NCBI GenBank assembly: GCA_902475615.1
Contig: CABSAD010000002.1
Span: 110,287-174,286, forward strand
DNA from: an uncultured Collinsella sp.
GTDB lineage: Bacteria; Actinomycetota; Coriobacteriia; Coriobacteriales; Coriobacteriaceae
Reading direction: 5' to 3'
DNA length: 64,000 nt
Below the pieces are notes generated by a model, which had not been told where the DNA came from, searched no databases, and was given only the letters and a program-made list of their open reading frames with translations. The position numbers and the translations under genes were made by a program. This document shows, one piece after another, positions 1-64,000 of the stretch (position 1 is the first letter of the stretch; each line of letters begins with the position of its first letter).

Positions 1-628
1 GCTCGGTGGTCTTCGGCAGCTTCTCATCGTTAAGGTACGGCGTGTCGTAGAGTACCTCCTTGAGCCCAAACAGATGACGGGCACCCGGCACCACGGTGTA
101 GAGCGAGCCCTCTGGCGCCAGCACGCGAGAAAACTCACGCTCGTTAAAGGGAGCAAAGAGCTCGGTCACCATATCGAAGGTGCCATCGGCCACGGGGATG
201 TCCTTCATGTTGGCCACGAAATAGGTCGCATCGCCGCGCTTGGCGGCAAGGCGCACCATCTCTTTGCCCAGGTCAAAGCCGTAAGCATCCACGCCCGGCA
301 CCGCACCCATGGCGCTGGTGTAATAGCCCTCGCCACAGCAAATATCGAGCAACGTCATGGGGCAGTTCGTAGACGCGGCACGTCCAGACACCCGCTCGCG
401 CACCAGCTCGACCATCGCATCGCGCAACGGCGCATAGTAACCGCGGTTCAGAAAGTCGCGACGGCTGCGTGCCTGCGACTTGGGATCGCCCATGGAGTCG
501 CCGCTCTTGGACGAGCGCAGGAGATATAGATAGCCCTCGCGCGCACGGTCAAACCGGTGCCCACCCGCGCATGCAGCACCGCGTTCGTCATCCACCAGCG
601 GCTCATGGCAAACGGGACACAACAACAT
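1..628 (-). CDS. 23S rRNA (guanine-N1)-methyltransferase RlmA-like; 3' end runs off the window
   Basis: Minus-strand frame from the ATG at 628 reads MLLCPVCHEPLVDDERGAACAGGHRFDRAREGYLYLLRSSK..., an N-terminal Cys4 zinc finger followed by a class I SAM methyltransferase fold (LDICCGEGYY), as in RlmA. The frame stays open to position 1. It is absent from the ORF track because it has no in-window stop. Confidence 0.7.
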   Translation of the reverse strand, partial: MLLCPVCHEPLVDDERGAACAGGHRFDRAREGYLYLLRSSKSGDSMGDPKSQARSRRDFLNRGYYAPLRDAMVELVRERVSGRAASTNCPMTLLDICCGEGYYTSAMGAVPGVDAYGFDLGKEMVRLAAKRGDATYFVANMKDIPVADGTFDMVTELFAPFNEREFSRVLAPEGSLYTVVPGARHLFGLKEVLYDTPYLNDEKLPKTTE

Positions 629-684
629 GGCAACTCCTTAGCGCGAACAACACAACGCCCACCATTGTCGCACGCCTTCCCCGC

Positions 685-746
685 CTAGTCATTGGGGACG
701 TTCTTGAATGAGTAATCGTTTTAGAACGTCCCCAATGACTAGTCGA
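685..746. repeat. 62-bp palindromic element, copy A (long inverted repeat tcattggggacgttc...gaacgtccccaatga)
   Basis: Near-perfect hairpin read directly from the sequence. A second copy at about 80% identity lies at 21301..21364. Confidence 0.7.
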
Positions 747-806
747 TTAGGAGTATCATCGTCTGCGCAAATAAGCACAAAAGAGCATGTTAGAGATTGA
801 GAGCGT

Positions 807-2189
807 ATGGCTGACACCGTATCTAAGCACATTGACATGACCACCGGATCGCTGTGGCGCAATGTTCCCCTGTTCGCCTTCCCCGTGGCCGCCACGAGCA
901 TCTTGGAGCAGCTGTCGAACCTCATCGCCACGGTCATTATCGGTAACTTCTCGGGTGACCAGGGAACCCTCGCCATGGCGGCGGTCGGCTCCAATGTTCC
1001 GCTTACCAGTCTTATGCTCAACTTGTTTATTGGCATGTCGCTTGGCTCTAACGTGGTCATCGCCAACGCTATCGGCCGCAACGATCAGAACATGGTCAAA
1101 CGCGCCGTCCATACCTCGATTTTAATGGCGCTCGTGGGCTTTGTCGTCATTGCGCTGGGCGAGATCTTTGCCGAGCCCATGCTCGCCGCGCTCAATGTTC
1201 CCGCCGAAACCATGCCGCTCGCTTCGCTCTACCTGCGCGTCTTTTTGCTCAGCATGCCCTCGATCTTGCTCTACAACTTTGAGGCCGCGATCTTCCGCTC
1301 CGTCGGCATCACCCGCATGCCGCTGCAGGCACTTGCCGTGTCCACCGTCCTCAACATTGGCCTGGATCTCATCTTTGTCCCCATACTCCACTGGGGCGTC
1401 GCGGGCGTCGCCATCGCCACCGCTATCGCCTACACTGTCAGCGCCGCCACGCTCTTTATCCGCCTGCTCAAGACCGACTCCGTCGTCCGCGTCACCCCGC
1501 GCGACCTGGCTATCGACCCCGTCGCCCTCAAGCGCATCGTCAAGATCGGCCTGCCCGCCGGCATCCAGAGCGCCGTCTTTGCCGTCGCCAACATCATCAT
1601 CCAGTCTGCTATCAACAGCCTGGGCACCGAGGTCATGGCGGCATCGAGCGCCGCTATGAGCTTGGAGTACGTATGCTACAACCTGCTCAACAGCTTTAGC
1701 CAGGCTTGCACCACCTTTGTGGGACAAAACCACGGTGCCCGCCAGATCGACCGCTGCACCAAAACGCTCAAGGTCTGCCTGGTCGAAGGCGGTATCGTTG
1801 CACTCACCACGATCATCGTTATTGTCGGCCTGGGACGCGAGATCTTGTCGCTGTTCAACAGCGATCCCAACATCGTCTCGATCGGCTATATCCGCGTGTG
1901 TTCGATCTTCCCGGCGTACGCCTTTAGCATGTTCTACGAAAACATGTCCGGCTACCTGCGCGGCTTTGGTATCTCGCTCACGCCCGCCCTCATCACCATG
2001 ATCTGCGTCTGCGGCATCCGCTTCTATTGGGTGTTCTGCGTGTTCCCGCACTTCCGCACCTTTGCGAACATCATGATGGTCTACCCCATCAGCCTGGGCA
2101 CCACGGCGTTCTTTATGGTCGTGGCGGTACTACTTTGCCACCCGGCACGCACCTATCGCGCCACCCAAGCCAAAGCGACAGCCCGCTAA
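807..2189 (+). CDS. MATE family efflux transporter
   Basis: 460 aa with 12 predicted TM helices and typical MATE N-terminal and internal-repeat composition. Confidence 0.85.
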   Translation: MADTVSKHIDMTTGSLWRNVPLFAFPVAATSILEQLSNLIATVIIGNFSGDQGTLAMAAVGSNVPLTSLMLNLFIGMSLGSNVVIANAIGRNDQNMVKRAVHTSILMALVGFVVIALGEIFAEPMLAALNVPAETMPLASLYLRVFLLSMPSILLYNFEAAIFRSVGITRMPLQALAVSTVLNIGLDLIFVPILHWGVAGVAIATAIAYTVSAATLFIRLLKTDSVVRVTPRDLAIDPVALKRIVKIGLPAGIQSAVFAVANIIIQSAINSLGTEVMAASSAAMSLEYVCYNLLNSFSQACTTFVGQNHGARQIDRCTKTLKVCLVEGGIVALTTIIVIVGLGREILSLFNSDPNIVSIGYIRVCSIFPAYAFSMFYENMSGYLRGFGISLTPALITMICVCGIRFYWVFCVFPHFRTFANIMMVYPISLGTTAFFMVVAVLLCHPARTYRATQAKATAR

Positions 2190-2213
2190 ACACCGCACTC
2201 AAAGCCACGCCAG

Positions 2214-3083
2214 TCATAAATTGACAATATGCGAGCTCATATAGTCGATAAAGCGCCTCGTGGCGATGGGCATGGTATCCCAGCTGCGCCAGGCTGCCAC
2301 TACGTCACGCGAGGGAGCGTGCACGATGGGCCGCACGCGAATATCGGCTCGCATGCCCTCCACAGTACGGCGGTAGAGCATGCTCACGCCTAGACCCTCC
2401 TCCACCATCGCCATGATGGTGTAGTCGTCGGTGACCTCGCTCGTCACGTGCGGCGACAGCCCATGCGTTGCGAATGCATCGAGCACCAGGCTCTGTTCGC
2501 CCTCATCCAGCAGCACAAACGGCTCGGACGCTAGGTCGGCAAGCGTCACCTTTTCCTTTGCCGCCAGCGGATGCGCAGCCGGTAACAGTGCCACCAACTC
2601 ATCGTGATAGACCACGCGTTTCTCGAGCCCAGCGGTAAATCCGCGCGCCGTAAAGCAAAAATCAACCACGCCATCGTGCACCCACTGGGCGTTGCGCGTG
2701 TAATCACCCTGCTTGAGGGTAAAGTGCACGCCCGGGTGCAGGGCCCCAAAATCGCGGATCACACGTGGCAACACGGTTCGACTCACGTTGGTAAACGTCG
2801 CGATACGAATATCGGTCGAGGAGAGCCCCAGCAGCTCCTGGCGCTTGCCCTCGAGCTCGGCCTCGGCGGTCACAATCTGGCGCAGGTACGGCAGATATTG
2901 TTTACCGTCGCGCGTAAGTGAGACACCCTGCTTGCCGCGCTCGATAAGCGTGGTGCCCAGCTCGCGCTCGAGCGCCTTGACGGCCTGGCTCACCGCACTT
3001 TGCGTATAGCCCAGCTCGTCCGCCGCACGTTTCAGACTGCCGCAATCGACCACCATACAAACAATCTGATACCGCAATGCCAT
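2214..3083 (-). CDS. LysR family transcriptional regulator
   Basis: N-terminal HTH (LKRAADELGYTQSAVSQAVKALERELG) plus a LysR substrate-binding domain. It is divergent from an EamA transporter. Confidence 0.9.
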   Translation of the reverse strand: MALRYQIVCMVVDCGSLKRAADELGYTQSAVSQAVKALERELGTTLIERGKQGVSLTRDGKQYLPYLRQIVTAEAELEGKRQELLGLSSTDIRIATFTNVSRTVLPRVIRDFGALHPGVHFTLKQGDYTRNAQWVHDGVVDFCFTARGFTAGLEKRVVYHDELVALLPAAHPLAAKEKVTLADLASEPFVLLDEGEQSLVLDAFATHGLSPHVTSEVTDDYTIMAMVEEGLGVSMLYRRTVEGMRADIRVRPIVHAPSRDVVAAWRSWDTMPIATRRFIDYMSSHIVNL

Positions 3084-3241
3084 CGTGCCTCCGCATCAAT
3101 GCAGCCGTAAAACGTTTTGCCAGCGCTTTTCGTGCCTACTTTAGCATTTCTTAATCATACTGAAGATACATTCGCTTTACTACATCCACATCTGGGAGCA
3201 GAATCCTTTGTGCGAAACCGTTCTGTAACAAAAGGAGTCCC

Positions 3242-4144
3242 ATGGATCGCAAAAAAGCAATCGCGCTCTCATTTTCCGTTCCCGTCGCATGGGGCTTTTC
3301 GTACCCCCTCATGAAAATCGGCATGGACAGCATGAACGCCACGAGTATCGTCGCGCTACGCTGCATCATCGCCTTTGTGGCCTGTCTGCTGCTCTTCCAC
3401 AAGCGTGTTTTCCGTATCAACCGCGACCTTATGGTTCGCGCCGCCATCATCGGCGCCATCATGGCAACCGAGCTCACCTGCATGTGCCTGGGCTCCAGCC
3501 TCACCTCTGCCTCCACTGCCGGCTTTTTGCAGAGCCTGACGGTCGTGATCGTGCCGTTTGCCAACGCCGCCCTGCTGCGTCGCGCCCCCGAGCGCAAGGT
3601 GCTCGTCGGCACGGCTATCGTCACCTGCGGCATGCTGCTGCTCTCGGGCGCCGACTTCACCAGCCTGAACCCGGGCGCGCTCATCATGCTGCTCTCCGCC
3701 TTTATCTATGCCAGCCACATTATCGTGGCCAAGCGCTTTGTCGAAGAAGTCGACCCGCTGGCTCTGGGCGTTTGGCAGCTGGGCTTCGGCGGCTTGTTCT
3801 CGGGCATCGCTGCATTCACCTTTGGCGGCTTCACGCTTCCCGGCACGCCCAGCGAGATCGTCGTTGTCGTCGCGCTCGCACTCATCTGCTCCGCCTACGG
3901 CTTTATCACTCAGACACTCGTGCAGCCCCACGTGCCTGCCGAGACCACCGGCTTCGCCTTCTCGCTCGAGCCGGTATGCTCCGCCGTCTTCTCGTTCTTC
4001 CTGGTCGGCGAGGTCCTCAGCCCCATCGCCTTCATTGGCGCCGCCCTCATCCTCACCGGCGTCATGGTGGCAACCGTCGAACTTCCGCACCTTCGCGCAC
4101 ATGGACAGGCTCGCATGGCAGGAGCGCCCGAGCACGTCTCGTAG
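3242..4144 (+). CDS. EamA/DMT family transporter
   Basis: 300 aa with 10 TM helices and a duplicated EamA fold. It sits in the classic divergent arrangement with the LysR gene. Confidence 0.8.
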   Translation: MDRKKAIALSFSVPVAWGFSYPLMKIGMDSMNATSIVALRCIIAFVACLLLFHKRVFRINRDLMVRAAIIGAIMATELTCMCLGSSLTSASTAGFLQSLTVVIVPFANAALLRRAPERKVLVGTAIVTCGMLLLSGADFTSLNPGALIMLLSAFIYASHIIVAKRFVEEVDPLALGVWQLGFGGLFSGIAAFTFGGFTLPGTPSEIVVVVALALICSAYGFITQTLVQPHVPAETTGFAFSLEPVCSAVFSFFLVGEVLSPIAFIGAALILTGVMVATVELPHLRAHGQARMAGAPEHVS

Positions 4145-4232
4145 ACCCCACTCCTCATACAGCCGTGGCATAAAGGCAACCGGTGCGCCTTTACAATAGA
4201 TGTCAACAGAGCATCTGACGTAAAGGAGCCCC

Positions 4233-4958
4233 ATGGACGCCGCGACCCGCGACCGCAACATAGCAACTTGGTTGGGCGATGCGCCGCAGCCGGTACGTGA
4301 CACTACGAACCAGCTGCTCGAGCGCATCGCCCTTTTGCGTGCCGAGCAAACCATCTACCCGGCACAAGACGACATCCTCAATGCCCTCGCCTACACGCCG
4401 GCCGACCAGGTCAAGGTTGTCATCTTGGGTCAAGACCCCTATCACGGACCCAACCAGGCAATGGGGCTGTCGTTCTCGGTCCCCGCGACGCAAACCAAGT
4501 TGCCGCCGAGCCTGCGCAACATCTATAAGGAGCTCAAAGCCGATCTGGGCTGCCCCATTCCCGCCACGGGAGACCTAACCCCATGGGCACAACAGGGCGT
4601 CCTGCTCCTCAACACTACGCTCACCGTGCGCGAGCATGCCGCGAACTCGCACGCCAAGCTGGGCTGGAGCACGCTCACCGACTACGTTATCGAACGCTGC
4701 TGCCAGCTGCCCCAGCCGGTCGTCTTTTTGGCATGGGGCCGCTTTGCCCAGCAGATGGTCGAAGGCAAGCTCGCCGCAATCGGCGCGGGCAAGGCAACCG
4801 GCAAGTTCTGCCTGGCCTCTACGCACCCCTCGCCGCTTTCGGCCAACCGTGCCACGGCAGAACTCCCCGCTTTTATGGGGTCGCGCCCCTTCTCCGCTGC
4901 CAATCGGCTACTCGAACAGCACGGCTCGACCCCCGTCAACTGGACTTGCCTCAGCTAA
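4233..4958 (+). CDS. ung: uracil-DNA glycosylase (family 1)
   Basis: Carries the GQDPYHGPNQAMGLSFSV active-site motif and the HPSPLS C-terminal motif. Confidence 0.9.
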   Translation: MDAATRDRNIATWLGDAPQPVRDTTNQLLERIALLRAEQTIYPAQDDILNALAYTPADQVKVVILGQDPYHGPNQAMGLSFSVPATQTKLPPSLRNIYKELKADLGCPIPATGDLTPWAQQGVLLLNTTLTVREHAANSHAKLGWSTLTDYVIERCCQLPQPVVFLAWGRFAQQMVEGKLAAIGAGKATGKFCLASTHPSPLSANRATAELPAFMGSRPFSAANRLLEQHGSTPVNWTCLS

Positions 4959-4973
4959 AAATCGATACATCAA

Positions 4974-5006
4974 AAACGCGCCCGACGGCTTTCCATCGGG
5001 CGCGTT
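4974..5006. terminator. bidirectional hairpin terminator between ung (+) and the SDR gene (-)
   Basis: Stem aacgcgcccgacgg/ccatcgggcgcgtt with flanking A/T runs, between convergent genes. Confidence 0.55.
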
Positions 5007-5008
5007 TC

Positions 5009-5689
5009 CTATTCGGGCCAAATAAATTGTGTGCGGCCGGCCTCGCCGCCATCGATCAGCAGGCTCTGCCCGGTCATAAACCGGTTGGTCACGCCCACAA
5101 AGTAGATCCACTCGGCGATCTCTTGGGCGGTGGCCCAGCGTTTAAGCGGCGTGAGCTCCATAATCTGGTTCCACAGGTGTTCGTCTTCCATCACGCAACG
5201 GTTGAGCGGCGTGATAACGCCGCCCGGGTCCACACTGTTGGCGATGGCCTGCGGTGCCAGGCGGTTTGCAAGGTTCTTGGTGTAGGCGATAACGCCGCCC
5301 TTGCTGGCAGCATAGGCGGGAAACTCCGATCCCGTATGTCCGCTCGCCGACCCCACATTGACCACGGATTTGATAGCCGGCGCAGGCTTGGCGGCAAGCC
5401 CCTCCCCCACAAAGGCGTAGTGCTCGGTCACGTTGATGGTGCCACGCAGGTTGGCAGCAATATCGTCGGCCGAATCCTGCGTACCGGCAACGTTCACGAT
5501 TACCTGGGGTTCAAGATCGCCTGGAAACGAGTCCGGCTCGCGTACATCAACGATCAGATGGCGGTAGCGCTCGTGTTCGATCGCCGCCGGCAGCAGATCA
5601 AAGCCCACGACCTCGTGGCCCTCGTCCAAAAAGCGCTGCACGCACGCGGCTCCGATACCGCCCGAAGCGCCCGTGATCAAAACCCGCAT
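5009..5689 (-). CDS. SDR family oxidoreductase
   Basis: TGASGGIG Rossmann motif and a YxxxK-type catalytic region (YAASK). Confidence 0.85.
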   Translation of the reverse strand: MRVLITGASGGIGAACVQRFLDEGHEVVGFDLLPAAIEHERYRHLIVDVREPDSFPGDLEPQVIVNVAGTQDSADDIAANLRGTINVTEHYAFVGEGLAAKPAPAIKSVVNVGSASGHTGSEFPAYAASKGGVIAYTKNLANRLAPQAIANSVDPGGVITPLNRCVMEDEHLWNQIMELTPLKRWATAQEIAEWIYFVGVTNRFMTGQSLLIDGGEAGRTQFIWPE

Positions 5690-5698
5690 ACTTGCTCC

Positions 5699-6421
5699 TT
5701 AGGCGGTTGCATGGCGCTCGAGGTACTCGGAACCCACATTCTCGCGCTCCCAGCCGCGCACGACCTTGTAGCCCACGGGGCTCAGGAAGACCTCGCACAG
5801 CAGCTCGGCGACAGCGCCGGTCAGCGAGCACATAAGGACCTGCACCCAGGTCCAACCAAAGAACGTGTGGCTCACCACAATGGCAAAGACCAGGTTGTCG
5901 ATAAACTGGCCAACACCCGTGGACACATAGGAGCGGAAGGCGAAGCTCGCAAAATTATTCTTTTTGAGCATGCGGCCGAGCGACTGGTTGAGCGTGGAGT
6001 TAACCACGGCAGAGACGAGCATTGCCAGCGAAGAGCCCAGCACCACGTACCAGGTGCCACCGATGGTAGCGTTAAGGGCAGTGTTAACCTCGATCATGCC
6101 CGTGTCGTAGTAGGCGCCCCACATACCGGGCGTGAGCGAGCATGCCCAAAAGCACAGGCTCACGGCCAGGTTGACCAGCAGCGCGAGGATAGAGATTTTG
6201 ATGGATGCCTTGGCGCCAAAGCGTTTGCAGATCATGTCCTGGCACAAAAACGAAACCCAGCTCACCACAAAGCCGCAATCGAGTGCCAGATACGGCAGGC
6301 TGATGAGCTCTTTGTTGGCCAGCAGGTTCATCATGATGACACTCACGAAAAACAGCGAAACCGTTGCCGCGGGAATGCTCCGCAACAGGACCTTGTAGTC
6401 CTCCATGACCTTCTTGATCAT
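5699..6421 (-). CDS. queuosine precursor transporter (YhhQ/VUT family, DUF165)
   Basis: 240-aa integral membrane protein whose composition and length match COG1738/YhhQ. Confidence 0.7.
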   Translation of the reverse strand: MIKKVMEDYKVLLRSIPAATVSLFFVSVIMMNLLANKELISLPYLALDCGFVVSWVSFLCQDMICKRFGAKASIKISILALLVNLAVSLCFWACSLTPGMWGAYYDTGMIEVNTALNATIGGTWYVVLGSSLAMLVSAVVNSTLNQSLGRMLKKNNFASFAFRSYVSTGVGQFIDNLVFAIVVSHTFFGWTWVQVLMCSLTGAVAELLCEVFLSPVGYKVVRGWERENVGSEYLERHATA

Positions 6422-6429
6422 TATGTACT

Positions 6430-6476
6430 CCTTTGGTTTTAGGTTTAACGAGCAGGATATCGGACCCGAACTGCTC
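6430..6476 (-). ncRNA. candidate preQ1-I riboswitch in the 5' leader of the yhhQ-like gene
   Basis: Minus-strand RNA GAGCAG-UUCGGGUCCGAUAUC-CUGCUC-GUUAAACCUAAAACCAAAGGAG-uacaua-AUG. It has a 6-bp P1 stem, a loop that starts UUC, and an A-rich tail containing the Shine-Dalgarno sequence, resembling the Tte/Bsu preQ1-I aptamers. COG1738 genes are the most common preQ1-I targets. Confidence 0.4.
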
Positions 6477-6577
6477 GGACGCCCCGGTCTTGAGACGACG
6501 GTGGGTATGATAGCCGCTCACACGGCATCAGGCAAGTAAATGGCGCGGCAGCCCCGCAGGGTCACCGCGCCGATGCG

Positions 6578-8218
<1,641 letters not shown>

Positions 8219-8440
8219 AACGTCGTTGTAACCGCACTATTGTAGCCGCGAAATCCCGCTCTAGGGCACCTATCAGGACAAATTCATCAGTCAGAACGTG
8301 AACGGCTAGTTATCGGAAGTATTCTGCAGCAGACTGTCTCAATCTGTAACAGCAGGAGACCAAAAACGGACCCAGGTGTTACAGGTTGAGATTGTTTTGG
8401 AGCAAGCGCGGCACCGATGGGCTATTCCCTATTTACCTCT

Positions 8441-8495
8441 TGCATAACTGTGCATAGTGTATATATACTGTGCTTACCGGTTATATACACGTGTA
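8441..8495. promoter_or_regulatory. candidate operator dyads upstream of the GntR gene (gtgtatatatac / ggttatatacacgtg, tgcata x2)
   Basis: AT-rich palindromes in an otherwise GC-rich intergenic region, just upstream of the autoregulatory GntR-ABC operon. Confidence 0.3.
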
Positions 8496-8517
8496 GCCCA
8501 ACAGCTAAGGAGCCGCT

Positions 8518-8898
8518 GTGGACATCATCCTATCCAATTCGAGCGATAAGCCCATCTACGAGCAAATAGCCTCGCAGGTCAAAGCTCGGATCCTTTCGGG
8601 CACGCTCGCTGCGGGAGCCAAACTCCCCAGCATCCGTGCGCTCGCGAGCGACCTGGGCGTGAGCGTCATCACCACCAAGCGCGCCTACGCCGACCTGGAG
8701 CAACTCGGTTTTATCTGCACCGTGCAGGGCAAGGGCTGCTTTGTCGCCGAGGGCAACCAAGAACTCTTGCGCGAAAACCAGCTCTGCCATATCGAAGAGC
8801 TGCTTGCGAAAGCGGCGAGCCAAGCCGAAACCCTGGGCGTCACGCGCGACAAACTGCACGAGATGCTCGACCTGGTAGCCCCCGAAACCATGCAGTAG
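8518..8898 (+). CDS. GntR family transcriptional regulator (YtrA-like), GTG start
   Basis: 126 aa with a winged HTH (PSIRALASDLGVSVITTKRAYADLE). It is the first gene of a GntR, ABC ATPase, ABC-2 permease operon. Confidence 0.85.
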   Translation: MDIILSNSSDKPIYEQIASQVKARILSGTLAAGAKLPSIRALASDLGVSVITTKRAYADLEQLGFICTVQGKGCFVAEGNQELLRENQLCHIEELLAKAASQAETLGVTRDKLHEMLDLVAPETMQ

Positions 8899-8921
8899 CC
8901 ATCTGCAAGAAAGGCTATACC

Positions 8922-9803
8922 ATGCAAAACTTGCTTGAACTCAAAGGCATCTCACACGCTGTAAGCGACCGCTTTTCGCTGCGCGACGTCACGCTTGCCG
9001 TGGAGCCTGGCCAGATCATCGGCTTTGTTGGTGCCAACGGTGCTGGCAAAACAACGACGATTCGAGCTGCTCTCGGGCTTATAAAGCTCGATGCCGGCGA
9101 AGTGCACCTGTTTGGGCAGCGCTGTGGCGCCGACGCGCCCGATGAGTCGCAACGCCATCTACGCTCCCGCGTCGGTCTTGTCCTGGACACGTGCCCCTTC
9201 CCCTCCACGCTCAAGGTGGGCCAGATCGAGTCGCTCGTAGGCCCAGCGTACCCCACGTGGGACCGCGAAACGTTCGCCGGATTCATCAACCGATTTGGCC
9301 TCGATCCCAAGACAAAGGTCAAGGACCTCTCCCGCGGCATGGGCATGAAACTTCAGCTTGCCTGTGCGCTCAGCCACAAGGCCAAGCTGCTCGTTTTGGA
9401 CGAAGCCACCGCGGGCCTCGATCCCATGGCACGCGAGGAACTGCTTGATGAGCTGCTTGCCTTTGTTTCCGACGGTCAGCGCAGCGTGCTGCTCTCGAGT
9501 CACATTACGTCCGACCTCGATCGCACCGCTGATCGCGTCATCTGCATCGATAATGGCTCGATTATTTTTGACCTGCCGCGTGAGGATATTACCGACCGCG
9601 CTGGCATCGCCCACTGCACCCAATCGCAGGCTGCCGAGCTTATGGCTTGCGTCGAAGGCGCCCGTGCCGCCCACCACGCCTACAGCGTGGACGTACTCGT
9701 ACCCAACCGTCGCGAAACGCTCGAGGCCTTCCCCGAGATTCCCTGCGATCGGGCAACCATTGATGACTATCTGCGCCTCATACTGAAAGGGGCTTCGAAA
9801 TGA
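8922..9803 (+). CDS. ABC transporter ATP-binding protein
   Basis: Walker A GANGAGKTT, signature LSRGMGMKLQLA and Walker B LLVLDEATAGLD. Confidence 0.9.
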   Translation: MQNLLELKGISHAVSDRFSLRDVTLAVEPGQIIGFVGANGAGKTTTIRAALGLIKLDAGEVHLFGQRCGADAPDESQRHLRSRVGLVLDTCPFPSTLKVGQIESLVGPAYPTWDRETFAGFINRFGLDPKTKVKDLSRGMGMKLQLACALSHKAKLLVLDEATAGLDPMAREELLDELLAFVSDGQRSVLLSSHITSDLDRTADRVICIDNGSIIFDLPREDITDRAGIAHCTQSQAAELMACVEGARAAHHAYSVDVLVPNRRETLEAFPEIPCDRATIDDYLRLILKGASK

Positions 9804-10498
9804 AACGCGCCTTTATGTCCGAACTCGCCATCGTTCGCACGCTCATCCCGAGCATTGCGGGCGTCGGCTTGTTCATCTTCGTTGTGCTGACGCTCGTCAA
9901 CGCGTCGGATGGCGATTCCGGTATGAGCGCCGGCGCCTGCGCCGTCAGTGCCATGTCGCCCATCATAGTCATGAACTCACTGGCCGGTTTCGACAATCAA
10001 AACGGTTGGGAGCGCTACCGGGCAACGCTGCCCTTCTCGCGCAAAGACATCATCCGCGCACGCTACCTGAGCGTTATTGTCTTCTCCGCCCTCATGGCAT
10101 GTGCAGCTACGCTTTTGAGCATCGCCTCCATCCCGCTCTTCAATGGCGCGGGCATTCCTTCGACGGGACAGACGGTCTTTGAAATCGCAATCGCCTCGGC
10201 AGCATCGATGCTCATCTCCCTCATGATGGTGTTTTTGGCACAGCCGCTGTTCTTTCGATTTGGACACATGGAGGCGCTGCGCCTATCCGTTGGCCTGTTT
10301 GCCATGCTCGGATGCCTTGCCATGGCCACGCTGAGCTCCTCCAACCCCATCAGCAACTGGCTCATGTCGATTGCCGGAGCGAATCCCGATCCTGCCGTCC
10401 TTGGCGGTCTGTGCGCAGGAATTGCCGTACTGGCCCTCGCGCTATGTGCAATCAGCTGCGCTGTCAGCACCAAGGTCTATCGAGCGCGCGACCTGTAA
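9800..10498 (+). CDS. ABC-2 family transporter permease
   Basis: 232 aa with 6 TM helices, translationally coupled to the ATPase (ATGA overlap). Confidence 0.7.
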   Translation: MKRAFMSELAIVRTLIPSIAGVGLFIFVVLTLVNASDGDSGMSAGACAVSAMSPIIVMNSLAGFDNQNGWERYRATLPFSRKDIIRARYLSVIVFSALMACAATLLSIASIPLFNGAGIPSTGQTVFEIAIASAASMLISLMMVFLAQPLFFRFGHMEALRLSVGLFAMLGCLAMATLSSSNPISNWLMSIAGANPDPAVLGGLCAGIAVLALALCAISCAVSTKVYRARDL

Positions 10499-10628
10499 TC
10501 GACAGCCAAAGGGCTTGGGCTGCACGCCACCTCATTTACTAGATAAGACGAAGCAGCAACAACGTCGCTACCGCCCTTCACGGCATGCCGTTTAAATCTT
10601 GGCAACCAAAGAGAAGCCGACGGCATAT

Positions 10629-10808
10629 CGAGGGTGAATGTTTTTCCGAGAAGTGAACGAGTAAAATCAGCACCCCGTATCATCGACATTTTTATGGGCT
10701 TAATTCCTGCGGTTTTTGCCTAGGAATCCTGCGGTTTTATTCGAAAAAAGTGTGCATGCTCCAGGGGTCCATATTTACTCGTTCACTTCTCGGAAAAACA
10801 CTCACCTT
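10629..10808. mobile_element. MITE-like repeat, copy 1 (about 180 bp with terminal inverted repeats ggtgaatgtttttccgagaagtgaacgag / ctcgttcacttctcggaaaaacactcacc)
   Basis: Three copies share about 80-90% identity, terminal inverted repeats, and an internal duplicated cctgcggtttt motif. Confidence 0.7.
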
Positions 10809-10949
10809 CAATTCGAGCCTTCACCAAATGGCTCCCCGGAACATAACCCCCGTCTCGCCGCGGCCATATCAAACCTTCATGGTGGGGCGGTATCCTCATG
10901 TCCATAAAACTCGCAGGATAAACCCATTATCCAAGGAGGCACCGCACCC

Positions 10950-11825
10950 GTGTCGTGGGTTGTCGCAGCATTTGCGTCAGCATTCTTTGCCGGCATCACA
11001 TCCATCTTGGCCAAATGCGGCATCAAGCAGACCGACTCCGATGTCGCGACGGCCATTCGCACCTGCGTGGTGCTCGTTTTCGCCTGGGCAATGGCGGGCA
11101 TTTCTGGATCCATTGGAACCATTGGCAGCATCGAACCCAGATCCTGGCTCTTTCTCGTCCTCTCGGGACTCGCTACCGGTGCTTCGTGGATCTGTTACTT
11201 TAAGGCGTTGAGCATCGGAAATGTCAATAAGGTCGTACCGGTCGACAAGATGAGCGCCGTGCTCGCCGCGCTGGTCGCCATCGCGCTTTTTGACGAGACG
11301 AGCAACCTTGCGGTTAAGCTCGTGGGAACCGCTGTCATCACCCTCGGCACGTTTTTAATGATCGAGAAGAAGCAGTCCGCCGAACCCGAGCAGCAGCAAG
11401 ACCGAACCTGGCTCGCTTACGCCCTCGGCGCCGCCGTGTTCGCGGCACTCACCTCCGTCCTCGCCAAGATCGGCATCGAAGGCGTTGAGTCAAACCTGGC
11501 CACGGCAATCCGCACCTGCGTGGTACTGGTTATGGCATGGGCAATCGTGGCAGCCAAGGGAAAACTGGAGCAGGTCGCGCACGTTGACCGGCGCGAACTC
11601 ACATTTCTCGCAACATCGGGCATCGCGACTGGAGCATCGTGGCTGCTCTATTACTATGCCATCGCTGCAGGCCAGGTGAGTGTCGTGGTGCAGATCGACA
11701 AACTATCGATTGTCGTATCGGTGCTATTTGCGCACCTGGCATTCAACGAAAAACTCTCCCGCCGCAGCGCCATCGGTCTCGTCCTCATCGTACTGGGCAC
11801 CGCCGCGCTTGCAATTTGGAAGTAG
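10950..11825 (+). CDS. EamA/DMT family transporter (GTG start)
   Basis: Two internally repeated EamA domains (ATAIRTCVVLV...AWA occurs twice) and 10 TM helices. Confidence 0.8.
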   Translation: MSWVVAAFASAFFAGITSILAKCGIKQTDSDVATAIRTCVVLVFAWAMAGISGSIGTIGSIEPRSWLFLVLSGLATGASWICYFKALSIGNVNKVVPVDKMSAVLAALVAIALFDETSNLAVKLVGTAVITLGTFLMIEKKQSAEPEQQQDRTWLAYALGAAVFAALTSVLAKIGIEGVESNLATAIRTCVVLVMAWAIVAAKGKLEQVAHVDRRELTFLATSGIATGASWLLYYYAIAAGQVSVVVQIDKLSIVVSVLFAHLAFNEKLSRRSAIGLVLIVLGTAALAIWK

Positions 11826-11919
11826 CGCCGATACCGAACGAAATCCAGTCCACCCGCAAATCCGTGACAGAGCGCCCGCACCGGACTTGAGATGTTTGTA
11901 CTGACCGCGCGCTGCCGTG

Positions 11920-13224
11920 CTACTTGCGCAGCGGCTTGGGCAGCGGAATGCCGGCGGCGATGGCTGCGGCAATGATCATGCAGACGATGCCCTTGAGCGG
12001 GAAGCACATGAGCAGCAGGCCCACGACCATGACGGGCTGGCGCATGACGGCGCCCATCGTCGATGCCGTGCAGACGGCGACGCAAAAGACCGGATCTGCG
12101 CCGGTGAGGATGGCAAGGCCATAGCCCAGGCTTACGCCCGAGAAGATAACCGGGAAGAAGTGGCCGCCGCGCCAGCCAAGGCTGATGAGGGCGGGCGTCA
12201 GCATGGCCTTAACAAGACCGGTCGCGATAAGCACGCCGGCAGGAATGGTGAGGTAGGTCTCCATAAGTACATCGGCCTGGGTCTCGCCGGCAAACATGGT
12301 GTAGGGCAAGACCGTGCCGCAGATGGCGAGCGCCAGACCGGCCAGCATGGCCTTGACGACAGGACGCTCCCCTATTGCATGGGACAGCGCCTCGCTCGCG
12401 TGCTCCGAGACAAAGTACAGCCAGCCGCAAACGGTGCCAACCAACGCCAGCGGGATGAGCCAGGCAAGCTCCAGGTTGCCCACCTCGGCGGCCTCGAACC
12501 TGGGCATGCCCATGCCGCCGCCCATAACCTGGCCGAGCAGCAGATAGGTGCCCAGGCCGCCGGCAATCGCAATACCGTAGACCACAGTCTTCTGTGCCTT
12601 GGGCAGTTTGATGGTGATCTCGCCGGACGCGGACCCATCGCCGGCGTCTTCGCCCTGGCCGTCGGCGCTACCGGCGAGCGGCGCCACAAAGCCAAAGACG
12701 GGCGCGGTAAAGAGCGCCGTCAGCGCGGCCTGGGTGCCCAACAGCGTGAGCTCCCTGAACTCGGCGCCAAAGCGGCGCATGCGGTCGCCGACCCAGCTGC
12801 ACAGACCCGCGATAACGCCGGTCAGGCCGGCCTCCGGTCCAATACTTCCGCCAAACAGCAGCGGCAGCAATGCCGCGAGCGAAAGCTTGCCCAGGTTGTC
12901 GTACGGGTAGCGCCCGTCTTGCTTAACCTTAGCCATCACCTGGTTGAGGTCGTCGGTCTTGGTGCCCGTAAGCTTTTCGTACAGGCCGATCAGCAGGCCG
13001 CCCAGCAGGCAGACGAAAAACGGATACGGCAGAAAACCGAACGGGCCGCTGGCGAGTTCGGGCGACGCCGCGCCCAGCATGTGGGGGATCTCGGTCCACA
13101 GATAGTCGATACCGTGCTCCATCGCAAAAAAGAACAGCCAGACCGCGGCACCTGCGAACGCACCGGTCACGGCAACGCTAACTAAAAACAGCACGCGGTT
13201 TGTGGGTTTGGCAAGGTTGTCCAT
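11920..13224 (-). CDS. ClC family voltage-gated chloride channel
   Basis: 434-aa polytopic protein with ClC selectivity-filter-like motifs (GGSIGPEAG, GHFFP). Confidence 0.75.
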   Translation of the reverse strand: MDNLAKPTNRVLFLVSVAVTGAFAGAAVWLFFFAMEHGIDYLWTEIPHMLGAASPELASGPFGFLPYPFFVCLLGGLLIGLYEKLTGTKTDDLNQVMAKVKQDGRYPYDNLGKLSLAALLPLLFGGSIGPEAGLTGVIAGLCSWVGDRMRRFGAEFRELTLLGTQAALTALFTAPVFGFVAPLAGSADGQGEDAGDGSASGEITIKLPKAQKTVVYGIAIAGGLGTYLLLGQVMGGGMGMPRFEAAEVGNLELAWLIPLALVGTVCGWLYFVSEHASEALSHAIGERPVVKAMLAGLALAICGTVLPYTMFAGETQADVLMETYLTIPAGVLIATGLVKAMLTPALISLGWRGGHFFPVIFSGVSLGYGLAILTGADPVFCVAVCTASTMGAVMRQPVMVVGLLLMCFPLKGIVCMIIAAAIAAGIPLPKPLRK

Positions 13225-13349
13225 CGGGTCCTCCCGCGGTCAAAGTCGACATAGTTATGTTTTATTGTAGAGCGAGCGTTGCCCAGACAAGCCAACCATC
13301 TGCGCCACAAACGGCACCATTGGGAGTCATAGTGGGGCAGGCTCAAGAC

Positions 13350-13883
13350 TTATCCGTTGATAATCGAGACAATCTCGCGCAAATCGTCGGCAAAGTAGAT
13401 GCCTTGCTGGCGCCTCGGGCTCGAAAGCCCCTTATCAATCATGTGCCCGAGCAGCGCCTTGAGGTCGTTGTAGTAACCGTCAAGGTTATACAGGATGCAC
13501 GGAGCACTCAGGTGCCCCAACGACACCGCGGACATGACCTCGGCAATCTCCTCGAGCGTGCCCGTCCCACCGGGAAAGGCGATGAACGCATCGCCGAGCT
13601 CAATCATCTTGGCTTTGCGCTCGGCCATATCGCTCGTCACGATGAGGTCATCGATGCCGTCGTGCTGAAACTCGGCCTCTATAAAAAAGCTCGGCTCAAC
13701 GCCCGTCACGTGTCCACCTGCCCCGAGTACGCTATCGGCGAGCGCGCCCATCAGGCCCGATTTGGACCCGCCGTATACCAGCGCGTGCCCGTTGGAGCCA
13801 ATCCAGTTGCCCAGCTCTTGCACCGCAGGCAGAAACGCCGGGTCATTGCCGACGCTGGCGCCCAGGTATACCGTGATATTCAT
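13350..13883 (-). CDS. LOG family protein (cytokinin riboside 5'-monophosphate phosphoribohydrolase-like, TIGR00730)
   Basis: GGSKSGLMG and PGGTGTLEE motifs. Confidence 0.9.
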   Translation of the reverse strand: MNITVYLGASVGNDPAFLPAVQELGNWIGSNGHALVYGGSKSGLMGALADSVLGAGGHVTGVEPSFFIEAEFQHDGIDDLIVTSDMAERKAKMIELGDAFIAFPGGTGTLEEIAEVMSAVSLGHLSAPCILYNLDGYYNDLKALLGHMIDKGLSSPRRQQGIYFADDLREIVSIING

Positions 13884-13919
13884 ATTCAGTCCCCCTCGTC
13901 GTGACGCGCGGCGCCCGTT

Positions 13920-14405
13920 CTAGCGTTGGCGTCGGCGATATTCGCGCACACGGCGCGACAGGTCGGCGAGCTCGTCACGATCGAGCTCTTCCAAATGCTC
14001 CAGATCGTCCATAAAGCGCGCCATGGTGTCCTTTTGGCGCAGCTTGATGAGCATATTGCAGTAGTTCACCGCCACACCCGTGAGCATGGCGATGTAGAAG
14101 ATGCTGATAACGCTCAGGACGACGGTAATAGCGCGAGCGACCGGCGTTTCGGCCGGGATATCGCCAAAGCCGATGGTCGAGACCGTCTCAAAGCTAAACC
14201 AGAGACCATCGCCAAACGTGAGGGTCGTGGGCTCGGACAGCCAGACAGCCGTCGAGCACAGCAGATAGAAGATAAGAAACAGGCCCGTGATGCGCGCAAA
14301 GCCAGCCTGGCGCAACACGTCGGCAAGCGTCCTCAACTTGTTCATCGCGACCCCTTTTCTCAGATGCCCAATCACATTCGCTCGGTATTGTCCCACATCC
14401 GGCAC
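13920..14405 (-). CDS. two-TM potassium channel family protein
   Basis: Selectivity filter TIGFGD between two TM helices. The start may be the internal MNKLRTL. Confidence 0.8.
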   Translation of the reverse strand: MPDVGQYRANVIGHLRKGVAMNKLRTLADVLRQAGFARITGLFLIFYLLCSTAVWLSEPTTLTFGDGLWFSFETVSTIGFGDIPAETPVARAITVVLSVISIFYIAMLTGVAVNYCNMLIKLRQKDTMARFMDDLEHLEELDRDELADLSRRVREYRRRQR

Positions 14406-14537
14406 TTGAGGACGTTCCTTTTGTGCCGGCAGAAAGGGACTGTCCCCAAGTGCTGGGAGGAACCGTTTAGCGGCGCAACTGCCGGCTAGGCAGGCTGAGC
14501 TGGTATCCTTGTGCGGTAATGTCTCGATTCGTTAGGA

Positions 14538-17348
14538 TTGCATGTGAGAGCTTCCGCTGTCCTTCGTTCAGTTATATATCGCACCCTGGCCGTCGCGCTT
14601 GCCGCGCTCGCCGTACTGAGCACCATCATGCCCGCCCCCGCCTTTGCCGCCGGCTCCGATCAACAGGTCAAAACGGTCCGCGTTGGTTGGCTCGTCAGCA
14701 ACGAGGGCTTCCAGGACGGCACCCCCGGCGAGCGCCTCTCGGGATGGGGTTACGAGTACCTCCAGACCCTGTCGTACTATACGCCCGGCTGGCAGTACGA
14801 ATACGTCTCCGGCACCTTCACCGAACTTATGGACATGCTCGAGGCGGGCGAAATCGACCTCATGCCCAACATCTCCTACTCCGAGGAACGCGCCCAAAAG
14901 CTGCTCTTTTCCTCGAACCCCGAGGGCACCGAGCGCTACTACATCTATGCCAGGCCCGATCGCGACGATCTAGCCAAGGGTGACCCCCAAGCGCTCCAAG
15001 GCCTTACCATCGGCTGCAACCCCGGCGTTATGCAAACCTTCGTTGGCCAGCAGTGGCTCGCCAACGAAGGAATCACCTGCACATACAGGGAGTATGACGG
15101 AGGATCCGATCTCTTTGACGCGCTCGCAAACGACGAAGTCGATGCCGTCATCATGAACGACACGACCTCGTCGCCCAGTGCCTCCCCCATGTTCTACATC
15201 GGCTCGAGCGACTACTATTTTGCCGTTCCCAAAAGCCGCCCCGACCTGTTGGACGACATCAATGCCGCCATGACAGCAATCGCCCGCGTCAACCCACGCT
15301 ATATCGACGAAGTCAAATCTAACTACTCGGCCCAAAACAGCGGTTCATCATCGCTCAACGGTCCCGAACGTTCCTGGCTCAAAGCAAATGACAGCACCAT
15401 CACGCTCGGCTACATTACAGGCAAACTCCCCTACTGTAACGAAGACGAAGACGGCGAAATGGAAGGTTCGCTCGCATCGCTTGCGACGACGCTGCACGAT
15501 AAATTTGGCATTACGGTCAAAACCGTCGCCTTTGATAGCTACAAGATGATGTCAAAGGCCCTGTCAAAGGGAAGCATAGACGTTGCGCTGCCGGTATACC
15601 GAGATTACTGGTTTGCCGAGCAAACAGGCGTTGTGCAGTCGGTATCGTTGGGGACCATGTCCCTCACTGCCATCCACACCGGCAGCAACCTGAACAAAGA
15701 CCTCCAGAACATCGCCTGCACCAAATCATCGTTTATCAACAAAAATGCACTTGAAAGTCTGTTCCCCACAGCGGCCGTAACCGAATACCAATCCGGCGAT
15801 GAAGTGTTCGACGCCCTCAGGAAGGGAACGGCGCACTGCATCGTCGCTCCCAGTTCACGCGTAAAAACCATTGGCGACCGTCATGATCTCGAGGGCTACG
15901 AGACGGTCGAGCTCCCTGGCACCTGTGAGCTCTCGTGCTGGATTTCGCGCGGAAAGCCCGAGCTGTTGGGAATCATCAACAAGGGCATCATCAATGCCGG
16001 AGAATCGCTCTCCGCAAGCAATTACTCCTCCACGTCGTACACAGCCCAGGAATCCGACACGCTTCGATTCCTTTATCGCAACCGCGCCGCTATTGCCGCT
16101 GCCCTCATCGGTATGTTGTCGGTCGGCATCGTCCTGCTCATCTGGACGCTCGTGCGCGCTCGAACCGAGCGCGAAAAAGCCGATGCCGCCAACGCCGCTA
16201 AGACGGCATTCCTCACGCGCATGAGCCACGACATCCGTACGCCACTCAACGGCATCCTGGGTCTTATCGAAATTGAGGAATTGAAAGACGGCGACATGCA
16301 GGCCGCCCGCGAAAGCCGCGCCAAGGCGCGTGTTGCCGCCAATCACCTACTCTCGCTGATCAACGACATCCTCGAGATGGGCAAAATCGAAGACCGCAAG
16401 CTAACTCTGGAACATGCGCCTTTTAACCTCAAAGAGCTCTGTGACGATACGCTGGTGCTGTGCAAGCTCCGCGCATCCGATAACGGCATCACAATGCAGG
16501 ACAATAGTCTGCCGTACGCCACGGGGCCATACATGATCGGCAGTCCCACCCATATCCGACAGATCATAATCAACCTGTTAGACAACAGCATTAAGTACAA
16601 CAAGCACGGCGGCTCCGTCACCTTTAGTTCAAAGACCAAGCCACTCGATGATGGGCGCGCGCTCTTTTGCTTTAGTGTTTCGGATACTGGCATTGGCATG
16701 GCTCCCGAGTTTTTAAAGCATATCTATGAACCGTTTGCCCAAGAAGGTGATGATGCGCGCAGCAAGTTCCAAGGAACCGGCATGGGCATGCCAATCGTCA
16801 AGTCGCTTATTGAACTGATGGGCGGTACGATTGAGATTTCGAGTGAGGTTGGCGTGGGGAGTACGTTCAACGTCCAGATTCCGCTCGATATCGACAAGAA
16901 CCCTCAGGCGCGGGCAGATACGGTCGAGAGGGTGCTCGACTGCTCGCTCGCCGACATGAACGTGCTGCTCGCCGAAGACAACGAATTGAATGCCGAGATT
17001 GCCCAGACGCTGCTAGAATCCGAGGGCGTCGTGGTCACCCGCGCCGCCAATGGCAACGAAGTCGTCGATCTGTACCTGTCACATCCCGCCGGCAGCTTCG
17101 ATGCGATTCTGATGGACATCATGATGCCAGGCATGGACGGCTATGAGGCAACCCGCGCGATTCGTCTGAGTGAGAAGGCCGATGCAGCCGATATCCCCAT
17201 CATCGCGCTCACCGCCAACGCCTTTGCCGAGGACGCCAAGGCGGCACACGATGCCGGCATGAACGCCCATCTGTCCAAACCGATCGACTTTAACAAGCTC
17301 AAAAACACACTCGCCCGCATCAAGAAATACGGAGCTGTTTCGCTATAG
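14538..17348 (+). CDS. hybrid sensor histidine kinase/response regulator with two periplasmic solute-binding (SBP_bac_3-like) domains
   Basis: Signal peptide, two substrate-binding-like domains, a TM segment, HisKA (SHDIRTPLNGI), HATPase_c (GTGMGMPIV) and a C-terminal REC domain (LLAEDNELN...DIMMPGMDG). Confidence 0.85.
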   Translation: MHVRASAVLRSVIYRTLAVALAALAVLSTIMPAPAFAAGSDQQVKTVRVGWLVSNEGFQDGTPGERLSGWGYEYLQTLSYYTPGWQYEYVSGTFTELMDMLEAGEIDLMPNISYSEERAQKLLFSSNPEGTERYYIYARPDRDDLAKGDPQALQGLTIGCNPGVMQTFVGQQWLANEGITCTYREYDGGSDLFDALANDEVDAVIMNDTTSSPSASPMFYIGSSDYYFAVPKSRPDLLDDINAAMTAIARVNPRYIDEVKSNYSAQNSGSSSLNGPERSWLKANDSTITLGYITGKLPYCNEDEDGEMEGSLASLATTLHDKFGITVKTVAFDSYKMMSKALSKGSIDVALPVYRDYWFAEQTGVVQSVSLGTMSLTAIHTGSNLNKDLQNIACTKSSFINKNALESLFPTAAVTEYQSGDEVFDALRKGTAHCIVAPSSRVKTIGDRHDLEGYETVELPGTCELSCWISRGKPELLGIINKGIINAGESLSASNYSSTSYTAQESDTLRFLYRNRAAIAAALIGMLSVGIVLLIWTLVRARTEREKADAANAAKTAFLTRMSHDIRTPLNGILGLIEIEELKDGDMQAARESRAKARVAANHLLSLINDILEMGKIEDRKLTLEHAPFNLKELCDDTLVLCKLRASDNGITMQDNSLPYATGPYMIGSPTHIRQIIINLLDNSIKYNKHGGSVTFSSKTKPLDDGRALFCFSVSDTGIGMAPEFLKHIYEPFAQEGDDARSKFQGTGMGMPIVKSLIELMGGTIEISSEVGVGSTFNVQIPLDIDKNPQARADTVERVLDCSLADMNVLLAEDNELNAEIAQTLLESEGVVVTRAANGNEVVDLYLSHPAGSFDAILMDIMMPGMDGYEATRAIRLSEKADAADIPIIALTANAFAEDAKAAHDAGMNAHLSKPIDFNKLKNTLARIKKYGAVSL

Positions 17349-17386
17349 TTTGTGCTCAACCACCATACGCAGCAGAAAGGAAGCCA

Positions 17387-17869
17387 ATGATGTTTAGGCC
17401 CTTACGTCGAAAGAAACGCGCCATCACTGACGAGGAAGCGCGCAAGTTGCTCGCCACCTGCAAGCGCGGCGTCTTTGCCGTCAACGGCGATGATGGCTAC
17501 CCCTATGCCATTCCCGTCAACTACTTCTTTGACGCCGAGCACGACAAGATTTATTTCCATGGCGCCAAAGCCGGCCACAAGGTCGACGCACTCAAACGCG
17601 ATGACAAGATCTGCTTTACCGTTTACGGCAACGAGTGGTACAAGGACGGTGACTGGGCTCCCTACGTTATGAGTACTGTGGTCTTTGGCCGCTGTCGCCT
17701 GGTTGATGAGGCGCCTGCATTCATCGAGGACAAAGTCCGCCAGCTCGCGCTTAAGTACTACCCTTCTGCCGAAGAAGTCGAGGAGGAAATCGCCAAGGAC
17801 ATTAAGGGCGTCCAGCTCTACGAGATTACGATTGAGCATCTCTGCGGTAAGCAGATTCAGGAAAAATAA
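17387..17869 (+). CDS. pyridoxamine 5'-phosphate oxidase family protein (NimA/nitroimidazole-reductase-like FMN-binding split barrel)
   Basis: 160 aa with GVFAVNGDDGYPYAIPVNYF and the conserved KICFTV region. Confidence 0.8.
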   Translation: MMFRPLRRKKRAITDEEARKLLATCKRGVFAVNGDDGYPYAIPVNYFFDAEHDKIYFHGAKAGHKVDALKRDDKICFTVYGNEWYKDGDWAPYVMSTVVFGRCRLVDEAPAFIEDKVRQLALKYYPSAEEVEEEIAKDIKGVQLYEITIEHLCGKQIQEK

Positions 17870-17916
17870 ACCTCCGCAGCAGGTCTGCGCCCAATGGTTA
17901 CAGATGCCTTACCACA

Positions 17917-17949
17917 CGGGGCCTTCCAGCCGACTTGGCAGAAGGCCCC
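17917..17949. terminator. hairpin between convergent PNPOx-like and patB genes
   Basis: Stem ggggccttc / gaaggcccc. Confidence 0.5.
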
Positions 17950-17964
17950 GCATGCAGGGCACAC

Positions 17965-19179
17965 TTACCGTGCATTAAAAACGTAACGGTCTAGGCGGTC
18001 GCACGCTTCCCTTACGCGCGAAAGCGGCAGCGCCAGATTCACGCGAATGTGGCAGGGCCCGTGGAACGGGCGGCCGTCCTGATATCCCACGCCCACGCGC
18101 GCCCCCTCGTCGAGCAGCCACTGAATATCGCGGCCATGCTCGCGACACCACTCCGTGCAGTCCAGAAACACCATGTACGTGCCCTGCGGACGTGAAAACG
18201 CGACGCCCTTCCATTGTTTTTCTGCATACGTGCAGAAGTACTCGATATTGCCGGCAAGCACCTGGTTGAGTTCGTCCACCCACTCGTAGCCTTGCGGCTG
18301 GTAGGCACCGATAAGCGCATGCATGGAGAGGACATTCATTTCATTGTAGTGAGTCTTGTTAGACACAGCGCATATGCGGTCGCGCAGCGTCTCGTTGTAG
18401 ATAATGTGGTAGCTGCCGACCAAGCCCGCCAGGTTGAACGTCTTGCTGGGCGCGTAGAGGGCAACCGTACGCATGCGGGCATCCTCGCTCACCGACTGCG
18501 TCGGGATATGCTTGTGCCCCGGCAGGATGATATCGGACCAAATCTCGTCCGAGATCACCACGCAATCGTGCTGGCGATAGATGTCCATGGCGCGCTCGAT
18601 CTCGTCGCGCTCCCATACGCGGCCGCAGGGATTGTGCGGCGAGCAGAACACCGCGGCATGGATGTGGTTTTGGGCGAGCTTGCGCTCCATGTCCTCAAAG
18701 TCCATACGCCACACGCCCCGGTCGTCGAGCTTAAGCGGGCTGTGGACAATACGATAGCCCGCGGCCTCGATGGACTTGGTAAAGCCGATGTAGGTAGGGC
18801 TGTGGACCAGCACCGCATCGCCTGGCTGGACATACGCGCGTAGCGTCGACACGACACCGCCCAGCACGCCGTTTTCGTAGCCGATATGCTCCGGCGCCAG
18901 GCCTTCGACGCCATTACGGCGGCTCTGCCATTCGATGGTGCGGTCGAAGTACTCGGGACGCGGATTGAAGTAGCCAAACATGGGGTGCTGAGCGCGCTTG
19001 ATGATGTACTCCTGAACCGTGGGCACCGTGGCGAAGTTCATGTCGGCCACCCACATGGGAATGCGGTCGAAGCCCTCGTCGGGTGCGTTCGGAGCCATAC
19101 CGGGGATCTCGCCCCAAGAGTCAACGGCGATGGCATCCATGCCGTGGCGGTCGATAAGCGAGCTAAAGTCGTATTTCAT
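17965..19179 (-). CDS. MalY/PatB family PLP-dependent C-S lyase (aminotransferase class I/II)
   Basis: 404 aa with a PLP-lysine region (SKTFNLAGL) and MalY/PatB-typical termini. Confidence 0.85.
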   Translation of the reverse strand: MKYDFSSLIDRHGMDAIAVDSWGEIPGMAPNAPDEGFDRIPMWVADMNFATVPTVQEYIIKRAQHPMFGYFNPRPEYFDRTIEWQSRRNGVEGLAPEHIGYENGVLGGVVSTLRAYVQPGDAVLVHSPTYIGFTKSIEAAGYRIVHSPLKLDDRGVWRMDFEDMERKLAQNHIHAAVFCSPHNPCGRVWERDEIERAMDIYRQHDCVVISDEIWSDIILPGHKHIPTQSVSEDARMRTVALYAPSKTFNLAGLVGSYHIIYNETLRDRICAVSNKTHYNEMNVLSMHALIGAYQPQGYEWVDELNQVLAGNIEYFCTYAEKQWKGVAFSRPQGTYMVFLDCTEWCREHGRDIQWLLDEGARVGVGYQDGRPFHGPCHIRVNLALPLSRVREACDRLDRYVFNAR

Positions 19180-19291
19180 GCTGAGCTCCCGTGCAAAGTA
19201 GGCTGTTTCGATAGGCGTTATTGTCCACCAGCGTAGGCGATTTTGGCATGGGGTTTGCTGTTGATTTTGACGGATACGGGCGGATGGCAGA

Positions 19292-20038
19292 TTAGTCTTG
19301 AGCGTCGTTGATGGCGGTTACCGTCAACCCGGCTCCGTCGACCGTAAACGATATGTCGAGCCCGGCGTAAGCCAAATGGTAAACGCGGTTTGGCTCGTGC
19401 TTGCTGCCCGCACGGCGCGGATCTTGGCGCAGGACCTCGACCAAGCCAGGGAGCTTTGCGCTTGGAACTTTGTCTTGCAGTGCTTGCGGGAACTCGACGT
19501 CGAGCTCTTGCCACGGCGCGTCTTCAATCCAGCCGCCCGTCGCATCCGGGTGACAGTCGGCAAATGGAATGTAGGGCTTAATGTCGTAGATGGGCGTGCC
19601 GTCGCGCAGATCGGCCCCCAGCACATGGATGATGGGGCCATCGTCGGTGAGCTCGACACGATCGAGCTTGACGCAGGTAAGCCCGATGGGATTAGGGCGA
19701 AACGGACTGCGCGTGGCAAACACGCCCACGCGCTCGGCTCCACCCAGACGCGGCGGGCGCACAGTTTTCGACCACTTGGCATTGGTGCCGGGCCTGTCCT
19801 GCGTCTTGGCATCGGTAGCTATGTCCTTAGCCGTGCCGCCGGGCGTTCCGTTTTCAAAGCGCCACAGCAGCCACAGGTGAGAGAAGGAGTCTAGACCCTC
19901 AACCGCTGCATTGGAGGCAAATTCCGGCTCAAAAACGATGCGTCCCTGCAGATGGGGCGCCAAAAAGCTGTTGCGCGGAATGCCGAACTTCTGCGGCAGG
20001 TCGGTATGTATGTGTGCGATAGGTTCCATGCCGGTCAT
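19292..20038 (-). CDS. tsaA: tRNA (N6-threonylcarbamoyladenosine37-N6)-methyltransferase TsaA (YaeB family)
   Basis: The C-terminal 249 aa of the long ORF (MTGMEPIAHIHTDLPQKFGIPR..., GLTCVKL, KPYIP) match YaeB/TsaA. The N-terminal extension to 20890 is rejected. Confidence 0.75.
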   Translation of the reverse strand: MTGMEPIAHIHTDLPQKFGIPRNSFLAPHLQGRIVFEPEFASNAAVEGLDSFSHLWLLWRFENGTPGGTAKDIATDAKTQDRPGTNAKWSKTVRPPRLGGAERVGVFATRSPFRPNPIGLTCVKLDRVELTDDGPIIHVLGADLRDGTPIYDIKPYIPFADCHPDATGGWIEDAPWQELDVEFPQALQDKVPSAKLPGLVEVLRQDPRRAGSKHEPNRVYHLAYAGLDISFTVDGAGLTVTAINDAQD

Positions 20039-20170
20039 TGTACGGCATGGAGGTGTGGGGCGTTGCGTGCAATTCTTCGCCGCGGTCCCCCGTCGTGCAA
20101 CCAACGGTTGCTTGGAAGGGCGCCTGCTGCCGCGTATGCTTAAGCCATCAACCAGCAGAAAGGAGCCGTT

Positions 20171-20998
20171 ATGGCCTTTGCAGAAAAGCTCATCGCTGTC
20201 CGTCGCGCTCATCACCTCACCCAAGAGCAACTCGCCGCCAAGCTCTTCGTCACACGCCAAGCCGTCAGCCGTTGGGAGCGTGGCGAGGTCACACCGGGCA
20301 TCGACATGATGAAGCTCATCGCCGCCGTGACCGGCGAGCCCCTGTCTCATCTGCTCGAAATGCCCGAGCGCTATTGCCAGAGCTGCGGCATGATACTCAC
20401 GCCCGACGACTGCGGCACCGATGCCACGGGCGCCGCGACCGACCATTACTGCAAGTGGTGCTACGACCACGGCCAGTACACCTACGACACCACGATGGAG
20501 GCAATGATCGAGGACTGTGCCCCGCGCCTGGCACAAAACACCGGCATGTCGCTCGACGAAGCCGTCTCGCTCATGGGCGCCGTCCTGCCGCAACTGGAGC
20601 GCTGGCGCGCCGTGCAAGAAAACGAGGAGCGCTACGGTGCCGAGGCGCGGGCGCGCTATGGCGATGAGGCTATCGATGCGGCAAACGGGACGCTGCTGGA
20701 CATGGATCCTCAGACATGGAACGACATGAAGGAACTTGAACGCGCTATTCTGGGTCAGCTCTCGATTGCCATGGGCGACGGCGATGCGGATGGAAGCGAG
20801 GCTCGCAAGCTCGTCGCGATGCATCGTCGTTGGATTGGTCTCAACTGGGGACGCGAACCCCAGAACGAGGCGTATCTGGGGCTCGCCCACGACTATCTTG
20901 CCGACCAGCGCTTTATTGACTACTACGACAAGCCCTGCGGCGCCGGAGCCACGGCGTTTCTGGTCCAGGCGATCGAGTCGTCGTTGACGCGCGCATAG
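20171..20998 (+). CDS. XRE-family HTH regulator fused to a zinc ribbon and a TipAS-like C-terminal domain
   Basis: N-terminal HTH_3 (LTQEQLAAKLFVTRQAVSRWERGE), a CxxC...CxxC ribbon (CQSCG...CKWCYDHG), and a C-terminus resembling the TipAS antibiotic-recognition domain (YGDEA...MHRRWIGLNWG...YLGLAHDYLADQRFIDYYD). Confidence 0.7.
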   Translation: MAFAEKLIAVRRAHHLTQEQLAAKLFVTRQAVSRWERGEVTPGIDMMKLIAAVTGEPLSHLLEMPERYCQSCGMILTPDDCGTDATGAATDHYCKWCYDHGQYTYDTTMEAMIEDCAPRLAQNTGMSLDEAVSLMGAVLPQLERWRAVQENEERYGAEARARYGDEAIDAANGTLLDMDPQTWNDMKELERAILGQLSIAMGDGDADGSEARKLVAMHRRWIGLNWGREPQNEAYLGLAHDYLADQRFIDYYDKPCGAGATAFLVQAIESSLTRA

Positions 20999-21049
20999 AC
21001 CGCGGCGGCTTTGGGTATTTCAATCAAAACCGCAACCGATTGGAGACCT

Positions 21050-21295
21050 ATGGCTACTAATCATGAGCTCGCGCTGTACGTTATGACCGGCTGCCCGTAT
21101 TGCATAAAGGTCAAGCGTTTCCTTGCCGATAACGGCGTGACCATTCCCGAGCGCAATATCTCGACCGATACCGATGCCGAGCAGACGCTCATCGCCGTCG
21201 GCGGAAAACGCCAGGTTCCCTGCCTGTTCATCGACGGCAAGCCACTCTACGAATCGAGCGACATCATCGCGTGGGCGCAGGAGAACCTGCTCTAG
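21050..21295 (+). CDS. glutaredoxin family protein
   Basis: CPYC active site, GG motif and length of about 80 aa. The ORF opens at 21011, but MATNHE... is the likely start. Confidence 0.8.
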   Translation: MATNHELALYVMTGCPYCIKVKRFLADNGVTIPERNISTDTDAEQTLIAVGGKRQVPCLFIDGKPLYESSDIIAWAQENLL

Positions 21296-21300
21296 AGCAG

Positions 21301-21364
21301 CATAGTCATCGGGGACGTTCTTAAATGACTAGTCGTTAAAGTGCGTCCCCAACGACTAACTAGC
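21301..21364. repeat. 62-bp palindromic element, copy B
   Basis: About 80% identical to 685..746, with a ggggacg...cgtcccc hairpin. It overlaps the stop codon of the dus gene. Confidence 0.7.
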
Positions 21365-22313
21365 CGTGGAAGCGGGCTATGGGCGCAAGTGGCTGTTCGC
21401 GAAAGACGCGATCAACGGCGGCACGGTATTCGTCGACCTTTTTGGTCTTACGTACAAGCTTGTGGACGGTAGCGGGGTCGGCGAAAGCGCACTTGGCATA
21501 GAACCACCACTCCTTCATGCGAAAGACCGCATTGCCACCAATCTCTTCCGCATATGCCGCAAACAGCGTGTCGTGGAAGCGCTGCAGCTCAGCAGTCGTG
21601 GCAGCAGGACCACCGTTGACCATGCGAGCCAGCGCGGGGTTCGCGAGCAGGCCACGCCCCAACATCACATGGCGCGTGCCGGGATAGGCCTCCACCAGCG
21701 CGTCCATATCCTCAAGATCAAAAATGTCGCCGTTGTATGCCACCGGAAACGGCGCGCGTTCCAGCGTCTCGCCGTAAAACTCCTTGCGCGGCGATCCCGT
21801 ATAGCGGTCCTTTTGCACGCGCGGGTGCACGATCAGCTCTGCCAACGGCATGCGGCAATACAGATCGAGCACACGCTCGTATTCGTCGTCGCTCTCAAGC
21901 CCCAGCCTGGTCTTGACCGATACCGGCAACGGTGACCGCTCGCACACATCGCTCAAGAACACCTCGAGTTCATCGAGATTGCGCAAAAAGCCCGATCCTT
22001 TACCCTTGGCAACAACCGTACCCGAGGGGCAGCCAAGGTTGAGATTGACCTCGCGGTAGCCCATGTCGGCGAGCACCTGTGCCGCCCACACAAACTCGTC
22101 CGCGTTCTTGGACATCAACTGAGGCACCACGTTGAGCCCCTGGTTATTGGCAGGATCGATCTCCTTAAACGCCTTGCCGCCAAAGCGGTTTCCCACCCGC
22201 GGCGGCGGCAAAAACGGCGTGTAATAACAATCGAGCGCACCGAAGCACTCCGCATGCACGCGACGGAACACATGCCCGGTAATCCCCTCCATAGGGGCAA
22301 GCGAAAGAATCAT
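21360..22313 (-). CDS. tRNA-dihydrouridine synthase (Dus family)
   Basis: LAPMEGIT N-terminus, NLNLGCP catalytic cysteine region and a TIM-barrel-length body. Confidence 0.85.
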   Translation of the reverse strand: MILSLAPMEGITGHVFRRVHAECFGALDCYYTPFLPPPRVGNRFGGKAFKEIDPANNQGLNVVPQLMSKNADEFVWAAQVLADMGYREVNLNLGCPSGTVVAKGKGSGFLRNLDELEVFLSDVCERSPLPVSVKTRLGLESDDEYERVLDLYCRMPLAELIVHPRVQKDRYTGSPRKEFYGETLERAPFPVAYNGDIFDLEDMDALVEAYPGTRHVMLGRGLLANPALARMVNGGPAATTAELQRFHDTLFAAYAEEIGGNAVFRMKEWWFYAKCAFADPATVHKLVRKTKKVDEYRAAVDRVFREQPLAPIARFHG

Positions 22314-22454
22314 CTACTCTTCTCTCATATCAACGGATGTGACAAAGGAACCGCCCCCCTTGTTACATGCATTATGCCTTGTGCTCCAGATGATTCACAA
22401 GGCAGAGGCAGCAGCTTGACGATAATCACCCTTCCATCCGGCGCCTCATGCAAC

Positions 22455-22634
22455 GAAGGTGAATGGTTTTCCGCGAAGTGAACGAGTGAAATCGGACCCT
22501 CGATGCATCGACACTTTTGGAAGGCCAATTCCTGCGGTTTTATCACTCAAATCCTGCGGTTTTAGCGTCGAAAAACGTGGGTGCTTCAGGGGTCCAAATT
22601 AGGTCGTTCACTTCTCGGGAAACCATTCACCTTC
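22455..22634. mobile_element. MITE-like repeat, copy 2
   Basis: Same orientation as copy 1, with terminal inverted repeats gaaggtgaatggttttccgcgaagtgaacgag / ctcgttcacttctcgggaaaccattcaccttc. Confidence 0.7.
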
Positions 22635-22812
22635 GATTTGCTGTTTGTGGGCATCGGCAGCGGCTTCATGCTCCAAAAGACGACGTTCGCGATCAAACGA
22701 TCACCAACAGCACGCTGTTGACCGCCATGTATGAACAACAGACATCCTCCACTCATCTATACTCAAGAGCGTGTGCGCATCGCCCCCGAAAAACGATGAG
22801 AGTCGAGGCCCC

Positions 22813-23946
22813 ATGCAGCAGCTCACCGAGCAAGAAAAGAAACGCATCCAGCGGTACTGCACATACCCCAAAATCGCAGCGACCGCACTCGTCATGTCGT
22901 TCGTAGCATGCCTATTGATGTTGCCGCTCCAAATGATCAACGATATCGCGTTCCATCAAAAGGAATTCCAACCCGCGGGCATATATACCGCCATCGCACT
23001 CACCGCAATCGAACTCGCCATCTTTTGCTATTGCGCTCTTGCGCCGCGCTTTGGAATGCAGGGCAAACAGTGGAAGGAGCTGCAGGGCAGGCTTGCGGTG
23101 GCCCAGACCAACAAAGACCGCTCCGCGGAGGTCGCCGGTGTGCTCGCCACGCAAGCTGCCGGCCACCTGCTCAAGAACAGCGATAACGATCTCGCGCGCA
23201 ACCTGGGCGGCGCCGCGGAGGTCGCCGGCGCCGTAGGGGCAGTCGCCACGGCGGCAGACGTGCTAGCCGAAACCTCGAGCAATGCCGAGGCCATGGCAAA
23301 CGCATACGACGTGACGATTCCAAGCGTCAAGAAGCAGATCATAGCTCTCGCAGTGGCGCCCGCCATTGTGCTGCTTGGCGTCTACATCCCGCAGTTTGTC
23401 CAGGGGAATAACGAGCTTCAGGTAAGAAAGGCTGCAGCCGCCGAGCAGCTCGCCATAGCGCAAGATGCCTTGGAGCCCGTGTGCGAACGCGTTGCGGCAG
23501 ACGACCCATATGAGTCGTATCACGACTACGGCTATCGCATTATCGGCTATCTGCGCGATAATGACCTCGGCGCTCAAGCAGCCTATGTCTACCTTTCTTT
23601 CGATGCAGACGGCATGCTCACGGACGTCGATTACACCAGCCAGATCGACCCCGAGGCAAGCCTTGCAGACAACCTCGCCCGCGCCGAGCAGGACATCGCG
23701 ACGCTCTGTGCCCCGCTCAACGGGTTGGACATTTCCGTTGCCGCACCGGGCCTCCTCACGCCATGCAGCCTGTCGGATGAATTTAAACAGGCATTTTTAG
23801 CCGGATCCCTATATGAAGAAATCAGCATCAAGACGGAAGACGAATCTATCAGGTCGTACTACACCTTTGACACCGAGCCCAAAGAAGAGTTCGACGAATA
23901 CACCCATCCGGAAATTAGGCTCATGCTCTCTGCAAAGAAGAACTAA
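22813..23946 (+). CDS. hypothetical membrane protein (ORF opens at 22771)
   Basis: About 377 aa with 3 predicted TM helices and no recognisable domain. It is bracketed by MITE copies 2 and 3. Confidence 0.5.
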   Translation: MQQLTEQEKKRIQRYCTYPKIAATALVMSFVACLLMLPLQMINDIAFHQKEFQPAGIYTAIALTAIELAIFCYCALAPRFGMQGKQWKELQGRLAVAQTNKDRSAEVAGVLATQAAGHLLKNSDNDLARNLGGAAEVAGAVGAVATAADVLAETSSNAEAMANAYDVTIPSVKKQIIALAVAPAIVLLGVYIPQFVQGNNELQVRKAAAAEQLAIAQDALEPVCERVAADDPYESYHDYGYRIIGYLRDNDLGAQAAYVYLSFDADGMLTDVDYTSQIDPEASLADNLARAEQDIATLCAPLNGLDISVAAPGLLTPCSLSDEFKQAFLAGSLYEEISIKTEDESIRSYYTFDTEPKEEFDEYTHPEIRLMLSAKKN

Positions 23947-23992
23947 AGGCTTACGCTCTAATTGCCGCTCGCGAACATCGTCTATATCTCGA

Positions 23993-24170
23993 GGTCTAAT
24001 ACTTTTCCAAGAAGTGAACGACCGTTTTTTGACTCCCGAAGCATCGAAATTTTCTGACGCCAAAACCGCAGGATTTAACAATCAAAACCGCAGGAAACCG
24101 CCTTCAATAAGTGTTAGCGCTTCGGGGGTCCATTTTGACTTGCTCACTTCTCGGAAAAGTATTAGACCCC
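23993..24170. mobile_element. MITE-like repeat, copy 3 (inverted relative to copies 1 and 2)
   Basis: Carries the aaaaccgcagg x2 core as a reverse complement. The TIR core ttttccaagaagtgaacga / cacttctcggaaaag is shared. Confidence 0.65.
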
Positions 24171-24218
24171 GATTTCGCAAGGGTCTCAATGTGACAAAGG
24201 AACAACCCTTTTGTCGCA

Positions 24219-27200
24219 TTATTCGGAGCGCAGGGCTTCCACGGGATCCTTTTTGGATGCGCTACGGGCCGGCAGCAGGCCAGCGACAACCGTCAGCAGC
24301 ACCGAAATTGCAATGAGCACCAGCGCATCCTGCACGGGCAGGCTCATCAGATTGGGTACCTGTTTGGCAGTAAGCGCCCAGGCATTAACCGGAAAGCTCA
24401 CGGCCACCACAACGACAACAGCAAAGACGCCGGCGATGAGGCCCTCGATAAAGGTCTCGGCATTGAATACGTTGGCCACGTTACGCTTCGACGCGCCGAT
24501 CGCACGCAGGATGCCAATCTCCTTTTTGCGTTCCAGCACGCTGATGTAGGTGATGATGCCGATCATGATGGAGCTCACCACCAGGCTGATACTCACGAAT
24601 GCGATGAGCACCAAGCTGATGGTGTTCACGATGTCGGTCACCGAGCCCATGATGATGCCCATGTAGTCGGTGTATGAGATTGCCTGTTCATCGTGGCCAG
24701 AGGCTTTGACCTGCTTGTTGTACGCGTCGATGTGATCGAGCACGCGCTCCTTGGCCTCAAAGTCGCGCGGGAAAATCTTGACCGAGATGGGGTCTGCCTC
24801 GTCCGCATAGCCCAACGTGGTCAGATTGTTGTCGTAGGTGAGCTTCGACGCCTTCGCATAGCTCATCATGAGCGAGCTCAGATCCTCGGCGTCCATGTTG
24901 AAGTGAATGGCATTGGCAAAGGCGCTCGCATCCACGCGCATAGCGCTCGCCAGGTTGGCAAAACCCGATGACATCTGCGTCGCCATCTGGCCCATGAGCC
25001 CCGCTGCGCCCGCCTTGAGCTGGGACGATACCGTCGACGCTATCTGCTCGCTAATTGTCTTCATCATCTGATCCATAGCCCGCTGCAGATACGGAGCCAG
25101 CTGCTTTTGCACATAGTCGGTCATCACCTGCTGCAGGCGCTCGGCCAGGGCATCGCCGCCGAGCGCTTTTAGCTGGGCAAGGATTTGCTGGGCCGTGGCA
25201 TCATTCTCAAGATACGTCGAGAATGCGGCAGAGAGCTTTGACGCGTCCTTAAGATCATCGGGCGACAGCGCCTTAAACTGATCAGACTGCAAAAAGCCCT
25301 CAAACAGCTGGTTGGCTAGTGTTCCCACCTGCTGCATTTGCTCGGGCGTGAGTTCCAGACCGTCAAAGATACCCGAGAAATCTGGGGTTGGCGCTTTGGC
25401 CATGATGTCACTGAAGTCAATATCCTTCCCAACGCCCGAAAGGTCAATGTCCAGCCCGGATAAGTCGATACCAGAAAGGTCCATACCGCCGGCAACACCC
25501 GAGAGCGCAGATGCATCGAACGAGAACGCGCTCTTCAGCGCTGCCTCGTCCACACTGAACATGCTGCCTAGATCAACTCCTTGTTTGGCCTCGCCCTGCA
25601 GTTCATCGAAAGACTTGCCCGTAAAGACATCCGTCTCGGGATGGGCAAGCTGTTCTTGCACAATCTGCGAATCGGCGGCGCGCTCCATAAGCTGGCGAGT
25701 CAGCGCATGCGTATAGGCAATGCCCGGGGTCAATGCGCTCGCGTTGGCCGTCTCGTTAGGTCGCACCACGCCCACAATGCGCACGTCAATACCGTCGGCA
25801 ACCTTGGCCGTCATAAAGTCGGCATCGTCAGACATGTCAGTCCACATGCCAGTCTCTTCGTTTTTGCGATACGCATCAGCCGGCGACAGCACCTTAAACG
25901 TGGTAGACAGCGCATCGTCGTAGGTAAAGTCGGTGCCGGTCTCGGGCGTTTCGACCCCACCGTCAGCCGTCATAGCGCTGTTTACCAGATCGTTGAGCTC
26001 ATCGATATCCAGCGCACCGATGCTGTAGAGCGTGTAGTCGCCCACCGTGCCGCGGCTCGAAAGCACCATTACGGCTTCGTCGGCAGACGTAGGCCAATGC
26101 CCCGCCACGACGTCGTATTGGCCGTCGAGCAGGTTCTGGTCGTCAATCATCTCGTTAAAGACCGAGGTTCCCATGGATTCCATGCTCACCGTTGCCGCCG
26201 AGCTCGCGCCTCCGCTCATGGCCTCGGTCATGGCGTTGGGCACCAGCCGGACAGGCTTCTCATCGCCCTTGCCGGCACGATAGACAACCGGCGATACACC
26301 GTAGCCGTACTGAATGGCGTTGACCTCTTTATCGATGCCGTCGCCACCGGCATCGAGCCATGCCTTAAAGCTCGTCATGTCGTTGGACTTAACGCTCGCA
26401 AACATATCCTTTACGGCCGTAACCACGGGAATCTTATCGGTTCCCTTAGCCTTGCCGCCGGCACTGTCGTCGGACGAATCCACGTTTTCAGGCGAGTCAT
26501 CATCCGCAGCCCCATGCCCGCCCATCATGGACGATAGATCGTAATCCTGCTTGGAAATGGTGAGTGGGTAGCTCGAAAGCGTATCCTCCTCGACCTTTTT
26601 GATGTAGCCGTTTACGCCGTTGGACAGCGCCAGAATCGCCGCGATACCGATAATGCCAATCGAGCCCGCAAAGGCCGTCATGGCCGTGCGGCCCTTCTTG
26701 GTCATGAGGTTTCGGGCAGAAAGCCCCAGCGCCGTCACAAAGCTCATCGAGGTTTTGCGCGTAGGCTTGGCCTCGCGGCGCGTGGCGTCAGCGACATCGA
26801 AAGGATCGGAATCGTCGGTGATCTTGCCGTCCGCCAGGTTGACGATGCGCGTGGCGTATTGGTATGCCAGGTCGGGATTGTGCGTGACCATGATGACCAG
26901 ACGGTCGCGCGCAACTTCTTTGAGCAAATCCATAACCTGCACGGATGTCGTTGAATCCAAAGCGCCAGTCGGCTCGTCGGCAAGGACGATCTCAGGGTCA
27001 TTGATCAGGGCGCGGGCAATGGCCACACGCTGCATCTGCCCACCCGAAAGCTGGCTCGGACGCTTGTTAACGTGCTCGCCCAGGCCGACTTTCTCCAACG
27101 CCTCGCGCGCACGCTGGCGGCGCTCGGCATGCCCCACGCCCGTGAGCGTGAGCGCCAGCTCCACGTTTTCCAAAATAGTCTGATGCGGAATGAGGTTATA

Positions 27201-27482
27201 GCTCTGGAACACAAAGCCGATGCGGTTATTACGGTAGGCATCCCAATCGCGATCGTGAAAGTCCTTGGTCGAAATGCCGTCGATCAGCAGGTCGCCAGAA
27301 TCGAAATGATCGAGCCCGCCGATAACGTTGAGCATCGTGGTTTTACCTGAGCCTGAGGGACCCAGAATGGCCACGAACTCGTTATCGCGAAAAGACAGGC
27401 TTACGTTGTCGAGCGCCACCTGCGTAAACGACTGCGTAACGTACCTTTTGCAAATACCTTTGAGCTCCAACATGGACGGCAA
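24219..27482 (-). CDS. MacB-like ABC transporter (fused ATPase + FtsX permease)
   Basis: N-terminal NBD ([35 protein letters not shown]), a large extracytoplasmic domain and a C-terminal FtsX permease. Confidence 0.85.
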
Positions 27483-27615
27483 CCTCTCCCACGCGGGCGC
27501 ACTCGCCCGCTCTCCCCCGCCGTTCGTATTCGACGCGTTTGTCCTACTCTATCCCCATTTTTTACCGGCGCTAGTGAGGAATGTAGGGAACCGCATCAAA
27601 AAACGAACGGGACGA

Positions 27616-27647
27616 CGTCCAAAAGAAGAGGTCCCGAGCGGGACCTC
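27616..27647 (-). terminator. rho-independent-like terminator downstream of tlpA
   Basis: Hairpin agaggtcccgagcgggacctct followed by a T-rich run on the minus strand. Confidence 0.55.
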
Positions 27648-27727
27648 TAAATGGTGGAGATTATCTTGAAAGGCAGCGGACTACTCCGCACAGCGGTGCA
27701 CGATCATCGCCATGCTTTACGCGTTTT

Positions 27728-28705
27728 CTACTGCTCGCTATTCGCAATCGCCTGGTCGATAAGCTTGTCGAGCGCTGCGCGCTGCTCAGCGGAGCTGATG
27801 GCGCCCACGATGGGCTCCCCTACGATGTTACCATTCTGATCGATGACATACGTCGTCGGGAACGAGAACAGATTTGACGTAAACTTACCGGCCTCGCCAT
27901 CCGACTTGAACCAGATGTTCTTATATGTCACGCCCTTCTTGCTCAGCACGTCCTTGGCATCTGCAATCTCGCCCTTGTTGCCATCGAGCGTAAAGGAATT
28001 GACGCCCACGACCTGGCCGCCCTTCTTGGCAAGCTCCTGATTCAGTTTCTCAAGATCGCCCAGCTCGCCCACGCACGGCTTGCAAGTGGTGAACCAGAAG
28101 TTCATGACGGTGACCTTGTTCTTAGAGAACAGCTCGTCGCTGCTCACGTCGTTGCCATCCAGGTCCTTGCCCGTAAAGCTGGGGAACTTCGTCGCCTCGC
28201 TCGAAGCATTGGCGCCGGCCGTCATGCCAGCGGTCGAAGCGTCGACGCTCTCGCCTGCGCTCGGCGTGCTTCCACAGCCGGGGAACTCCTTCTCCAAGCT
28301 CTCGAGCTTGTCCTCGATCTCCTTGATCTGCTGTGCACCGGCCTTGAGCGTCTTAAGCTCATCCGCCGTGAACTCATCCTTGGCACCGTCGATGGTCTTG
28401 AGCAGGAAATCGCCGTAATTGCTGCCGTCCTCAATCATTGCCGAGTCTTTATTTGCCGCATTGAATACCTTTTCCCACAGCGCGTTATCACTCGAAAAGA
28501 TCTCGTTCTCCTTCTGCATGAGCTTCGCATACAGCTCGGCGGCCTCGTCGGCATTGGCCGGCTTCTGCGCAGTGAGTTCTGCGATCTTAGGATCGGAGCT
28601 CGCAGATTCGCTCGCATTGCCACCGGGCGCCGAACATGCCACAAGGCACAAGGCCAGCACCGGCACCATAAACAGGTCCGCAATCTTAGAAAGCTTCATG
28701 GTCAT
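27728..28705 (-). CDS. TlpA-family thiol-disulfide oxidoreductase lipoprotein
   Basis: Lipobox LVAC after the signal peptide. A thioredoxin-fold C-terminal domain carries WFTTCKPC (CxxC). Confidence 0.85.
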   Translation of the reverse strand: MTMKLSKIADLFMVPVLALCLVACSAPGGNASESASSDPKIAELTAQKPANADEAAELYAKLMQKENEIFSSDNALWEKVFNAANKDSAMIEDGSNYGDFLLKTIDGAKDEFTADELKTLKAGAQQIKEIEDKLESLEKEFPGCGSTPSAGESVDASTAGMTAGANASSEATKFPSFTGKDLDGNDVSSDELFSKNKVTVMNFWFTTCKPCVGELGDLEKLNQELAKKGGQVVGVNSFTLDGNKGEIADAKDVLSKKGVTYKNIWFKSDGEAGKFTSNLFSFPTTYVIDQNGNIVGEPIVGAISSAEQRAALDKLIDQAIANSEQ

Positions 28706-29702
28706 TCCTCCGTTTTGTCGAAGCTTGTTTACTTTTTTTTGCGGTCAAGGTGAGCTTTTCCGCCGACACATCCAGGCCATAGCGATAGCTGATGGCATCG
28801 ACGGGACAGGCCCCGATGCACTTTCCGCACCGGATGCATTCGGCATGATTGGGCGCGCGGACCACATCAACGTCCATCTGACAAACCTTTGAGCACTTGC
28901 CGCACGAGACACATTTGCATGCATCGACCCGGATGCCCAGTAGGGATACCTTATTCATGAGCGCATAGAATGCGCCGAGTGGACAAATCCATTTGCAGAA
29001 GGGGCGGTAGAACAAAACGCTCAGCACTACCACGGCAATGAGAACGGCAAGTTTCCAAGTAAAGAGATGTCCCAACGCAGATCGAATGCCGGCATTGGCA
29101 ATGGCCAGCGGAATGGCGCCCTCGAGCACGCCCTGCGGACAGATGTACTTACAAAAGAACGGGTCGCCCATGCCCACGTCGTTAACCACCAAGACGGGCA
29201 GCAGCACCACGGCAAACAGCAGCACGACGTACTTGATGTACGTGAGCGGCTTAAGCTTTTTCGTGGAGAACTTTTTGCCGGGAATCTTGTGAAGCAGTTC
29301 CTGCAGCCAGCCAAACGGGCACAGAAAGCCGCATACAAAGCGTCCCAGCAGCACGCCGAGCAAAATGAGCGTACCGGTGACGTAGTAAGAAAAGTTGAAC
29401 TTGGATGAACCTACCACCGACTGGAACGACCCGATGGGGCACGCACCCGATGCCGCGGGGCACGAATAACAATTAAGTCCAGGTACGCAGACTGTTTTTC
29501 CCGCGCCCTGATAGATGCCGCCTTTGGCAAAGTTTGGCAGGTAAATGTTGGTGACCAGCGTCGCCGCCGCCTGAATGAATCCGCGAAATCGGACCAAAAC
29601 ATGCGACGCAGTGTTTTCTCTTTTATCCAATTCCGATACACTCCAAGCACAGCCTAATCGCTTTGGCCAGCACGGCATCCGCCTCGCCACGCATAACACC
29701 AA
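28686..29702 (-). CDS. membrane-bound 4Fe-4S ferredoxin-type protein (NapH/MauN-like)
   Basis: Motifs CYSCPAASGACP, CPFGWL, CKYICPQG and CKWICPLG, and two ferredoxin CxxCxxCxxxCP clusters (CVSCGKCSKVCQ, CIRCGKCIGACP), together with TM helices. It overlaps tlpA by 20 nt, so the two form an operon. Confidence 0.75.
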   Translation of the reverse strand: MVLCVARRMPCWPKRLGCAWSVSELDKRENTASHVLVRFRGFIQAAATLVTNIYLPNFAKGGIYQGAGKTVCVPGLNCYSCPAASGACPIGSFQSVVGSSKFNFSYYVTGTLILLGVLLGRFVCGFLCPFGWLQELLHKIPGKKFSTKKLKPLTYIKYVVLLFAVVLLPVLVVNDVGMGDPFFCKYICPQGVLEGAIPLAIANAGIRSALGHLFTWKLAVLIAVVVLSVLFYRPFCKWICPLGAFYALMNKVSLLGIRVDACKCVSCGKCSKVCQMDVDVVRAPNHAECIRCGKCIGACPVDAISYRYGLDVSAEKLTLTAKKSKQASTKRRNDHEAF

Positions 29703-29859
29703 AGCACACCATGGTAATTCCGACGATCAACAAAGCGACCTGTACCACGGGTTTTACCGCTTTGAACAACCTGACCACTCCTTTCGTTACGCGACCATTG
29801 GACCATATCGACTATAAAATCCGTGTTAAGCGCGATTTGAAATGTGCAAGGAGACTGTT

Positions 29860-30534
29860 ATGCGTATTTTGATCGTCGAGGACGAGCGGGCGCTGTGCGA
29901 CGCAATCGCGCGCAGCTTGCGGAACTTGGCGTACAGTGTCGACTGCTGTCACGACGGACAGGAGGCGCTCGACCTACTGGACGTTGAGGCCTTCGACCTC
30001 GTGATACTCGACCTCAACCTTCCCCGTATCGACGGCATGACCGTACTCAGGGAACTTAGGAAAACCGACTGCGAGACCAAGGTGCTGATTCTGTCCGCGC
30101 GTGGCGAAGTATCCGATAAAGTCGCCGGACTCGATGCCGGCGCCAACGATTACCTCACCAAGCCGTTTCATCTGGACGAGCTTGCGGCAAGGATCCGCAG
30201 CCTTACCCTCAGATGCTTTACACAAAGCGACGTAGTTTTAACCTGCAGAAAGCTCCGCTTTGACACCAAGGCGCGCATCGCTTCCGTGGACAGCGAGACT
30301 TTATCTCTTACGCGCAAGGAAACGGGAATCTTGGAATACCTGATGCTTAATCAGGGGCGTCCGGTAAGCCAAGAGGAGCTTATCGAGCACGTTTGGGATA
30401 GCAGCGTGAACAGCTTTAGCAACGCGACCCGCGTTCATATCTCGTCACTCCGCAAAAAGCTACGCATCGCTTTGGGATACGACCCGATTCGCAATCGGAT
30501 TGGAGAGGGCTACGTTATGGAGGATAGCGAATGA
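29860..30534 (+). CDS. OmpR-family response regulator
   Basis: REC domain (MRILIVEDE...DLVILDLNLP) and a winged-helix domain. It is divergent from the 4Fe-4S-tlpA operon. Confidence 0.9.
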   Translation: MRILIVEDERALCDAIARSLRNLAYSVDCCHDGQEALDLLDVEAFDLVILDLNLPRIDGMTVLRELRKTDCETKVLILSARGEVSDKVAGLDAGANDYLTKPFHLDELAARIRSLTLRCFTQSDVVLTCRKLRFDTKARIASVDSETLSLTRKETGILEYLMLNQGRPVSQEELIEHVWDSSVNSFSNATRVHISSLRKKLRIALGYDPIRNRIGEGYVMEDSE

Positions 30535-31670
30535 AAAGGCTTTCGTTGCAATGGCGCATAACGATTATGACGGCACTGCTCACGTGCGCTGCGTGCGTGC
30601 TGACGAACTGCCTGGTCGGCTATACGGGCATGCGCTACATGGATGCTATCGGCAGCGACGTCTCGGCCCTTAGCGCAGCCGGCGAAGATTCGCCCCAGGC
30701 GTTCGACCCAACGAAAGCGACCCTCGATGACGAGGTCACGATCGTCGTAAACGACGCACAGGAGTCTTTTGGCACGACAGCCTGGTGCATCACGGCTGGA
30801 GTCACACTCCTTGGCGGCGTGCTGGCATACTTTGTGAGCGGCCGTGCGCTCAAACCGCTACGAGCTTTTGCCGCCCAGGTTGAGCGTGTGCAGCCTGACA
30901 ACCTAAGCGAAATCAGACTCAGTGAAGATGTGCCCACCGAGCTACAACGATGTAGCGCCTCTTTCAACGACATGATCGCCCGTCTTGGCGAAGGGTTCTC
31001 TGCACAGCGTCAGTTTACCGGCAACGCCGCACACGAGCTGCGCACCCCGCTCGCCCTTATGCAAGCACAGATTGAACTATTCATCTCCGAGCACTCCGGT
31101 TTGCAACCCGAAACAGCCGAGCTGCTCGGCCTGCTACAAGAACAAACCGAGCGCATGTCTCGAATGACCAAGGTATTACTCGAGATGAGTGAGCTCCGCA
31201 GCGTTCCTTGCGAGGACGATGTTGAACTCGGTCCCTTGTCCGAAGAGGTCCTCACCGACCTTGCGCCACTTGCCGAGAATAAGGGCATAGCCCTCAATTG
31301 TGCTGGAGACGCTTTGACAATCGGAAGTGATACGCTCCTCTATCGGCTGGTGTTCAATCTGGTCGAAAACGCCATCCGTTACAGCCGCCCCGGCTCGACT
31401 GTCAACGTCTCCATCAGCGACAGCGACAGCCACGTGCTCCTGCGAGTCAAAGATGAGGGCCCGGGAATACCCAAACAGTACCGAGAGAGCATCTTCCAGC
31501 CGTTCTTTCGTCTAGATAAATCCCGCAGCAGGGCATACGGCGGCGCAGGACTCGGGCTAGCGCTTGTTTGGGAGATTGCAGCCCTACACGGCGGCACGGT
31601 AGAGGTCGAAGCAAGTTCCGAGAACGGGACCACCATGCTCGTGACCCTCTCAAAGGGGGCCACCACGTGA
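30531..31670 (+). CDS. sensor histidine kinase
   Basis: Two TM helices, HisKA (AAHELRTPLA) and HATPase_c (GLGLALVWEIA). Its start overlaps the response-regulator stop (ATGA). Confidence 0.9.
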   Translation: MKRLSLQWRITIMTALLTCAACVLTNCLVGYTGMRYMDAIGSDVSALSAAGEDSPQAFDPTKATLDDEVTIVVNDAQESFGTTAWCITAGVTLLGGVLAYFVSGRALKPLRAFAAQVERVQPDNLSEIRLSEDVPTELQRCSASFNDMIARLGEGFSAQRQFTGNAAHELRTPLALMQAQIELFISEHSGLQPETAELLGLLQEQTERMSRMTKVLLEMSELRSVPCEDDVELGPLSEEVLTDLAPLAENKGIALNCAGDALTIGSDTLLYRLVFNLVENAIRYSRPGSTVNVSISDSDSHVLLRVKDEGPGIPKQYRESIFQPFFRLDKSRSRAYGGAGLGLALVWEIAALHGGTVEVEASSENGTTMLVTLSKGATT

Positions 31671-31689
31671 TCCGACTGTCCAGGGGTCC

Positions 31690-32168
31690 CACTCGGCATT
31701 GCGAAACGCGTCCCAAAACTTGGACATGAGAAATGGGAGGCAGTTCGCATCTGTGCCGAGGACGAAGTCCTGGCGGGAATTCAGGATGCGCAGAGGAAGC
31801 TTACGGCAGAAAACCCCGACAGAGTCGTGACCGTCGGCGGCAACTGTATGGCGTCGCTTGCCCTCTTCGATTACCTGCACGGGAAATACGAGAACGTTGG
31901 AATCGTCTGGATCTATGCGCATCCGGATGTATCCACGCTGAATGATGGCTACCCCAACGCTCACGCCATGGTACTTGGCAACCTTTTGGAACAGGGTGCA
32001 CCGCAACTCGTTTCGCGGATGCGGCATCCGGTGTTTAAGCCGAGCGATGTCCTGCATGTCGGGCTACAGCAGCTCCACGACTATCAGGAAGTTTGCTTAA
32101 ACAAGCATAGGTGTTGCGGTTTTAGCCGATGTCCTCATGGAGGAAAACGACATGCTGGGTCTGTCTGA
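31690..32168 (+). pseudogene. arginase/ureohydrolase-family fragment (N- and C-terminally truncated, metal motifs degenerate)
   Basis: The frame reads ...DRVVTVGGNCMAS...GIVWIYAHPDVST..., which parallels the arginase GGDHS and DAHxD motifs with substitutions. It has no start codon and begins right after the kinase stop. Confidence 0.45.
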
Positions 32169-32214
32169 TTAAAGTCCAACAGTTTCCATGAGGCATCTAG
32201 CACGGTAAAAGCTA

Positions 32215-32460
32215 AAGACCCGGGAGACCCCAAACTGTCAACCATCTTTACGGGTGCAAGGGAAACGGGCAAGACAGCCCCCTCTCGCTCCTATCCGAAA
32301 CGGCGCTTGAACACGGCTGGATTGCAGCGAATGTCTCCGCCATGCCCGGCATGCTCGAAGATATCATCGAGCACACAAAGGAGGCCGCAGGCCGTTACCT
32401 CTCGCAGCCCCATACACGCGTGAGCGGAGTTCAAGTTGGGCAGCGGGGCGGTTTAGCGCG
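32215..32460 (+). pseudogene. fragment of an ATP-binding protein gene (partial duplicate of 48560..48790)
   Basis: About 85% nucleotide identity to an internal part of the ATPase gene at 48419..49514. It is truncated on both sides. Confidence 0.6.
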
Positions 32461-32696
32461 CCAATATAATCAAATCGTGCACTTCCATAGCCTCTCGTCT
32501 ACGTGGTGTACCGTCGTCTCCCCTTTTATCAGAGTTGGGCGATTTCAGGCACCCGAGCTGAACTCAAATTGAACTCAACGATGCCTTATCGGTCGAGGGC
32601 GTCCTAGCGAGAATATACAGAGGCGCACATTTCGCAGGGAACCTCCCATTCGTTATCATATCGGGATGCTGTCAAGGCAGCGTCAATGCGTTCGAC

Positions 32697-33380
32697 CTAC
32701 ACCTTCTCGCTTTTCGAGGCCTCGTCTGCAGGACCATCGGAATCGATACGGAATCGATCGGCATACCATTCATCCGAAGCAATCACCTTATGGAGCATCT
32801 GGAGATGCAGGTCGACATAGTGGCAGAACGCCTTGCCGCATTCCACGAGAGGCGCATTGTTTCTCTCGTTGGGCTCGGCTCCAAAATTAAACTCGACCTC
32901 ATAGCCCTCCCCAGGCACACCCATGCTCGGCAGAACATCAATGGAGAAGTGGACGAATCCAGACGTCACCTTGTATACATCTTTTACCTTTGGATCGAAC
33001 TTCTCGAGTAAGTCTTGAAGTCTTCCATCGGACATCTTCTCACCCGAGAAATCTTTCAGCTTGTTCACAGGCACACCTTGAAACACCTGCTTGAGAAAGT
33101 CATCCTGGTCTTCGGCGGCGAATAATGCGAATGTCCGCAGGCAGACTCCAACCTGTGCGCGGAGAAGCTGGGCGACGCAAACAAGATTCCTCGACTCGAG
33201 CATGGAGATGAATCCGTCTATCAGTCTCATCGCATACTCAGAGGAGGATGCCAGATATAGATCCCATTGGGTAAAGTCGCCGTTCATGAAGGGAATCACT
33301 GCATTGCGCTCGGCGACTCTCAAGGCACTCAGGCTTTGTTCTATTTTCTCAGCTTCTTGTTTGAACTGTTCGCTATCCAA
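32697..33380 (-). CDS. hypothetical protein (low-GC orphan)
   Basis: 227-aa ORF in a stretch of about 48% GC. No recognisable motif. Confidence 0.45.
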   Translation of the reverse strand: MDSEQFKQEAEKIEQSLSALRVAERNAVIPFMNGDFTQWDLYLASSSEYAMRLIDGFISMLESRNLVCVAQLLRAQVGVCLRTFALFAAEDQDDFLKQVFQGVPVNKLKDFSGEKMSDGRLQDLLEKFDPKVKDVYKVTSGFVHFSIDVLPSMGVPGEGYEVEFNFGAEPNERNNAPLVECGKAFCHYVDLHLQMLHKVIASDEWYADRFRIDSDGPADEASKSEKV

Positions 33381-33792
33381 AATGCCCCCAAATGCCGGCT
33401 TCTCAACAAATCAAAAAAGCAGGAGAGACAGAGATTAGGTTCCTGCTCCACTGAATCCGCGCTTCCAGTCGAGACACTCCTCCTCGAAGATCTCCCCAGA
33501 GTCCCGTCTCTCGCGCCCCTCACGGAACTGTCCATATCAGTGTAGCCAATCCAAGCACAGCCCCACCGCACGGCCCAGTCGCTTCCGGTCCTGCGTGGCC
33601 CCATGAAGGCGGAAGGGCGTGGTTGTCGTCATCGCGTTCCTTTCTCCTCATACCTTTTGGGCATGCGTCACGGGCCCCCGCGCGGCGCCGAGAGCGAATC
33701 GGCGCAGGCTTGGGGCCAGTTGCGTAGAGGTTGAGGTTCGGGTTTCGCCGGCTTACGCAGCTTGGCGGGCAGAGCGCCCGGGCTCGCTGCGC

Positions 33793-34056
33793 CTAGGGCG
33801 CGGCGGGATCCGCGACGCCGGAGGTGTCGATCTCGCCCAGATTGGCGAGCTGCTCGATGAGGGGGAGGCCCATCGGGTCGTCCACCTCGACGCCGCCGAG
33901 CACGATGGTGCTGTCGCGCGTGTCGATATGGGTTGTGAACACGGCCGGGTCGAAGCCCGAAGCGATAAAGCCAATGCCCGCGAGGACAACACCCGCGGCA
34001 ACGAGCCCGCCCGCCACGGCGAGGTAGATCTTCTTCGCGCTGGTCATGGTACTCAC
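33793..34056 (-). pseudogene. truncated DUF4097-like membrane-anchored protein (third gene of the PadR-DUF1700 module)
   Basis: 87 aa with an N-terminal TM helix, ending at a stop where homologues continue for about 200 more residues. It adjoins the low-GC fragment island. Confidence 0.4.
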
Positions 34057-34062
34057 TCCTTT

Positions 34063-34686
34063 CTACGCCGCGAGATGCGCGGCAGCGCCGCCCTTCTCGC
34101 CCTTGCCCTTCCAGAAGGGCGAGGCGGCCTTCCTCGCCCAGAGCGCCGAAAGGCGCGCAATTTGTTTTGAGGCGGCCCAAGCGCCAGCACCAACGAAGAG
34201 CGCCACGCCGACGAGGCCGAGCCCCACGCCCGCCGAGGCGAGGGCGTACGGGAAGTGGCCGATGGTGACGCCGCTTACGGCAAGCAGGAGCTCAACTACG
34301 CCCACGCCCCCGAGTGCCGCCGCGACGATCCACACGCAGAGTGCCAGCAGCCAGATGCAGATATAGACCGTGACGGCCACGGCGGCGAAGGCGGCGAGCA
34401 GCGGCACCCACACCGGGGAGCCCACGATGGTCAGCACCCACAGCAGCGTGGTGCTGCGCCGGCGCGTCCTCGCGATCGCGCGCGGCACGGCGGGCAGGTC
34501 GTCGAGCGTGGCCTCCGCCACCTCGCCGGGTGTGCCCATGGCGGCCACGGCCTCCTCCTCGCTCATACCGTCCTCCATGCGGTCAGCGATGGCCTCCGCA
34601 TAGAACGCCTTGGTCTCCTCCACCTGCTCGGCCGGCAGGCAGGCGAGCAGCTCGCCCAACCGGCCCAGAAACTCATCGCGCGTCAT
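34063..34686 (-). CDS. DUF1700 domain-containing membrane protein
   Basis: N-terminus MTRDEFLGRLGELLACLPAEQVEETKAFYAEAIADRMEDGMSEEEAV is typical of DUF1700. C-terminal TM helices. Confidence 0.75.
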   Translation of the reverse strand: MTRDEFLGRLGELLACLPAEQVEETKAFYAEAIADRMEDGMSEEEAVAAMGTPGEVAEATLDDLPAVPRAIARTRRRSTTLLWVLTIVGSPVWVPLLAAFAAVAVTVYICIWLLALCVWIVAAALGGVGVVELLLAVSGVTIGHFPYALASAGVGLGLVGVALFVGAGAWAASKQIARLSALWARKAASPFWKGKGEKGGAAAHLAA

Positions 34687-34993
34687 GGTGCGCCCCCTCA
34701 ACGTATGCGTAAATCTCCCGTACGGACGGCCACTCGGCCAGGAACTCCTCGATGCGTGCTCGCCCGTCGTCCGTGATGCGGTAGTACCGGCGCAGCCGCC
34801 CGTTGTGCTCGGCGGAGCGCGCCGTGATGCACCCGGCTTTCTCCAGGCGCTTGAGCAGCGGGTAGAGCGTCGACTCCGTGAGCCCCATGCTCGCCGGTAC
34901 GTCCTTCACGATCTGGTAGCCGTAGGACTCCTCGCCGGAGACGGCCGCGAGCACGCAGGCCTCCAGGAAGCCGCGCTTCATCTGTGCCTCCAT
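34673..34993 (-). CDS. PadR family transcriptional regulator
   Basis: Winged HTH (GYQIVKDVPASMGLTESTLYPLLKRLEKAG). It is upstream of the DUF1700 gene. Confidence 0.85.
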   Translation of the reverse strand: MEAQMKRGFLEACVLAAVSGEESYGYQIVKDVPASMGLTESTLYPLLKRLEKAGCITARSAEHNGRLRRYYRITDDGRARIEEFLAEWPSVREIYAYVEGAHHDAR

Positions 34994-35650
34994 CCGCACA
35001 CCTCCTCTCGTCATATACTATGCTATACACACTATACGATGCAAGGTATTAGACGTCAACTCTCATCGCGAAGATTCTCCGGCCCCTGCGCGCTGCGAAC
35101 GTGATGTCGCGGGGCGGTTGGCATTATGCATGAAACGTCAAGTAACGCTCTTTTGATCCACTTCCACTCGGCCCCATTCGCCTTGTACAACGCCCCCTTT
35201 CAACCTTGGGTTCAAGAGAGCCGCTAGGCTGGACGTGCCGGACGGTAAAGTCCTGGACGCCATGGTGAACTTCTCCGATGCCATGGGGGTCATGGGTCTA
35301 CGCCGATGGAGTCCCACGTACGCGGCAGGGCTCGCCCGTCACCGCTGGTCGCCGGACGGTCCCCACGCCCCGCTCGCCAACGCGCAGGCGACAGCAGCAG
35401 TCCAGCGCTGGCTGGAGACGCCGGAATGCCCAGAAGATGCGTTTCCCATCGCTGCGGCAGAGCTTTTTGCAGGGGTGGCAGTTTTTCTATATCCCAAGGT
35501 CAGATAGGCTTCGGTAGCCACCTTGGAAGCATCGCCAATAGACTCTTCCTTTATACGTTCGGCATAATCGTAGGCGATACCCACAAATTCCAGTCCCGAG
35601 CAACAGGAGTACAATTGCTGCAATTGTTGCCAGCTGTTGGGAGATGGAAG

Positions 35651-36655
35651 ATGGACTGCGATGGCTACCCGCGCATTCCCATGCCGTTGATGTGCACCGC
35701 CTTTGTGCCGGGGCAGATTGACGCTGCGGTTGCAGGCATTTCCGACCCCGATTCACGCACCATCGCCACGGCAGAAGCGCTGTACTTTCGCGGACAGGCC
35801 ACGCTCGCTGCCAAGACGGCGCGCCCCTATCTTGACGCCACCGATCCCGCACTGCGCTATTCCGCATGCCTTATCTGCGGATATGCCAGTCTGTCGCTCA
35901 ACCGTATCGCCGACGCCCGCCGGTGCCTTGCTGGCATCCTCGATACGCCAACTGACGAGGAATCGCCCGCCGTCCACGCCACGCATATCCTGTTCGCCTC
36001 GGCCGCGAGTGTCCTGCTGCACTTGCCTTCCCCGTATTCTGCTGAAGAGTTTTATCCACTTGCGGCGCATCTGCCCGAAGGCCTGCGCCTATTCGCCAGC
36101 TACGTGATGGCGCACGCCTTGTACCTGCGCGGCGATTACGGCCGCAGCCTGGGCATGGCGGAAAACGCCCTGATTATGAAACAGGGAAGCTATCCCATCT
36201 CGGAGCTGTTCCTGCACCTGGCAGCTTCCATGGCATGCATGAGCCTCAAGGACATCGACGCCGCAAAAACGCACTTCGGAGCTGCTTGGAACGTTGCGCG
36301 CCCCGACGGCCTTGTCGAACTTATCGGCGAGCACCACGGCCTTTTGCAGGGGCTTATCGAGGCGTGTCTAAAAACGCAATACCCTGACGACTTCGCACGC
36401 ATCATCGAGATTACGTATCGATTCAGCTACGGCTGGCGGCGCATCCACAACCCCGATTCGGGCGAGGACGTGGCCGACGATCTAACGACCACGGAATTCA
36501 CCATGGCCATGCTCGCCTGTCGCGGGTGGACCAACGCCGAAATCGCACGCCATATGGGAGTATCGCCGGGCACCGTCAAAAACCGCCTATCAGGAGTGTA
36601 TGCCAAGCTTGGTATCGGAACTCGCGCCGAGCTGGTTGCCCACATGTTGCGCTAG
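35651..36655 (+). CDS. LuxR family transcriptional regulator with a large N-terminal domain
   Basis: C-terminal GerE/LuxR HTH (EFTMAMLACRGWTNAEIARHMGVSPGTVKNRLSGVYAKLGIGTRAEL). The ORF opens at 35306, and the start is uncertain. Confidence 0.7.
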   Translation: MDCDGYPRIPMPLMCTAFVPGQIDAAVAGISDPDSRTIATAEALYFRGQATLAAKTARPYLDATDPALRYSACLICGYASLSLNRIADARRCLAGILDTPTDEESPAVHATHILFASAASVLLHLPSPYSAEEFYPLAAHLPEGLRLFASYVMAHALYLRGDYGRSLGMAENALIMKQGSYPISELFLHLAASMACMSLKDIDAAKTHFGAAWNVARPDGLVELIGEHHGLLQGLIEACLKTQYPDDFARIIEITYRFSYGWRRIHNPDSGEDVADDLTTTEFTMAMLACRGWTNAEIARHMGVSPGTVKNRLSGVYAKLGIGTRAELVAHMLR

Positions 36656-36813
36656 CGGCCAGACTGCCCGGCGTATCGAAAGCACTCCGGGGGCCTAGCG
36701 CTTTCGCGCGCTCAAATTGGACATTTTGACCCTCGAACGGCACTACCGCCACGGGGCACCTTCTCGCAAAAATTGGATTATTTCCACCGAAATTTGCGGG
36801 ATGGGAGCCCAAA

Positions 36814-39800
36814 ATGCTTGATCGCCGTTCGCTACTTATCGCCGGAACATCCTCGCTAGCGAGCATTATGTTGCCTCGCGTGCCGGGAAGCGAAAATGCC
36901 TTCCTGCTGCCGTTCGCGCCCACCGCGGCCTATGCCGACGAAGAAGACCCCTTCAAGGTCCTGGTGCTCTCGCGCACCATGTTTGGTGTGGTTGTGATCG
37001 ACGTCGCCAACAAGAATATGCCCATCAAGGGAGCCCAGGTCACGCTCGCGTCGCGTTATGCCGCGGGCAAGCAGCTCTCCGCCACTACCGACGACGAGGG
37101 CACGGCCATCTTTGAGGTCGCGCCTCTTTCGGAAGGCTACGTGGACGAGGCAACGCTTCTCGACGCGTACGACTTTAACGGCGGCATCTCCATTAGCATG
37201 GCGGGCTACCGTGATGTCGAGATTCCCCTTGCGCGTATCCAGGGCGGCACCGCCATAACCGCGCCCACGCGTCCGCTTTCCGACGGCGAGCCGTACTTCC
37301 GCCAGCTCACATTCGACGAATGGGACATCCAGTACGCTGAAGCCACGTTCATGACATTGCCGAAGGACGACACGGCAAACGAGCAGCCCGATACGCACGC
37401 CTTTACCGTGCAGGCACATCTGCCACAGGGTGGACAGGCAACGCTGCGCATCAACAAAGTGACGCCTGCCGCGGGCAGCTCACCCGAAACCTTCACGCAG
37501 ATTGGCCAAGTCAAGGCCAGCGCATCGGGTGCGGATAATCTGGCGACGTTCTCGCTCGAGGACAAGTTCCTCGATGCGGCGTCGGGCATTCTGGAAGAAG
37601 GATGCAAACTGCGCTTTGTGCTCGACTACCAAGGTAAAACCTACACGCTCTCGTCCCCCATGGGCGTTGCCACCGCACCGGCTTCCAAGGCGGAATCGGG
37701 CTCGACCACTATCGTCCCCACTACCATGGACCAAGAGATCACTCCGTTTGATTTCCCCGCATCGTTTCCCGGCATCGGTGGTAATAAGTTCACGTGTTGG
37801 ATGCCCACATTTCCGATCCTTTTCGATTTCTCGTTTGCTGGATACGTGCTGTTTGGCGGAGGATACAAACCAGCCAGCTATATGAACGATTCGGGCAATC
37901 CGGATCCGGAGTATTGGAAGAAGTCACCGCGCGAGTCGGGTGCCAAGCAGGCAAACCGCTACCTCGACGAAATGGAGGGGAAGTGGAACCAGTACAAGAG
38001 CATGAGTGCCGGTTCGGGCACCGATCCAAGAAACACCAAGCTCCTTCGCCACCATTGCACGCTGCTGTTCACGATGGATATCGCAACACAGGTGTACGGT
38101 TCGCTCGCCTACGATTGGGTGGGCAAAACCTGGGGCAACAACAACGACCCCGCATACGGCAATATTAAGGCCCTCTTCCAGGTAAGAACCGACCTCAATT
38201 GGACCGAGCAGTTTACCCTAGGACCGGTGCCGTTTTTCCTAAACGTCAACCCCTGGGTGCTGGCGAAGCTGGCGCTCGCCGTGGGTGCCCACACGCACGG
38301 CAGCGGCGCGGCGTTTTTCAAGAACATTTCGCTCGACTATTCCAACACGTCGGGCTCATTCACTATCCAGATCGGGCTTGCCGTCACCTTTGGCGCCGGC
38401 GTTGCAGGCGTCGCCTCGTCTGCCGTGCGTGGCGCCGCATCCCTCACCCTGTTCATTGGGTACGAGAAGGCGGACGGGCACCAGCTTCCGCGGCTGCGCG
38501 TGGGTGCAGACGTCGATGTCGATGTGATACTCCAGTTCGTAATGTTCAAGTGGACCACCAAGGCTTGGTCGGGGTCGTGGCCCACACTCCTCGATTCGTG
38601 GAATATGTCGGTGAACAATGGCGACCAGTATGTGCTCCATCGCTCTGAGCTCGCATTGGGTGGAGATACGCCTTACACGCTGGATGCCCGCTTCGGCATG
38701 CCCGGCAACATCGAGGCGGACGGCGTGCCGCAATTTATCGCATCGGCCACCATCGTCACCAACGCCGAGCTGCTCGCACGCGCTGAGGTTAAGGCCACTG
38801 CAAGGAATGTCGCGCCTACCGTACGCGATTGGGACCGGTCGGTCACGCGCATTGAGCTCGAGGCGGATGCAGAAAGCGACGACACGGGACAGATCGAGCA
38901 TTTCGTCCACGCACTGATAGAGAACGACGAAAACGCCGCGCCGATGTATGCGTACACCTATGTCAGGCAGGCGACGAACGCCGTTGCGGACCCCAACGCC
39001 AATTCTGCTGGTGTATCGGAGGACGAGCGTGGCGGAATCAAGCCCTCGAGCGACAACGTGCTGTTTACCGGCGTTCTCAGCGAAGCTCACATGAAGCTGG
39101 CGATTATCGCCGGCGTAGAATGCCTGTTCCGTATCGCCTCGGTGCGCTACGGCGACAATGGCCGCTCGCGTCTGGTGGTGCACACAAAGGCAAACGGCAC
39201 GTGGTCCGCTCCCACGCCCGTGGACTTTCCCCTTGGGTTTGGCGAGGGCGACGTGGAGCGCGACGGCATATACGATTACGACTTCGACGTGGTGGAATAT
39301 ACGGACGGAAGAGAAAACCAGGACGCCTACGTGTTGCTGGTCTCGGGCGAGCGCCCCAACGGCGACAACACCCTTTTCGATACGGCAAGCACAGCCGGCA
39401 TACTGTCCGTTGTGCGCCTGCGCATAAGTAATGACGAGATCCGCGTGGTGTCGCATACGTCATGGCGCAGCATCTCGCGCGGCCGCCTGCAAGAGGATGG
39501 CTACCATTGCCTGCAGTGCCCGCGTATCACGGTGGGCAAGACGCTCGTCGACGGGCGCTTGTCGGGTGCCTACCTCCACCGCCGCGGAACCACCGCAGAA
39601 AAGGCACTCGGCAGCGAGGCTGAGGTTGCGCTGGAGTGCTTTACCCTGTGGTCGGACGTTTCGGGCGACAGCCTGACGTTCCGCCAAGTTCTCCGCTTTC
39701 CGCAAGCACCGTCGAGTATCGAACTGGGCGAGCCCGAGGATATCAACGGCAAAATGGTGGTGCCCGTTGCGTACGAGACCGCAGACGGTTGCGGCTGCGC

Positions 39801-40029
39801 ATCGTACGCCGTGATCGGCCAGTCCATTGCGGGCTGGGGCGTTATGTCACCAGACGCCACGGTACCCCGTGCGGTGCCGTGGCCGCAGCACACGGGCTTT
39901 TTGGCCACCGTCAACGAGCAACTGCAGCATATTACTTGGACGCGAGGAGCATCGGCATTTGCAACGCAGCCCGTGGGTGCCGCAGGCTGTGGCCCGGCAT
40001 CGTTTAGCGTAAGCGACAACGGCAGGTGA
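36814..40029 (+). CDS. large Tat-signal secreted protein (N-terminal 1071 aa of a probable about 1455-aa surface protein)
   Basis: Twin-arginine signal MLDRRSLLIAG...AYA. No recognisable catalytic domain. It ends at a TGA that is in frame with the next ORF. Confidence 0.7.
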   Translation: MLDRRSLLIAGTSSLASIMLPRVPGSENAFLLPFAPTAAYADEEDPFKVLVLSRTMFGVVVIDVANKNMPIKGAQVTLASRYAAGKQLSATTDDEGTAIFEVAPLSEGYVDEATLLDAYDFNGGISISMAGYRDVEIPLARIQGGTAITAPTRPLSDGEPYFRQLTFDEWDIQYAEATFMTLPKDDTANEQPDTHAFTVQAHLPQGGQATLRINKVTPAAGSSPETFTQIGQVKASASGADNLATFSLEDKFLDAASGILEEGCKLRFVLDYQGKTYTLSSPMGVATAPASKAESGSTTIVPTTMDQEITPFDFPASFPGIGGNKFTCWMPTFPILFDFSFAGYVLFGGGYKPASYMNDSGNPDPEYWKKSPRESGAKQANRYLDEMEGKWNQYKSMSAGSGTDPRNTKLLRHHCTLLFTMDIATQVYGSLAYDWVGKTWGNNNDPAYGNIKALFQVRTDLNWTEQFTLGPVPFFLNVNPWVLAKLALAVGAHTHGSGAAFFKNISLDYSNTSGSFTIQIGLAVTFGAGVAGVASSAVRGAASLTLFIGYEKADGHQLPRLRVGADVDVDVILQFVMFKWTTKAWSGSWPTLLDSWNMSVNNGDQYVLHRSELALGGDTPYTLDARFGMPGNIEADGVPQFIASATIVTNAELLARAEVKATARNVAPTVRDWDRSVTRIELEADAESDDTGQIEHFVHALIENDENAAPMYAYTYVRQATNAVADPNANSAGVSEDERGGIKPSSDNVLFTGVLSEAHMKLAIIAGVECLFRIASVRYGDNGRSRLVVHTKANGTWSAPTPVDFPLGFGEGDVERDGIYDYDFDVVEYTDGRENQDAYVLLVSGERPNGDNTLFDTASTAGILSVVRLRISNDEIRVVSHTSWRSISRGRLQEDGYHCLQCPRITVGKTLVDGRLSGAYLHRRGTTAEKALGSEAEVALECFTLWSDVSGDSLTFRQVLRFPQAPSSIELGEPEDINGKMVVPVAYETADGCGCASYAVIGQSIAGWGVMSPDATVPRAVPWPQHTGFLATVNEQLQHITWTRGASAFATQPVGAAGCGPASFSVSDNGR

Positions 40030-40059
40030 GCGCTCTATGTAGAGAACACCGATGGCAAG

Positions 40060-41181
40060 GTGGGACAAACCTACGACGAAGAAGGCAACCCGGTGGCAGT
40101 GATGGGCAAGCACTTCCGCATCTTCGCCAGCACCTTGGCAGGCGATCTGTTCACGGAGCCGTTCGTGATGTGCGAGCTGAACCATCCCGTCGATCAGATA
40201 ACGACATTTTTGACGTCGGGGGGCATGCTCTCCGCGCTCGCCACGCACATTGTGAGCGCGGAGAAGAGCGAGGCAGAGCTGCACGGCATCGAAGTGCCCT
40301 TGGTGGCGTGTGCCACTCCGACGGGCGCGGTCGCTACCTCAGGCGCGGTGGTGCCCGGAGCAGCAGGCGAATCCTTCATGGTCACGGTGCGAAACGACGG
40401 CAACACCTTGCTGACCGCCGGCACGATCGATCTGTACCGAGAGGGCTCCAGCCAGCCGTTCTCCAGCGCATCCATCGGGTTCGGCGCGAACGCACGCATG
40501 GCTTCGATCTTTGATCCAGAGCTTGCCGAGGACGCTTCGGACAACGATATGGCACGCGTGAAATACGCGCTCGAGACGCTGGGCGCGCGTTTTGCAACGC
40601 ACCCGCTGGTAGCCGACAACGGCAACGCCGTGCTGGCACCGGGTTGCACGGCACAGTTCCGCATGAGCTTCGCCATCCCCGAGAGTTGGGGCGACGAAGT
40701 GGGCAAACGCGTCACGCTGTATGCGAAGGCGCGTGACCTGGTAGCGCTCGATCCCGTAACGCTTGAGGAAATTCGACCGGGCGCGAACTCGGCGCTGGGT
40801 GCCGTACTGCATGAGCTTCATGTGCCTGACGCGGCATGCGAGCGCTCAGAAGTTCAGGTCGGCATATGCGACAGCGCGGATACGACAGGACTTCACGACG
40901 CCCCGATGACGGCGGACGGCGATGGTGGCTCGAGTGGCGGCGGTACTGACAAGGGCGGCGGCTCCGGCGGAAGCAGCTCCGGCAGTGGCAAGGACCACGG
41001 CAATAGCAAGCGCTCCGGAAAAGCGGGCGCGCTTGCGGGCACGGGCGATGTCAACGCTCCCCTTACGGCAGCCGCTGCAGCACTCGCCGCGGCAGGCGCC
41101 GGCCTCGTCGCCTACAGCGCCCGCCGCACGGCGCTCGAAAAAGACACCGCCAAGGAGGTCAATTCGGATAGGCCTCGCTAG
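40060..41181 (+). CDS. C-terminal portion of the surface protein with a LAXTG sortase anchor
   Basis: Same frame as 36814..40029 (only one TGA separates them). It has no signal peptide of its own. The C-terminus has a Gly/Ser linker, LAGTG, a hydrophobic stretch and a basic tail, which is the class E sortase sorting signal. Confidence 0.7.
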   Translation: MGQTYDEEGNPVAVMGKHFRIFASTLAGDLFTEPFVMCELNHPVDQITTFLTSGGMLSALATHIVSAEKSEAELHGIEVPLVACATPTGAVATSGAVVPGAAGESFMVTVRNDGNTLLTAGTIDLYREGSSQPFSSASIGFGANARMASIFDPELAEDASDNDMARVKYALETLGARFATHPLVADNGNAVLAPGCTAQFRMSFAIPESWGDEVGKRVTLYAKARDLVALDPVTLEEIRPGANSALGAVLHELHVPDAACERSEVQVGICDSADTTGLHDAPMTADGDGGSSGGGTDKGGGSGGSSSGSGKDHGNSKRSGKAGALAGTGDVNAPLTAAAAALAAAGAGLVAYSARRTALEKDTAKEVNSDRPR

Positions 41182-41270
41182 CTCCTAGTTACTTTTGTGA
41201 GAGACGCCGACTCGGCTCATCGAACATCAAATGGGCTGGTTCTGGATACCCAGAGCCAGCCCATTTCGCA

Positions 41271-41855
41271 TTAGATATCGTCAGTGGAGTCGAGTTCTGC
41301 CTCGAGCTTGGCACGGCGTCTTTTCGCCGCGAAAAACGTTGCGCACAGGCCAGCAAACGTGGCCGCGAAAATCGTCGCACCGCAGAACACGCCCGTGGCC
41401 AGGTTCGCCAACCAAAAGACGCTTTCGAGTGGTACGATCTGCGCCTCAGCAATACAGCGCATTGCGGCAATAACAAGCGCGAACGCGGCGCCGCTAAGAC
41501 CGCTGAGAAGCAGGAAATATCCAACAGGAAGATGCTCGGTTTGCCCAAAACGATTGGTGTCGACATAGCCCTTCCGCGTTTGCAGTCCTGCGCAAATCAA
41601 CATCACGAGAACGAGCCACAAATACATGGCTACCTCGAACGGCGTTGCAAAGCCATGCGGCATTTCACTGGCGTCGCTGTGAACCCACGCGACCTGTCGA
41701 GCTATAAACTGGTAGAAAAAGATCATCAACATGCCAAACGAAAGCAGCACGAAACCAATCTTGTAGATCTTTGCGCTTTCCGCCTCCAGGCGCTCATCCT
41801 TTGGACCGGCATATTCACGCCACTTTTGCACGATTTTCAGATCTTCAAATTTCAT
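41271..41855 (-). CDS. hypothetical membrane protein
   Basis: 194 aa with 4 TM helices. Co-directional with and immediately downstream of an XRE regulator. Confidence 0.6.
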   Translation of the reverse strand: MKFEDLKIVQKWREYAGPKDERLEAESAKIYKIGFVLLSFGMLMIFFYQFIARQVAWVHSDASEMPHGFATPFEVAMYLWLVLVMLICAGLQTRKGYVDTNRFGQTEHLPVGYFLLLSGLSGAAFALVIAAMRCIAEAQIVPLESVFWLANLATGVFCGATIFAATFAGLCATFFAAKRRRAKLEAELDSTDDI

Positions 41856-41864
41856 AGTGAACTC

Positions 41865-42095
41865 CTAAAGAGCGTTAGAGTCGGCGTCGATTTCGTCTTC
41901 CCAAAACAAATCGTTCAACGTAACGCGCAGCGCTTTACAGATTGCCACGCACAAGTTGAGCGTAGGATTGTAGCCGCCCGCCTCAATCAGGCCGATGGTC
42001 TGGCGCGTAACGCCCACGGCTTGGGCTAAGTCGGCTTGCGAAAGGCCAGCCGCCGCGCGCGCCGCCTTCATGCAAAGGTTTTTCTTACCTGGCAT
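41865..42095 (-). CDS. XRE-family HTH transcriptional regulator
   Basis: HTH_3 region LSQADLAQAVGVTRQTIGLIEAGGYNPTLNLCVAICKAL. The ORF opens at 42155, but a start at MPGKK or MKAAR is likelier. Confidence 0.8.
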   Translation of the reverse strand: MPGKKNLCMKAARAAAGLSQADLAQAVGVTRQTIGLIEAGGYNPTLNLCVAICKALRVTLNDLFWEDEIDADSNAL

Positions 42096-42246
42096 AAAGT
42101 TCCTTTCGTGGTAATGGACAAATATCCGTTGCAACATGACAGAAATATATTGCATCCATCAGGCAATGTCAACTATATCTGTCATTATGAAAACCATGTC
42201 CGACATCGCCATGCGGACATAGCAATTTCGATCCGCTATTCAAACT

Positions 42247-42350
42247 TACTCGGACAGAACCGACTCGGTTGTGTCCGAGTAAACTCGGGCATAAACTGAT
42301 CCATGCGATACAATTAACTCGGACAAAACCGAGTCGGAAGGAACCGAGTA
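42247..42350. promoter_or_regulatory. two about 35-bp copies of a palindromic element (tactcggacagaaccgactcggttgtgtccgagta; aactcggacaaaaccgagtcggaaggaaccgagta) in a divergent promoter region
   Basis: The first copy is a near-perfect 35-bp palindrome. The second overlaps the RBS of the GTG-start ATPase gene. Confidence 0.45.
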
Positions 42351-42351
42351 A

Positions 42352-43734
42352 GTGAAATTCATTGGCAGGGAGCGTGAGCTCGCCCGTATTAAGAAAACGC
42401 TCAAAGCACCCGAGCAGCGCAATGTTCTCATTTACGGCAGGCGTCGCGTCGGAAAAAGTGAGCTCATCAAGCAGGCGCTAACCGATTTGCCGGACGTCGC
42501 AACGGTCTATTACGAGTGCCGCCAAACCTCCGAGGCAGACAACCTAGAGAGTCTGTCCGCCCTTGTTGCTGACGCGCTGAGCTTTCCTCCGCTCGCCTTC
42601 ACAGGCATCCGCGAGCTCATCGAATTTCTGTTTGCCCAAGCCAAAGACAAGAACGTTACCCTTGTTCTCGACGAATACCCCTACTTGAGAGATGCGGTTA
42701 AAGGCTTAGACAGCATTCTCCAGACCTCAATCGACGCTCACAGGGAAGACTCACGTTTAAACATTGTCCTGTGCGGCTCCTACGTTGAGATTATGAAATC
42801 CCTCATCGAGCATGAGAGCCCCCTCTACGGGCGAATTGATCTCGCGCTTGAGCTTAAGCCCATGGACTACTTTGACGCTGCGAAATTCTATCCCGCGTTC
42901 TCACCCGAGGACAAGGTGCGGCTCTATAGCGTTTTTGGCGGCATCCCCTTTTACAATCGCCTCATCGATCAGTCCCAAAGCGTACGCGACAACATCATCG
43001 AACTCGTCACAGAACCTGGCGCACGCTTAGAAAGCGAAGTGCCGTCCTATCTCAACGCCGAGATCTCGAAGATGACCAACGCCAACGAAGTTTTCGGAGC
43101 TCTCGCACAAGGTTACTCCCGTTGGGGGGACGTGCTGGCACAGTCGCACGTCTCGAGTGGTCCGGCCATGGCAGACGTACTCGACAAGCTCATGTCACTC
43201 GAAATCGTCCAAAAGCGCGCACCCATCAACGACCCTACGAACAAGCGCAAGTCTGGCTACTTTGTAGTGGACCCACTTTCGCTCTTTTACTATCGCTACG
43301 TTTTCCGCAATGCCTCTGCGCGTCAGCTGCTCGACCCGGAAGTCTTCTATGATCGTCACGTCTCCCAAGACTTCGAGGAAAACTACGTTCCACATATGTT
43401 CGAGGAGATCTGCCGTCAATACCTCGTGCGGCAAAACAGGACCGGCAAGATCGAACCGGCTTTCGACGCCATTGGCAAGTACTGGTACGACGATCCCGCA
43501 AACAAAGCGAGCGGCGAATTCGATGTGGTAACGCAAGACCCCGAGGGCTACGCATTCTATGAAGCAAAGTTCCGCAAATCCCCCATCACGCAAAAAATGG
43601 TCGACGAGGAAATCGCCCAAGTCGAGGCAACGGGGCTCAAGTGCCATCGCTATGGATTCTTCTCCCGTTCGGGCTTCGAAGCTGGCGAAAGCGATCAAAC
43701 CGTCTTCATCGACCTGCCGCAGATGTTTGAATAG
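42352..43734 (+). CDS. AAA family ATPase (DUF234/archaeal-ATPase-like), GTG start
   Basis: Walker A GRRRVGKSE, Walker B LVLDEYPYL and a C-terminal DUF234-like region. About 50% GC. Confidence 0.8.
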   Translation: MKFIGRERELARIKKTLKAPEQRNVLIYGRRRVGKSELIKQALTDLPDVATVYYECRQTSEADNLESLSALVADALSFPPLAFTGIRELIEFLFAQAKDKNVTLVLDEYPYLRDAVKGLDSILQTSIDAHREDSRLNIVLCGSYVEIMKSLIEHESPLYGRIDLALELKPMDYFDAAKFYPAFSPEDKVRLYSVFGGIPFYNRLIDQSQSVRDNIIELVTEPGARLESEVPSYLNAEISKMTNANEVFGALAQGYSRWGDVLAQSHVSSGPAMADVLDKLMSLEIVQKRAPINDPTNKRKSGYFVVDPLSLFYYRYVFRNASARQLLDPEVFYDRHVSQDFEENYVPHMFEEICRQYLVRQNRTGKIEPAFDAIGKYWYDDPANKASGEFDVVTQDPEGYAFYEAKFRKSPITQKMVDEEIAQVEATGLKCHRYGFFSRSGFEAGESDQTVFIDLPQMFE

Positions 43735-43886
43735 GACAGGCTCCTCCCGCATCCCGAGCATTCATTATCTAACCGAACGATTGTTCGATGGATTTCGTGT
43801 TAGTTGGAATCGTCTGTGGACTGGGCTATGCTACCTTGACTATCTATATGACTTAAACGCAGCAAAGGAGCACCGAGAGAGCGAGT

Positions 43887-45884
43887 ATGGCAAAAAACAC
43901 CGCAAACTATGGTAACGACAGTATCCGCCAGCTCAAGGACGAGGAGCGCGTACGCCTGCGCCCCGCCGTCATCTTTGGCTCGGATGGACTCGACGGCTGT
44001 GCGCATGCCGCCTTCGAGATCCTGTCCAACGCCGTTGACGAGGCGCGCCAGGGCTACGGCAAGCTCATCACCCTTACCGCTTTTCGCGATGGCTCTATCC
44101 AGGTAGAGGACAACGGCCGTGGCTGCCCGCTCGACTGGAACCCTTCCGAGAAGCGCTTTAACTGGGAGCTCGTCTTTTGCGAGCTCTACGCCGGCGGCAA
44201 ATACAATAACAACCAGGGCGGCGACTACGACTTCTCGCTCGGCACCAACGGCCTGGGCTCCTGCGCGACTCAGTACGCTTCCGAATACATGGACGTCACG
44301 GTTTGGCGCGACGGCAACAAGTACTCCCTGCACTTTAAGAAGGGCAAGGTTGTCGGCGCCAAAAAGAAGGCACTCGAGATTGAGCCCAGCGACGAGAACC
44401 GCACCGGCACCACTATCAAATGGCGTCCCGATCTTGAGGTCTTTACCTCGATTAGCATTCCCCACGATTGGTATCGCGAGACCATGCGCCGCCAGGCCGT
44501 GGTCAACGCCAACGTGACCTTCCGCCTGCGCATCGAAGGTGACGATGGCGAGTTTTCCGAAGAGGATTTTTGCTATCCCAAGGGCATCGAAGACTACGTG
44601 CTCGAGAAGGTCGGTACCGACTACCTCACCGAGCCCTTCTTTATCGAGGCCGACCGTCGCGGTCGCGATCGCGAGGACCTGCCCGATTACAACGTAAAAA
44701 TCACCGCATGCATGTGCTTCTCGCGCACCTTCATGATGCAGGAGTACTACCACAATTCATCGTGGCTCGAGAACGGCGGTTCGCCCGAGAAGGCCGCCCG
44801 TAGCGCTCTGACCAGCGCCATCGATGCCTACATCAAGCAACAGGGCAAATACAACAAAAACGAGAGCGGCATCAAATGGCAGGACGTCCAGGACTGCCTG
44901 GTGCTGGTGACCAACTGCTTCTCCACTCAGACGTCCTACGAGAACCAGACCAAGAAGGCCATCAATAACCGCTTTATCCAGCAGGCTATGACGGCCTTCT
45001 TTAAGGAGCGCCTCTCGACCTACTTGATCGAGAATAAAGACGCCGCCAACAAGATCATGGAGCAGGTGCTCATCAACAAGCGCTCGCGCGAGAACGCCGA
45101 GAAGACGCGTCAGAGCATCAAGACCAACCTGCAGCAGAAGACCGACATGGCCAACCGCGTGCAGAAGTTCATCGACTGCCGCTCCAAGGACAAGAGCCGC
45201 CGCGAGATCTACATCGTAGAGGGCGACTCGGCAGCAGGCGCCATTCGCACCTCGCGCGATGCCGAGTTCCAGGGCGTTATGCCCGTCCGCGGTAAGATCC
45301 TCAACTGCCTGAAGGAGGATTATCCGCGCATCTTTAAGTCCGACATCATCATGGACCTTATGCGCGTGCTGGGCTGCGGTGTGGAGATCAAGGACAAGCG
45401 CATCAAGAACCTCGGCGCCTTTGACCTGGACAACCTCAACTGGAACAAGGTCATCATCTGTACGGACGCCGACGTCGACGGTTATCACATCCGCACGCTC
45501 GTGCTCACCATGCTCTACCGCCTGGTGCCCACACTTATCGACGAGGGTTACGTGTATATCGCCGAGTCGCCGCTCTACGAGATCAACTGCAAAGAGAAGA
45601 CCTACTTTGCCTACACCGAGCTCGAGAAGAACGGCATCCTCAAAGAGATCGGCGACCAAAAGTGCTCGATCAACCGCTCCAAGGGTCTTGGTGAGAACGA
45701 TCCGGACATGATGTGGCTCACCACCATGAACCCCGAGACGCGCCGCCTGATCAAGGTGGAGCCCGAGGACGTCACCAAGATGGAAACCATGTTCAACCTT
45801 TTGCTTGGCAACGACGAGGCAGGCCGCAAGCGCCATATCTCCGAGCACGGCAAGGAATACCTGGACCAGCTGGACCTGCAGTAG
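43887..45884 (+). CDS. type IIA topoisomerase subunit B (topoisomerase IV ParE-like / GyrB family)
   Basis: GHKL ATPase (EILSNAVDE, DNGRGCP), TOPRIM (EGDSAAG) and a length of 665 aa typical of ParE. Confidence 0.85.
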   Translation: MAKNTANYGNDSIRQLKDEERVRLRPAVIFGSDGLDGCAHAAFEILSNAVDEARQGYGKLITLTAFRDGSIQVEDNGRGCPLDWNPSEKRFNWELVFCELYAGGKYNNNQGGDYDFSLGTNGLGSCATQYASEYMDVTVWRDGNKYSLHFKKGKVVGAKKKALEIEPSDENRTGTTIKWRPDLEVFTSISIPHDWYRETMRRQAVVNANVTFRLRIEGDDGEFSEEDFCYPKGIEDYVLEKVGTDYLTEPFFIEADRRGRDREDLPDYNVKITACMCFSRTFMMQEYYHNSSWLENGGSPEKAARSALTSAIDAYIKQQGKYNKNESGIKWQDVQDCLVLVTNCFSTQTSYENQTKKAINNRFIQQAMTAFFKERLSTYLIENKDAANKIMEQVLINKRSRENAEKTRQSIKTNLQQKTDMANRVQKFIDCRSKDKSRREIYIVEGDSAAGAIRTSRDAEFQGVMPVRGKILNCLKEDYPRIFKSDIIMDLMRVLGCGVEIKDKRIKNLGAFDLDNLNWNKVIICTDADVDGYHIRTLVLTMLYRLVPTLIDEGYVYIAESPLYEINCKEKTYFAYTELEKNGILKEIGDQKCSINRSKGLGENDPDMMWLTTMNPETRRLIKVEPEDVTKMETMFNLLLGNDEAGRKRHISEHGKEYLDQLDLQ

Positions 45885-45929
45885 CAGCAAATCGATAACG
45901 ACGGCCCATAAGAAGTTCAAGAGGAAATC

Positions 45930-48170
45930 GTGGCAAAGAAGAAGACGAAGAACCAGCCAAAGAAAAAGCAGGTCAACGCCGAGAACGTCATCGGCCTGCA
46001 CTCCGAGGTCACTGATCAGCCGATTACGCAGACACTCGAAGTCAACTACATGCCCTACGCCATGAGCGTCAACGTCTCGCGTGCGTTCCCCGAGATCGAC
46101 GGCTTTAAGCCCTCGCACCGCAAGCTACTCTACACCATGTACAAGATGGGCCTGCTCAAGGGCGAGCGCCAGAAGAGCGCCAACATTGTGGGTCAGACCA
46201 TGAAGCTCAACCCGCACGGCGATGCCGCGATCTACGAGACGATGGTGCGTCTGGCGACGGGCAACGAAGCTCTGCTTGCGCCCTTCGTGGAGTCGAAGGG
46301 CAACTTTGGCAAGTACTATTCGGGCGACCTGAGCTACGCCGCCTCGCGTTATACCGAGGCCAAGCTCTCCCCCATCAGCGCCGAGATCTTCAAGGACATC
46401 GACAAGGACCCGGTCGACTTCGTCGACAGCTACGACGGCGCCATGAAGGAACCGCGCCTGCTGCCCACCACGTTCCCCAATATTCTGGTTTCGGCCAACA
46501 AGGGCATCGGTGTCGCCATGGCGTCTGACATCTGTGGTTTCAACCTCAACGAGGTCTGCACCGCCACGATGCACTACCTGCAGGATCCTGACTGCGATCT
46601 GCTCGAGTACATGCCCATGCCCGACTTCTCGACCGGCGGCGAGATTATCTACCGCCGCGAGGAGATGGAGAAGATCATCGAGACCGGCCTTGGCAGCTTC
46701 CAGATTCGCTCCCGCTGGCGTTGGATTCCTGAAGAGCGCATCATCGAGGTCTACGAGATCCCCTACACCACCAAGACCGATGTCATCATCGAGCGCATCG
46801 TCAAGCTCTCCAAAGAGGGCAAGGTCAAGGAGATTGCCGACATCCGCGACGAGACCGACCTCTCGGGCCTGCGCATCGCCATCGACCTTAAGCGTGGCGT
46901 CGACCCCGACAAGCTCATGGCCAAGCTCTATCGCTCGACCACGCTGCAGGATTCGTTCTCGTGCAACTTTAACGTGCTGGTCGACGGCTATCCCCGCGTT
47001 ATGGGCGTGCGCCAGATTCTGCACGAGTGGGTCAAGTGGCGTATTGAGTCCACGCGTCGCCGCATTAACTTTGACCTGGGCAAAAAGTCCGAGCGTCTGC
47101 ACCTGCTGCACGGCCTTGAGGCGATCCTGCTCGACATCGACAAGGCCATCGCCATCATCCGCGGCACCAAGCTCGAGGCCGAGGTCGTGCCAAACCTTAT
47201 GAAGGGTTTCGACATCGATGAGACCCAGGCCGAGTTTGTTGCCGAACTTAAGCTCCGCAACATCAACGAGGAGTACATCCTCAACCGCACCAAGGACATC
47301 GCCAAGCTCGAGGGTGAGATTGCCGAGCTGGAGGAGATTCTCTCGAGCGAAGACAACATCAAGAAGGTCATCAGCGACGAGCTGGCCGCGGTCAACAAGA
47401 AGTACGTGATGCCGCGCCGCACGGGCAGGATTGAGCCCCACGAGGTCATCGAGGTGAGCCTGGAGCCCGAGGTCGAGGAGTATCCGGTCACCATCATGCT
47501 CTCGCGCGATGGCTACCTCAAAAAGATGACCGACCGAGTGCTCAAGAAGGCAACCACGCTCAAGTACAAGGACGGCGACAAACCCTTTATCGAGTTTCCG
47601 TCCTCCAACACCCACGAGCTGCTGGTCTTTACCAACAAGAGCCAGGTGTACAAGTGCAAGGTTGCGGCATTTGAGGACACCAAGTCGGCCCAGCTGGGCT
47701 CGTACCTGCCGACCGATCTTGAGATGGAACCCGACGAGAGTGTCATCTGGGTCATCGACCCCGATGACTACAAGGCCGACGTGCTGTTCGTCTTTGAGAA
47801 CGGCCGTGTGGTGCGCGTCGCACTTTCTGGATATGTCACCAAGACCAACCGCAAGCGCCTGAAGAACGCCATCTATGGCGGCAGCAAGCTGCTGTATGCC
47901 CAGGTGCTCAAGGAAGATCGCGACATCGCGCTGGTCTCGAGCGACTACCGTCTGATGAACTTCAACACGTCGCTGCTCAAAACCAAGACGACCACCAACA
48001 CGCAGGGCATCCAGGCCTTTACCGCCAAGAAGGGCCGCTCGGTCACCACCGTCGGCACGACCGAAGAAATCCTTGGCGCCGGCGTCTCGGCCGAGAAGTT
48101 TACCGCGCAGAGCCTCCCCTCTGCCGGTGCCCTCATGAAAGAAAACGACATGCCGAGCTTGTTTGACTAG
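45930..48170 (+). CDS. type IIA topoisomerase subunit A (topoisomerase IV ParC-like / GyrA family)
   Basis: Motifs YAMSVNVSRAFPEIDGFKPSHRKLLY and AASRYTEAKL (active-site Tyr region). At 746 aa it is shorter than GyrA, and no GyrA box was seen. Confidence 0.85.
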   Translation: MAKKKTKNQPKKKQVNAENVIGLHSEVTDQPITQTLEVNYMPYAMSVNVSRAFPEIDGFKPSHRKLLYTMYKMGLLKGERQKSANIVGQTMKLNPHGDAAIYETMVRLATGNEALLAPFVESKGNFGKYYSGDLSYAASRYTEAKLSPISAEIFKDIDKDPVDFVDSYDGAMKEPRLLPTTFPNILVSANKGIGVAMASDICGFNLNEVCTATMHYLQDPDCDLLEYMPMPDFSTGGEIIYRREEMEKIIETGLGSFQIRSRWRWIPEERIIEVYEIPYTTKTDVIIERIVKLSKEGKVKEIADIRDETDLSGLRIAIDLKRGVDPDKLMAKLYRSTTLQDSFSCNFNVLVDGYPRVMGVRQILHEWVKWRIESTRRRINFDLGKKSERLHLLHGLEAILLDIDKAIAIIRGTKLEAEVVPNLMKGFDIDETQAEFVAELKLRNINEEYILNRTKDIAKLEGEIAELEEILSSEDNIKKVISDELAAVNKKYVMPRRTGRIEPHEVIEVSLEPEVEEYPVTIMLSRDGYLKKMTDRVLKKATTLKYKDGDKPFIEFPSSNTHELLVFTNKSQVYKCKVAAFEDTKSAQLGSYLPTDLEMEPDESVIWVIDPDDYKADVLFVFENGRVVRVALSGYVTKTNRKRLKNAIYGGSKLLYAQVLKEDRDIALVSSDYRLMNFNTSLLKTKTTTNTQGIQAFTAKKGRSVTTVGTTEEILGAGVSAEKFTAQSLPSAGALMKENDMPSLFD

Positions 48171-48207
48171 GTACCACGGCAACGAGATCGTTAGATACTT
48201 CGCAAAG

Positions 48208-48258
48208 CGACGAGGCCCGGAACGCAACGGCATTGCGCCCGGGGCTCGTCGTTTTTCT
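48208..48258 (+). terminator. rho-independent terminator after the topoisomerase operon
   Basis: Stem cgacgaggcccgg...ccggggctcgtcg followed by tttttcttc. Confidence 0.7.
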
Positions 48259-48353
48259 TCTCAACTATTTTTTAACGCAGATAAATTGATTTCTGCTTAT
48301 TTTTCTGCGTAAAAAAATGTCAGCGTCACTGCTACGATGCCCTTTGGCCAGTC

Positions 48354-48410
48354 GTTAGCAAAACTTGCAAAAGTTAGCAAAACTTGCAAAAATTAGCAAA
48401 ACTTGCAAAG
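48354..48410. repeat. three tandem 19-bp direct repeats (gttagcaaaacttgcaaaa), preceded by an AT-rich near-palindrome (48270..48330)
   Basis: Perfect or near-perfect tandem copies ending in the RBS aaaggag of the downstream ATPase gene. Confidence 0.8.
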
Positions 48411-48418
48411 GAGCTACC

Positions 48419-49514
48419 ATGCAGTGCAGCAAGAGCCCCTTTACCCCGACGTTCCGAAGCGTCCCTCCCTTTCTAGCGGGTCGCGAACACATCCTCCGTG
48501 ATATCAACCGTGGCTTTATCAACGGTCCGGGAGACCCCAACCTGTCGAACATTTTTACGGGCGCAAGAGGAACGGGTAAGACGGCGCTTCTCTCGCTCCT
48601 TTCAAAAACGGCGCTTGAACACGGCTGGATTGCAGCAAATGTCTCCCGCCATGCCAGGCATGCTCGAAGATATTATCGAGCGAACCAAAGAAGCGGCAGA
48701 TAGCTACCTTTCACAGTCTCACGCGCGCATGAACGGCGTTCAAATTGGTCCAGTGGGCATCAATTGGACATATGTTCAAGAAGCCCAGGGCAACTGGCGC
48801 ACGTGCATGAATGGCATCTTCAGGCAACTCGAGAAGCATGGCATCGGGCTTCTCATCACCATCGATGAAGTCACCGTCGATCTCGAAGAAATGCTTCAAT
48901 TTGCCTCTGTTTACCAGCACTTTGTACGCGAAGGTAAAAAAGTTGCCCTACTCATGGCAGGACTGCCCTACAAAGTATCGGCGTTGCTGCGTAACGATTC
49001 CGTCTCGTTTCTCAGGCGTTCCCAATATCATCAGTTGGGACGAATCACTGACGTTGAAATTGCAAACGCATTCCGCAAAACCGTTGAGGCCGGAGGCCGC
49101 TCAATCACGCCAGAAGCGCTCGAGGATGCCGTGAAGGCCGTCGACGGATTCCCCTACATGATGCAGCTCGTCGGATATCGCACATGGGATGTTTCGGAGA
49201 ACTCGCCCAAAATCAGCGCACCTGATGTCCAGCAGGGTTCTCTGCTTGCCCGTATGGAGCTGCGCGATCGAATTCTCGAAACGACCTATCGGGAGCTTTC
49301 CGATAAAGACATTGAGTTTTTGCTCGCGATGCTGCCCGATTCTGGCCCCAGCAGGGTCTCGGAGATAGCCAAACGCATGGGCGTTGCCAGCAACTATGCA
49401 AGCCAATATAAACGCCGTCTCCTCGAGGACGGCGTCATCGGGGAACGTGGACGTGGACTCGTTGGCTTTGACATCCCCGCGTTCAGGGAGTTCCTGAGCG
49501 AGAAAGTCTCCTAG
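48419..49514 (+). pseudogene. ATP-binding protein (AAA + wHTH, Orc1/Cdc6-like orphan ATPase) with an apparent +1 frameshift near 48640
   Basis: The N-terminal frame (MQCSKS...GARGTGKTALLSL...IAANVS) and the C-terminal frame (AMPGMLEDII... to the stop at 49514) are offset by one base in a CCC run. The partial paralogous copy at 32215..32460 lacks the extra C. Confidence 0.6.
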
Positions 49515-49622
49515 CACGCGGAGATTGTCCACAAGGGCAACGGTGCATGGCAATCAACGATTCACCCGGCAAGGACGGCAAGTACTTCCAATAACGCTGA
49601 TTGCCATGCGTTCTTCTTGCCC

Positions 49623-50153
49623 TTAGGCGAGCTTGCGAGCGAGCTCTCGCACCTCTTCCAACTTGGGCGACGATGCCATGCTGTCGCGCTCGGTCATACC
49701 GCTGATGGTGACAATGCCCTGATCCTCCCACTTGCAGTACGCGCATGTGGACTTGTACATAGCAATCGCCGCATCATAGACGCCCTCGCTGTGGCTATCG
49801 AGCAAAAGGGCCGTCTTGGTGAACGGGAAGCCCGTAGCACCGAAGGCGTACAGGCGGTCGATGGCGGCCTTCTCCTGCGCAGTGATATCAAACCAGTAGA
49901 TGGGCGAAGCGACGACAACCATGTCGGCGTCTTTCAGCGACTCGATCACCTTGGCCATGTCATCCTTCTGCACGCAAGTGCCCTCGTGGGCGAAACAATA
50001 CTGACACCCCAGGCAACCAGCGATTTTCTTACTGGCAACGCGGATGACCTCGACCGTATGGCCGGCCTCGCGCGCGGTCTCGGCAAACGCCTCGACCATG
50101 GTGTCGGTATTGGCGCCCTTGCGCGGGCTACCACTCAATACAACGATATTCAT
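49623..50153 (-). CDS. flavodoxin-like / NADPH-dependent FMN reductase family protein
   Basis: MNIVVLSGSPRKGANT and SPIYWF motifs, with a CxxC pair, as in iron-sulfur flavoproteins. Confidence 0.8.
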   Translation of the reverse strand: MNIVVLSGSPRKGANTDTMVEAFAETAREAGHTVEVIRVASKKIAGCLGCQYCFAHEGTCVQKDDMAKVIESLKDADMVVVASPIYWFDITAQEKAAIDRLYAFGATGFPFTKTALLLDSHSEGVYDAAIAMYKSTCAYCKWEDQGIVTISGMTERDSMASSPKLEEVRELARKLA

Positions 50154-50300
50154 AGAAATCTCCCTCCTTCATGCCGCAGGCGCGCGGCATATTTTTTGTT
50201 TTAACCAAAACGGATAGAGTTATTCAATCGCCTCGTTTCAGCTACTCCCACTCTTTATAAGAATCGTTGCTGGGGGCTTGGTATTGAATCATGGCACGCC

Positions 50301-51272
50301 TTACTTCAGATACTCCTCAAAGAATGCCTTCAGCTTTTCAAACGGAATGATGTCCGTCTGATCGTAAAGGTCGGTGTGGTTGGCGCCGGGGATAATGAGC
50401 AATTCCTTGTTGTCCCCCGTCAGCTTGCCGTACGCGGTTTCGCTGAAATAGCGGGAGTGCGCCTTCTCGCCATGCACCAGCAACACGGCAGAGCGGATCT
50501 CGCCGGCGTACTGCAAAATCGGCATATTCAAAAAGGACAGCGAGGACGTCACGCTCCAGCCACCGTTGGAGTTCAGGCTGCGGGGATGGTAGCCTCGCGG
50601 AGTTTTGTAGTAGGCATAATAGTCCGCTACAAACTGCGGCGCATCCTCCGGTAGCGAATCGACCACGCCGCCCGCCAGCGCATAGCTGCCGTTTTTATAG
50701 TCCTCGGTGCGCTGCGCGTTCAGCGCTTTCCGCTTATCAAAGCGTGCCTGCTCGGAATCCTCGGCGTCAAAATAGCCGTTTGCGGTCACGCGGGTCATGT
50801 CGTACATGGTCATAGCAGCAGTGGCCTTGATACGGGTATCGATGGCCGCGGCGTTAATCGCCATGCCACCCCAACCGCAGATACCGATGATGCCGATACG
50901 CTCCGGGTCGACACTTTCCTGCACAGAGAGGAAATCCACCGCTGCACAGAAGTCCTCGGTGTTGATGTCCGGCGATGCTACATAGCGGGGCGTGCCGCCG
51001 CTCTCGCCGGTATAGGACGGGTCAAAGGCAATTGCAAAAAAGCCCAGCTCCGCCATTTTCTGCGCGTACAGACCGGAGGACTGCTCCTTCACCGCGCCAA
51101 AAGGGCCGCTGACGGCGATGGCGGGCAGCTTGCCTTCCGCGTTCTTAGGCACGTAGACGTCAGCCACCAGCGTGATGCCGTATCAGTTATGGAAGGTCGC
51201 CTTGCTGTGCTCAACCTTGTCGCTTTTGGGGAATACTTTGTCCCATTCCTGCGTCAGATTCAACTGTTCCAT
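50301..51272 (-). CDS. alpha/beta hydrolase, interrupted by an in-frame TGA at 51183..51185
   Basis: The ATG at 51272 sits 2 nt after the upstream gene's stop and gives MEQLNLTQEWDKVFPKSDKVEHSKATFHN-TGA-YGITLVADVYVPK... The downstream part is an alpha/beta hydrolase fold (GICGWGG nucleophile elbow). Confidence 0.65.
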
Positions 51273-51274
51273 AC

Positions 51275-52039
51275 CTAAACCTCCTTGTCAGTCGCTTTAA
51301 GGTATTGCTCGTCGTCCACGGGCTCCAACCACTCGTTGGAGGCCTCCTCGCCCGGAACCTCCACCGCGAGATGGGAGAACCAGCTGTCGGGCGCCGCACC
51401 GTGCCAGTGCTTTACGCCTGCGGGAATATTTACTACATCGCCGGGGCACAGCTCCTGTGCCGGTTTGCCCCATTCCTGGTAAAACCCTCGGCCAGCCACG
51501 CAGACGAGGATCTGCCCGCCGCCGCTTTTGGCGTGATGGGTGTGCCAGTTGTTGCGGCAGCCGGGCTCAAACGTCACGTTGTAAACGCCGACTTGCTCGG
51601 TGGAAAGGGGTGAGAGGTAGCTTTGACCGATAAAGTACTTCGCAAATGCGTCGTTGGGGGCACCGATGGGAAACGCCATCTCGTTTTGGTGCTGCGCCTT
51701 TGCGTCGGCAGCGTCTTCGTCCGCCCAGACCTCCTTCGCCATGCGGAAGGCCGCCCATGCCTTGGACCATCCCGCGTAAAACGCCGCGTGCGTAAGGATT
51801 TCTGCTATCTCCGTCCTGGTCACGCCATTGTTCTTTGCGGACATCAGATGATATTGGAACGAAGAGTCCGTCAGCCCCTGTGCCATCAAGGCAACCACCG
51901 TCACCACGCTGCGGTCTCGAAGGGAAAGCCCGTCTTCTCGGCTCCACACCTCGCCGAACAGCACATCATCATTGAGCTGAGCGAATTTGGGAGCGAAGTT
52001 CCCCAGGGCATCCCTGCCCGCTGTCTGCTTAACCGTCAT
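51275..52039 (-). CDS. carboxymuconolactone decarboxylase-family + cupin domain fusion protein
   Basis: CMD/AhpD-like N-terminal half and a cupin motif (NNWHTHHAKSGGGQIL...GDVVNIPAGVKHWHGA). The ORF opens at 52093. Confidence 0.8.
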   Translation of the reverse strand: MTVKQTAGRDALGNFAPKFAQLNDDVLFGEVWSREDGLSLRDRSVVTVVALMAQGLTDSSFQYHLMSAKNNGVTRTEIAEILTHAAFYAGWSKAWAAFRMAKEVWADEDAADAKAQHQNEMAFPIGAPNDAFAKYFIGQSYLSPLSTEQVGVYNVTFEPGCRNNWHTHHAKSGGGQILVCVAGRGFYQEWGKPAQELCPGDVVNIPAGVKHWHGAAPDSWFSHLAVEVPGEEASNEWLEPVDDEQYLKATDKEV

Positions 52040-52262
52040 GTTTGATTCCTCCTGTCGATGGTTTTGAGTGCAAAACTGCTTCCGCGCGGTCAAGCTGCCC
52101 GCCTAGATCCCTATGCCCATTCGTCGCGCCTGCTCAAGGGCGGGGTGCCCGGCGATTTCGCCCACACCGTTCACTCCACCGGCGAAAACCGTTCCGGCAA
52201 GCGTGCGCCTTTGGCGAAAATCCCTTGCGCTCCCGATTTGTATTGACGAAAATAAAGGTAAT

Positions 52263-52282
52263 ACCTAAACCTAACTTTAGGT
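52263..52282. promoter_or_regulatory. candidate MerR operator dyad ACCTAAAcctaacTTTAGGT in the divergent promoter
   Basis: Perfect 7-bp inverted repeat with a 6-bp spacer, downstream of a TTGACG -35-like hexamer, between the merR and CMD-cupin genes. Confidence 0.4.
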
Positions 52283-52316
52283 CAAGGAGTTAATTCGAGA
52301 TTTGTCCGGAGGGACC

Positions 52317-52757
52317 ATGTACACAATCGGACAGGTGGCGGAGATGTTCGGTCTGCCCGCCTCAACGCTGCGGTACTACGATAAGCAGGGATTGTTCCCG
52401 GGGCTGGAGCGGACGTCCGGCATTCGCCGATTCGGCGATACGGAACTCGAGGCGCTTCGGGTCATCGAATGCCTGAAGAAGGCTGGGATGGAGATCAAGG
52501 ACATCCGGCTGTTCATGGAATGGTGTGCGGAGGGCCCATCGACATATCCCAAGCGCAAGGCCATGTTCGAGGAGCGAAAGGCCCACATGGAGTCGGAAAT
52601 CGCAAACATGAACCGTGCGCTGGATATGCTGAGGTTCAAATGCTGGTACTACGAGCAGGCGATCCAAGATGGCAACGAGGATAGAGTGAAGGCGCTGATT
52701 CCCGACGATTTGCCAGAAGAAATCAAAGGCGCCTACGAGAACACGCACGTTCGATAA
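52317..52757 (+). CDS. MerR family transcriptional regulator
   Basis: N-terminal HTH MYTIGQVAEMFGLPASTLRYYDKQGLF and a coiled-coil dimerisation region. Confidence 0.9.
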   Translation: MYTIGQVAEMFGLPASTLRYYDKQGLFPGLERTSGIRRFGDTELEALRVIECLKKAGMEIKDIRLFMEWCAEGPSTYPKRKAMFEERKAHMESEIANMNRALDMLRFKCWYYEQAIQDGNEDRVKALIPDDLPEEIKGAYENTHVR

Positions 52758-53004
52758 CGCCGCCCGATGCTAAAGGAGCTTTGGCGAGGAGTCCTATTCG
52801 GGTAGAAATACAAAAGACAGCCTCCGAACCAAAAGGTCCGGAGGCTGTTATTTCCGCTATTCCCACTCGGCAATAGGAGCCACTGGCCAAAAGCCTGTCA
52901 ACATCAAAACAAGTCCTCAATCTATCGATTCTACGTGAGGCAATGGTCCCCATTTGATGCCCGCACTGTTTGCGCACTAGGGAGCAAAAGAATCTGGCCG
53001 CCGC

Positions 53005-54240
53005 TCAAATAAGATCACCGCCATCTTGCATAAACGACGCCATGTTAAGGTGCCTGACGCCATCCCTCTCCTGCAATAGAGGATCAAGCGTGAACAAGTA
53101 GCGCGGATACCCATCCCTGATGTGGCCGAACGGCCTGTACTCGCGCTCCTCGACGCCTCTGTCGGCAATCGACATAGAGACCTGGATGTAGGCGTAAGCA
53201 TTGCGCCTACGAGCGATGAAGTCACACTCGAGCTTCCCAATACGGCCCACAGAAAGCTCGTACCCGCGCGATGCAAGATAGAGGTAGAGCACGTTCTCCA
53301 ACGCCGGCCCGTAGTTAATCCTCGCATCCGTGTTCATGGCGAAATAGAAGCCGGGATCAGCCAGGTAGTACTTCTCTTCGCGGATAAGCGATCGCCGAGA
53401 CTTGAGATCGAACCTCGAGCAGCGATAAAGGATCTTCGCGTCAACAAGAATCTGGATATACCGATTGAGCGTTTCGCGCTTGATGGGAATCTTCTCGACA
53501 TCATTGAAGTACGCAAGGAGGTTCTTCAGGTTCGTCGGCGCACCAAAGTTGTTGATGAGATACGTCTGGACGGCATCGAAAACCGAGACATTCTTAATCT
53601 TGTTCGAATGTTTGACGTCCTTTTCAAAGATCTCATGAATAACACTCTTGATATAGGTGCGCTTTTCATCCTCGCCCTCATACTCCAACGCTTTGGGAAA
53701 TCCTCCAAGGGTCAGGTACTCGGTAAACTCTCCCACGAGAACGTCATTGACAGGCTTGCCGAGAAAACGCTTCATATCGATATATTCCGCAAAGTCGAGT
53801 GGGAACACCTCGAACTCGATATAGCGACCCGTCAGCTTTGTAACAAGCTGCCCAGAAAGCAGATATGAATTCGAACCGGTAATGAAAATGGACCAACCGC
53901 CATCTGTCCGGTAGCCGTTGATGAGCAGCTCGAATTCCTCTACGTTCTGAATCTCATCGATGAAGAGGTACTTCGTCTCCTCAGTGTCTGCTGGGGTCGA
54001 CATGTCAATCAGATTTTCGAGCTCATCGGTCGTCTTGACCTTCCTGTTCTCCCGTGAGTCGAGGTCGATATAGATGATGTGGTCGCTCGCTACACCGGAT
54101 TCCACAAGTTCGTCTGCGATTGATTGCATGAGGCAGGATTTACCACACCTGCGAACACCGGTGATTACCTTGATCATCCCGTCATCGTGGTAGAAACCAC
54201 GCATTCGCTTCAGATACTTTTCACGTCGGTATATACGCAA
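53005..54240 (-). CDS. ATP-binding protein (AAA_14 + DUF4143)
   Basis: Walker A GVRRCGKS and Walker B YLFIDEIQ with a DUF4143-type C-terminus. About 45% GC. Confidence 0.85.
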   Translation of the reverse strand: MRIYRREKYLKRMRGFYHDDGMIKVITGVRRCGKSCLMQSIADELVESGVASDHIIYIDLDSRENRKVKTTDELENLIDMSTPADTEETKYLFIDEIQNVEEFELLINGYRTDGGWSIFITGSNSYLLSGQLVTKLTGRYIEFEVFPLDFAEYIDMKRFLGKPVNDVLVGEFTEYLTLGGFPKALEYEGEDEKRTYIKSVIHEIFEKDVKHSNKIKNVSVFDAVQTYLINNFGAPTNLKNLLAYFNDVEKIPIKRETLNRYIQILVDAKILYRCSRFDLKSRRSLIREEKYYLADPGFYFAMNTDARINYGPALENVLYLYLASRGYELSVGRIGKLECDFIARRRNAYAYIQVSMSIADRGVEEREYRPFGHIRDGYPRYLFTLDPLLQERDGVRHLNMASFMQDGGDLI

Positions 54241-54357
54241 GATGCACCCCCTTTTCAGTGTCCATTATATCAGTTATGGGGGTACTTTTTTACATTTTAT
54301 AAAAAAGCGTACCGATAACTTATTCCCGCTTAGTTTCGAAAGTCAAATAACTTTGAA

Positions 54358-54588
54358 GTTTCGAAAGCGAGAAGGCAATATGCGCAAAGACGCGTCGGAG
54401 GGGTAAGCCCCAGCCATGTCGTGTCGGCAGCGACGAAGGGCGCGTCTGCGCGTGCTACAATGCGGACATCAGAGATGAAAACACAGTCCCCGTCGGGTAG
54501 TCGTGGGCGTGCGCTAGTCCGCATCAGTAACCTGCCTCCTTGGTTGTCCCTTCTCTGCATGGTCATCTACATAAAGGAGGAACCAACC
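54358..54588 (+). ncRNA. candidate yjdF-motif riboswitch / structured leader, copy 1
   Basis: Conserved leader of about 230 nt ending in aaaggagg-N8-GTG. A second copy is at 62802..63029. A predicted stem GCGGAC...GUCCGC here corresponds to GCGGGC...GCCCGC in copy 2, a compensatory double change. The downstream gene is YjdF/DUF2992 family. Confidence 0.5.
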
Positions 54589-55008
54589 GTGCAGATCAGC
54601 GTGTCGTCCACCCTGACCGTATATCACGACGGTCAATTCTGGGTCGGGCTGGCGGAGCACGTCGAGGGCGGAAGGTATGGCGTCACCCGCATCGTCTTCG
54701 GCGCGGAGCCATCCGATGAGGAGATTCTGCGATTCGTTACAAGCGAATGGGAGAAGCTCTCGTTCTTCGGCGACAAGGCCACTGAAACAAGCAAGCCCGC
54801 GAAGAACCCCAAGCGGCGCGCTCGCGAGGCAGCGAAAGCCCTTAAACGGCCCGCGGTGAGCACCAAGGCACAACAGGCTCTCGCGGCACAGCGGGAAGCA
54901 ATGAAGCGGGAGTCGGCTCAAGCAAGAAGTCAGCGTCGCGCGGATGAGGCGGAGACGCGCTTCGAGCAGCGAAAGTTGAAGCGCAAGCAGAAACATCGCG
55001 GGCATTGA
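54589..55008 (+). CDS. YjdF-family protein (DUF2992), GTG start
   Basis: VQISVSSTLTVYHDGQFWVGLAEH...NPKRRAREAAKA...STKAQQALAAQRE with a lysine/arginine-rich C-terminus, the pattern of B. subtilis YjdF-like proteins. Confidence 0.7.
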   Translation: MQISVSSTLTVYHDGQFWVGLAEHVEGGRYGVTRIVFGAEPSDEEILRFVTSEWEKLSFFGDKATETSKPAKNPKRRAREAAKALKRPAVSTKAQQALAAQREAMKRESAQARSQRRADEAETRFEQRKLKRKQKHRGH

Positions 55009-55216
55009 TCGCCATTTGCAGCAAGGCAAACCATATACAGCAGCGGCGCCAGTTCCACTTGAAGCCGACGCAGCGTAGACGCTGATGGTGACGGCTATGC
55101 ACGGGCACGGGCGCGCCACCGCACTTCACAGCTTGTTTCTCAAGTATTTGGGACGCACACGCGGCGTTCAAAAATGTAAAGCGGTTCCGCATGGCTCGAG
55201 ACTGAGCCGAGGTGCC

Positions 55217-55666
55217 CTACTTCTCGCCCTCCAGCAGCCCCACGATGCGGTCGATGTCGACGGCAAAGCGGGGCCTTCCCTCGCGCTCGTAGCGGTCGAG
55301 GTACGCCTGGCACTCGGAGACAATGCGCTTGGTGTTGCCATCGATGATGCGCTGGAGCGTCTCGTAGTAGGCCGAGCCCTCGGTCCTGAAGCGGCGCTGG
55401 TAGGCCTTGGTTATGGGGAACATCTTGATGTAGTGGATGCCGTGGCGGCAGCCGGGGCGCGTCGTGGGGCGGGGTGGCAACGCAAAGTACTGGTCTTTGG
55501 GCACGTTAGGGGCGATGTTGGAACGCAGCGGCACGGCGAAGTCCCTGCGCTTCCCGCGGAAACGCAGCCTCACCACCACGATGCAAGGACGATTGTGCTT
55601 AAGCATGAGCTCGCGGTCGCCCTCGACGAGGTCGAAGAAGTCCTGGGAGATGGATACGATCTTCAT
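55217..55666 (-). CDS. ToxN/AbiQ-family type III toxin-like endoribonuclease
   Basis: MKIVSISQDFFDLVEGD...HNRPCIVVVRLRF...DFAVPLRS...IHYIKMFPI parallels ToxN/AbiQ blocks (MKFYT..KYI.YL, KPY.GIVLEI..KYFAPLSS, NNMIPV). About 62% GC. Confidence 0.55.
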   Translation of the reverse strand: MKIVSISQDFFDLVEGDRELMLKHNRPCIVVVRLRFRGKRRDFAVPLRSNIAPNVPKDQYFALPPRPTTRPGCRHGIHYIKMFPITKAYQRRFRTEGSAYYETLQRIIDGNTKRIVSECQAYLDRYEREGRPRFAVDIDRIVGLLEGEK

Positions 55667-56123
55667 CGGTTACGCCCCCCTTCATACGAAGCGGGGCCCG
55701 CATCGCTGCAGGCCCCTACAGGTGGGCGATATTCTACGCCTTGCGGCACCCCGTCGCCCACGGAGGTTAAACGTACACGTAAGCCGTACTCTGAAAGCCG
55801 CGGCTTCCGGCAAGTAGTTTATACCACGAAAGGTCGCTTTCGATGCGCCTAGCTCGCAAAATAACACTCGATGGGCCGTCACCCCTGATCTTCTCGACCG
55901 TCTCCTCCGGGTACTTATCGCGTGCCACGGGCACCTCCGTCCTTGTTATCGCGATAAACATACCATGAGTGGCGTACGGGTCGAGAAGGGCTGGCGCCAA
56001 AAGAGCCCAACGGCCGTTACGGCTTCGTTAGAAACGCGCCCCACCATGGATGATGAACCCGAAAGGTAAGGCGCGCGGGCACGGCGACTCGGCCCGCGCG
56101 CCCGGAAGAGAAAGGACGAACCC

Positions 56124-56848
<725 letters not shown>

Positions 56849-56852
<4 letters not shown>

Positions 56853-57619
56853 CGGGCGAGAAAGGCGGCCTGCTCGCGTGCCTGCGCGCCGAGGCCCTGA
56901 AGTCGCGCCACGCGGCACCGGTTCGCCTGGCCGTGCTCATGGCGCTGCCGATGCCGCTGCTCGGCGCGATGCCCTACCGGGGCGTGCAGATCTTCAGCGC
57001 GTGGAACTACTGGTACGCGCTCTTCCTGCCCGTGTCTCTCTCGCTCGTGGTGGCGTGCGTCGCGCGGGCGGACGCGCGCACGCGGATGCGGGGACTTCTG
57101 GGCCTGGGCTTCCCGCTTAGGCGCGCCTGGTGGGCCAAGGCGCTCTGGTGCCTCGCGCTCTGCGCGCTCTCGAACCTCGTGGTCTTCGGCATCTACCTCG
57201 CGGGCTCGGCGTTCTCCTCGCAGGGCCTCACGGTCGCGGGCACGCTCACGATGCTCCTCTGCGCGCTCGTCAACACGGTGACCGCGGCGTGGATGATCCC
57301 CGCAGGGCTCTTCCTCACGGCGCGGCTCGGCATGCTCGCGGGCATCTTCTGCCCGCTCGCCGCGCAGCTCGTGGGTGGTTTCGCCTGGTCGCTGGTGCCG
57401 CTGCCGCAGCTCTTTCCGCCGTCGGCGAGCATGGTCATCCCCACGAGCTTCATCCCCGTGCTGCCGAGCGGCGAGCCACTCGCGGCGGACATGGCGCTCG
57501 GCGGGGCGCTCGCGGCGGACGGCATGCTCACACTGGCGGGCCTTGCGGTCTGCGCGCTCGCGTTCGCCGCGCTCACGGCGGCGGGCGCGGCCTGGTTCGC
57601 GCGCTCCGAGGAGAGGTGA
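56849..57619 (+). CDS. lantibiotic immunity ABC transporter permease (LanE-like)
   Basis: 256 aa with 6 TM helices, translationally coupled to lanF. Confidence 0.7.
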
Positions 57620-58434
57620 TGGCCATGACACGACTCTCCGACGCGACGCCGCGCATGACTCTCCCGCGGGCCCTGCTCTCCGAGGCCCTGCGCCTGGCGC
57701 GCTCCCCGCTCGCAGCTGTGCACCTCGTCTGCGGCCTGGCAGCCGGTCTTGCCTGCGGCGAGTACTTCTCCATAACCCGATGGGACCCGGCGCTGGGCGC
57801 GGACGCCTACGCCCAGTTCCTCGGCGCCCTCATGCCGCTCATGTCCGCCATCGTCTGCGGGCTCGCCGTGGACGAGGAGCGCGCTGCCGGGCGCCTCGCC
57901 AACCTCACGGCGGTCCCCTCGCGCGGGCGCGCCGTCGCGGCGAAGCTGCTCGCCCTTGCGGCGCTCGGCGCGGGCGCGCTGGCCGTGGCGCTCGGCGTGT
58001 TCGGGGCCGTGCTCGCCGTCGCCGGGCGCCTGCCGCTCGGACCCGCTCCGCTTGCGGCCGCCTGGGCGGGCATCGTGCTGGGCAGCCTGCCCCTCTACGC
58101 GCTGGGGCTCGGCGTGGCCCTGCGCCTCGGCCGCAACGCCGCCATCGGCGCCGGCGCGGCGGGGATGCTCCTCGCGTTCTTCTCAGTGGGCGGACTTGCG
58201 CACGGCCTCATGACCGGCGAGCTCACCGGTGCCCTGGCGACGCCCCTGAGCTGGGTGCCGTTCGCCTGGCCCGCGCGCCTAGGGTCGCTCGGGGTGGAGG
58301 CCTTCATCGACGCCGCACGCGCGGCGGGCCCTCTCCTCACGACTGCGCTCGCTGGCCTCGTGCTCGCCCTAGCAGCCGCCGCCGTCCTTCTGGCCTGGTT
58401 CTGCCGCTTCGAGGACGGGAGGGCAGATGAGTAG
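57619..58434 (+). CDS. lantibiotic immunity ABC transporter permease (LanG-like)
   Basis: About 272 aa with 6 TM helices. The ATGA overlap with the previous gene places the start inside the longer ORF 57130..58434. Confidence 0.65.
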   Translation: MAMTRLSDATPRMTLPRALLSEALRLARSPLAAVHLVCGLAAGLACGEYFSITRWDPALGADAYAQFLGALMPLMSAIVCGLAVDEERAAGRLANLTAVPSRGRAVAAKLLALAALGAGALAVALGVFGAVLAVAGRLPLGPAPLAAAWAGIVLGSLPLYALGLGVALRLGRNAAIGAGAAGMLLAFFSVGGLAHGLMTGELTGALATPLSWVPFAWPARLGSLGVEAFIDAARAAGPLLTTALAGLVLALAAAAVLLAWFCRFEDGRADE

Positions 58435-58828
58435 GAAGCCGCTCGCCGCCGTGCTCGCCCTCCTCTCCGCAGCGCTCGTCCTGGGCGGGAATGCCCTGCT
58501 CGACGCCGGCTGGGGGTCGGCACTGCGCTCGATCGCCGACCGCGTGCTGCCCAACCCTGAGATCGCCATGTGGGCGCCCGCGCCCGAGCCCGGCAGCCAC
58601 GCGAGCTCCTACGCCGACGCCACCGGGGCGGGGGCAAACTACGTCTACCTGGTGGACGCGGCGGACGATAGGGGCAATGTCCGAGAGCTCCAGCTCATCT
58701 TCTTCGGGCGGGAGTCGGACGGCGAGGGCTGGCTCGAAATCGAGGCGCGCGGCGGCTCGGGCGTGCGCTACCGCGCGTGCGATGCGGCCGAGGCGCCCGC
58801 GGCTGCGCGCGGGGCTCTGGACCGCTGA
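58427..58828 (+). CDS. hypothetical secreted protein (signal peptide) in the LanFEG island
   Basis: 133 aa with an N-terminal signal-like hydrophobic segment and no lipobox. Confidence 0.4.
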   Translation: MSRKPLAAVLALLSAALVLGGNALLDAGWGSALRSIADRVLPNPEIAMWAPAPEPGSHASSYADATGAGANYVYLVDAADDRGNVRELQLIFFGRESDGEGWLEIEARGGSGVRYRACDAAEAPAAARGALDR

Positions 58829-58873
58829 GCGCGGCGCTAGTACAATGCCGACGGGAGTTTCAGGAGGTCGAAC

Positions 58874-59536
58874 ATGGCGAGGATACTGGCAGTGGATGAT
58901 GAACGGGCGATCCTCGACGCACTCGCGCGCGTCCTCGGCCGCGACGGCCATGAGGTCGTCAAGGCGGCGGACCCGACGGCGGTCCCGGGGATGGACCTCT
59001 CGCGCTTCGACCTCGTGCTCTGCGACGTCATGATGCCGGGGCTCGACGGCTTCGAGCTCGTGCGGCAGATCCGCCCGGACTTCGACGGGCCCATCGTCTT
59101 CCTTACCGCGCGCGTGGCCGAGGAGGACGCCGTGGCTGCCTACGGCCTGGGCGCCGACGACTACGTTCGCAAGCCCTTCGGGGCCGCGGAACTGCGCGCC
59201 AAGGTCGCGGCCCATCTACGCCGTGAGCGCCGGCCGCGCTCGCACGCCCTCTCCTTCGGGGAGGTGCGGATCGACCTCGGGGCGCGTGACCTCGCCGTGG
59301 GCGGCGAGGCCGTGCCGCTCACGCCCACCGAGTACGCCATCTGCGAGTACCTCGCTCGTCACCCCGGGCAGGTCATGAGCCGTACGCAGATACGCGAGGC
59401 GGTGCTCGGCTGGGAGAGCGACGCCGACGACGCGGCCATATCCATGCAGGTCAGCCGCGCCCGGAGGAAACTCTCCGAGGCCGGCGCCGATCCGATCGCG
59501 ACCGTCTGGGGAATGGGGTACAAGTGGCAGCTCTGA
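58874..59536 (+). CDS. OmpR-family response regulator (LanR-like)
   Basis: REC (RILAVDDERAI...DLVLCDVMMPGLDG) and a winged-helix domain. Confidence 0.9.
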   Translation: MARILAVDDERAILDALARVLGRDGHEVVKAADPTAVPGMDLSRFDLVLCDVMMPGLDGFELVRQIRPDFDGPIVFLTARVAEEDAVAAYGLGADDYVRKPFGAAELRAKVAAHLRRERRPRSHALSFGEVRIDLGARDLAVGGEAVPLTPTEYAICEYLARHPGQVMSRTQIREAVLGWESDADDAAISMQVSRARRKLSEAGADPIATVWGMGYKWQL

Positions 59537-59562
59537 GGATCGGGGCGCGAGGTCGCGGGGGC

Positions 59563-60960
59563 ATGCCGCTCTCCTTCGTCATCGCGCGCTACTTCGCCTA
59601 CGCGTTCGCGGCAGTCGCCACGGCGTGGCTCGCCTCGTTCATGGTGCTCTCCGTGGCGATCAACGCGGGCTTCGTCTACGAGGCAAGCTGGGGGCCGGCC
59701 AATGTGCGCGAGGTCGCGGAGGGCCTGGCACGCGACGGCGTCTGCGGGCAGCAGGACGTGCCGACGGCGTACCGCTACCTCATCCTGAACAAGGACGGAT
59801 ACGTGCTGATGACAGACCTCGAGGGCACGAGGCTCGAGGACGCGACGGAAATGGCCCGTGCGGCACTCGCCGCGGATCCGGGCACAGTGGAGATCGAGGG
59901 CGGGGGCTCGGGCCTCACCTACGCCGCGTTCCCGCTCAAGGGCGGCGGGGCCTGCGCACTCGTCAGCGAGTACCTGCCGCAGTGGGTCTCGCGCGATCTC
60001 GCCGGCCTGCTTCCCAACCCACAGAACCTCATGCTCGTCGGCGCCGCTGCGGGAAGCGCGCTCGCGCTCGCGCTCGTGGCGCGCCGTGCGAGCCGCGTGA
60101 TCTCGCGCAAGATGGCGCCGCTCGCGGAGGCAGCGAGGCGCGTCGGCGCGGGGGATCTCGACTTCGCGGTCGGCAGCACCAACGTGCGCGAGGTGAACGA
60201 CGTCCTCGCCGCGATGGACGCCATGCGGACCTCCCTCGCCGAGTCGCTCGAGGCCCGCTGGGCCGCGGAGCGGGGGCAGCGCGAGCAGGTGGCGTCGCTC
60301 GCCCACGACCTCAAGACGCCGCTCACCGTGCTGCGCGCCAACGCCGACTTCGTGGCGGAGGAGCTGGAAGACGAGAAAGACGCCGACCTCGCGGCCGCCG
60401 CGCGCGACATAGCCGGCGGTGTCGAAAGGCTCGACGGCTACGTGCGCCTGCTCATCGAGGCCTCGCGCGGGTCCGGCGGGGCGGAGAGGGCCCCCATGCG
60501 GCCGGCCGAGCTCTGCGAACAGGTCCTCGCCGAGGCTGCCCAGATCGCCCGGGCGCGAGGCGTGACGCTCGACGCGGCCACGGGCCCCGCTGTCGCGGGC
60601 GCGCCCGAGGCCCCACTCGACCGAACCAGCCTGGCGCGAGCCGTCGCGAACCTCGTGGCCAACGCCGCCGAGCACGCACGCTCGCGCGTGGCTGTCTCCT
60701 GCGACGTCGCGGGCGGGCGCCTCGTCATCGAGGTTGCCGACGACGGACCGGGCTTCTCTCCCGCCGCCCTCGAGCGCGGCTGCGAGCGCCTCTTCACAGA
60801 CGACTCCTCCCGCTCCTCGCGCGACGGAGGCCGCCATTACGGGCTCGGCCTCCATGCCGCCTCCGAGGCCGCGAGCGCCCACGGGGGCTCCGTCTCGCTC
60901 GCCAACGGCCCCTCGGGCGGCGCGGTGGCCACTATCGCGGTCCCCCTGTGCGGGATCTGA
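59563..60960 (+). CDS. sensor histidine kinase (LanK-like)
   Basis: Two TM helices, HisKA (SLAHDLKTPLTVL) and HATPase_c (GLGLHAASEAASAHGG). The ORF opens at 59524. Confidence 0.85.
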   Translation: MPLSFVIARYFAYAFAAVATAWLASFMVLSVAINAGFVYEASWGPANVREVAEGLARDGVCGQQDVPTAYRYLILNKDGYVLMTDLEGTRLEDATEMARAALAADPGTVEIEGGGSGLTYAAFPLKGGGACALVSEYLPQWVSRDLAGLLPNPQNLMLVGAAAGSALALALVARRASRVISRKMAPLAEAARRVGAGDLDFAVGSTNVREVNDVLAAMDAMRTSLAESLEARWAAERGQREQVASLAHDLKTPLTVLRANADFVAEELEDEKDADLAAAARDIAGGVERLDGYVRLLIEASRGSGGAERAPMRPAELCEQVLAEAAQIARARGVTLDAATGPAVAGAPEAPLDRTSLARAVANLVANAAEHARSRVAVSCDVAGGRLVIEVADDGPGFSPAALERGCERLFTDDSSRSSRDGGRHYGLGLHAASEAASAHGGSVSLANGPSGGAVATIAVPLCGI

Positions 60961-61039
60961 CGACTCAGACCCTCACACCGGCGTGCCTCGTAATCAAACG
61001 CTTCCCGGATAATAATGCCCGTTGCGGGGATCGCACTGG

Positions 61040-61264
61040 CTAGTCGCCGCCCATGTGCATGAGCATGTCGGCGATGCGAGTCGCCATCTCGTCCGCCGCT
61101 GCACGGATGTTGGCGACCCAGGACGCAAGGCCGGCCTGATCGGATGCCTCCGCTTCAAGCACGTCGCGGTTCGCGGTCACCGTCATGAGCGGGGTGACGA
61201 AGCCGTGCGAGGCGGTGCAAACGAACGCGCGCTCCCGCTCCTCGACCTCCGCCGCCGGTCGCAT
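61040..61264 (-). pseudogene. possible histidine kinase remnant (HisKA-like fragment)
   Basis: ASHGFVTPLMTV resembles a HisKA H-box. It is short, with no ATPase domain, and lies at the edge of the high-GC island. Confidence 0.25.
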
Positions 61265-61335
61265 GGCGCGTCCCGTTGCCGACCACGCCACGGTGAGCCC
61301 CCAAAACGCCGAAGCGATCGGCGTCACTCGCTTCG

Positions 61336-61971
61336 CTAAATCAACTTTATGGGATGACGGATCACGGTCTTGAGCTTCTCCGGCGCGCACTTGCGCGGGT
61401 CGGAGAGGTAAATCTCGTGATGCAGACGGGCTTCGGAGAAGTCGGGGGCGTAGCCCCGTTCCGCCGCGGATGTGCGCATGGCGTCTATGGTCGCCGGCTC
61501 GTCGTCGTAAGGCCCGGTATGCATGCACTGAACGCAAAGGCCCTCGTCGACCCTCAGCAGCTCGACCGCCGAGAAGTCCAGCTTCTTCTTGGCGGCAGCT
61601 TCCGAAACTGCCCAGTCGAAGTCCTCGCGAGTGACGAAATCGGGCAGACGGATGCACGAGATGAAGTTGAAGTCATCCTTCCGCGCATAATCAATCTCGC
61701 CATCGGTGCGGTCTTGCCACCAGAAGCCCTCGAGCGGAGGCACGACGAAGTCGAAATAGCCTTCGATCTCTCGCTGGCCCTTCTTCGACATCTTGATGGT
61801 ATAAGCGACGCCATAGAGCAGCGGCAACGCGTTCTGGTACTCGCCGCCTTCGGCATTGGGATTGCCCTTGCCCCGCACGGCGACGTAGCTCATAGGCGGA
61901 ACGGTTACGACGCTCGGCTTGCCGGACGGCCTGTAGAGCTCCCTGAACTCCTTCTTGAAATCGTATGCCAT
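61336..61971 (-). CDS. GyrI-like small-molecule-binding domain protein
   Basis: 211 aa with the AraC-effector-binding/GyrI-like fold pattern (MAYDFKKEFRELYRP..., GPYDDEP). Confidence 0.65.
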   Translation of the reverse strand: MAYDFKKEFRELYRPSGKPSVVTVPPMSYVAVRGKGNPNAEGGEYQNALPLLYGVAYTIKMSKKGQREIEGYFDFVVPPLEGFWWQDRTDGEIDYARKDDFNFISCIRLPDFVTREDFDWAVSEAAAKKKLDFSAVELLRVDEGLCVQCMHTGPYDDEPATIDAMRTSAAERGYAPDFSEARLHHEIYLSDPRKCAPEKLKTVIRHPIKLI

Positions 61972-62801
61972 CGCAACAAACCTCCCTGAGCTTGGGTTTC
62001 CGTCGATATCCGACCAAATATAGCAATGGGCGCGGCTTCGGAAGAGGCCGCGCCCATTGCAGGATATTATAACACAGAATCGAACGTCTGTTCTATTCCC
62101 ACTCGGTGGTTATAGTTTTGCCGTCTCGTCACTCCAGTTGCACCCAGTTTTCGGCGGCATCTCGAAGTGAGTGCCGCTGAATGACGCGACGTCGCGTTTC
62201 ATCGGCTTCGGGGACAAAAGCTGGGACAACTTCAAAAACCATTTTCAAACTCAGAGTATTGAGTTTTTATTTTTGTCCCAAGGGGCACGGAGAGCCGCCT
62301 TTGGAGGCTCGATATCGCCGAAAAACGCCCGTTTTGAAACTCAACCGCCTTTGAGCCTGCAAACCACCAGCTTCAACAGTAAGTGAGTCGACGCGGGTGG
62401 CTTACGAGCCGTTCACAAAACCGCAGGCCACAGGTCTTTGTCAACGATAAGCAAAGTGAATAGTCTCAGGTGGCTTGCCCATGAGTTGGCGTAAGCCTGT
62501 TTAGCAAAAGGCTAATCGGACACGACAGGCCGCCCGCATGGCGACGGCGTTTCCCGTGCGGGCACAAACAGCCCTGCGTGCCCTGTCGCGCGATATCCCA
62601 ATGCGACGTTCAGAACCCTACCCGCCAAGCAGCCACCTCGCGAAATTCAGCACGAGCACGCCCTCCCGGGTATGGGGCTCATGCCTCGTGCGAGTGATGA
62701 GAATCTTCGGGAATGCATCCCCGATGGATAGAATCGGCGCAATCTCCCTCTCGAGCGTCGAATCGGCGCCGATATCGTCGCTCACATACACTTTCCTTCC
62801 C

Positions 62802-63029
62802 GGTTTCGAAACTTGGAAGGCAGTATGCGCAAGGATGCGTCGAGGTGCGATCCCAGTCGTACCATGCCAGCAGAGATGTCGAGGCACATTCGTTCATGCT
62901 GCAATGCGGGCATCGGAGATGAAAAACAGCCCGTCGGGTAGTCATGGGCGTGCGGGAGCCCGCATCAGTAACCTGCCTCCTCGGTTGTCCCTTCTTTGCA
63001 TGGTCGTCTACATAAAGGAGGAACCAGCC
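62802..63029 (+). ncRNA. candidate yjdF-motif riboswitch / structured leader, copy 2 (downstream ORF degenerate)
   Basis: About 85% identical to 54358..54588, including aaaggagg-N8-ATG CAG ATC AGC. The downstream coding sequence diverges after 4 codons, so it is a yjdF remnant. Confidence 0.45.
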
Positions 63030-63622
63030 ATGCAGATCAGCATGCTTGCCCTTCTTGGGTCACGGACCGGGGAGGCGAGGGCCTCCGTCGGGACCGCCCC
63101 GAGCAACCGGCATATCCAAGGAATGACAAGGCTCGATCGCTGTGCTGGTCAGGATGCCGAAGCGGGCCGTCCGCCAATCGGAATGCGGGTCAGGATGCTG
63201 CAACGTGATTCCAGCTGCAGGATACGGCTCCTTTGCGGTTGCCGCAAAACCTGCTGGCAACATTCTTACTATCCGAATGATGTACGCATCCCTTGGGATC
63301 GTTTCGCCTGACCAGGGCCATCTTCAGCGCCTCATCGGCCAGCTCGGCAGGCGCCTCTTCCACGCGTAATAGCCCTGGCGGGTCACCTATGCAACCAAAG
63401 ATACAAAAGGAATCGAATGGCCAGAGAGGATTGCCCTTACCGATGCTCGATTCTTGACAGGCAAACTCAAGCCTCGTTAATATTACATGGTTTGCCAGAC
63501 CGAATTAACAAAGGAGGGGTGTCGTGGTTGGTCTTTTCCGCACGTGGATGAGCGCCTAGAAAGCGGCGCTGTTGTGGCGTCGCGCTGTTTTTCTGCACGC
63601 CATTTCACGATTGGACATAACC

Positions 63623-64000
63623 ATGATATTTGAAACCTCTCGGGGCAGGTCTGTTCTGCTGTGCCATTCATGGCAATTCAAGCTTTGTTTCGTATGGGGC
63701 GGGGAGCTCGTTTCGACATTGACGAGTTCGATTCTCCAAATGGGTCTTATTTGGCATCTCGCCCTCACGACAGGGTCGTCTTCTCTCCTCTCCTTAGCAT
63801 CGCTGGCAGGCTTTCTGCCGATTGCTTTGTTCGGAATCCTTGCGGGCGCCGTTGTCGACAGACTGCCTTTGAAACGTGTCCTCATCGGCGCCGACCTCTT
63901 CATTGCCGCGGTGGGTGCCGCCTTGGCGATTGCCTCGTTGGCCGGCAGCTTACCTGCATGGCTAATTCTCATCGCCCTGTTTCTCCGTGCAGTTGGTACT
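63623..64000 (+). CDS. MFS transporter (N-terminal part; continues beyond the window)
   Basis: Frame reads ...GGELVSTLTSSILQMGLIWHLALTTGSSSLLSLASLAGFLPIALFGILAGAVVDRLPLKRVLIGADL..., the typical N-terminus of a macrolide/enterobactin-type MFS exporter. Confidence 0.6.
   Translation, partial: MIFETSRGRSVLLCHSWQFKLCFVWGGELVSTLTSSILQMGLIWHLALTTGSSSLLSLASLAGFLPIALFGILAGAVVDRLPLKRVLIGADLFIAAVGAALAIASLAGSLPAWLILIALFLRAVGT

Follow-up and report, generated by a model that had tools for sequence, protein, structure and literature searches.

The three copies of a 185-nt sequence in the window, i.e., the 64,000-nucleotide stretch of Collinsella DNA analyzed here, represent a Collinsella-specific, hairpin-forming, non-coding interspersed repeat that we regard, on balance, as probably an old and now immobile miniature mobile element. 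The family is previously undescribed, with no matching Rfam family, phage or plasmid. It may be viewed as a foldback-type element of ~185 bp, in which inverted arms of ~67 nt enclose a 50-nt center with two direct repeats. Present-day copies are passive but structurally consequential DNA, whose arms and multiple copies provide homology for rearrangement. Collinsella is a common and very diverse genus of the human gut, and a repeat occupying fixed sites genus-wide is a handy marker for strain typing. It also explains assembly breaks around certain genes and marks the Dus-ABC spacer as a place of accessory-gene gain and loss, one example being a pathway from agmatine to putrescine.

Position and architecture of the element

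A sequence-only reading of the window had described three intergenic copies of a MITE-like family, two of them in opposite orientation. All three are recovered within ~5 nt of where it had placed them, each ~185 nt long and with a similarity far above chance. The features considered are the following.

10629..10813, + strand: copy 1 of the palindromic element, end subfamily B, tips GGTGAATG / CACTCACC, nhmmer E 1.4e-57
10644..10660, + strand: arm core TTCC-NN-GAAGTGAACGA in the left arm of copy 1, mirrored at 10779-10795 (- strand)
10705..10738, + strand: central direct-repeat pair TCCTGCGGTTTT of copy 1, 22 nt from start to start
22338..22368, unstranded: second copy of the hairpin repeat, located upstream of Dus at a distance of ~85 nt to the left end of copy 2
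22454..22638, + strand: copy 2, subfamily B, tips GGTGAATGG / CCATTCACC, nhmmer E 1.4e-61
22469-22485 and 22604-22620: arm cores of copy 2
22530-22563, + strand: central direct-repeat pair TCCTGCGGTTTT of copy 2
22813..23946, + strand: bracketed membrane-protein gene, 377 aa, a resident of the variable Dus-ABC spacer and not part of the element
23989..24173, - strand: copy 3, subfamily A, tips GGTCTAATAC / GTATTAGACC, nhmmer E 3.7e-57
24005-24021 and 24140-24156: arm cores of copy 3
24062-24095, - strand: central direct-repeat pair TCCTGCGGTTTT of copy 3
24188..24220, unstranded: hairpin repeat aatgtgacaaaggaac..cccttttgtcgcatt, 14 nt from the left end of copy 3, overlapping the ABC-FtsX stop codon

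Copy 1 is situated between the stop of an ABC-2 permease gene (10498) and the start of an EamA transporter gene (10950), copy 2 between two divergent genes, Dus (start 22313, - strand) and the gene for the 377-aa protein (start 22813), and copy 3 between the convergent 3' ends of the latter (23946) and the ABC-FtsX gene (24219). If genes are called by codon-position GC, the gaps holding the copies (10498-10950, 22313-22771, and 23946-24219) are the only large ones. Mechanical ORFs overlapping the copies fail this test and the 185 nt contain no conserved ORF, in agreement with the earlier view that the copies are non-coding and intergenic. Copies 1 and 2 are 76% identical over 185 nt, and copy 3 is 74% complementary to copy 2 over 175 nt. 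Aligning all three gives a mean column identity of 80%, and a profile search (nhmmer) finds all three copies at E values of 1e-57 to 1e-61. The - strand of copy 3 is assigned from its center, which is inverted relative to those of copies 1 and 2; this and the complementary alignment confirm that copies 2 and 3 are mutually inverted.

Each copy is a near-palindrome with arms of 67-68 nt, 78% complementary and separated by 46-52 nt; the DNA fold of copy 2 has an energy of -49.4 kcal/mol (z -7.2). The ends are matched and inverted, as had been proposed, but they are not short terminal repeats, as the complementarity spans almost the whole element. The arm core TTCCGAGAAGTGAACGA has six matches in the window where 0.12 are expected. 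Within it, GAAGTGAACGA shows no variation among the consensus sequences of all 13 sites, and its paired half-sites are inverted and 118 nt apart; it is subterminal and the true tips of the element are variable. Inspection of the consensus also reveals a weak TTC-N3-GAA dyad within the arm. The ends read AAATCGAGG...CCTCGATTT and differ between subfamilies, i.e., GGTGAATGG in copy 2 vs GGTCTAATAC in copy 3. The duplicated internal motif noticed before is present in every copy as two TCCTGCGGTTTT sequences 22 nt apart (six exact occurrences, two per copy; seven matches at no more than one mismatch vs 0.25 expected), and in 121 copies retrieved with a pattern that omits these repeats, their columns are at least 90% conserved.

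Among the 13 site consensus sequences, 96.7% of the arm cells are paired and ten arm pairs have changed on both sides. The arm covariation score of 0.148, compared with 0.076 in shuffles, is reached by none of 500 shuffles. This covariation separates two end subfamilies plus intermediates, as expected where the ends must match each other.

Distribution within Collinsella

Scans of public genomes and gut metagenomes provide 244 copies, all in Collinsella DNA, which fall into ~12-14 distinct intergenic flank contexts when contexts are pooled over loci and not counted per genome. Both scan patterns required one conserved block, so these counts cover copies with at least one of the two blocks. The plasmids, phages, and viral contigs scanned contain no copy, and the sole copy in a non-Collinsella MAG resides on a contaminating contig that is 93% identical to Collinsella loci. 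Length is constant (191 +/- 2 nt including small margins). Copies cluster by site and not by genome, with 87-99% identity within and 65-88% between sites, which indicates old insertions followed by vertical descent. The copy-1 site (context 13,14) is filled in 16 other loci, the copy-2 site (context 2,5) in 15 loci. Neighboring genes are unrelated (ABC-2/EamA, Dus, ABC-FtsX, asd, histidine kinase, SIS/LDH, and GatB) and none is a mobility gene. A promoter or terminator common to paralogous genes, which the sequence-only reading had named as a finding that would undo it, is ruled out by this diversity, and a multi-locus repeat family with matched inverted ends at ~12-14 sites in unrelated contexts is established.

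The separate hairpin repeat accompanies many copies. Among related loci, 51 copies have the hairpin at 13-18 nt from their left end and a single copy has it close to its right end; in 12 loci of context 2,5 it is found 30-150 nt to the left of the element. With respect to genes, many copies are located 13-47 nt beyond a stop codon or where two genes converge. In locus L340, a 3-kb cassette sits exactly between the hairpin and the copy-2 element.

Insertion states and the search for a mobilizing enzyme

Occupancy varies between genomes, as a comparison of presence and absence clarifies. The copy-3 site is filled in the window and in L048 and is empty in 12 other loci, among them L061, which gives a clean filled/empty pair, whereas L003 and L078 carry a deletion remnant in which the right arm persists with its final 22 nt. 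Target-site duplications, which might have been anticipated for a MITE, were sought at lengths of 2-10 bp and offsets of 18-44 nt from the arm core, and none exists at any symmetric boundary offset at 17 independent sites. The best result, 3 of 17 matches (k = 2), is no better than shuffled pairings, and the filled/empty comparison at the copy-3 site shows no duplication either. The absence of a transposase from the window is confirmed by a Pfam scan of its ~48 genes; a cognate enzyme is likewise absent beside every site, and 1.7 Mb of Collinsella DNA contain no solo arms that would point to a full-length parent IS. Copy number is low, and nothing indicates recent movement. The MITE label holds in part: dispersed non-coding copies, ends matched in two co-varying subfamilies, a filled/empty site, and a deletion remnant speak for it, whereas the lack of target-site duplication and of a transposase in the window or beside any site speaks against it.

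The Dus-ABC spacer

The ORF bracketed by copies 2 and 3 is a real gene with 312 unnamed homologs, whose product has three predicted membrane helices and no Pfam domain. The gene is accompanied by two elements in the window, L045, L050, L258, and L340, and by one element, or none on the ABC side, in L061, L055, and L081, while a single element without the gene is encountered in L010, L312, and L083. Contigs carrying the bracketed gene commonly break 1.4-3 kb apart, as expected if repeats flank it. Besides this gene, cassettes found between Dus and ABC-FtsX comprise a DUF3592 gene with its paralog, a 3-kb CMD/cupin cassette, and a 6.1-kb agmatine-deiminase/OTCase/MFS/TetR cassette that lies between direct repeats of 232 bp (hairpin plus element). 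The spacer is a cassette hotspot bounded by elements. Rearrangements linked to the element include gain and loss of these cassettes, the occurrence of both solo and paired states, and deletions next to elements; at one orthologous site, moreover, the core is inverted between genomes.

Discussion

If the repeat is an old miniature mobile element, it would have spread once, early within the genus, by a trans-acting enzyme that has possibly since been lost. Such an enzyme would have made no target duplication and preferred intergenic positions immediately beyond hairpins at the 3' ends of genes, and copies at about a dozen sites would have been inherited vertically since then. The invariant GAAGTGAACGA and TTCCTGCGGTTTT blocks are probably binding sites for a protein, either the mobilizing enzyme or a host factor. 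An element transcribed within a UTR would form an RNA hairpin of ~65 bp that could end or destabilize transcripts. Against this interpretation weigh the missing duplication, the fact that no transposase or full-length parent was seen, the low copy number, and the lack of any sign of recent movement. Two further observations weigh against it as well. Firstly, conservation is block-wise, in that the arm cores, the central repeats, and GGACCCCCGAAGCATCGACAC do not vary between sites although stretches beside them are conserved to less than 60%; together with the conservation relative to the flanks given below, this is more readily reconciled with selection for a host function than with a relic in decay. 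Secondly, orthologous junctions with an identical boundary nucleotide carry different end subfamilies in different genomes, which simple vertical descent does not explain.

Alternatively, the element might be a protein-binding or architectural DNA module maintained by the host, in which a Collinsella protein would occupy the GAAGTGAACGA half-sites and the two phased TTCCTGCGGTTTT repeats under purifying selection, even if its origin was mobile (exaptation). This seems rather unlikely to us. The block-wise pattern recurs at independent sites and was cross-checked by two scans selecting different blocks, the 22-nt spacing of the central repeats equals two helical turns, the element is conserved at least as well as both adjacent 50-nt flanks at 7 of 9 sites, and about a dozen sites are kept genus-wide. 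However, there is no known candidate protein and no function common to the neighboring genes, the element is absent, partly deleted or flipped in some genomes without visible compensation, and both scans demanded a conserved block, so that copies lacking both would be missed.

A more active role, which we judge improbable, would be that of a structural module whose core inverts in place via its arms and whose copies serve as portable recombination anchors. Cassettes would then be swapped beside hairpin-plus-element units without a dedicated recombinase gene nearby, and a host protein would recognize the invariant motifs of arm and center. If the blocks do bind a protein, or if the core flips within populations, the repeat would be a small new case of repeat-driven genome plasticity in Actinomycetota, in which such elements are poorly catalogued.

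It is about as doubtful, or slightly more so, that the element is selected as a structured RNA, which could be the product of an sRNA gene or act in cis within a UTR, for instance as a terminator, an insulator or a site of RNase III processing. For the RNA of copy 1, a hairpin of high stability is predicted (-85.8 kcal/mol, z -10.8), the arms show compensatory changes, many copies come soon after a stop codon or where genes converge, and no other + strand terminator is predicted in the 10498-10950 gap. However, both strands fold equally well. G-U-type (9) and A-C-type (10) arm mismatches are about equally common, which indicates symmetry at the DNA level and not a strand-specific RNA. The element has neither a promoter nor a U-tract terminator, it occupies no consistent place with respect to genes (5' spacers, 3' ends, tandem, convergent), and its orientation can flip at a single site. 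A known Rfam RNA family is rejected, as the element regions give no covariance-model match at gathering score and nothing meaningful at E values up to 10.

We attach an equally low probability to an att- or attC-like site of a cassette-exchange system, at which genes would enter and leave beside the elements by site-specific recombination. Elements do delimit interchangeable Dus-ABC cassettes, and solo-element states occur. However, neither the window nor the cassettes nor the surroundings of any site encode an integrase or recombinase, about ten other sites hold one stable copy each and no cassette, copies 2 and 3 are inverted and of different subfamilies, and homologous recombination between repeats accounts for the same patterns.

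A composite transposon made up of copies 2 and 3 that mobilized the bracketed gene, as the sequence-only reading had suggested from two inverted elements around one gene, is rejected as highly improbable: the paired layout does recur in seven loci (L045, L050, L102, L040, L079, L258, and L340), but always at the same chromosomal locus between Dus and ABC-FtsX, where the gene and its relatives invariably reside with zero, one or two elements. In a great number of gut samples the gene is conserved at 88-97% identity, as a core gene would be; the elements on its two sides are non-coding, 185 nt long and from different subfamilies, no transposase is present, no duplication flanks the unit, and an element-gene-element unit was never seen at another locus.

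Comparison with known systems

As with integron attC sites, imperfect palindromes lie beside exchangeable gene cassettes and single and multiple states exist at one locus. In contrast to attC, the Collinsella elements flanking cassettes can be inverted and most copies are not beside cassettes; attC is rejected, as the ends AAATCGAGG...CCTCGATTT lack the R''/R' core (RYYYAAC / GTTRRRY) and there is no integrase in the window or the cassettes.

Classical bacterial MITEs derive from IS elements, as RUP does from IS630-Spn1, and are defined by target-site duplication. The Collinsella repeat resembles them in its small size, lack of an ORF, inverted ends matched in subfamilies, dispersed copies, and filled as well as empty sites. 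It differs in that neither a target-site duplication nor an IS with matching ends was found, in that its most conserved arm sequence is subterminal, and in its arms of 67-68 nt, much longer than typical MITE terminal repeats.

REPINs are REP doublets mobilized by RAYT transposases and share with the Collinsella element two inverted arms in one long hairpin, the lack of target duplication, intergenic location, and vertical persistence in a single lineage. However, copy number is low here, no RAYT gene occurs within the window, and REPIN arms are rejected, as consensus inspection reveals no REP-like unit (an own short palindrome with a 5' GTAG-like tetranucleotide).

Correia elements of Neisseria (CREE/NEMIS) end in terminal repeats of 26 bp, are flanked by a duplicated TA target, and exist in hundreds of copies. 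They carry a central binding site for a protein (IHF), influence neighboring genes, and mark sites of rearrangement. The Collinsella repeat is likewise a small non-coding element with inverted ends in subtypes at rearrangement sites, with a putative central binding site and a possible influence on neighboring genes, but it has arms of ~67 nt, no duplication found, and ~12 sites.

The long-hairpin intergenic repeats ERIC/IRU of enterobacteria, YPAL of Yersinia, and EFAR of Enterococcus are imperfect palindromes of ~130-190 bp, present in tens to hundreds of copies, without coding capacity or obvious target duplication; no parent transposase is known for them. The Collinsella repeat shares their non-coding, imperfectly palindromic nature, an intergenic location often near gene 3' ends and in either orientation, the lack of obvious target duplication and of a known parent transposase, and a long RNA hairpin predicted upon co-transcription. 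Unlike them, it belongs to another phylum, the Actinomycetota, has no sequence similarity to these repeats, occupies about a dozen sites, and combines a conserved central direct-repeat pair with a fixed distance to a second hairpin repeat.

Structure and genomic setting of the element

A sequence-only reading had placed three copies of an intergenic repeat in the window, and these copies are found where claimed, with coordinates that agree to about 5 nt:

Copies of the element in the window (position, strand, neighbouring genes)
10629-10813, +, copy 1, ABC-2 permease and EamA transporter (Pfam)
22454-22638, +, copy 2, Dus and 377-aa membrane protein
23989-24173, inverted, copy 3, 377-aa membrane protein and ABC-FtsX fusion

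Over 185 aligned nt, copies 1 and 2 share 76% identity; copies 2 and 3 are 74% complementary across 175 aligned nt, and per-column identity averages 80% in the three-way alignment. Every copy is a near-palindrome with arms of 67-68 nt that are 78% complementary and lie 46-52 nt apart, and its centre carries TCCTGCGGTTTT twice without mismatch, at a spacing of 22 nt. In the window, TCCTGCGGTTTT with at most one mismatch has 7 matches (0.25 expected) and the arm core TTCCGAGAAGTGAACGA has 6 (0.12 expected). RNA of either strand folds as a single long hairpin (-85.8 and -85.5 kcal/mol, z about -10.7), and single-stranded DNA also folds as a long hairpin (-49.4 kcal/mol, z -7.2). The termini are fuzzy, as conservation extends to AAATCGAGG and, for a minority of ends, further to CCCTTGCG.

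All copies are indeed intergenic and occupy the sole sizeable gaps between genes called by a codon-position GC test. Among about 48 window genes, a Pfam scan detects no transposase or integrase, and the 377-aa membrane protein has no Pfam domain. Promoter and terminator scans over the copies find neither inside them. A small peptide was considered and rejected, as the 9-codon ORF in the centre of copy 1 is unconserved and has no counterpart in copies 2 and 3; readings as retron, sso origin, parS, or CRISPR were dropped because the required adjacent genes or motifs are missing.

Distribution in Collinsella

A scan of a genome collection with the central repeat pair as pattern returned at least 118 loci; among the matches listed, 114 of 118 carry the element, the other four being chance pattern matches, and almost every locus bears the label Collinsella or unclassified Coriobacteriaceae. 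A metagenome scan with a different pattern, two arm cores 104-133 nt apart, gave at least 120 loci, and those listed are mostly human-gut assemblies, 116 of 120 with the element. One locus labelled Acutalibacteraceae (L020, CAVCBD010000141.1) matches Collinsella loci at 93% identity across 2.1 kb and is for this reason probably a Collinsella contig mis-binned into that MAG. Searches of plasmids and phages by blastn yielded no copy, viral contigs gave four unrelated matches to the centre pattern and only single chance matches to a 15-base arm pattern, and nhmmer did not find the element in 1.06 Mb of viral contigs. Rfam returned no meaningful family match at gathering score or at E up to 10, and no description of the element was found in the literature searched. 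A structured-RNA catalogue of the human microbiome (PMC8040213) lists palindromic candidates, and the element motifs are absent from those of its supplements that were considered.

Element length is nearly invariant among the matches listed. Clustered by 500-600 nt of flank per side, the 244 copies listed fall into about 12-14 real sites, to which no large new one was added by the second scan; the element is a multi-locus family rather than a single locus. Genes next to the other sites code for, among others, aspartate-semialdehyde dehydrogenase, a histidine kinase, a SIS-domain protein, lactate/malate dehydrogenase, and GatB, and no common function or mobility gene is found among site neighbours, so that the similarity does not stem from a shared promoter or terminator of paralogous genes.

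Conservation and covariation of the arms

Identity between copies is 87-99% within a site and mostly 65-88% across sites, so the insertions are older than the sampled diversification and have been passed on vertically; nothing points to recent movement. The pattern of conservation is strongly block-wise: site consensus sequences show little or no variation in TTTTCC, GAAGTGAACGA, GGACCCCCGAAGCATCGACAC, and the two central repeats, and they differ at the tips, in a stretch of the inner arm, at the apex, and in the spacer that separates the central repeats. Each scan selected one block only and the other block is conserved in each resulting set, central repeat columns being at least 90% conserved in the arm-selected set. 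At seven of nine sites, conservation of the element equals or exceeds that of both adjoining 50-nt flanks, a contrast to which indels at the borders contribute in part.

Across 56 arm pairs in 13 site consensus sequences, 96.7% of cells hold standard pairs, and ten pairs have changed on both sides, every one of them in the outer helix. The observed covariation score of 0.148 is not reached in any of 500 shuffles, which score 0.076, and sliding the partners abolishes the signal. The double changes divide the ends into subfamily A (GGTCTAATAC / GTATTAGACC) and subfamily B (GGTGAATGG / CCATTCACC), plus intermediates; copies 1 and 2 belong to B and copy 3 to A. Single changes in the 13 consensus sequences comprise 9 of G-U type and 10 of A-C type. 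As the former are no commoner than the latter, the arm symmetry lies at the DNA level or is the same on both strands, and is not indicative of one functional RNA strand. An apparent strand asymmetry among 104 distinct copies (G-T excess, 1022 vs 564) arose from common descent and from the unvarying central repeats, and vanished with one consensus per site.

A hypervariable spacer between Dus and ABC-FtsX genes

The region between the Dus and ABC-FtsX genes, which holds copies 2 and 3, is a hypervariable spot across the loci compared:

States of the Dus-ABC spacer
Some other genomes: arrangement as in the window
L010, L312, L083: Dus, one element, ABC; gene for the 377-aa protein absent
L061, L055, L081: homologue of that gene (about 69% nucleotide identity), ABC side without element
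L340, L036: CMD/cupin cassette of about 3 kb, from the Dus-side hairpin to copy 2
L035, 892-7033: 6.1-kb agmatine-deiminase pathway cassette adjoining the ABC-FtsX gene

The proposal that copies 2 and 3 form a composite transposon around the membrane-protein gene does not hold. In a palindrome each arm exists in both orientations, so that two copies in any relative orientation offer direct and inverted homology, and ordinary recombination can explain deletions, solo states, and duplications. The L035 cassette encodes an MFS transporter, a TetR regulator, agmatine deiminase (PAD_porph), a carbamoyltransferase (OTCase), and a second MFS transporter, contains no recombinase gene, and is flanked by 232-bp direct repeats consisting of hairpin and element. 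Duplicated hairpins also bound a second cassette, a low-GC insertion of 1.2 kb that some genomes (L045 183-1375, also L050 and L340) carry at the place equivalent to 21295-21301 of the window; it encodes a 113-aa protein and has direct repeats of another hairpin, GTACACCAGCATCCAAAG..CTTTGGATGCTGGCGTAC, on its flanks.

The 377-aa gene has 312 unnamed homologues (88-97% identity), many on contigs just 1.4-3 kb long, as expected if assemblies break at the repeats flanking it. The gene itself contains an internal 30-nt repeat (23109-23138 and 23199-23228, 90 nt apart) that encodes a repeated ..AEVAG.. peptide motif.

Orientation and subfamily also differ between genomes at fixed sites. L083 (3016-3207), L010 (5763-5953), and L312 (2259-2450) have the same flanks, boundary nucleotides, and A-type tips at the solo Dus-ABC site, yet the inner arms and centre of L083 point the opposite way from those of the other two; the simplest reading is that the core flipped when the outer arms of one element recombined or served for template switching. 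At the junction where these three loci carry an A-type element the window carries a B-type one, and one further site is occupied by A-type elements in one orientation in 17 loci and by B-type elements in the opposite orientation in 11. That both tips change at a fixed boundary is not accounted for by simple vertical descent; an element may have re-inserted at a favoured target, or it may have been replaced from another copy.

Position relative to genes and a neighbouring hairpin repeat

Copies at all sites are intergenic, and many lie 13-47 nt beyond a stop codon or between convergent genes. A separate perfect hairpin repeat, GTGACAAAGGGAC(n)GTCCCTTTGTCAC, without U-tract, has 106 copies in the element-holding loci retrieved (1.73 Mb); 51 of the 106 sit 13-18 nt off the left end of an element (as oriented by its centre), just one is found 30 nt or less from a right end, and 40 have no element nearby. 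Two are in the window:

Hairpin repeats GTGACAAAGGGAC..GTCCCTTTGTCAC near copies 2 and 3
22338-22368, about 85 nt from copy 2
24188-24220, adjoining copy 3 and overlapping the ABC-FtsX stop codon

Since empty copy-3 sites already carry this hairpin, it predates the element, which came to lie beside it in a fixed orientation. At other sites, ordinary terminator-like hairpins are found at comparable distances, and we infer that the spacing reflects a target preference of the element. A third palindromic repeat, GCCTAGTCATTGGGGACGTTC...GAACGTCCCCAATGACTA, is present at 683-741 and 21300-21358 (83% identity between copies), the latter copy between convergent glutaredoxin and Dus genes.

Other features of the window

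The three elements share the window with a GyrB/ParE-like and GyrA/ParC-like gene pair (43887-48170). Two azaaromatic (yjdF) riboswitch aptamers, at 54465-54567 (56.9 bits) and 62909-63008 (48.4 bits), lie about 8.4 kb apart. Between them, at 56000-61000, GC content is 70-74%, against 55-60% elsewhere; genes for an ABC ATPase and a histidine kinase lie in this block, which may represent an island of foreign composition. Four collinear repeat segments (78-93% identity) between 32125-32439 and 48123-48748 connect a short ORF region at 32.1-32.6 kb with the start of a 338-aa ORF (48498-49514) without Pfam match, and the arrangement looks like duplication of a gene fragment from a paralogue.

Mobility and classification

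The label of a MITE-like element stands only in part. In its favour, an element occupies the copy-3 site in the window and in L048, whereas 12 loci with homologous flanking genes have a cleanly empty site, and in L003 and L078 a deletion took most of an element, leaving its last 22 nt at a GG/AA microhomology join. Against it, target-site duplications of 2-10 bp, sought at all symmetric boundary offsets of 17 sites, do not rise above shuffled pairings, and 1.7 Mb of Collinsella DNA contains no full-length parent element or solo arm. When all loci were compared with one another to detect mobile segments inside them, only conserved genes between variable spots were recovered, and no IS. Kinship of the ends with the terminal repeats of IS5 or Tn3 was rejected, as the resemblances span only 7 nt and lack a matching 4- or 5-bp duplication. 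With target duplication tested and absent, and no known parent, the element cannot be filed as a classical MITE.

Most likely, an ancient burst of copies would have been followed by fixation beside gene ends, and the present role of the element would chiefly be to provide material for rearrangements. Binding of a protein, for which GAAGTGAACGA and TTCCTGCGGTTTT are candidate blocks, and RNA-hairpin effects are possible. The element is a new, Collinsella-specific member of the bacterial interspersed palindromic repeats, and its behaviour is most like that of hairpin repeats of the ERIC, YPAL, and REPIN types.

Follow-up and report, generated by a model that had tools for sequence, protein, structure and literature searches.

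The yjdF or azaaromatic riboswitch class was first described in 2010 (Weinberg, PMC2864571). Structure probing and crystallography of the aptamer have followed, and the class is treated in Li 2016 (PMC4793209), Trachman 2022 (PMC9142559) and Spradlin 2025 (PMC12641257). Its conserved junctions are A-C-A-C-R in J1/2, C-A-G-U-A-A-C-C-U in J3/4 and U-G-U after P4 (PMC12641257), and pairing of L4/P4 with the ribosome-binding site constitutes the OFF state of the family (PMC4793209, PMC9142559). The YjdF proteins have C-termini with a Lys/Arg content ranging from 28.5 to 57.1% (PMC4793209), and representatives from Actinobacteria have been on record since 2016 (Li et al., PMC4793209). Which natural ligand the class binds is disputed (PMC12641257).

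Here we analysed a stretch of 64,000 nucleotides from an uncultured Collinsella sp. (hereafter the window), for which an initial annotation made from the sequence alone had proposed a yjdF-type riboswitch in a duplicated leader upstream of a DUF2992 gene. Searched with cmscan against Rfam 15, the complete window gave exactly two matches at gathering level (45 bits), both to RF01764, one in each copy of the leader and each covering the full model (positions 1–101 of 101), at 56.9 bits for copy 1 and 48.4 bits for copy 2 (Table 1). The riboswitch call was therefore borne out in both of the regions for which this check had been proposed beforehand. No Rfam family other than RF01764 was found in 54200–54650 in a permissive search (E up to 10). 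We are confident that copy 1 is an ordinary yjdF/azaaromatic riboswitch together with its predicted expression platform (to 54595), which would exert translational control of the adjacent yjdF gene, and that copy 2 is the decaying remnant of a second locus.

Table 1 Features of the yjdF leader, its gene and the second copy, in window coordinates
Feature	Position (nt)	Strand	Basis
Palindrome GTTTCGAAAG, two copies (candidate operator pair)	54333–54342, 54358–54367		Pattern search
Weak candidate promoter P1: TTGAAG, 17 nt, CAATAT	54353–54381	+	By eye
Extended −10-like box TGCTACAAT, candidate promoter P2	54453–54461	+	Conservation; putative promoter
yjdF/azaaromatic riboswitch aptamer (RF01764), copy 1	54465–54567	+	cmscan 56.9 bits, full model
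Helix P1, copy 1	54470–54475/54552–54557
Helix P2, copy 1	54486–54492/54502–54508
Helix P3, copy 1	54509–54513/54520–54524
Helix P4, copy 1	54534–54536/54542–54544
Anti-SD CCUCCUU in P4/L4	54535–54541	+	7-bp complement of SD AAGGAGG, 54574–54580
Candidate sequestering helix UCUGCAUGGU/ACCGUGCAGA	54554–54563/54586–54595	+	MFE and centroid folds
yjdF gene (139 aa, GTG start), DUF2992	54589–55008	+	Pfam PF11208
C-terminal remnant (~60 codons) of DUF4143-type ATPase gene	62618–62800	−	Abuts copy 2
Copy 2, relic yjdF leader	62803–63044	+	RF01764 48.4 bits; homology to 54358–54603
Palindrome of copy 2	62803–62812
−10 box of copy 2	62897–62905
Aptamer of copy 2	62909–63008		cmscan 48.4 bits, full model
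SD of copy 2	63015–63021
ATG of copy 2	63030
93-codon ORF after copy 2, probably not a gene	63030–63311	+	No family

The protein encoded downstream of copy 1 belongs to DUF2992, as had been expected, matching PF11208 over its full length (profile positions 1–132 of 132, E 3.2e-42, 144.3 bits where the cut-off is 23.8 bits), and Lys and Arg make up 37% of its last 35 residues, inside the range given for YjdF proteins. Between the end of the aptamer and the yjdF start lie 21 nt, which places the aptamer in the 5′ UTR of a DUF2992 gene, with the Shine-Dalgarno stretch AAAGGAGG at 54573–54580 and the GTG start at 54589 exactly as originally described. The arrangement recurs throughout the lineage, RF01764 matches (55–64 bits) lying directly upstream of yjdF in 16 of 16 related loci scanned and also in a 413-kb metagenome scaffold of the same strain (L081), which is 99.98% identical to the window; identity to a Collinsella MAG contig (L001) is 99.2%. 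We retrieved 2354 YjdF homologues, with relatives encoded at at least 387 loci in species-level genomes, and the best 80 of these came almost entirely from Collinsella/Coriobacteriaceae of the human gut. A YjdF protein (P0103) from Arcanobacterium phocae, which belongs to a different actinobacterial order, is 90% identical to that of the window and suggests horizontal spread of yjdF.

Convergent with yjdF lies a gene for a 149-aa protein (55217–55666, minus strand), and the two form a 1.55-kb module (54333–55887) that stays together in nearly all of the 80 loci. The 149-aa gene resembles the TenpIN family of type III toxins only weakly (32.5 bits, where the cut-off is 90), and no tandem RNA-antitoxin repeats of a type III toxin-antitoxin system were found in 55000–56200. 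The module ends at a recurrent insertion point (55887/55888), where many loci carry 180–1280 bp extra. In the window it is followed by an island of 70–74% GC (55888–61000) in a genome of 55–60% GC, which encodes an ABC transporter, permease-like genes and a two-component system and is 97–98% identical among Collinsella genomes, above the flanking DNA.

Comparison with the described class shows that copy 1 forms the four-helix junction P1–P4 with 20 standard pairs (six each in P1 and P2, five in P3 and three in P4), joined by J1/2 (..AAAACACA), J3/4 (CAGUAACCU) and J4/1 (UGUCC), so that the conserved junction nucleotides of the binding pocket and of P3b/P4a are present (AAAACACAG, CAGUAACCU and UGUCC). 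It further resembles known members in its full-length covariance-model match, in the ACAC of J1/2, in an L4 anti-RBS element complementary to the SD and in its position directly 5′ of a single yjdF/DUF2992 gene whose product has a Lys/Arg-rich C-terminus. The differences are the host, which here is a Collinsella (Coriobacteriia), a C–C mismatch in P3, a P4 of only 3 bp, and an extra 10-bp helix overlapping P1 in its 3′ strand and capable of burying the start codon. What the initial annotation called an invariant hairpin is placed differently in this structure: CCCGUCGGGUAG is indeed invariant, but it is not a hairpin of its own, its CCCG being the 5′ arm of P2 (partner CG.GGG, 54502–54506) and UCGGGUAGU being loop L2 of the RF01764 family structure.

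The interest of the element had partly been placed in its occurrence in a high-GC Gram-positive genome, a claim of novelty which does not hold, since Actinobacteria already appear in Li et al. 2016 (PMC4793209). Collinsella was not found named for yjdF in the literature text, and the text of the Li 2016 supplement names neither Collinsella nor Actinobacteria. The copy 1 element is of an already known kind, which any Rfam-based annotation would call RF01764.

Conservation across the lineage is very high. The P1–P4 family pairs are kept at 98% in 36 distinct homologous leaders, and mean column identity is 97% in 58 unique leaders over 54450–54600, a stretch that includes the −10 box, the aptamer and the first codons. 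Because the homologous leaders are so similar (97% identical) they provide no covariation, and it is the Rfam model and thermodynamics that support the pairs of the aptamer and both OFF-state helices. This bears on the view that the similarity between the two copies reflects nothing other than a recent duplication of DNA without functional RNA, as a comparison of two sequences cannot separate structure from ancestry in a lineage without covariation. However, covariance-model matches above a curated threshold in both copies and in 16 of 16 relatives, an aptamer that is 97% identical across species with mosaic flanks, and the canonical association with DUF2992 leave this view effectively refuted.

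The platform downstream of the aptamer likely operates as the translational ON switch of the family. The anti-SD element in P4/L4 and its SD partner retain 98.8% of their complementarity in homologues, and the folds contain a candidate sequestering helix of 10 bp that encloses the SD, buries the start codon and shares 54554–54557 with the 3′ strand of aptamer P1. In nearest-neighbour energies the state with this helix reaches −22.5 kcal/mol against −15.1 kcal/mol for the P1 state, and the gap of ~7 kcal/mol, which excludes tertiary and ligand contributions, fits a switch that needs its ligand to turn on. Like the anti-SD/SD pairing, this helix is 99% kept, and in both the changes are all wobble-compatible; the set offers no covariation for either. 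Among the start codons, ATG occurs in 55 of the 58 leaders, GTG in the window and in one other, and ACG in one (L069), and all variants except ACG keep a pair or wobble with U54560, whereas the ACG start breaks the neighbouring pair with A54559.

As we picture the mechanism, the ribosome-binding region would be hidden in the absence of ligand through pairing of CCUCCUU in P4/L4 with the SD AAGGAGG, and in this lineage the 10-bp helix would bury the start codon as well. Ligand binding would then stabilise the four-helix aptamer including P1, and because four nucleotides of P1 also belong to the sequestering helix, both the SD and the start codon would be freed.

A different structural element had been proposed from a double difference between the two copies, which was read as a compensatory change in a GCGGAC/GUCCGC stem. 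The difference itself is present (A54466/U54518 in copy 1 against G62910/C62959 in copy 2), and AUGCGGAC (54460–54467) is perfectly complementary to GUCCGCAU (54517–54524), but a compensatory change says little about structure when no more than two paralogous copies are compared, and the stem is not conserved. Across the 36 distinct leaders the variable pair is G–U in 17, A–U in 4 and G–C in one (copy 2 only), and it is unpaired in 14; moreover, the 5′ strand reads CCAACC in place of GCGGRC in 13 of the 36, with an unchanged 3′ partner and three further pairs broken. The stem performs no better than shuffled controls on any measure (58 leaders, 36 distinct), and we reject 54460–54467/54517–54524 as a conserved structure. 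As it uses the 3′ arm of family P3, which GUCCGCAU represents, and also crosses P1, the proposed helix competes with the aptamer and is not part of it. Its 5′ strand furthermore overlaps the conserved extended −10 box TGCTACAAT; if this box is a promoter, with a predicted transcription start at ~54467–54469, just before aptamer P1, most of the supposed 5′ strand may never be RNA.

Of 58 unique leaders, 53 carry the box TGCTACAAT unchanged, among them leaders with unrelated sequence further upstream; a consensus scan of the leader returned no promoters or terminators, and the candidate promoters were assigned by eye and by conservation. The two palindromes GTTTCGAAAG flank a weak −35-like TTGAAG (54353–54358), and in most Collinsella leaders GTTTCGAAAC occurs twice, ~25 bp apart, around a weak −35/−10 pair; the GTTTCGAAAC/GTTTCGAAAG palindromes may be operator sites. 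Across Collinsella the aptamer is invariant, but the upstream part is mosaic and comes in four or more versions that are unrelated or related only in part, and candidate promoter P1 is absent or replaced in several of these types.

It is conceivable, in principle, that the ~230-nt block in its entirety forms a single long structured leader transcribed from ~54385, in which a 5′ domain (a 54391–54399/54439–54447 helix and two hairpins) together with the 8-bp AUGCGGAC/GUCCGCAU helix acts as an anti-aptamer or as a second sensor gating aptamer folding. In its favour, both window copies show the 8-bp complementarity without a mismatch, the weak promoter-like TTGAAG-17-CAATAT could supply a start, and the predicted MFE structure from that promoter forms the 8-bp helix and disrupts P1 and P3; across 20 distinct leaders, moreover, each position of the 9-bp long-range upstream helix is paired in 65–100%, with a few double changes among them. 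We nevertheless regard it as unlikely. In addition to the CCAACC strands opposite an unchanged partner and the overlap with the best-conserved −10-like box, several leader types replace the upstream part wholly and keep riboswitch and gene, and 54200–54464 has no Rfam match even at E up to 10. Upstream structure does no better than shuffles on pair and type counts: a hand-built three-helix model is 80% paired, with four double-change pairs against 3.2 in shuffles, and RNAalifold prefers a different, weak fold (−11 kcal/mol).

Another reading, which we hold to be decidedly improbable, accepts a transcribed upstream segment under an operator-controlled promoter (the twin GTTTCGAAAC) and takes its 3′ end as a lineage-specific 5′ anti-aptamer strand that would trap the aptamer in an inactive state. 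This strand would exist in two forms, AUGCGGRC pairing with the 3′ arm of P3 and the CCAACC of other strains being complementary to GGUUG of P4. Most likely, judging from these comparisons, the ~100 nt upstream of the aptamer are promoter/operator DNA rather than extra riboswitch structure. The leader may well be shorter than the ~230 nt noted initially, as part of that block is probably promoter DNA.

Copy 2 lies 8.4 kb downstream of copy 1 on the same strand, and its homology to the copy 1 region is clear (BLAST E ~1e-55 against the L001 locus, which is identical to that of copy 1). A second copy therefore exists as had been stated, but not at the ~85% identity given for it: pairwise alignment over the same span yields 79.6%, unevenly distributed between the upstream part (69%, 54358–54464), the aptamer (88%) and the SD/start region (92%), and after 63044 identity is at background (51%). 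Homology to every other locus likewise ends at 63044, five codons into the ORF (MQIS.., 15 nt), and copy 2 consequently has no DUF2992 gene behind it. The 93-codon ORF that begins at its ATG has no Pfam or NCBIfam match and no similarity to yjdF after codon 5. Splitting of the locus by an insertion was considered and rejected, because no remaining 3′ part of yjdF was found within 8 kb downstream of copy 2 in the same-strain scaffold L081.

What remains of copy 2 is visibly decaying. A single palindrome is left, a 25-bp deletion between the palindromes having removed the −35, and the −10 box reads TGCTGCAAT, with the key A of TGCTACAAT changed to G. Within the aptamer, a 3-nt deletion affects J1/2–P2 and one conserved J1/2 position, the equivalent of C12, is lost; mutation of C12 costs ~40-fold in affinity (PMC12641257). 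Copy 2 carries 10 private changes at columns that are invariant in the 57 other leaders, against 0–2 private changes in any other sequence, and it has the lowest RF01764 score of 18 matches.

The upstream flank of copy 2 (62561–62803, ~240 nt) is collinear, at ~76% identity, with the flanks of intact yjdF loci in many genomes. It contains the ATPase remnant, which is 34% identical to residues 352–407 of the intact ATPase at 53005–54240 (BLASTP), and the same flank also lies upstream of intact yjdF loci such as L011, L012, L014 and L021. In the initial annotation the remnant ORF was taken to mean that the RNA element had been duplicated or relocated on its own; a degenerate yjdF locus with five codons left is what we find too, but the syntenic flank and the first 15 nt of the ORF identify copy 2 as the relic of a locus and not as an RNA that moved alone. 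From its sequence context it is best read as the relic of a second yjdF locus whose coding region was lost beside a mef/msr-like resistance operon and which is now decaying. Riboswitch relics left by gene loss are a generic phenomenon and have no defined family; copy 2 resembles them in that an aptamer and SD are still recognisable after the loss of gene, promoter elements and conserved nucleotides, and is particular in that its break lies 15 nt into the ORF, beside a mef/msr-like operon.

Several features of the surroundings of both copies may be recorded. The intact ATPase (53005–54240, minus strand) is an AAA_14/DUF4143 protein matching the PADLOC candidate defence family PDC-S01 (439 bits), and stands between a MerR-family gene and the yjdF leader only here and in three other strains, being absent from most Collinsella loci. 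Ahead of copy 2, a stretch of ~400 nt (62090–62490) preceded by a strong hairpin (~62027–62060) has no called gene, is 74–83% conserved in many Collinsella genomes and in several of them has its counterpart just upstream of an intact yjdF locus. Downstream of copy 2 follow a strong promoter-like TTGACA-18-TAATAT (63454–63483), an 11-codon leader ORF with an SD (VVGLFRTWMSA, GTG at 63524 to TAG at 63559), a terminator-like hairpin with a T-run (63563–63583) and, from 63623, a Mef(A)-like MFS gene, which in the same-strain scaffold is followed by an ABC-F gene. The stretch 63454–64000, continued in L081:5332–8232 (minus strand there), has the look of a macrolide-resistance pair of the mef/msr type preceded by a leader-peptide attenuator.

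Given this neighbourhood, copy 2 might instead be a working riboswitch that has been co-opted for the 93-codon ORF and, through it, for the mef/msr-like efflux/ribosome-protection operon. It scores above the gathering threshold, keeps its SD, its ATG and both OFF-state complementarities and sits ~590 nt upstream of the Mef(A)-like MFS gene, which would be an attractive target if the ligand were a toxic aromatic compound. We consider such co-option highly improbable, however, in view of the lowest score among the matches, the lost J1/2 position, −35 region and key A of the −10, the private changes at invariant columns and a 93-aa product without a family, all the more as the MFS gene is preceded at 63454–63590 by a strong promoter, a leader peptide and a terminator-like attenuator of its own.

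With copy 2 read as a relic, the window holds one working yjdF riboswitch–gene pair of a well-studied class and one remnant, which matters little beyond annotation. The Collinsella yjdF leaders are nevertheless near-invariant (97%) across dozens of species-level genomes, which makes them a possible actinobacterial test case for a class now once more counted as an orphan (PMC12641257). The palindromes by the promoter hint at a protein regulator, whose signal could point to the natural ligand. Should the upstream strand prove to be an anti-aptamer under an operator-controlled promoter, this orphan riboswitch would gain a second layer of regulation, together with a handle on it through a transcription factor.
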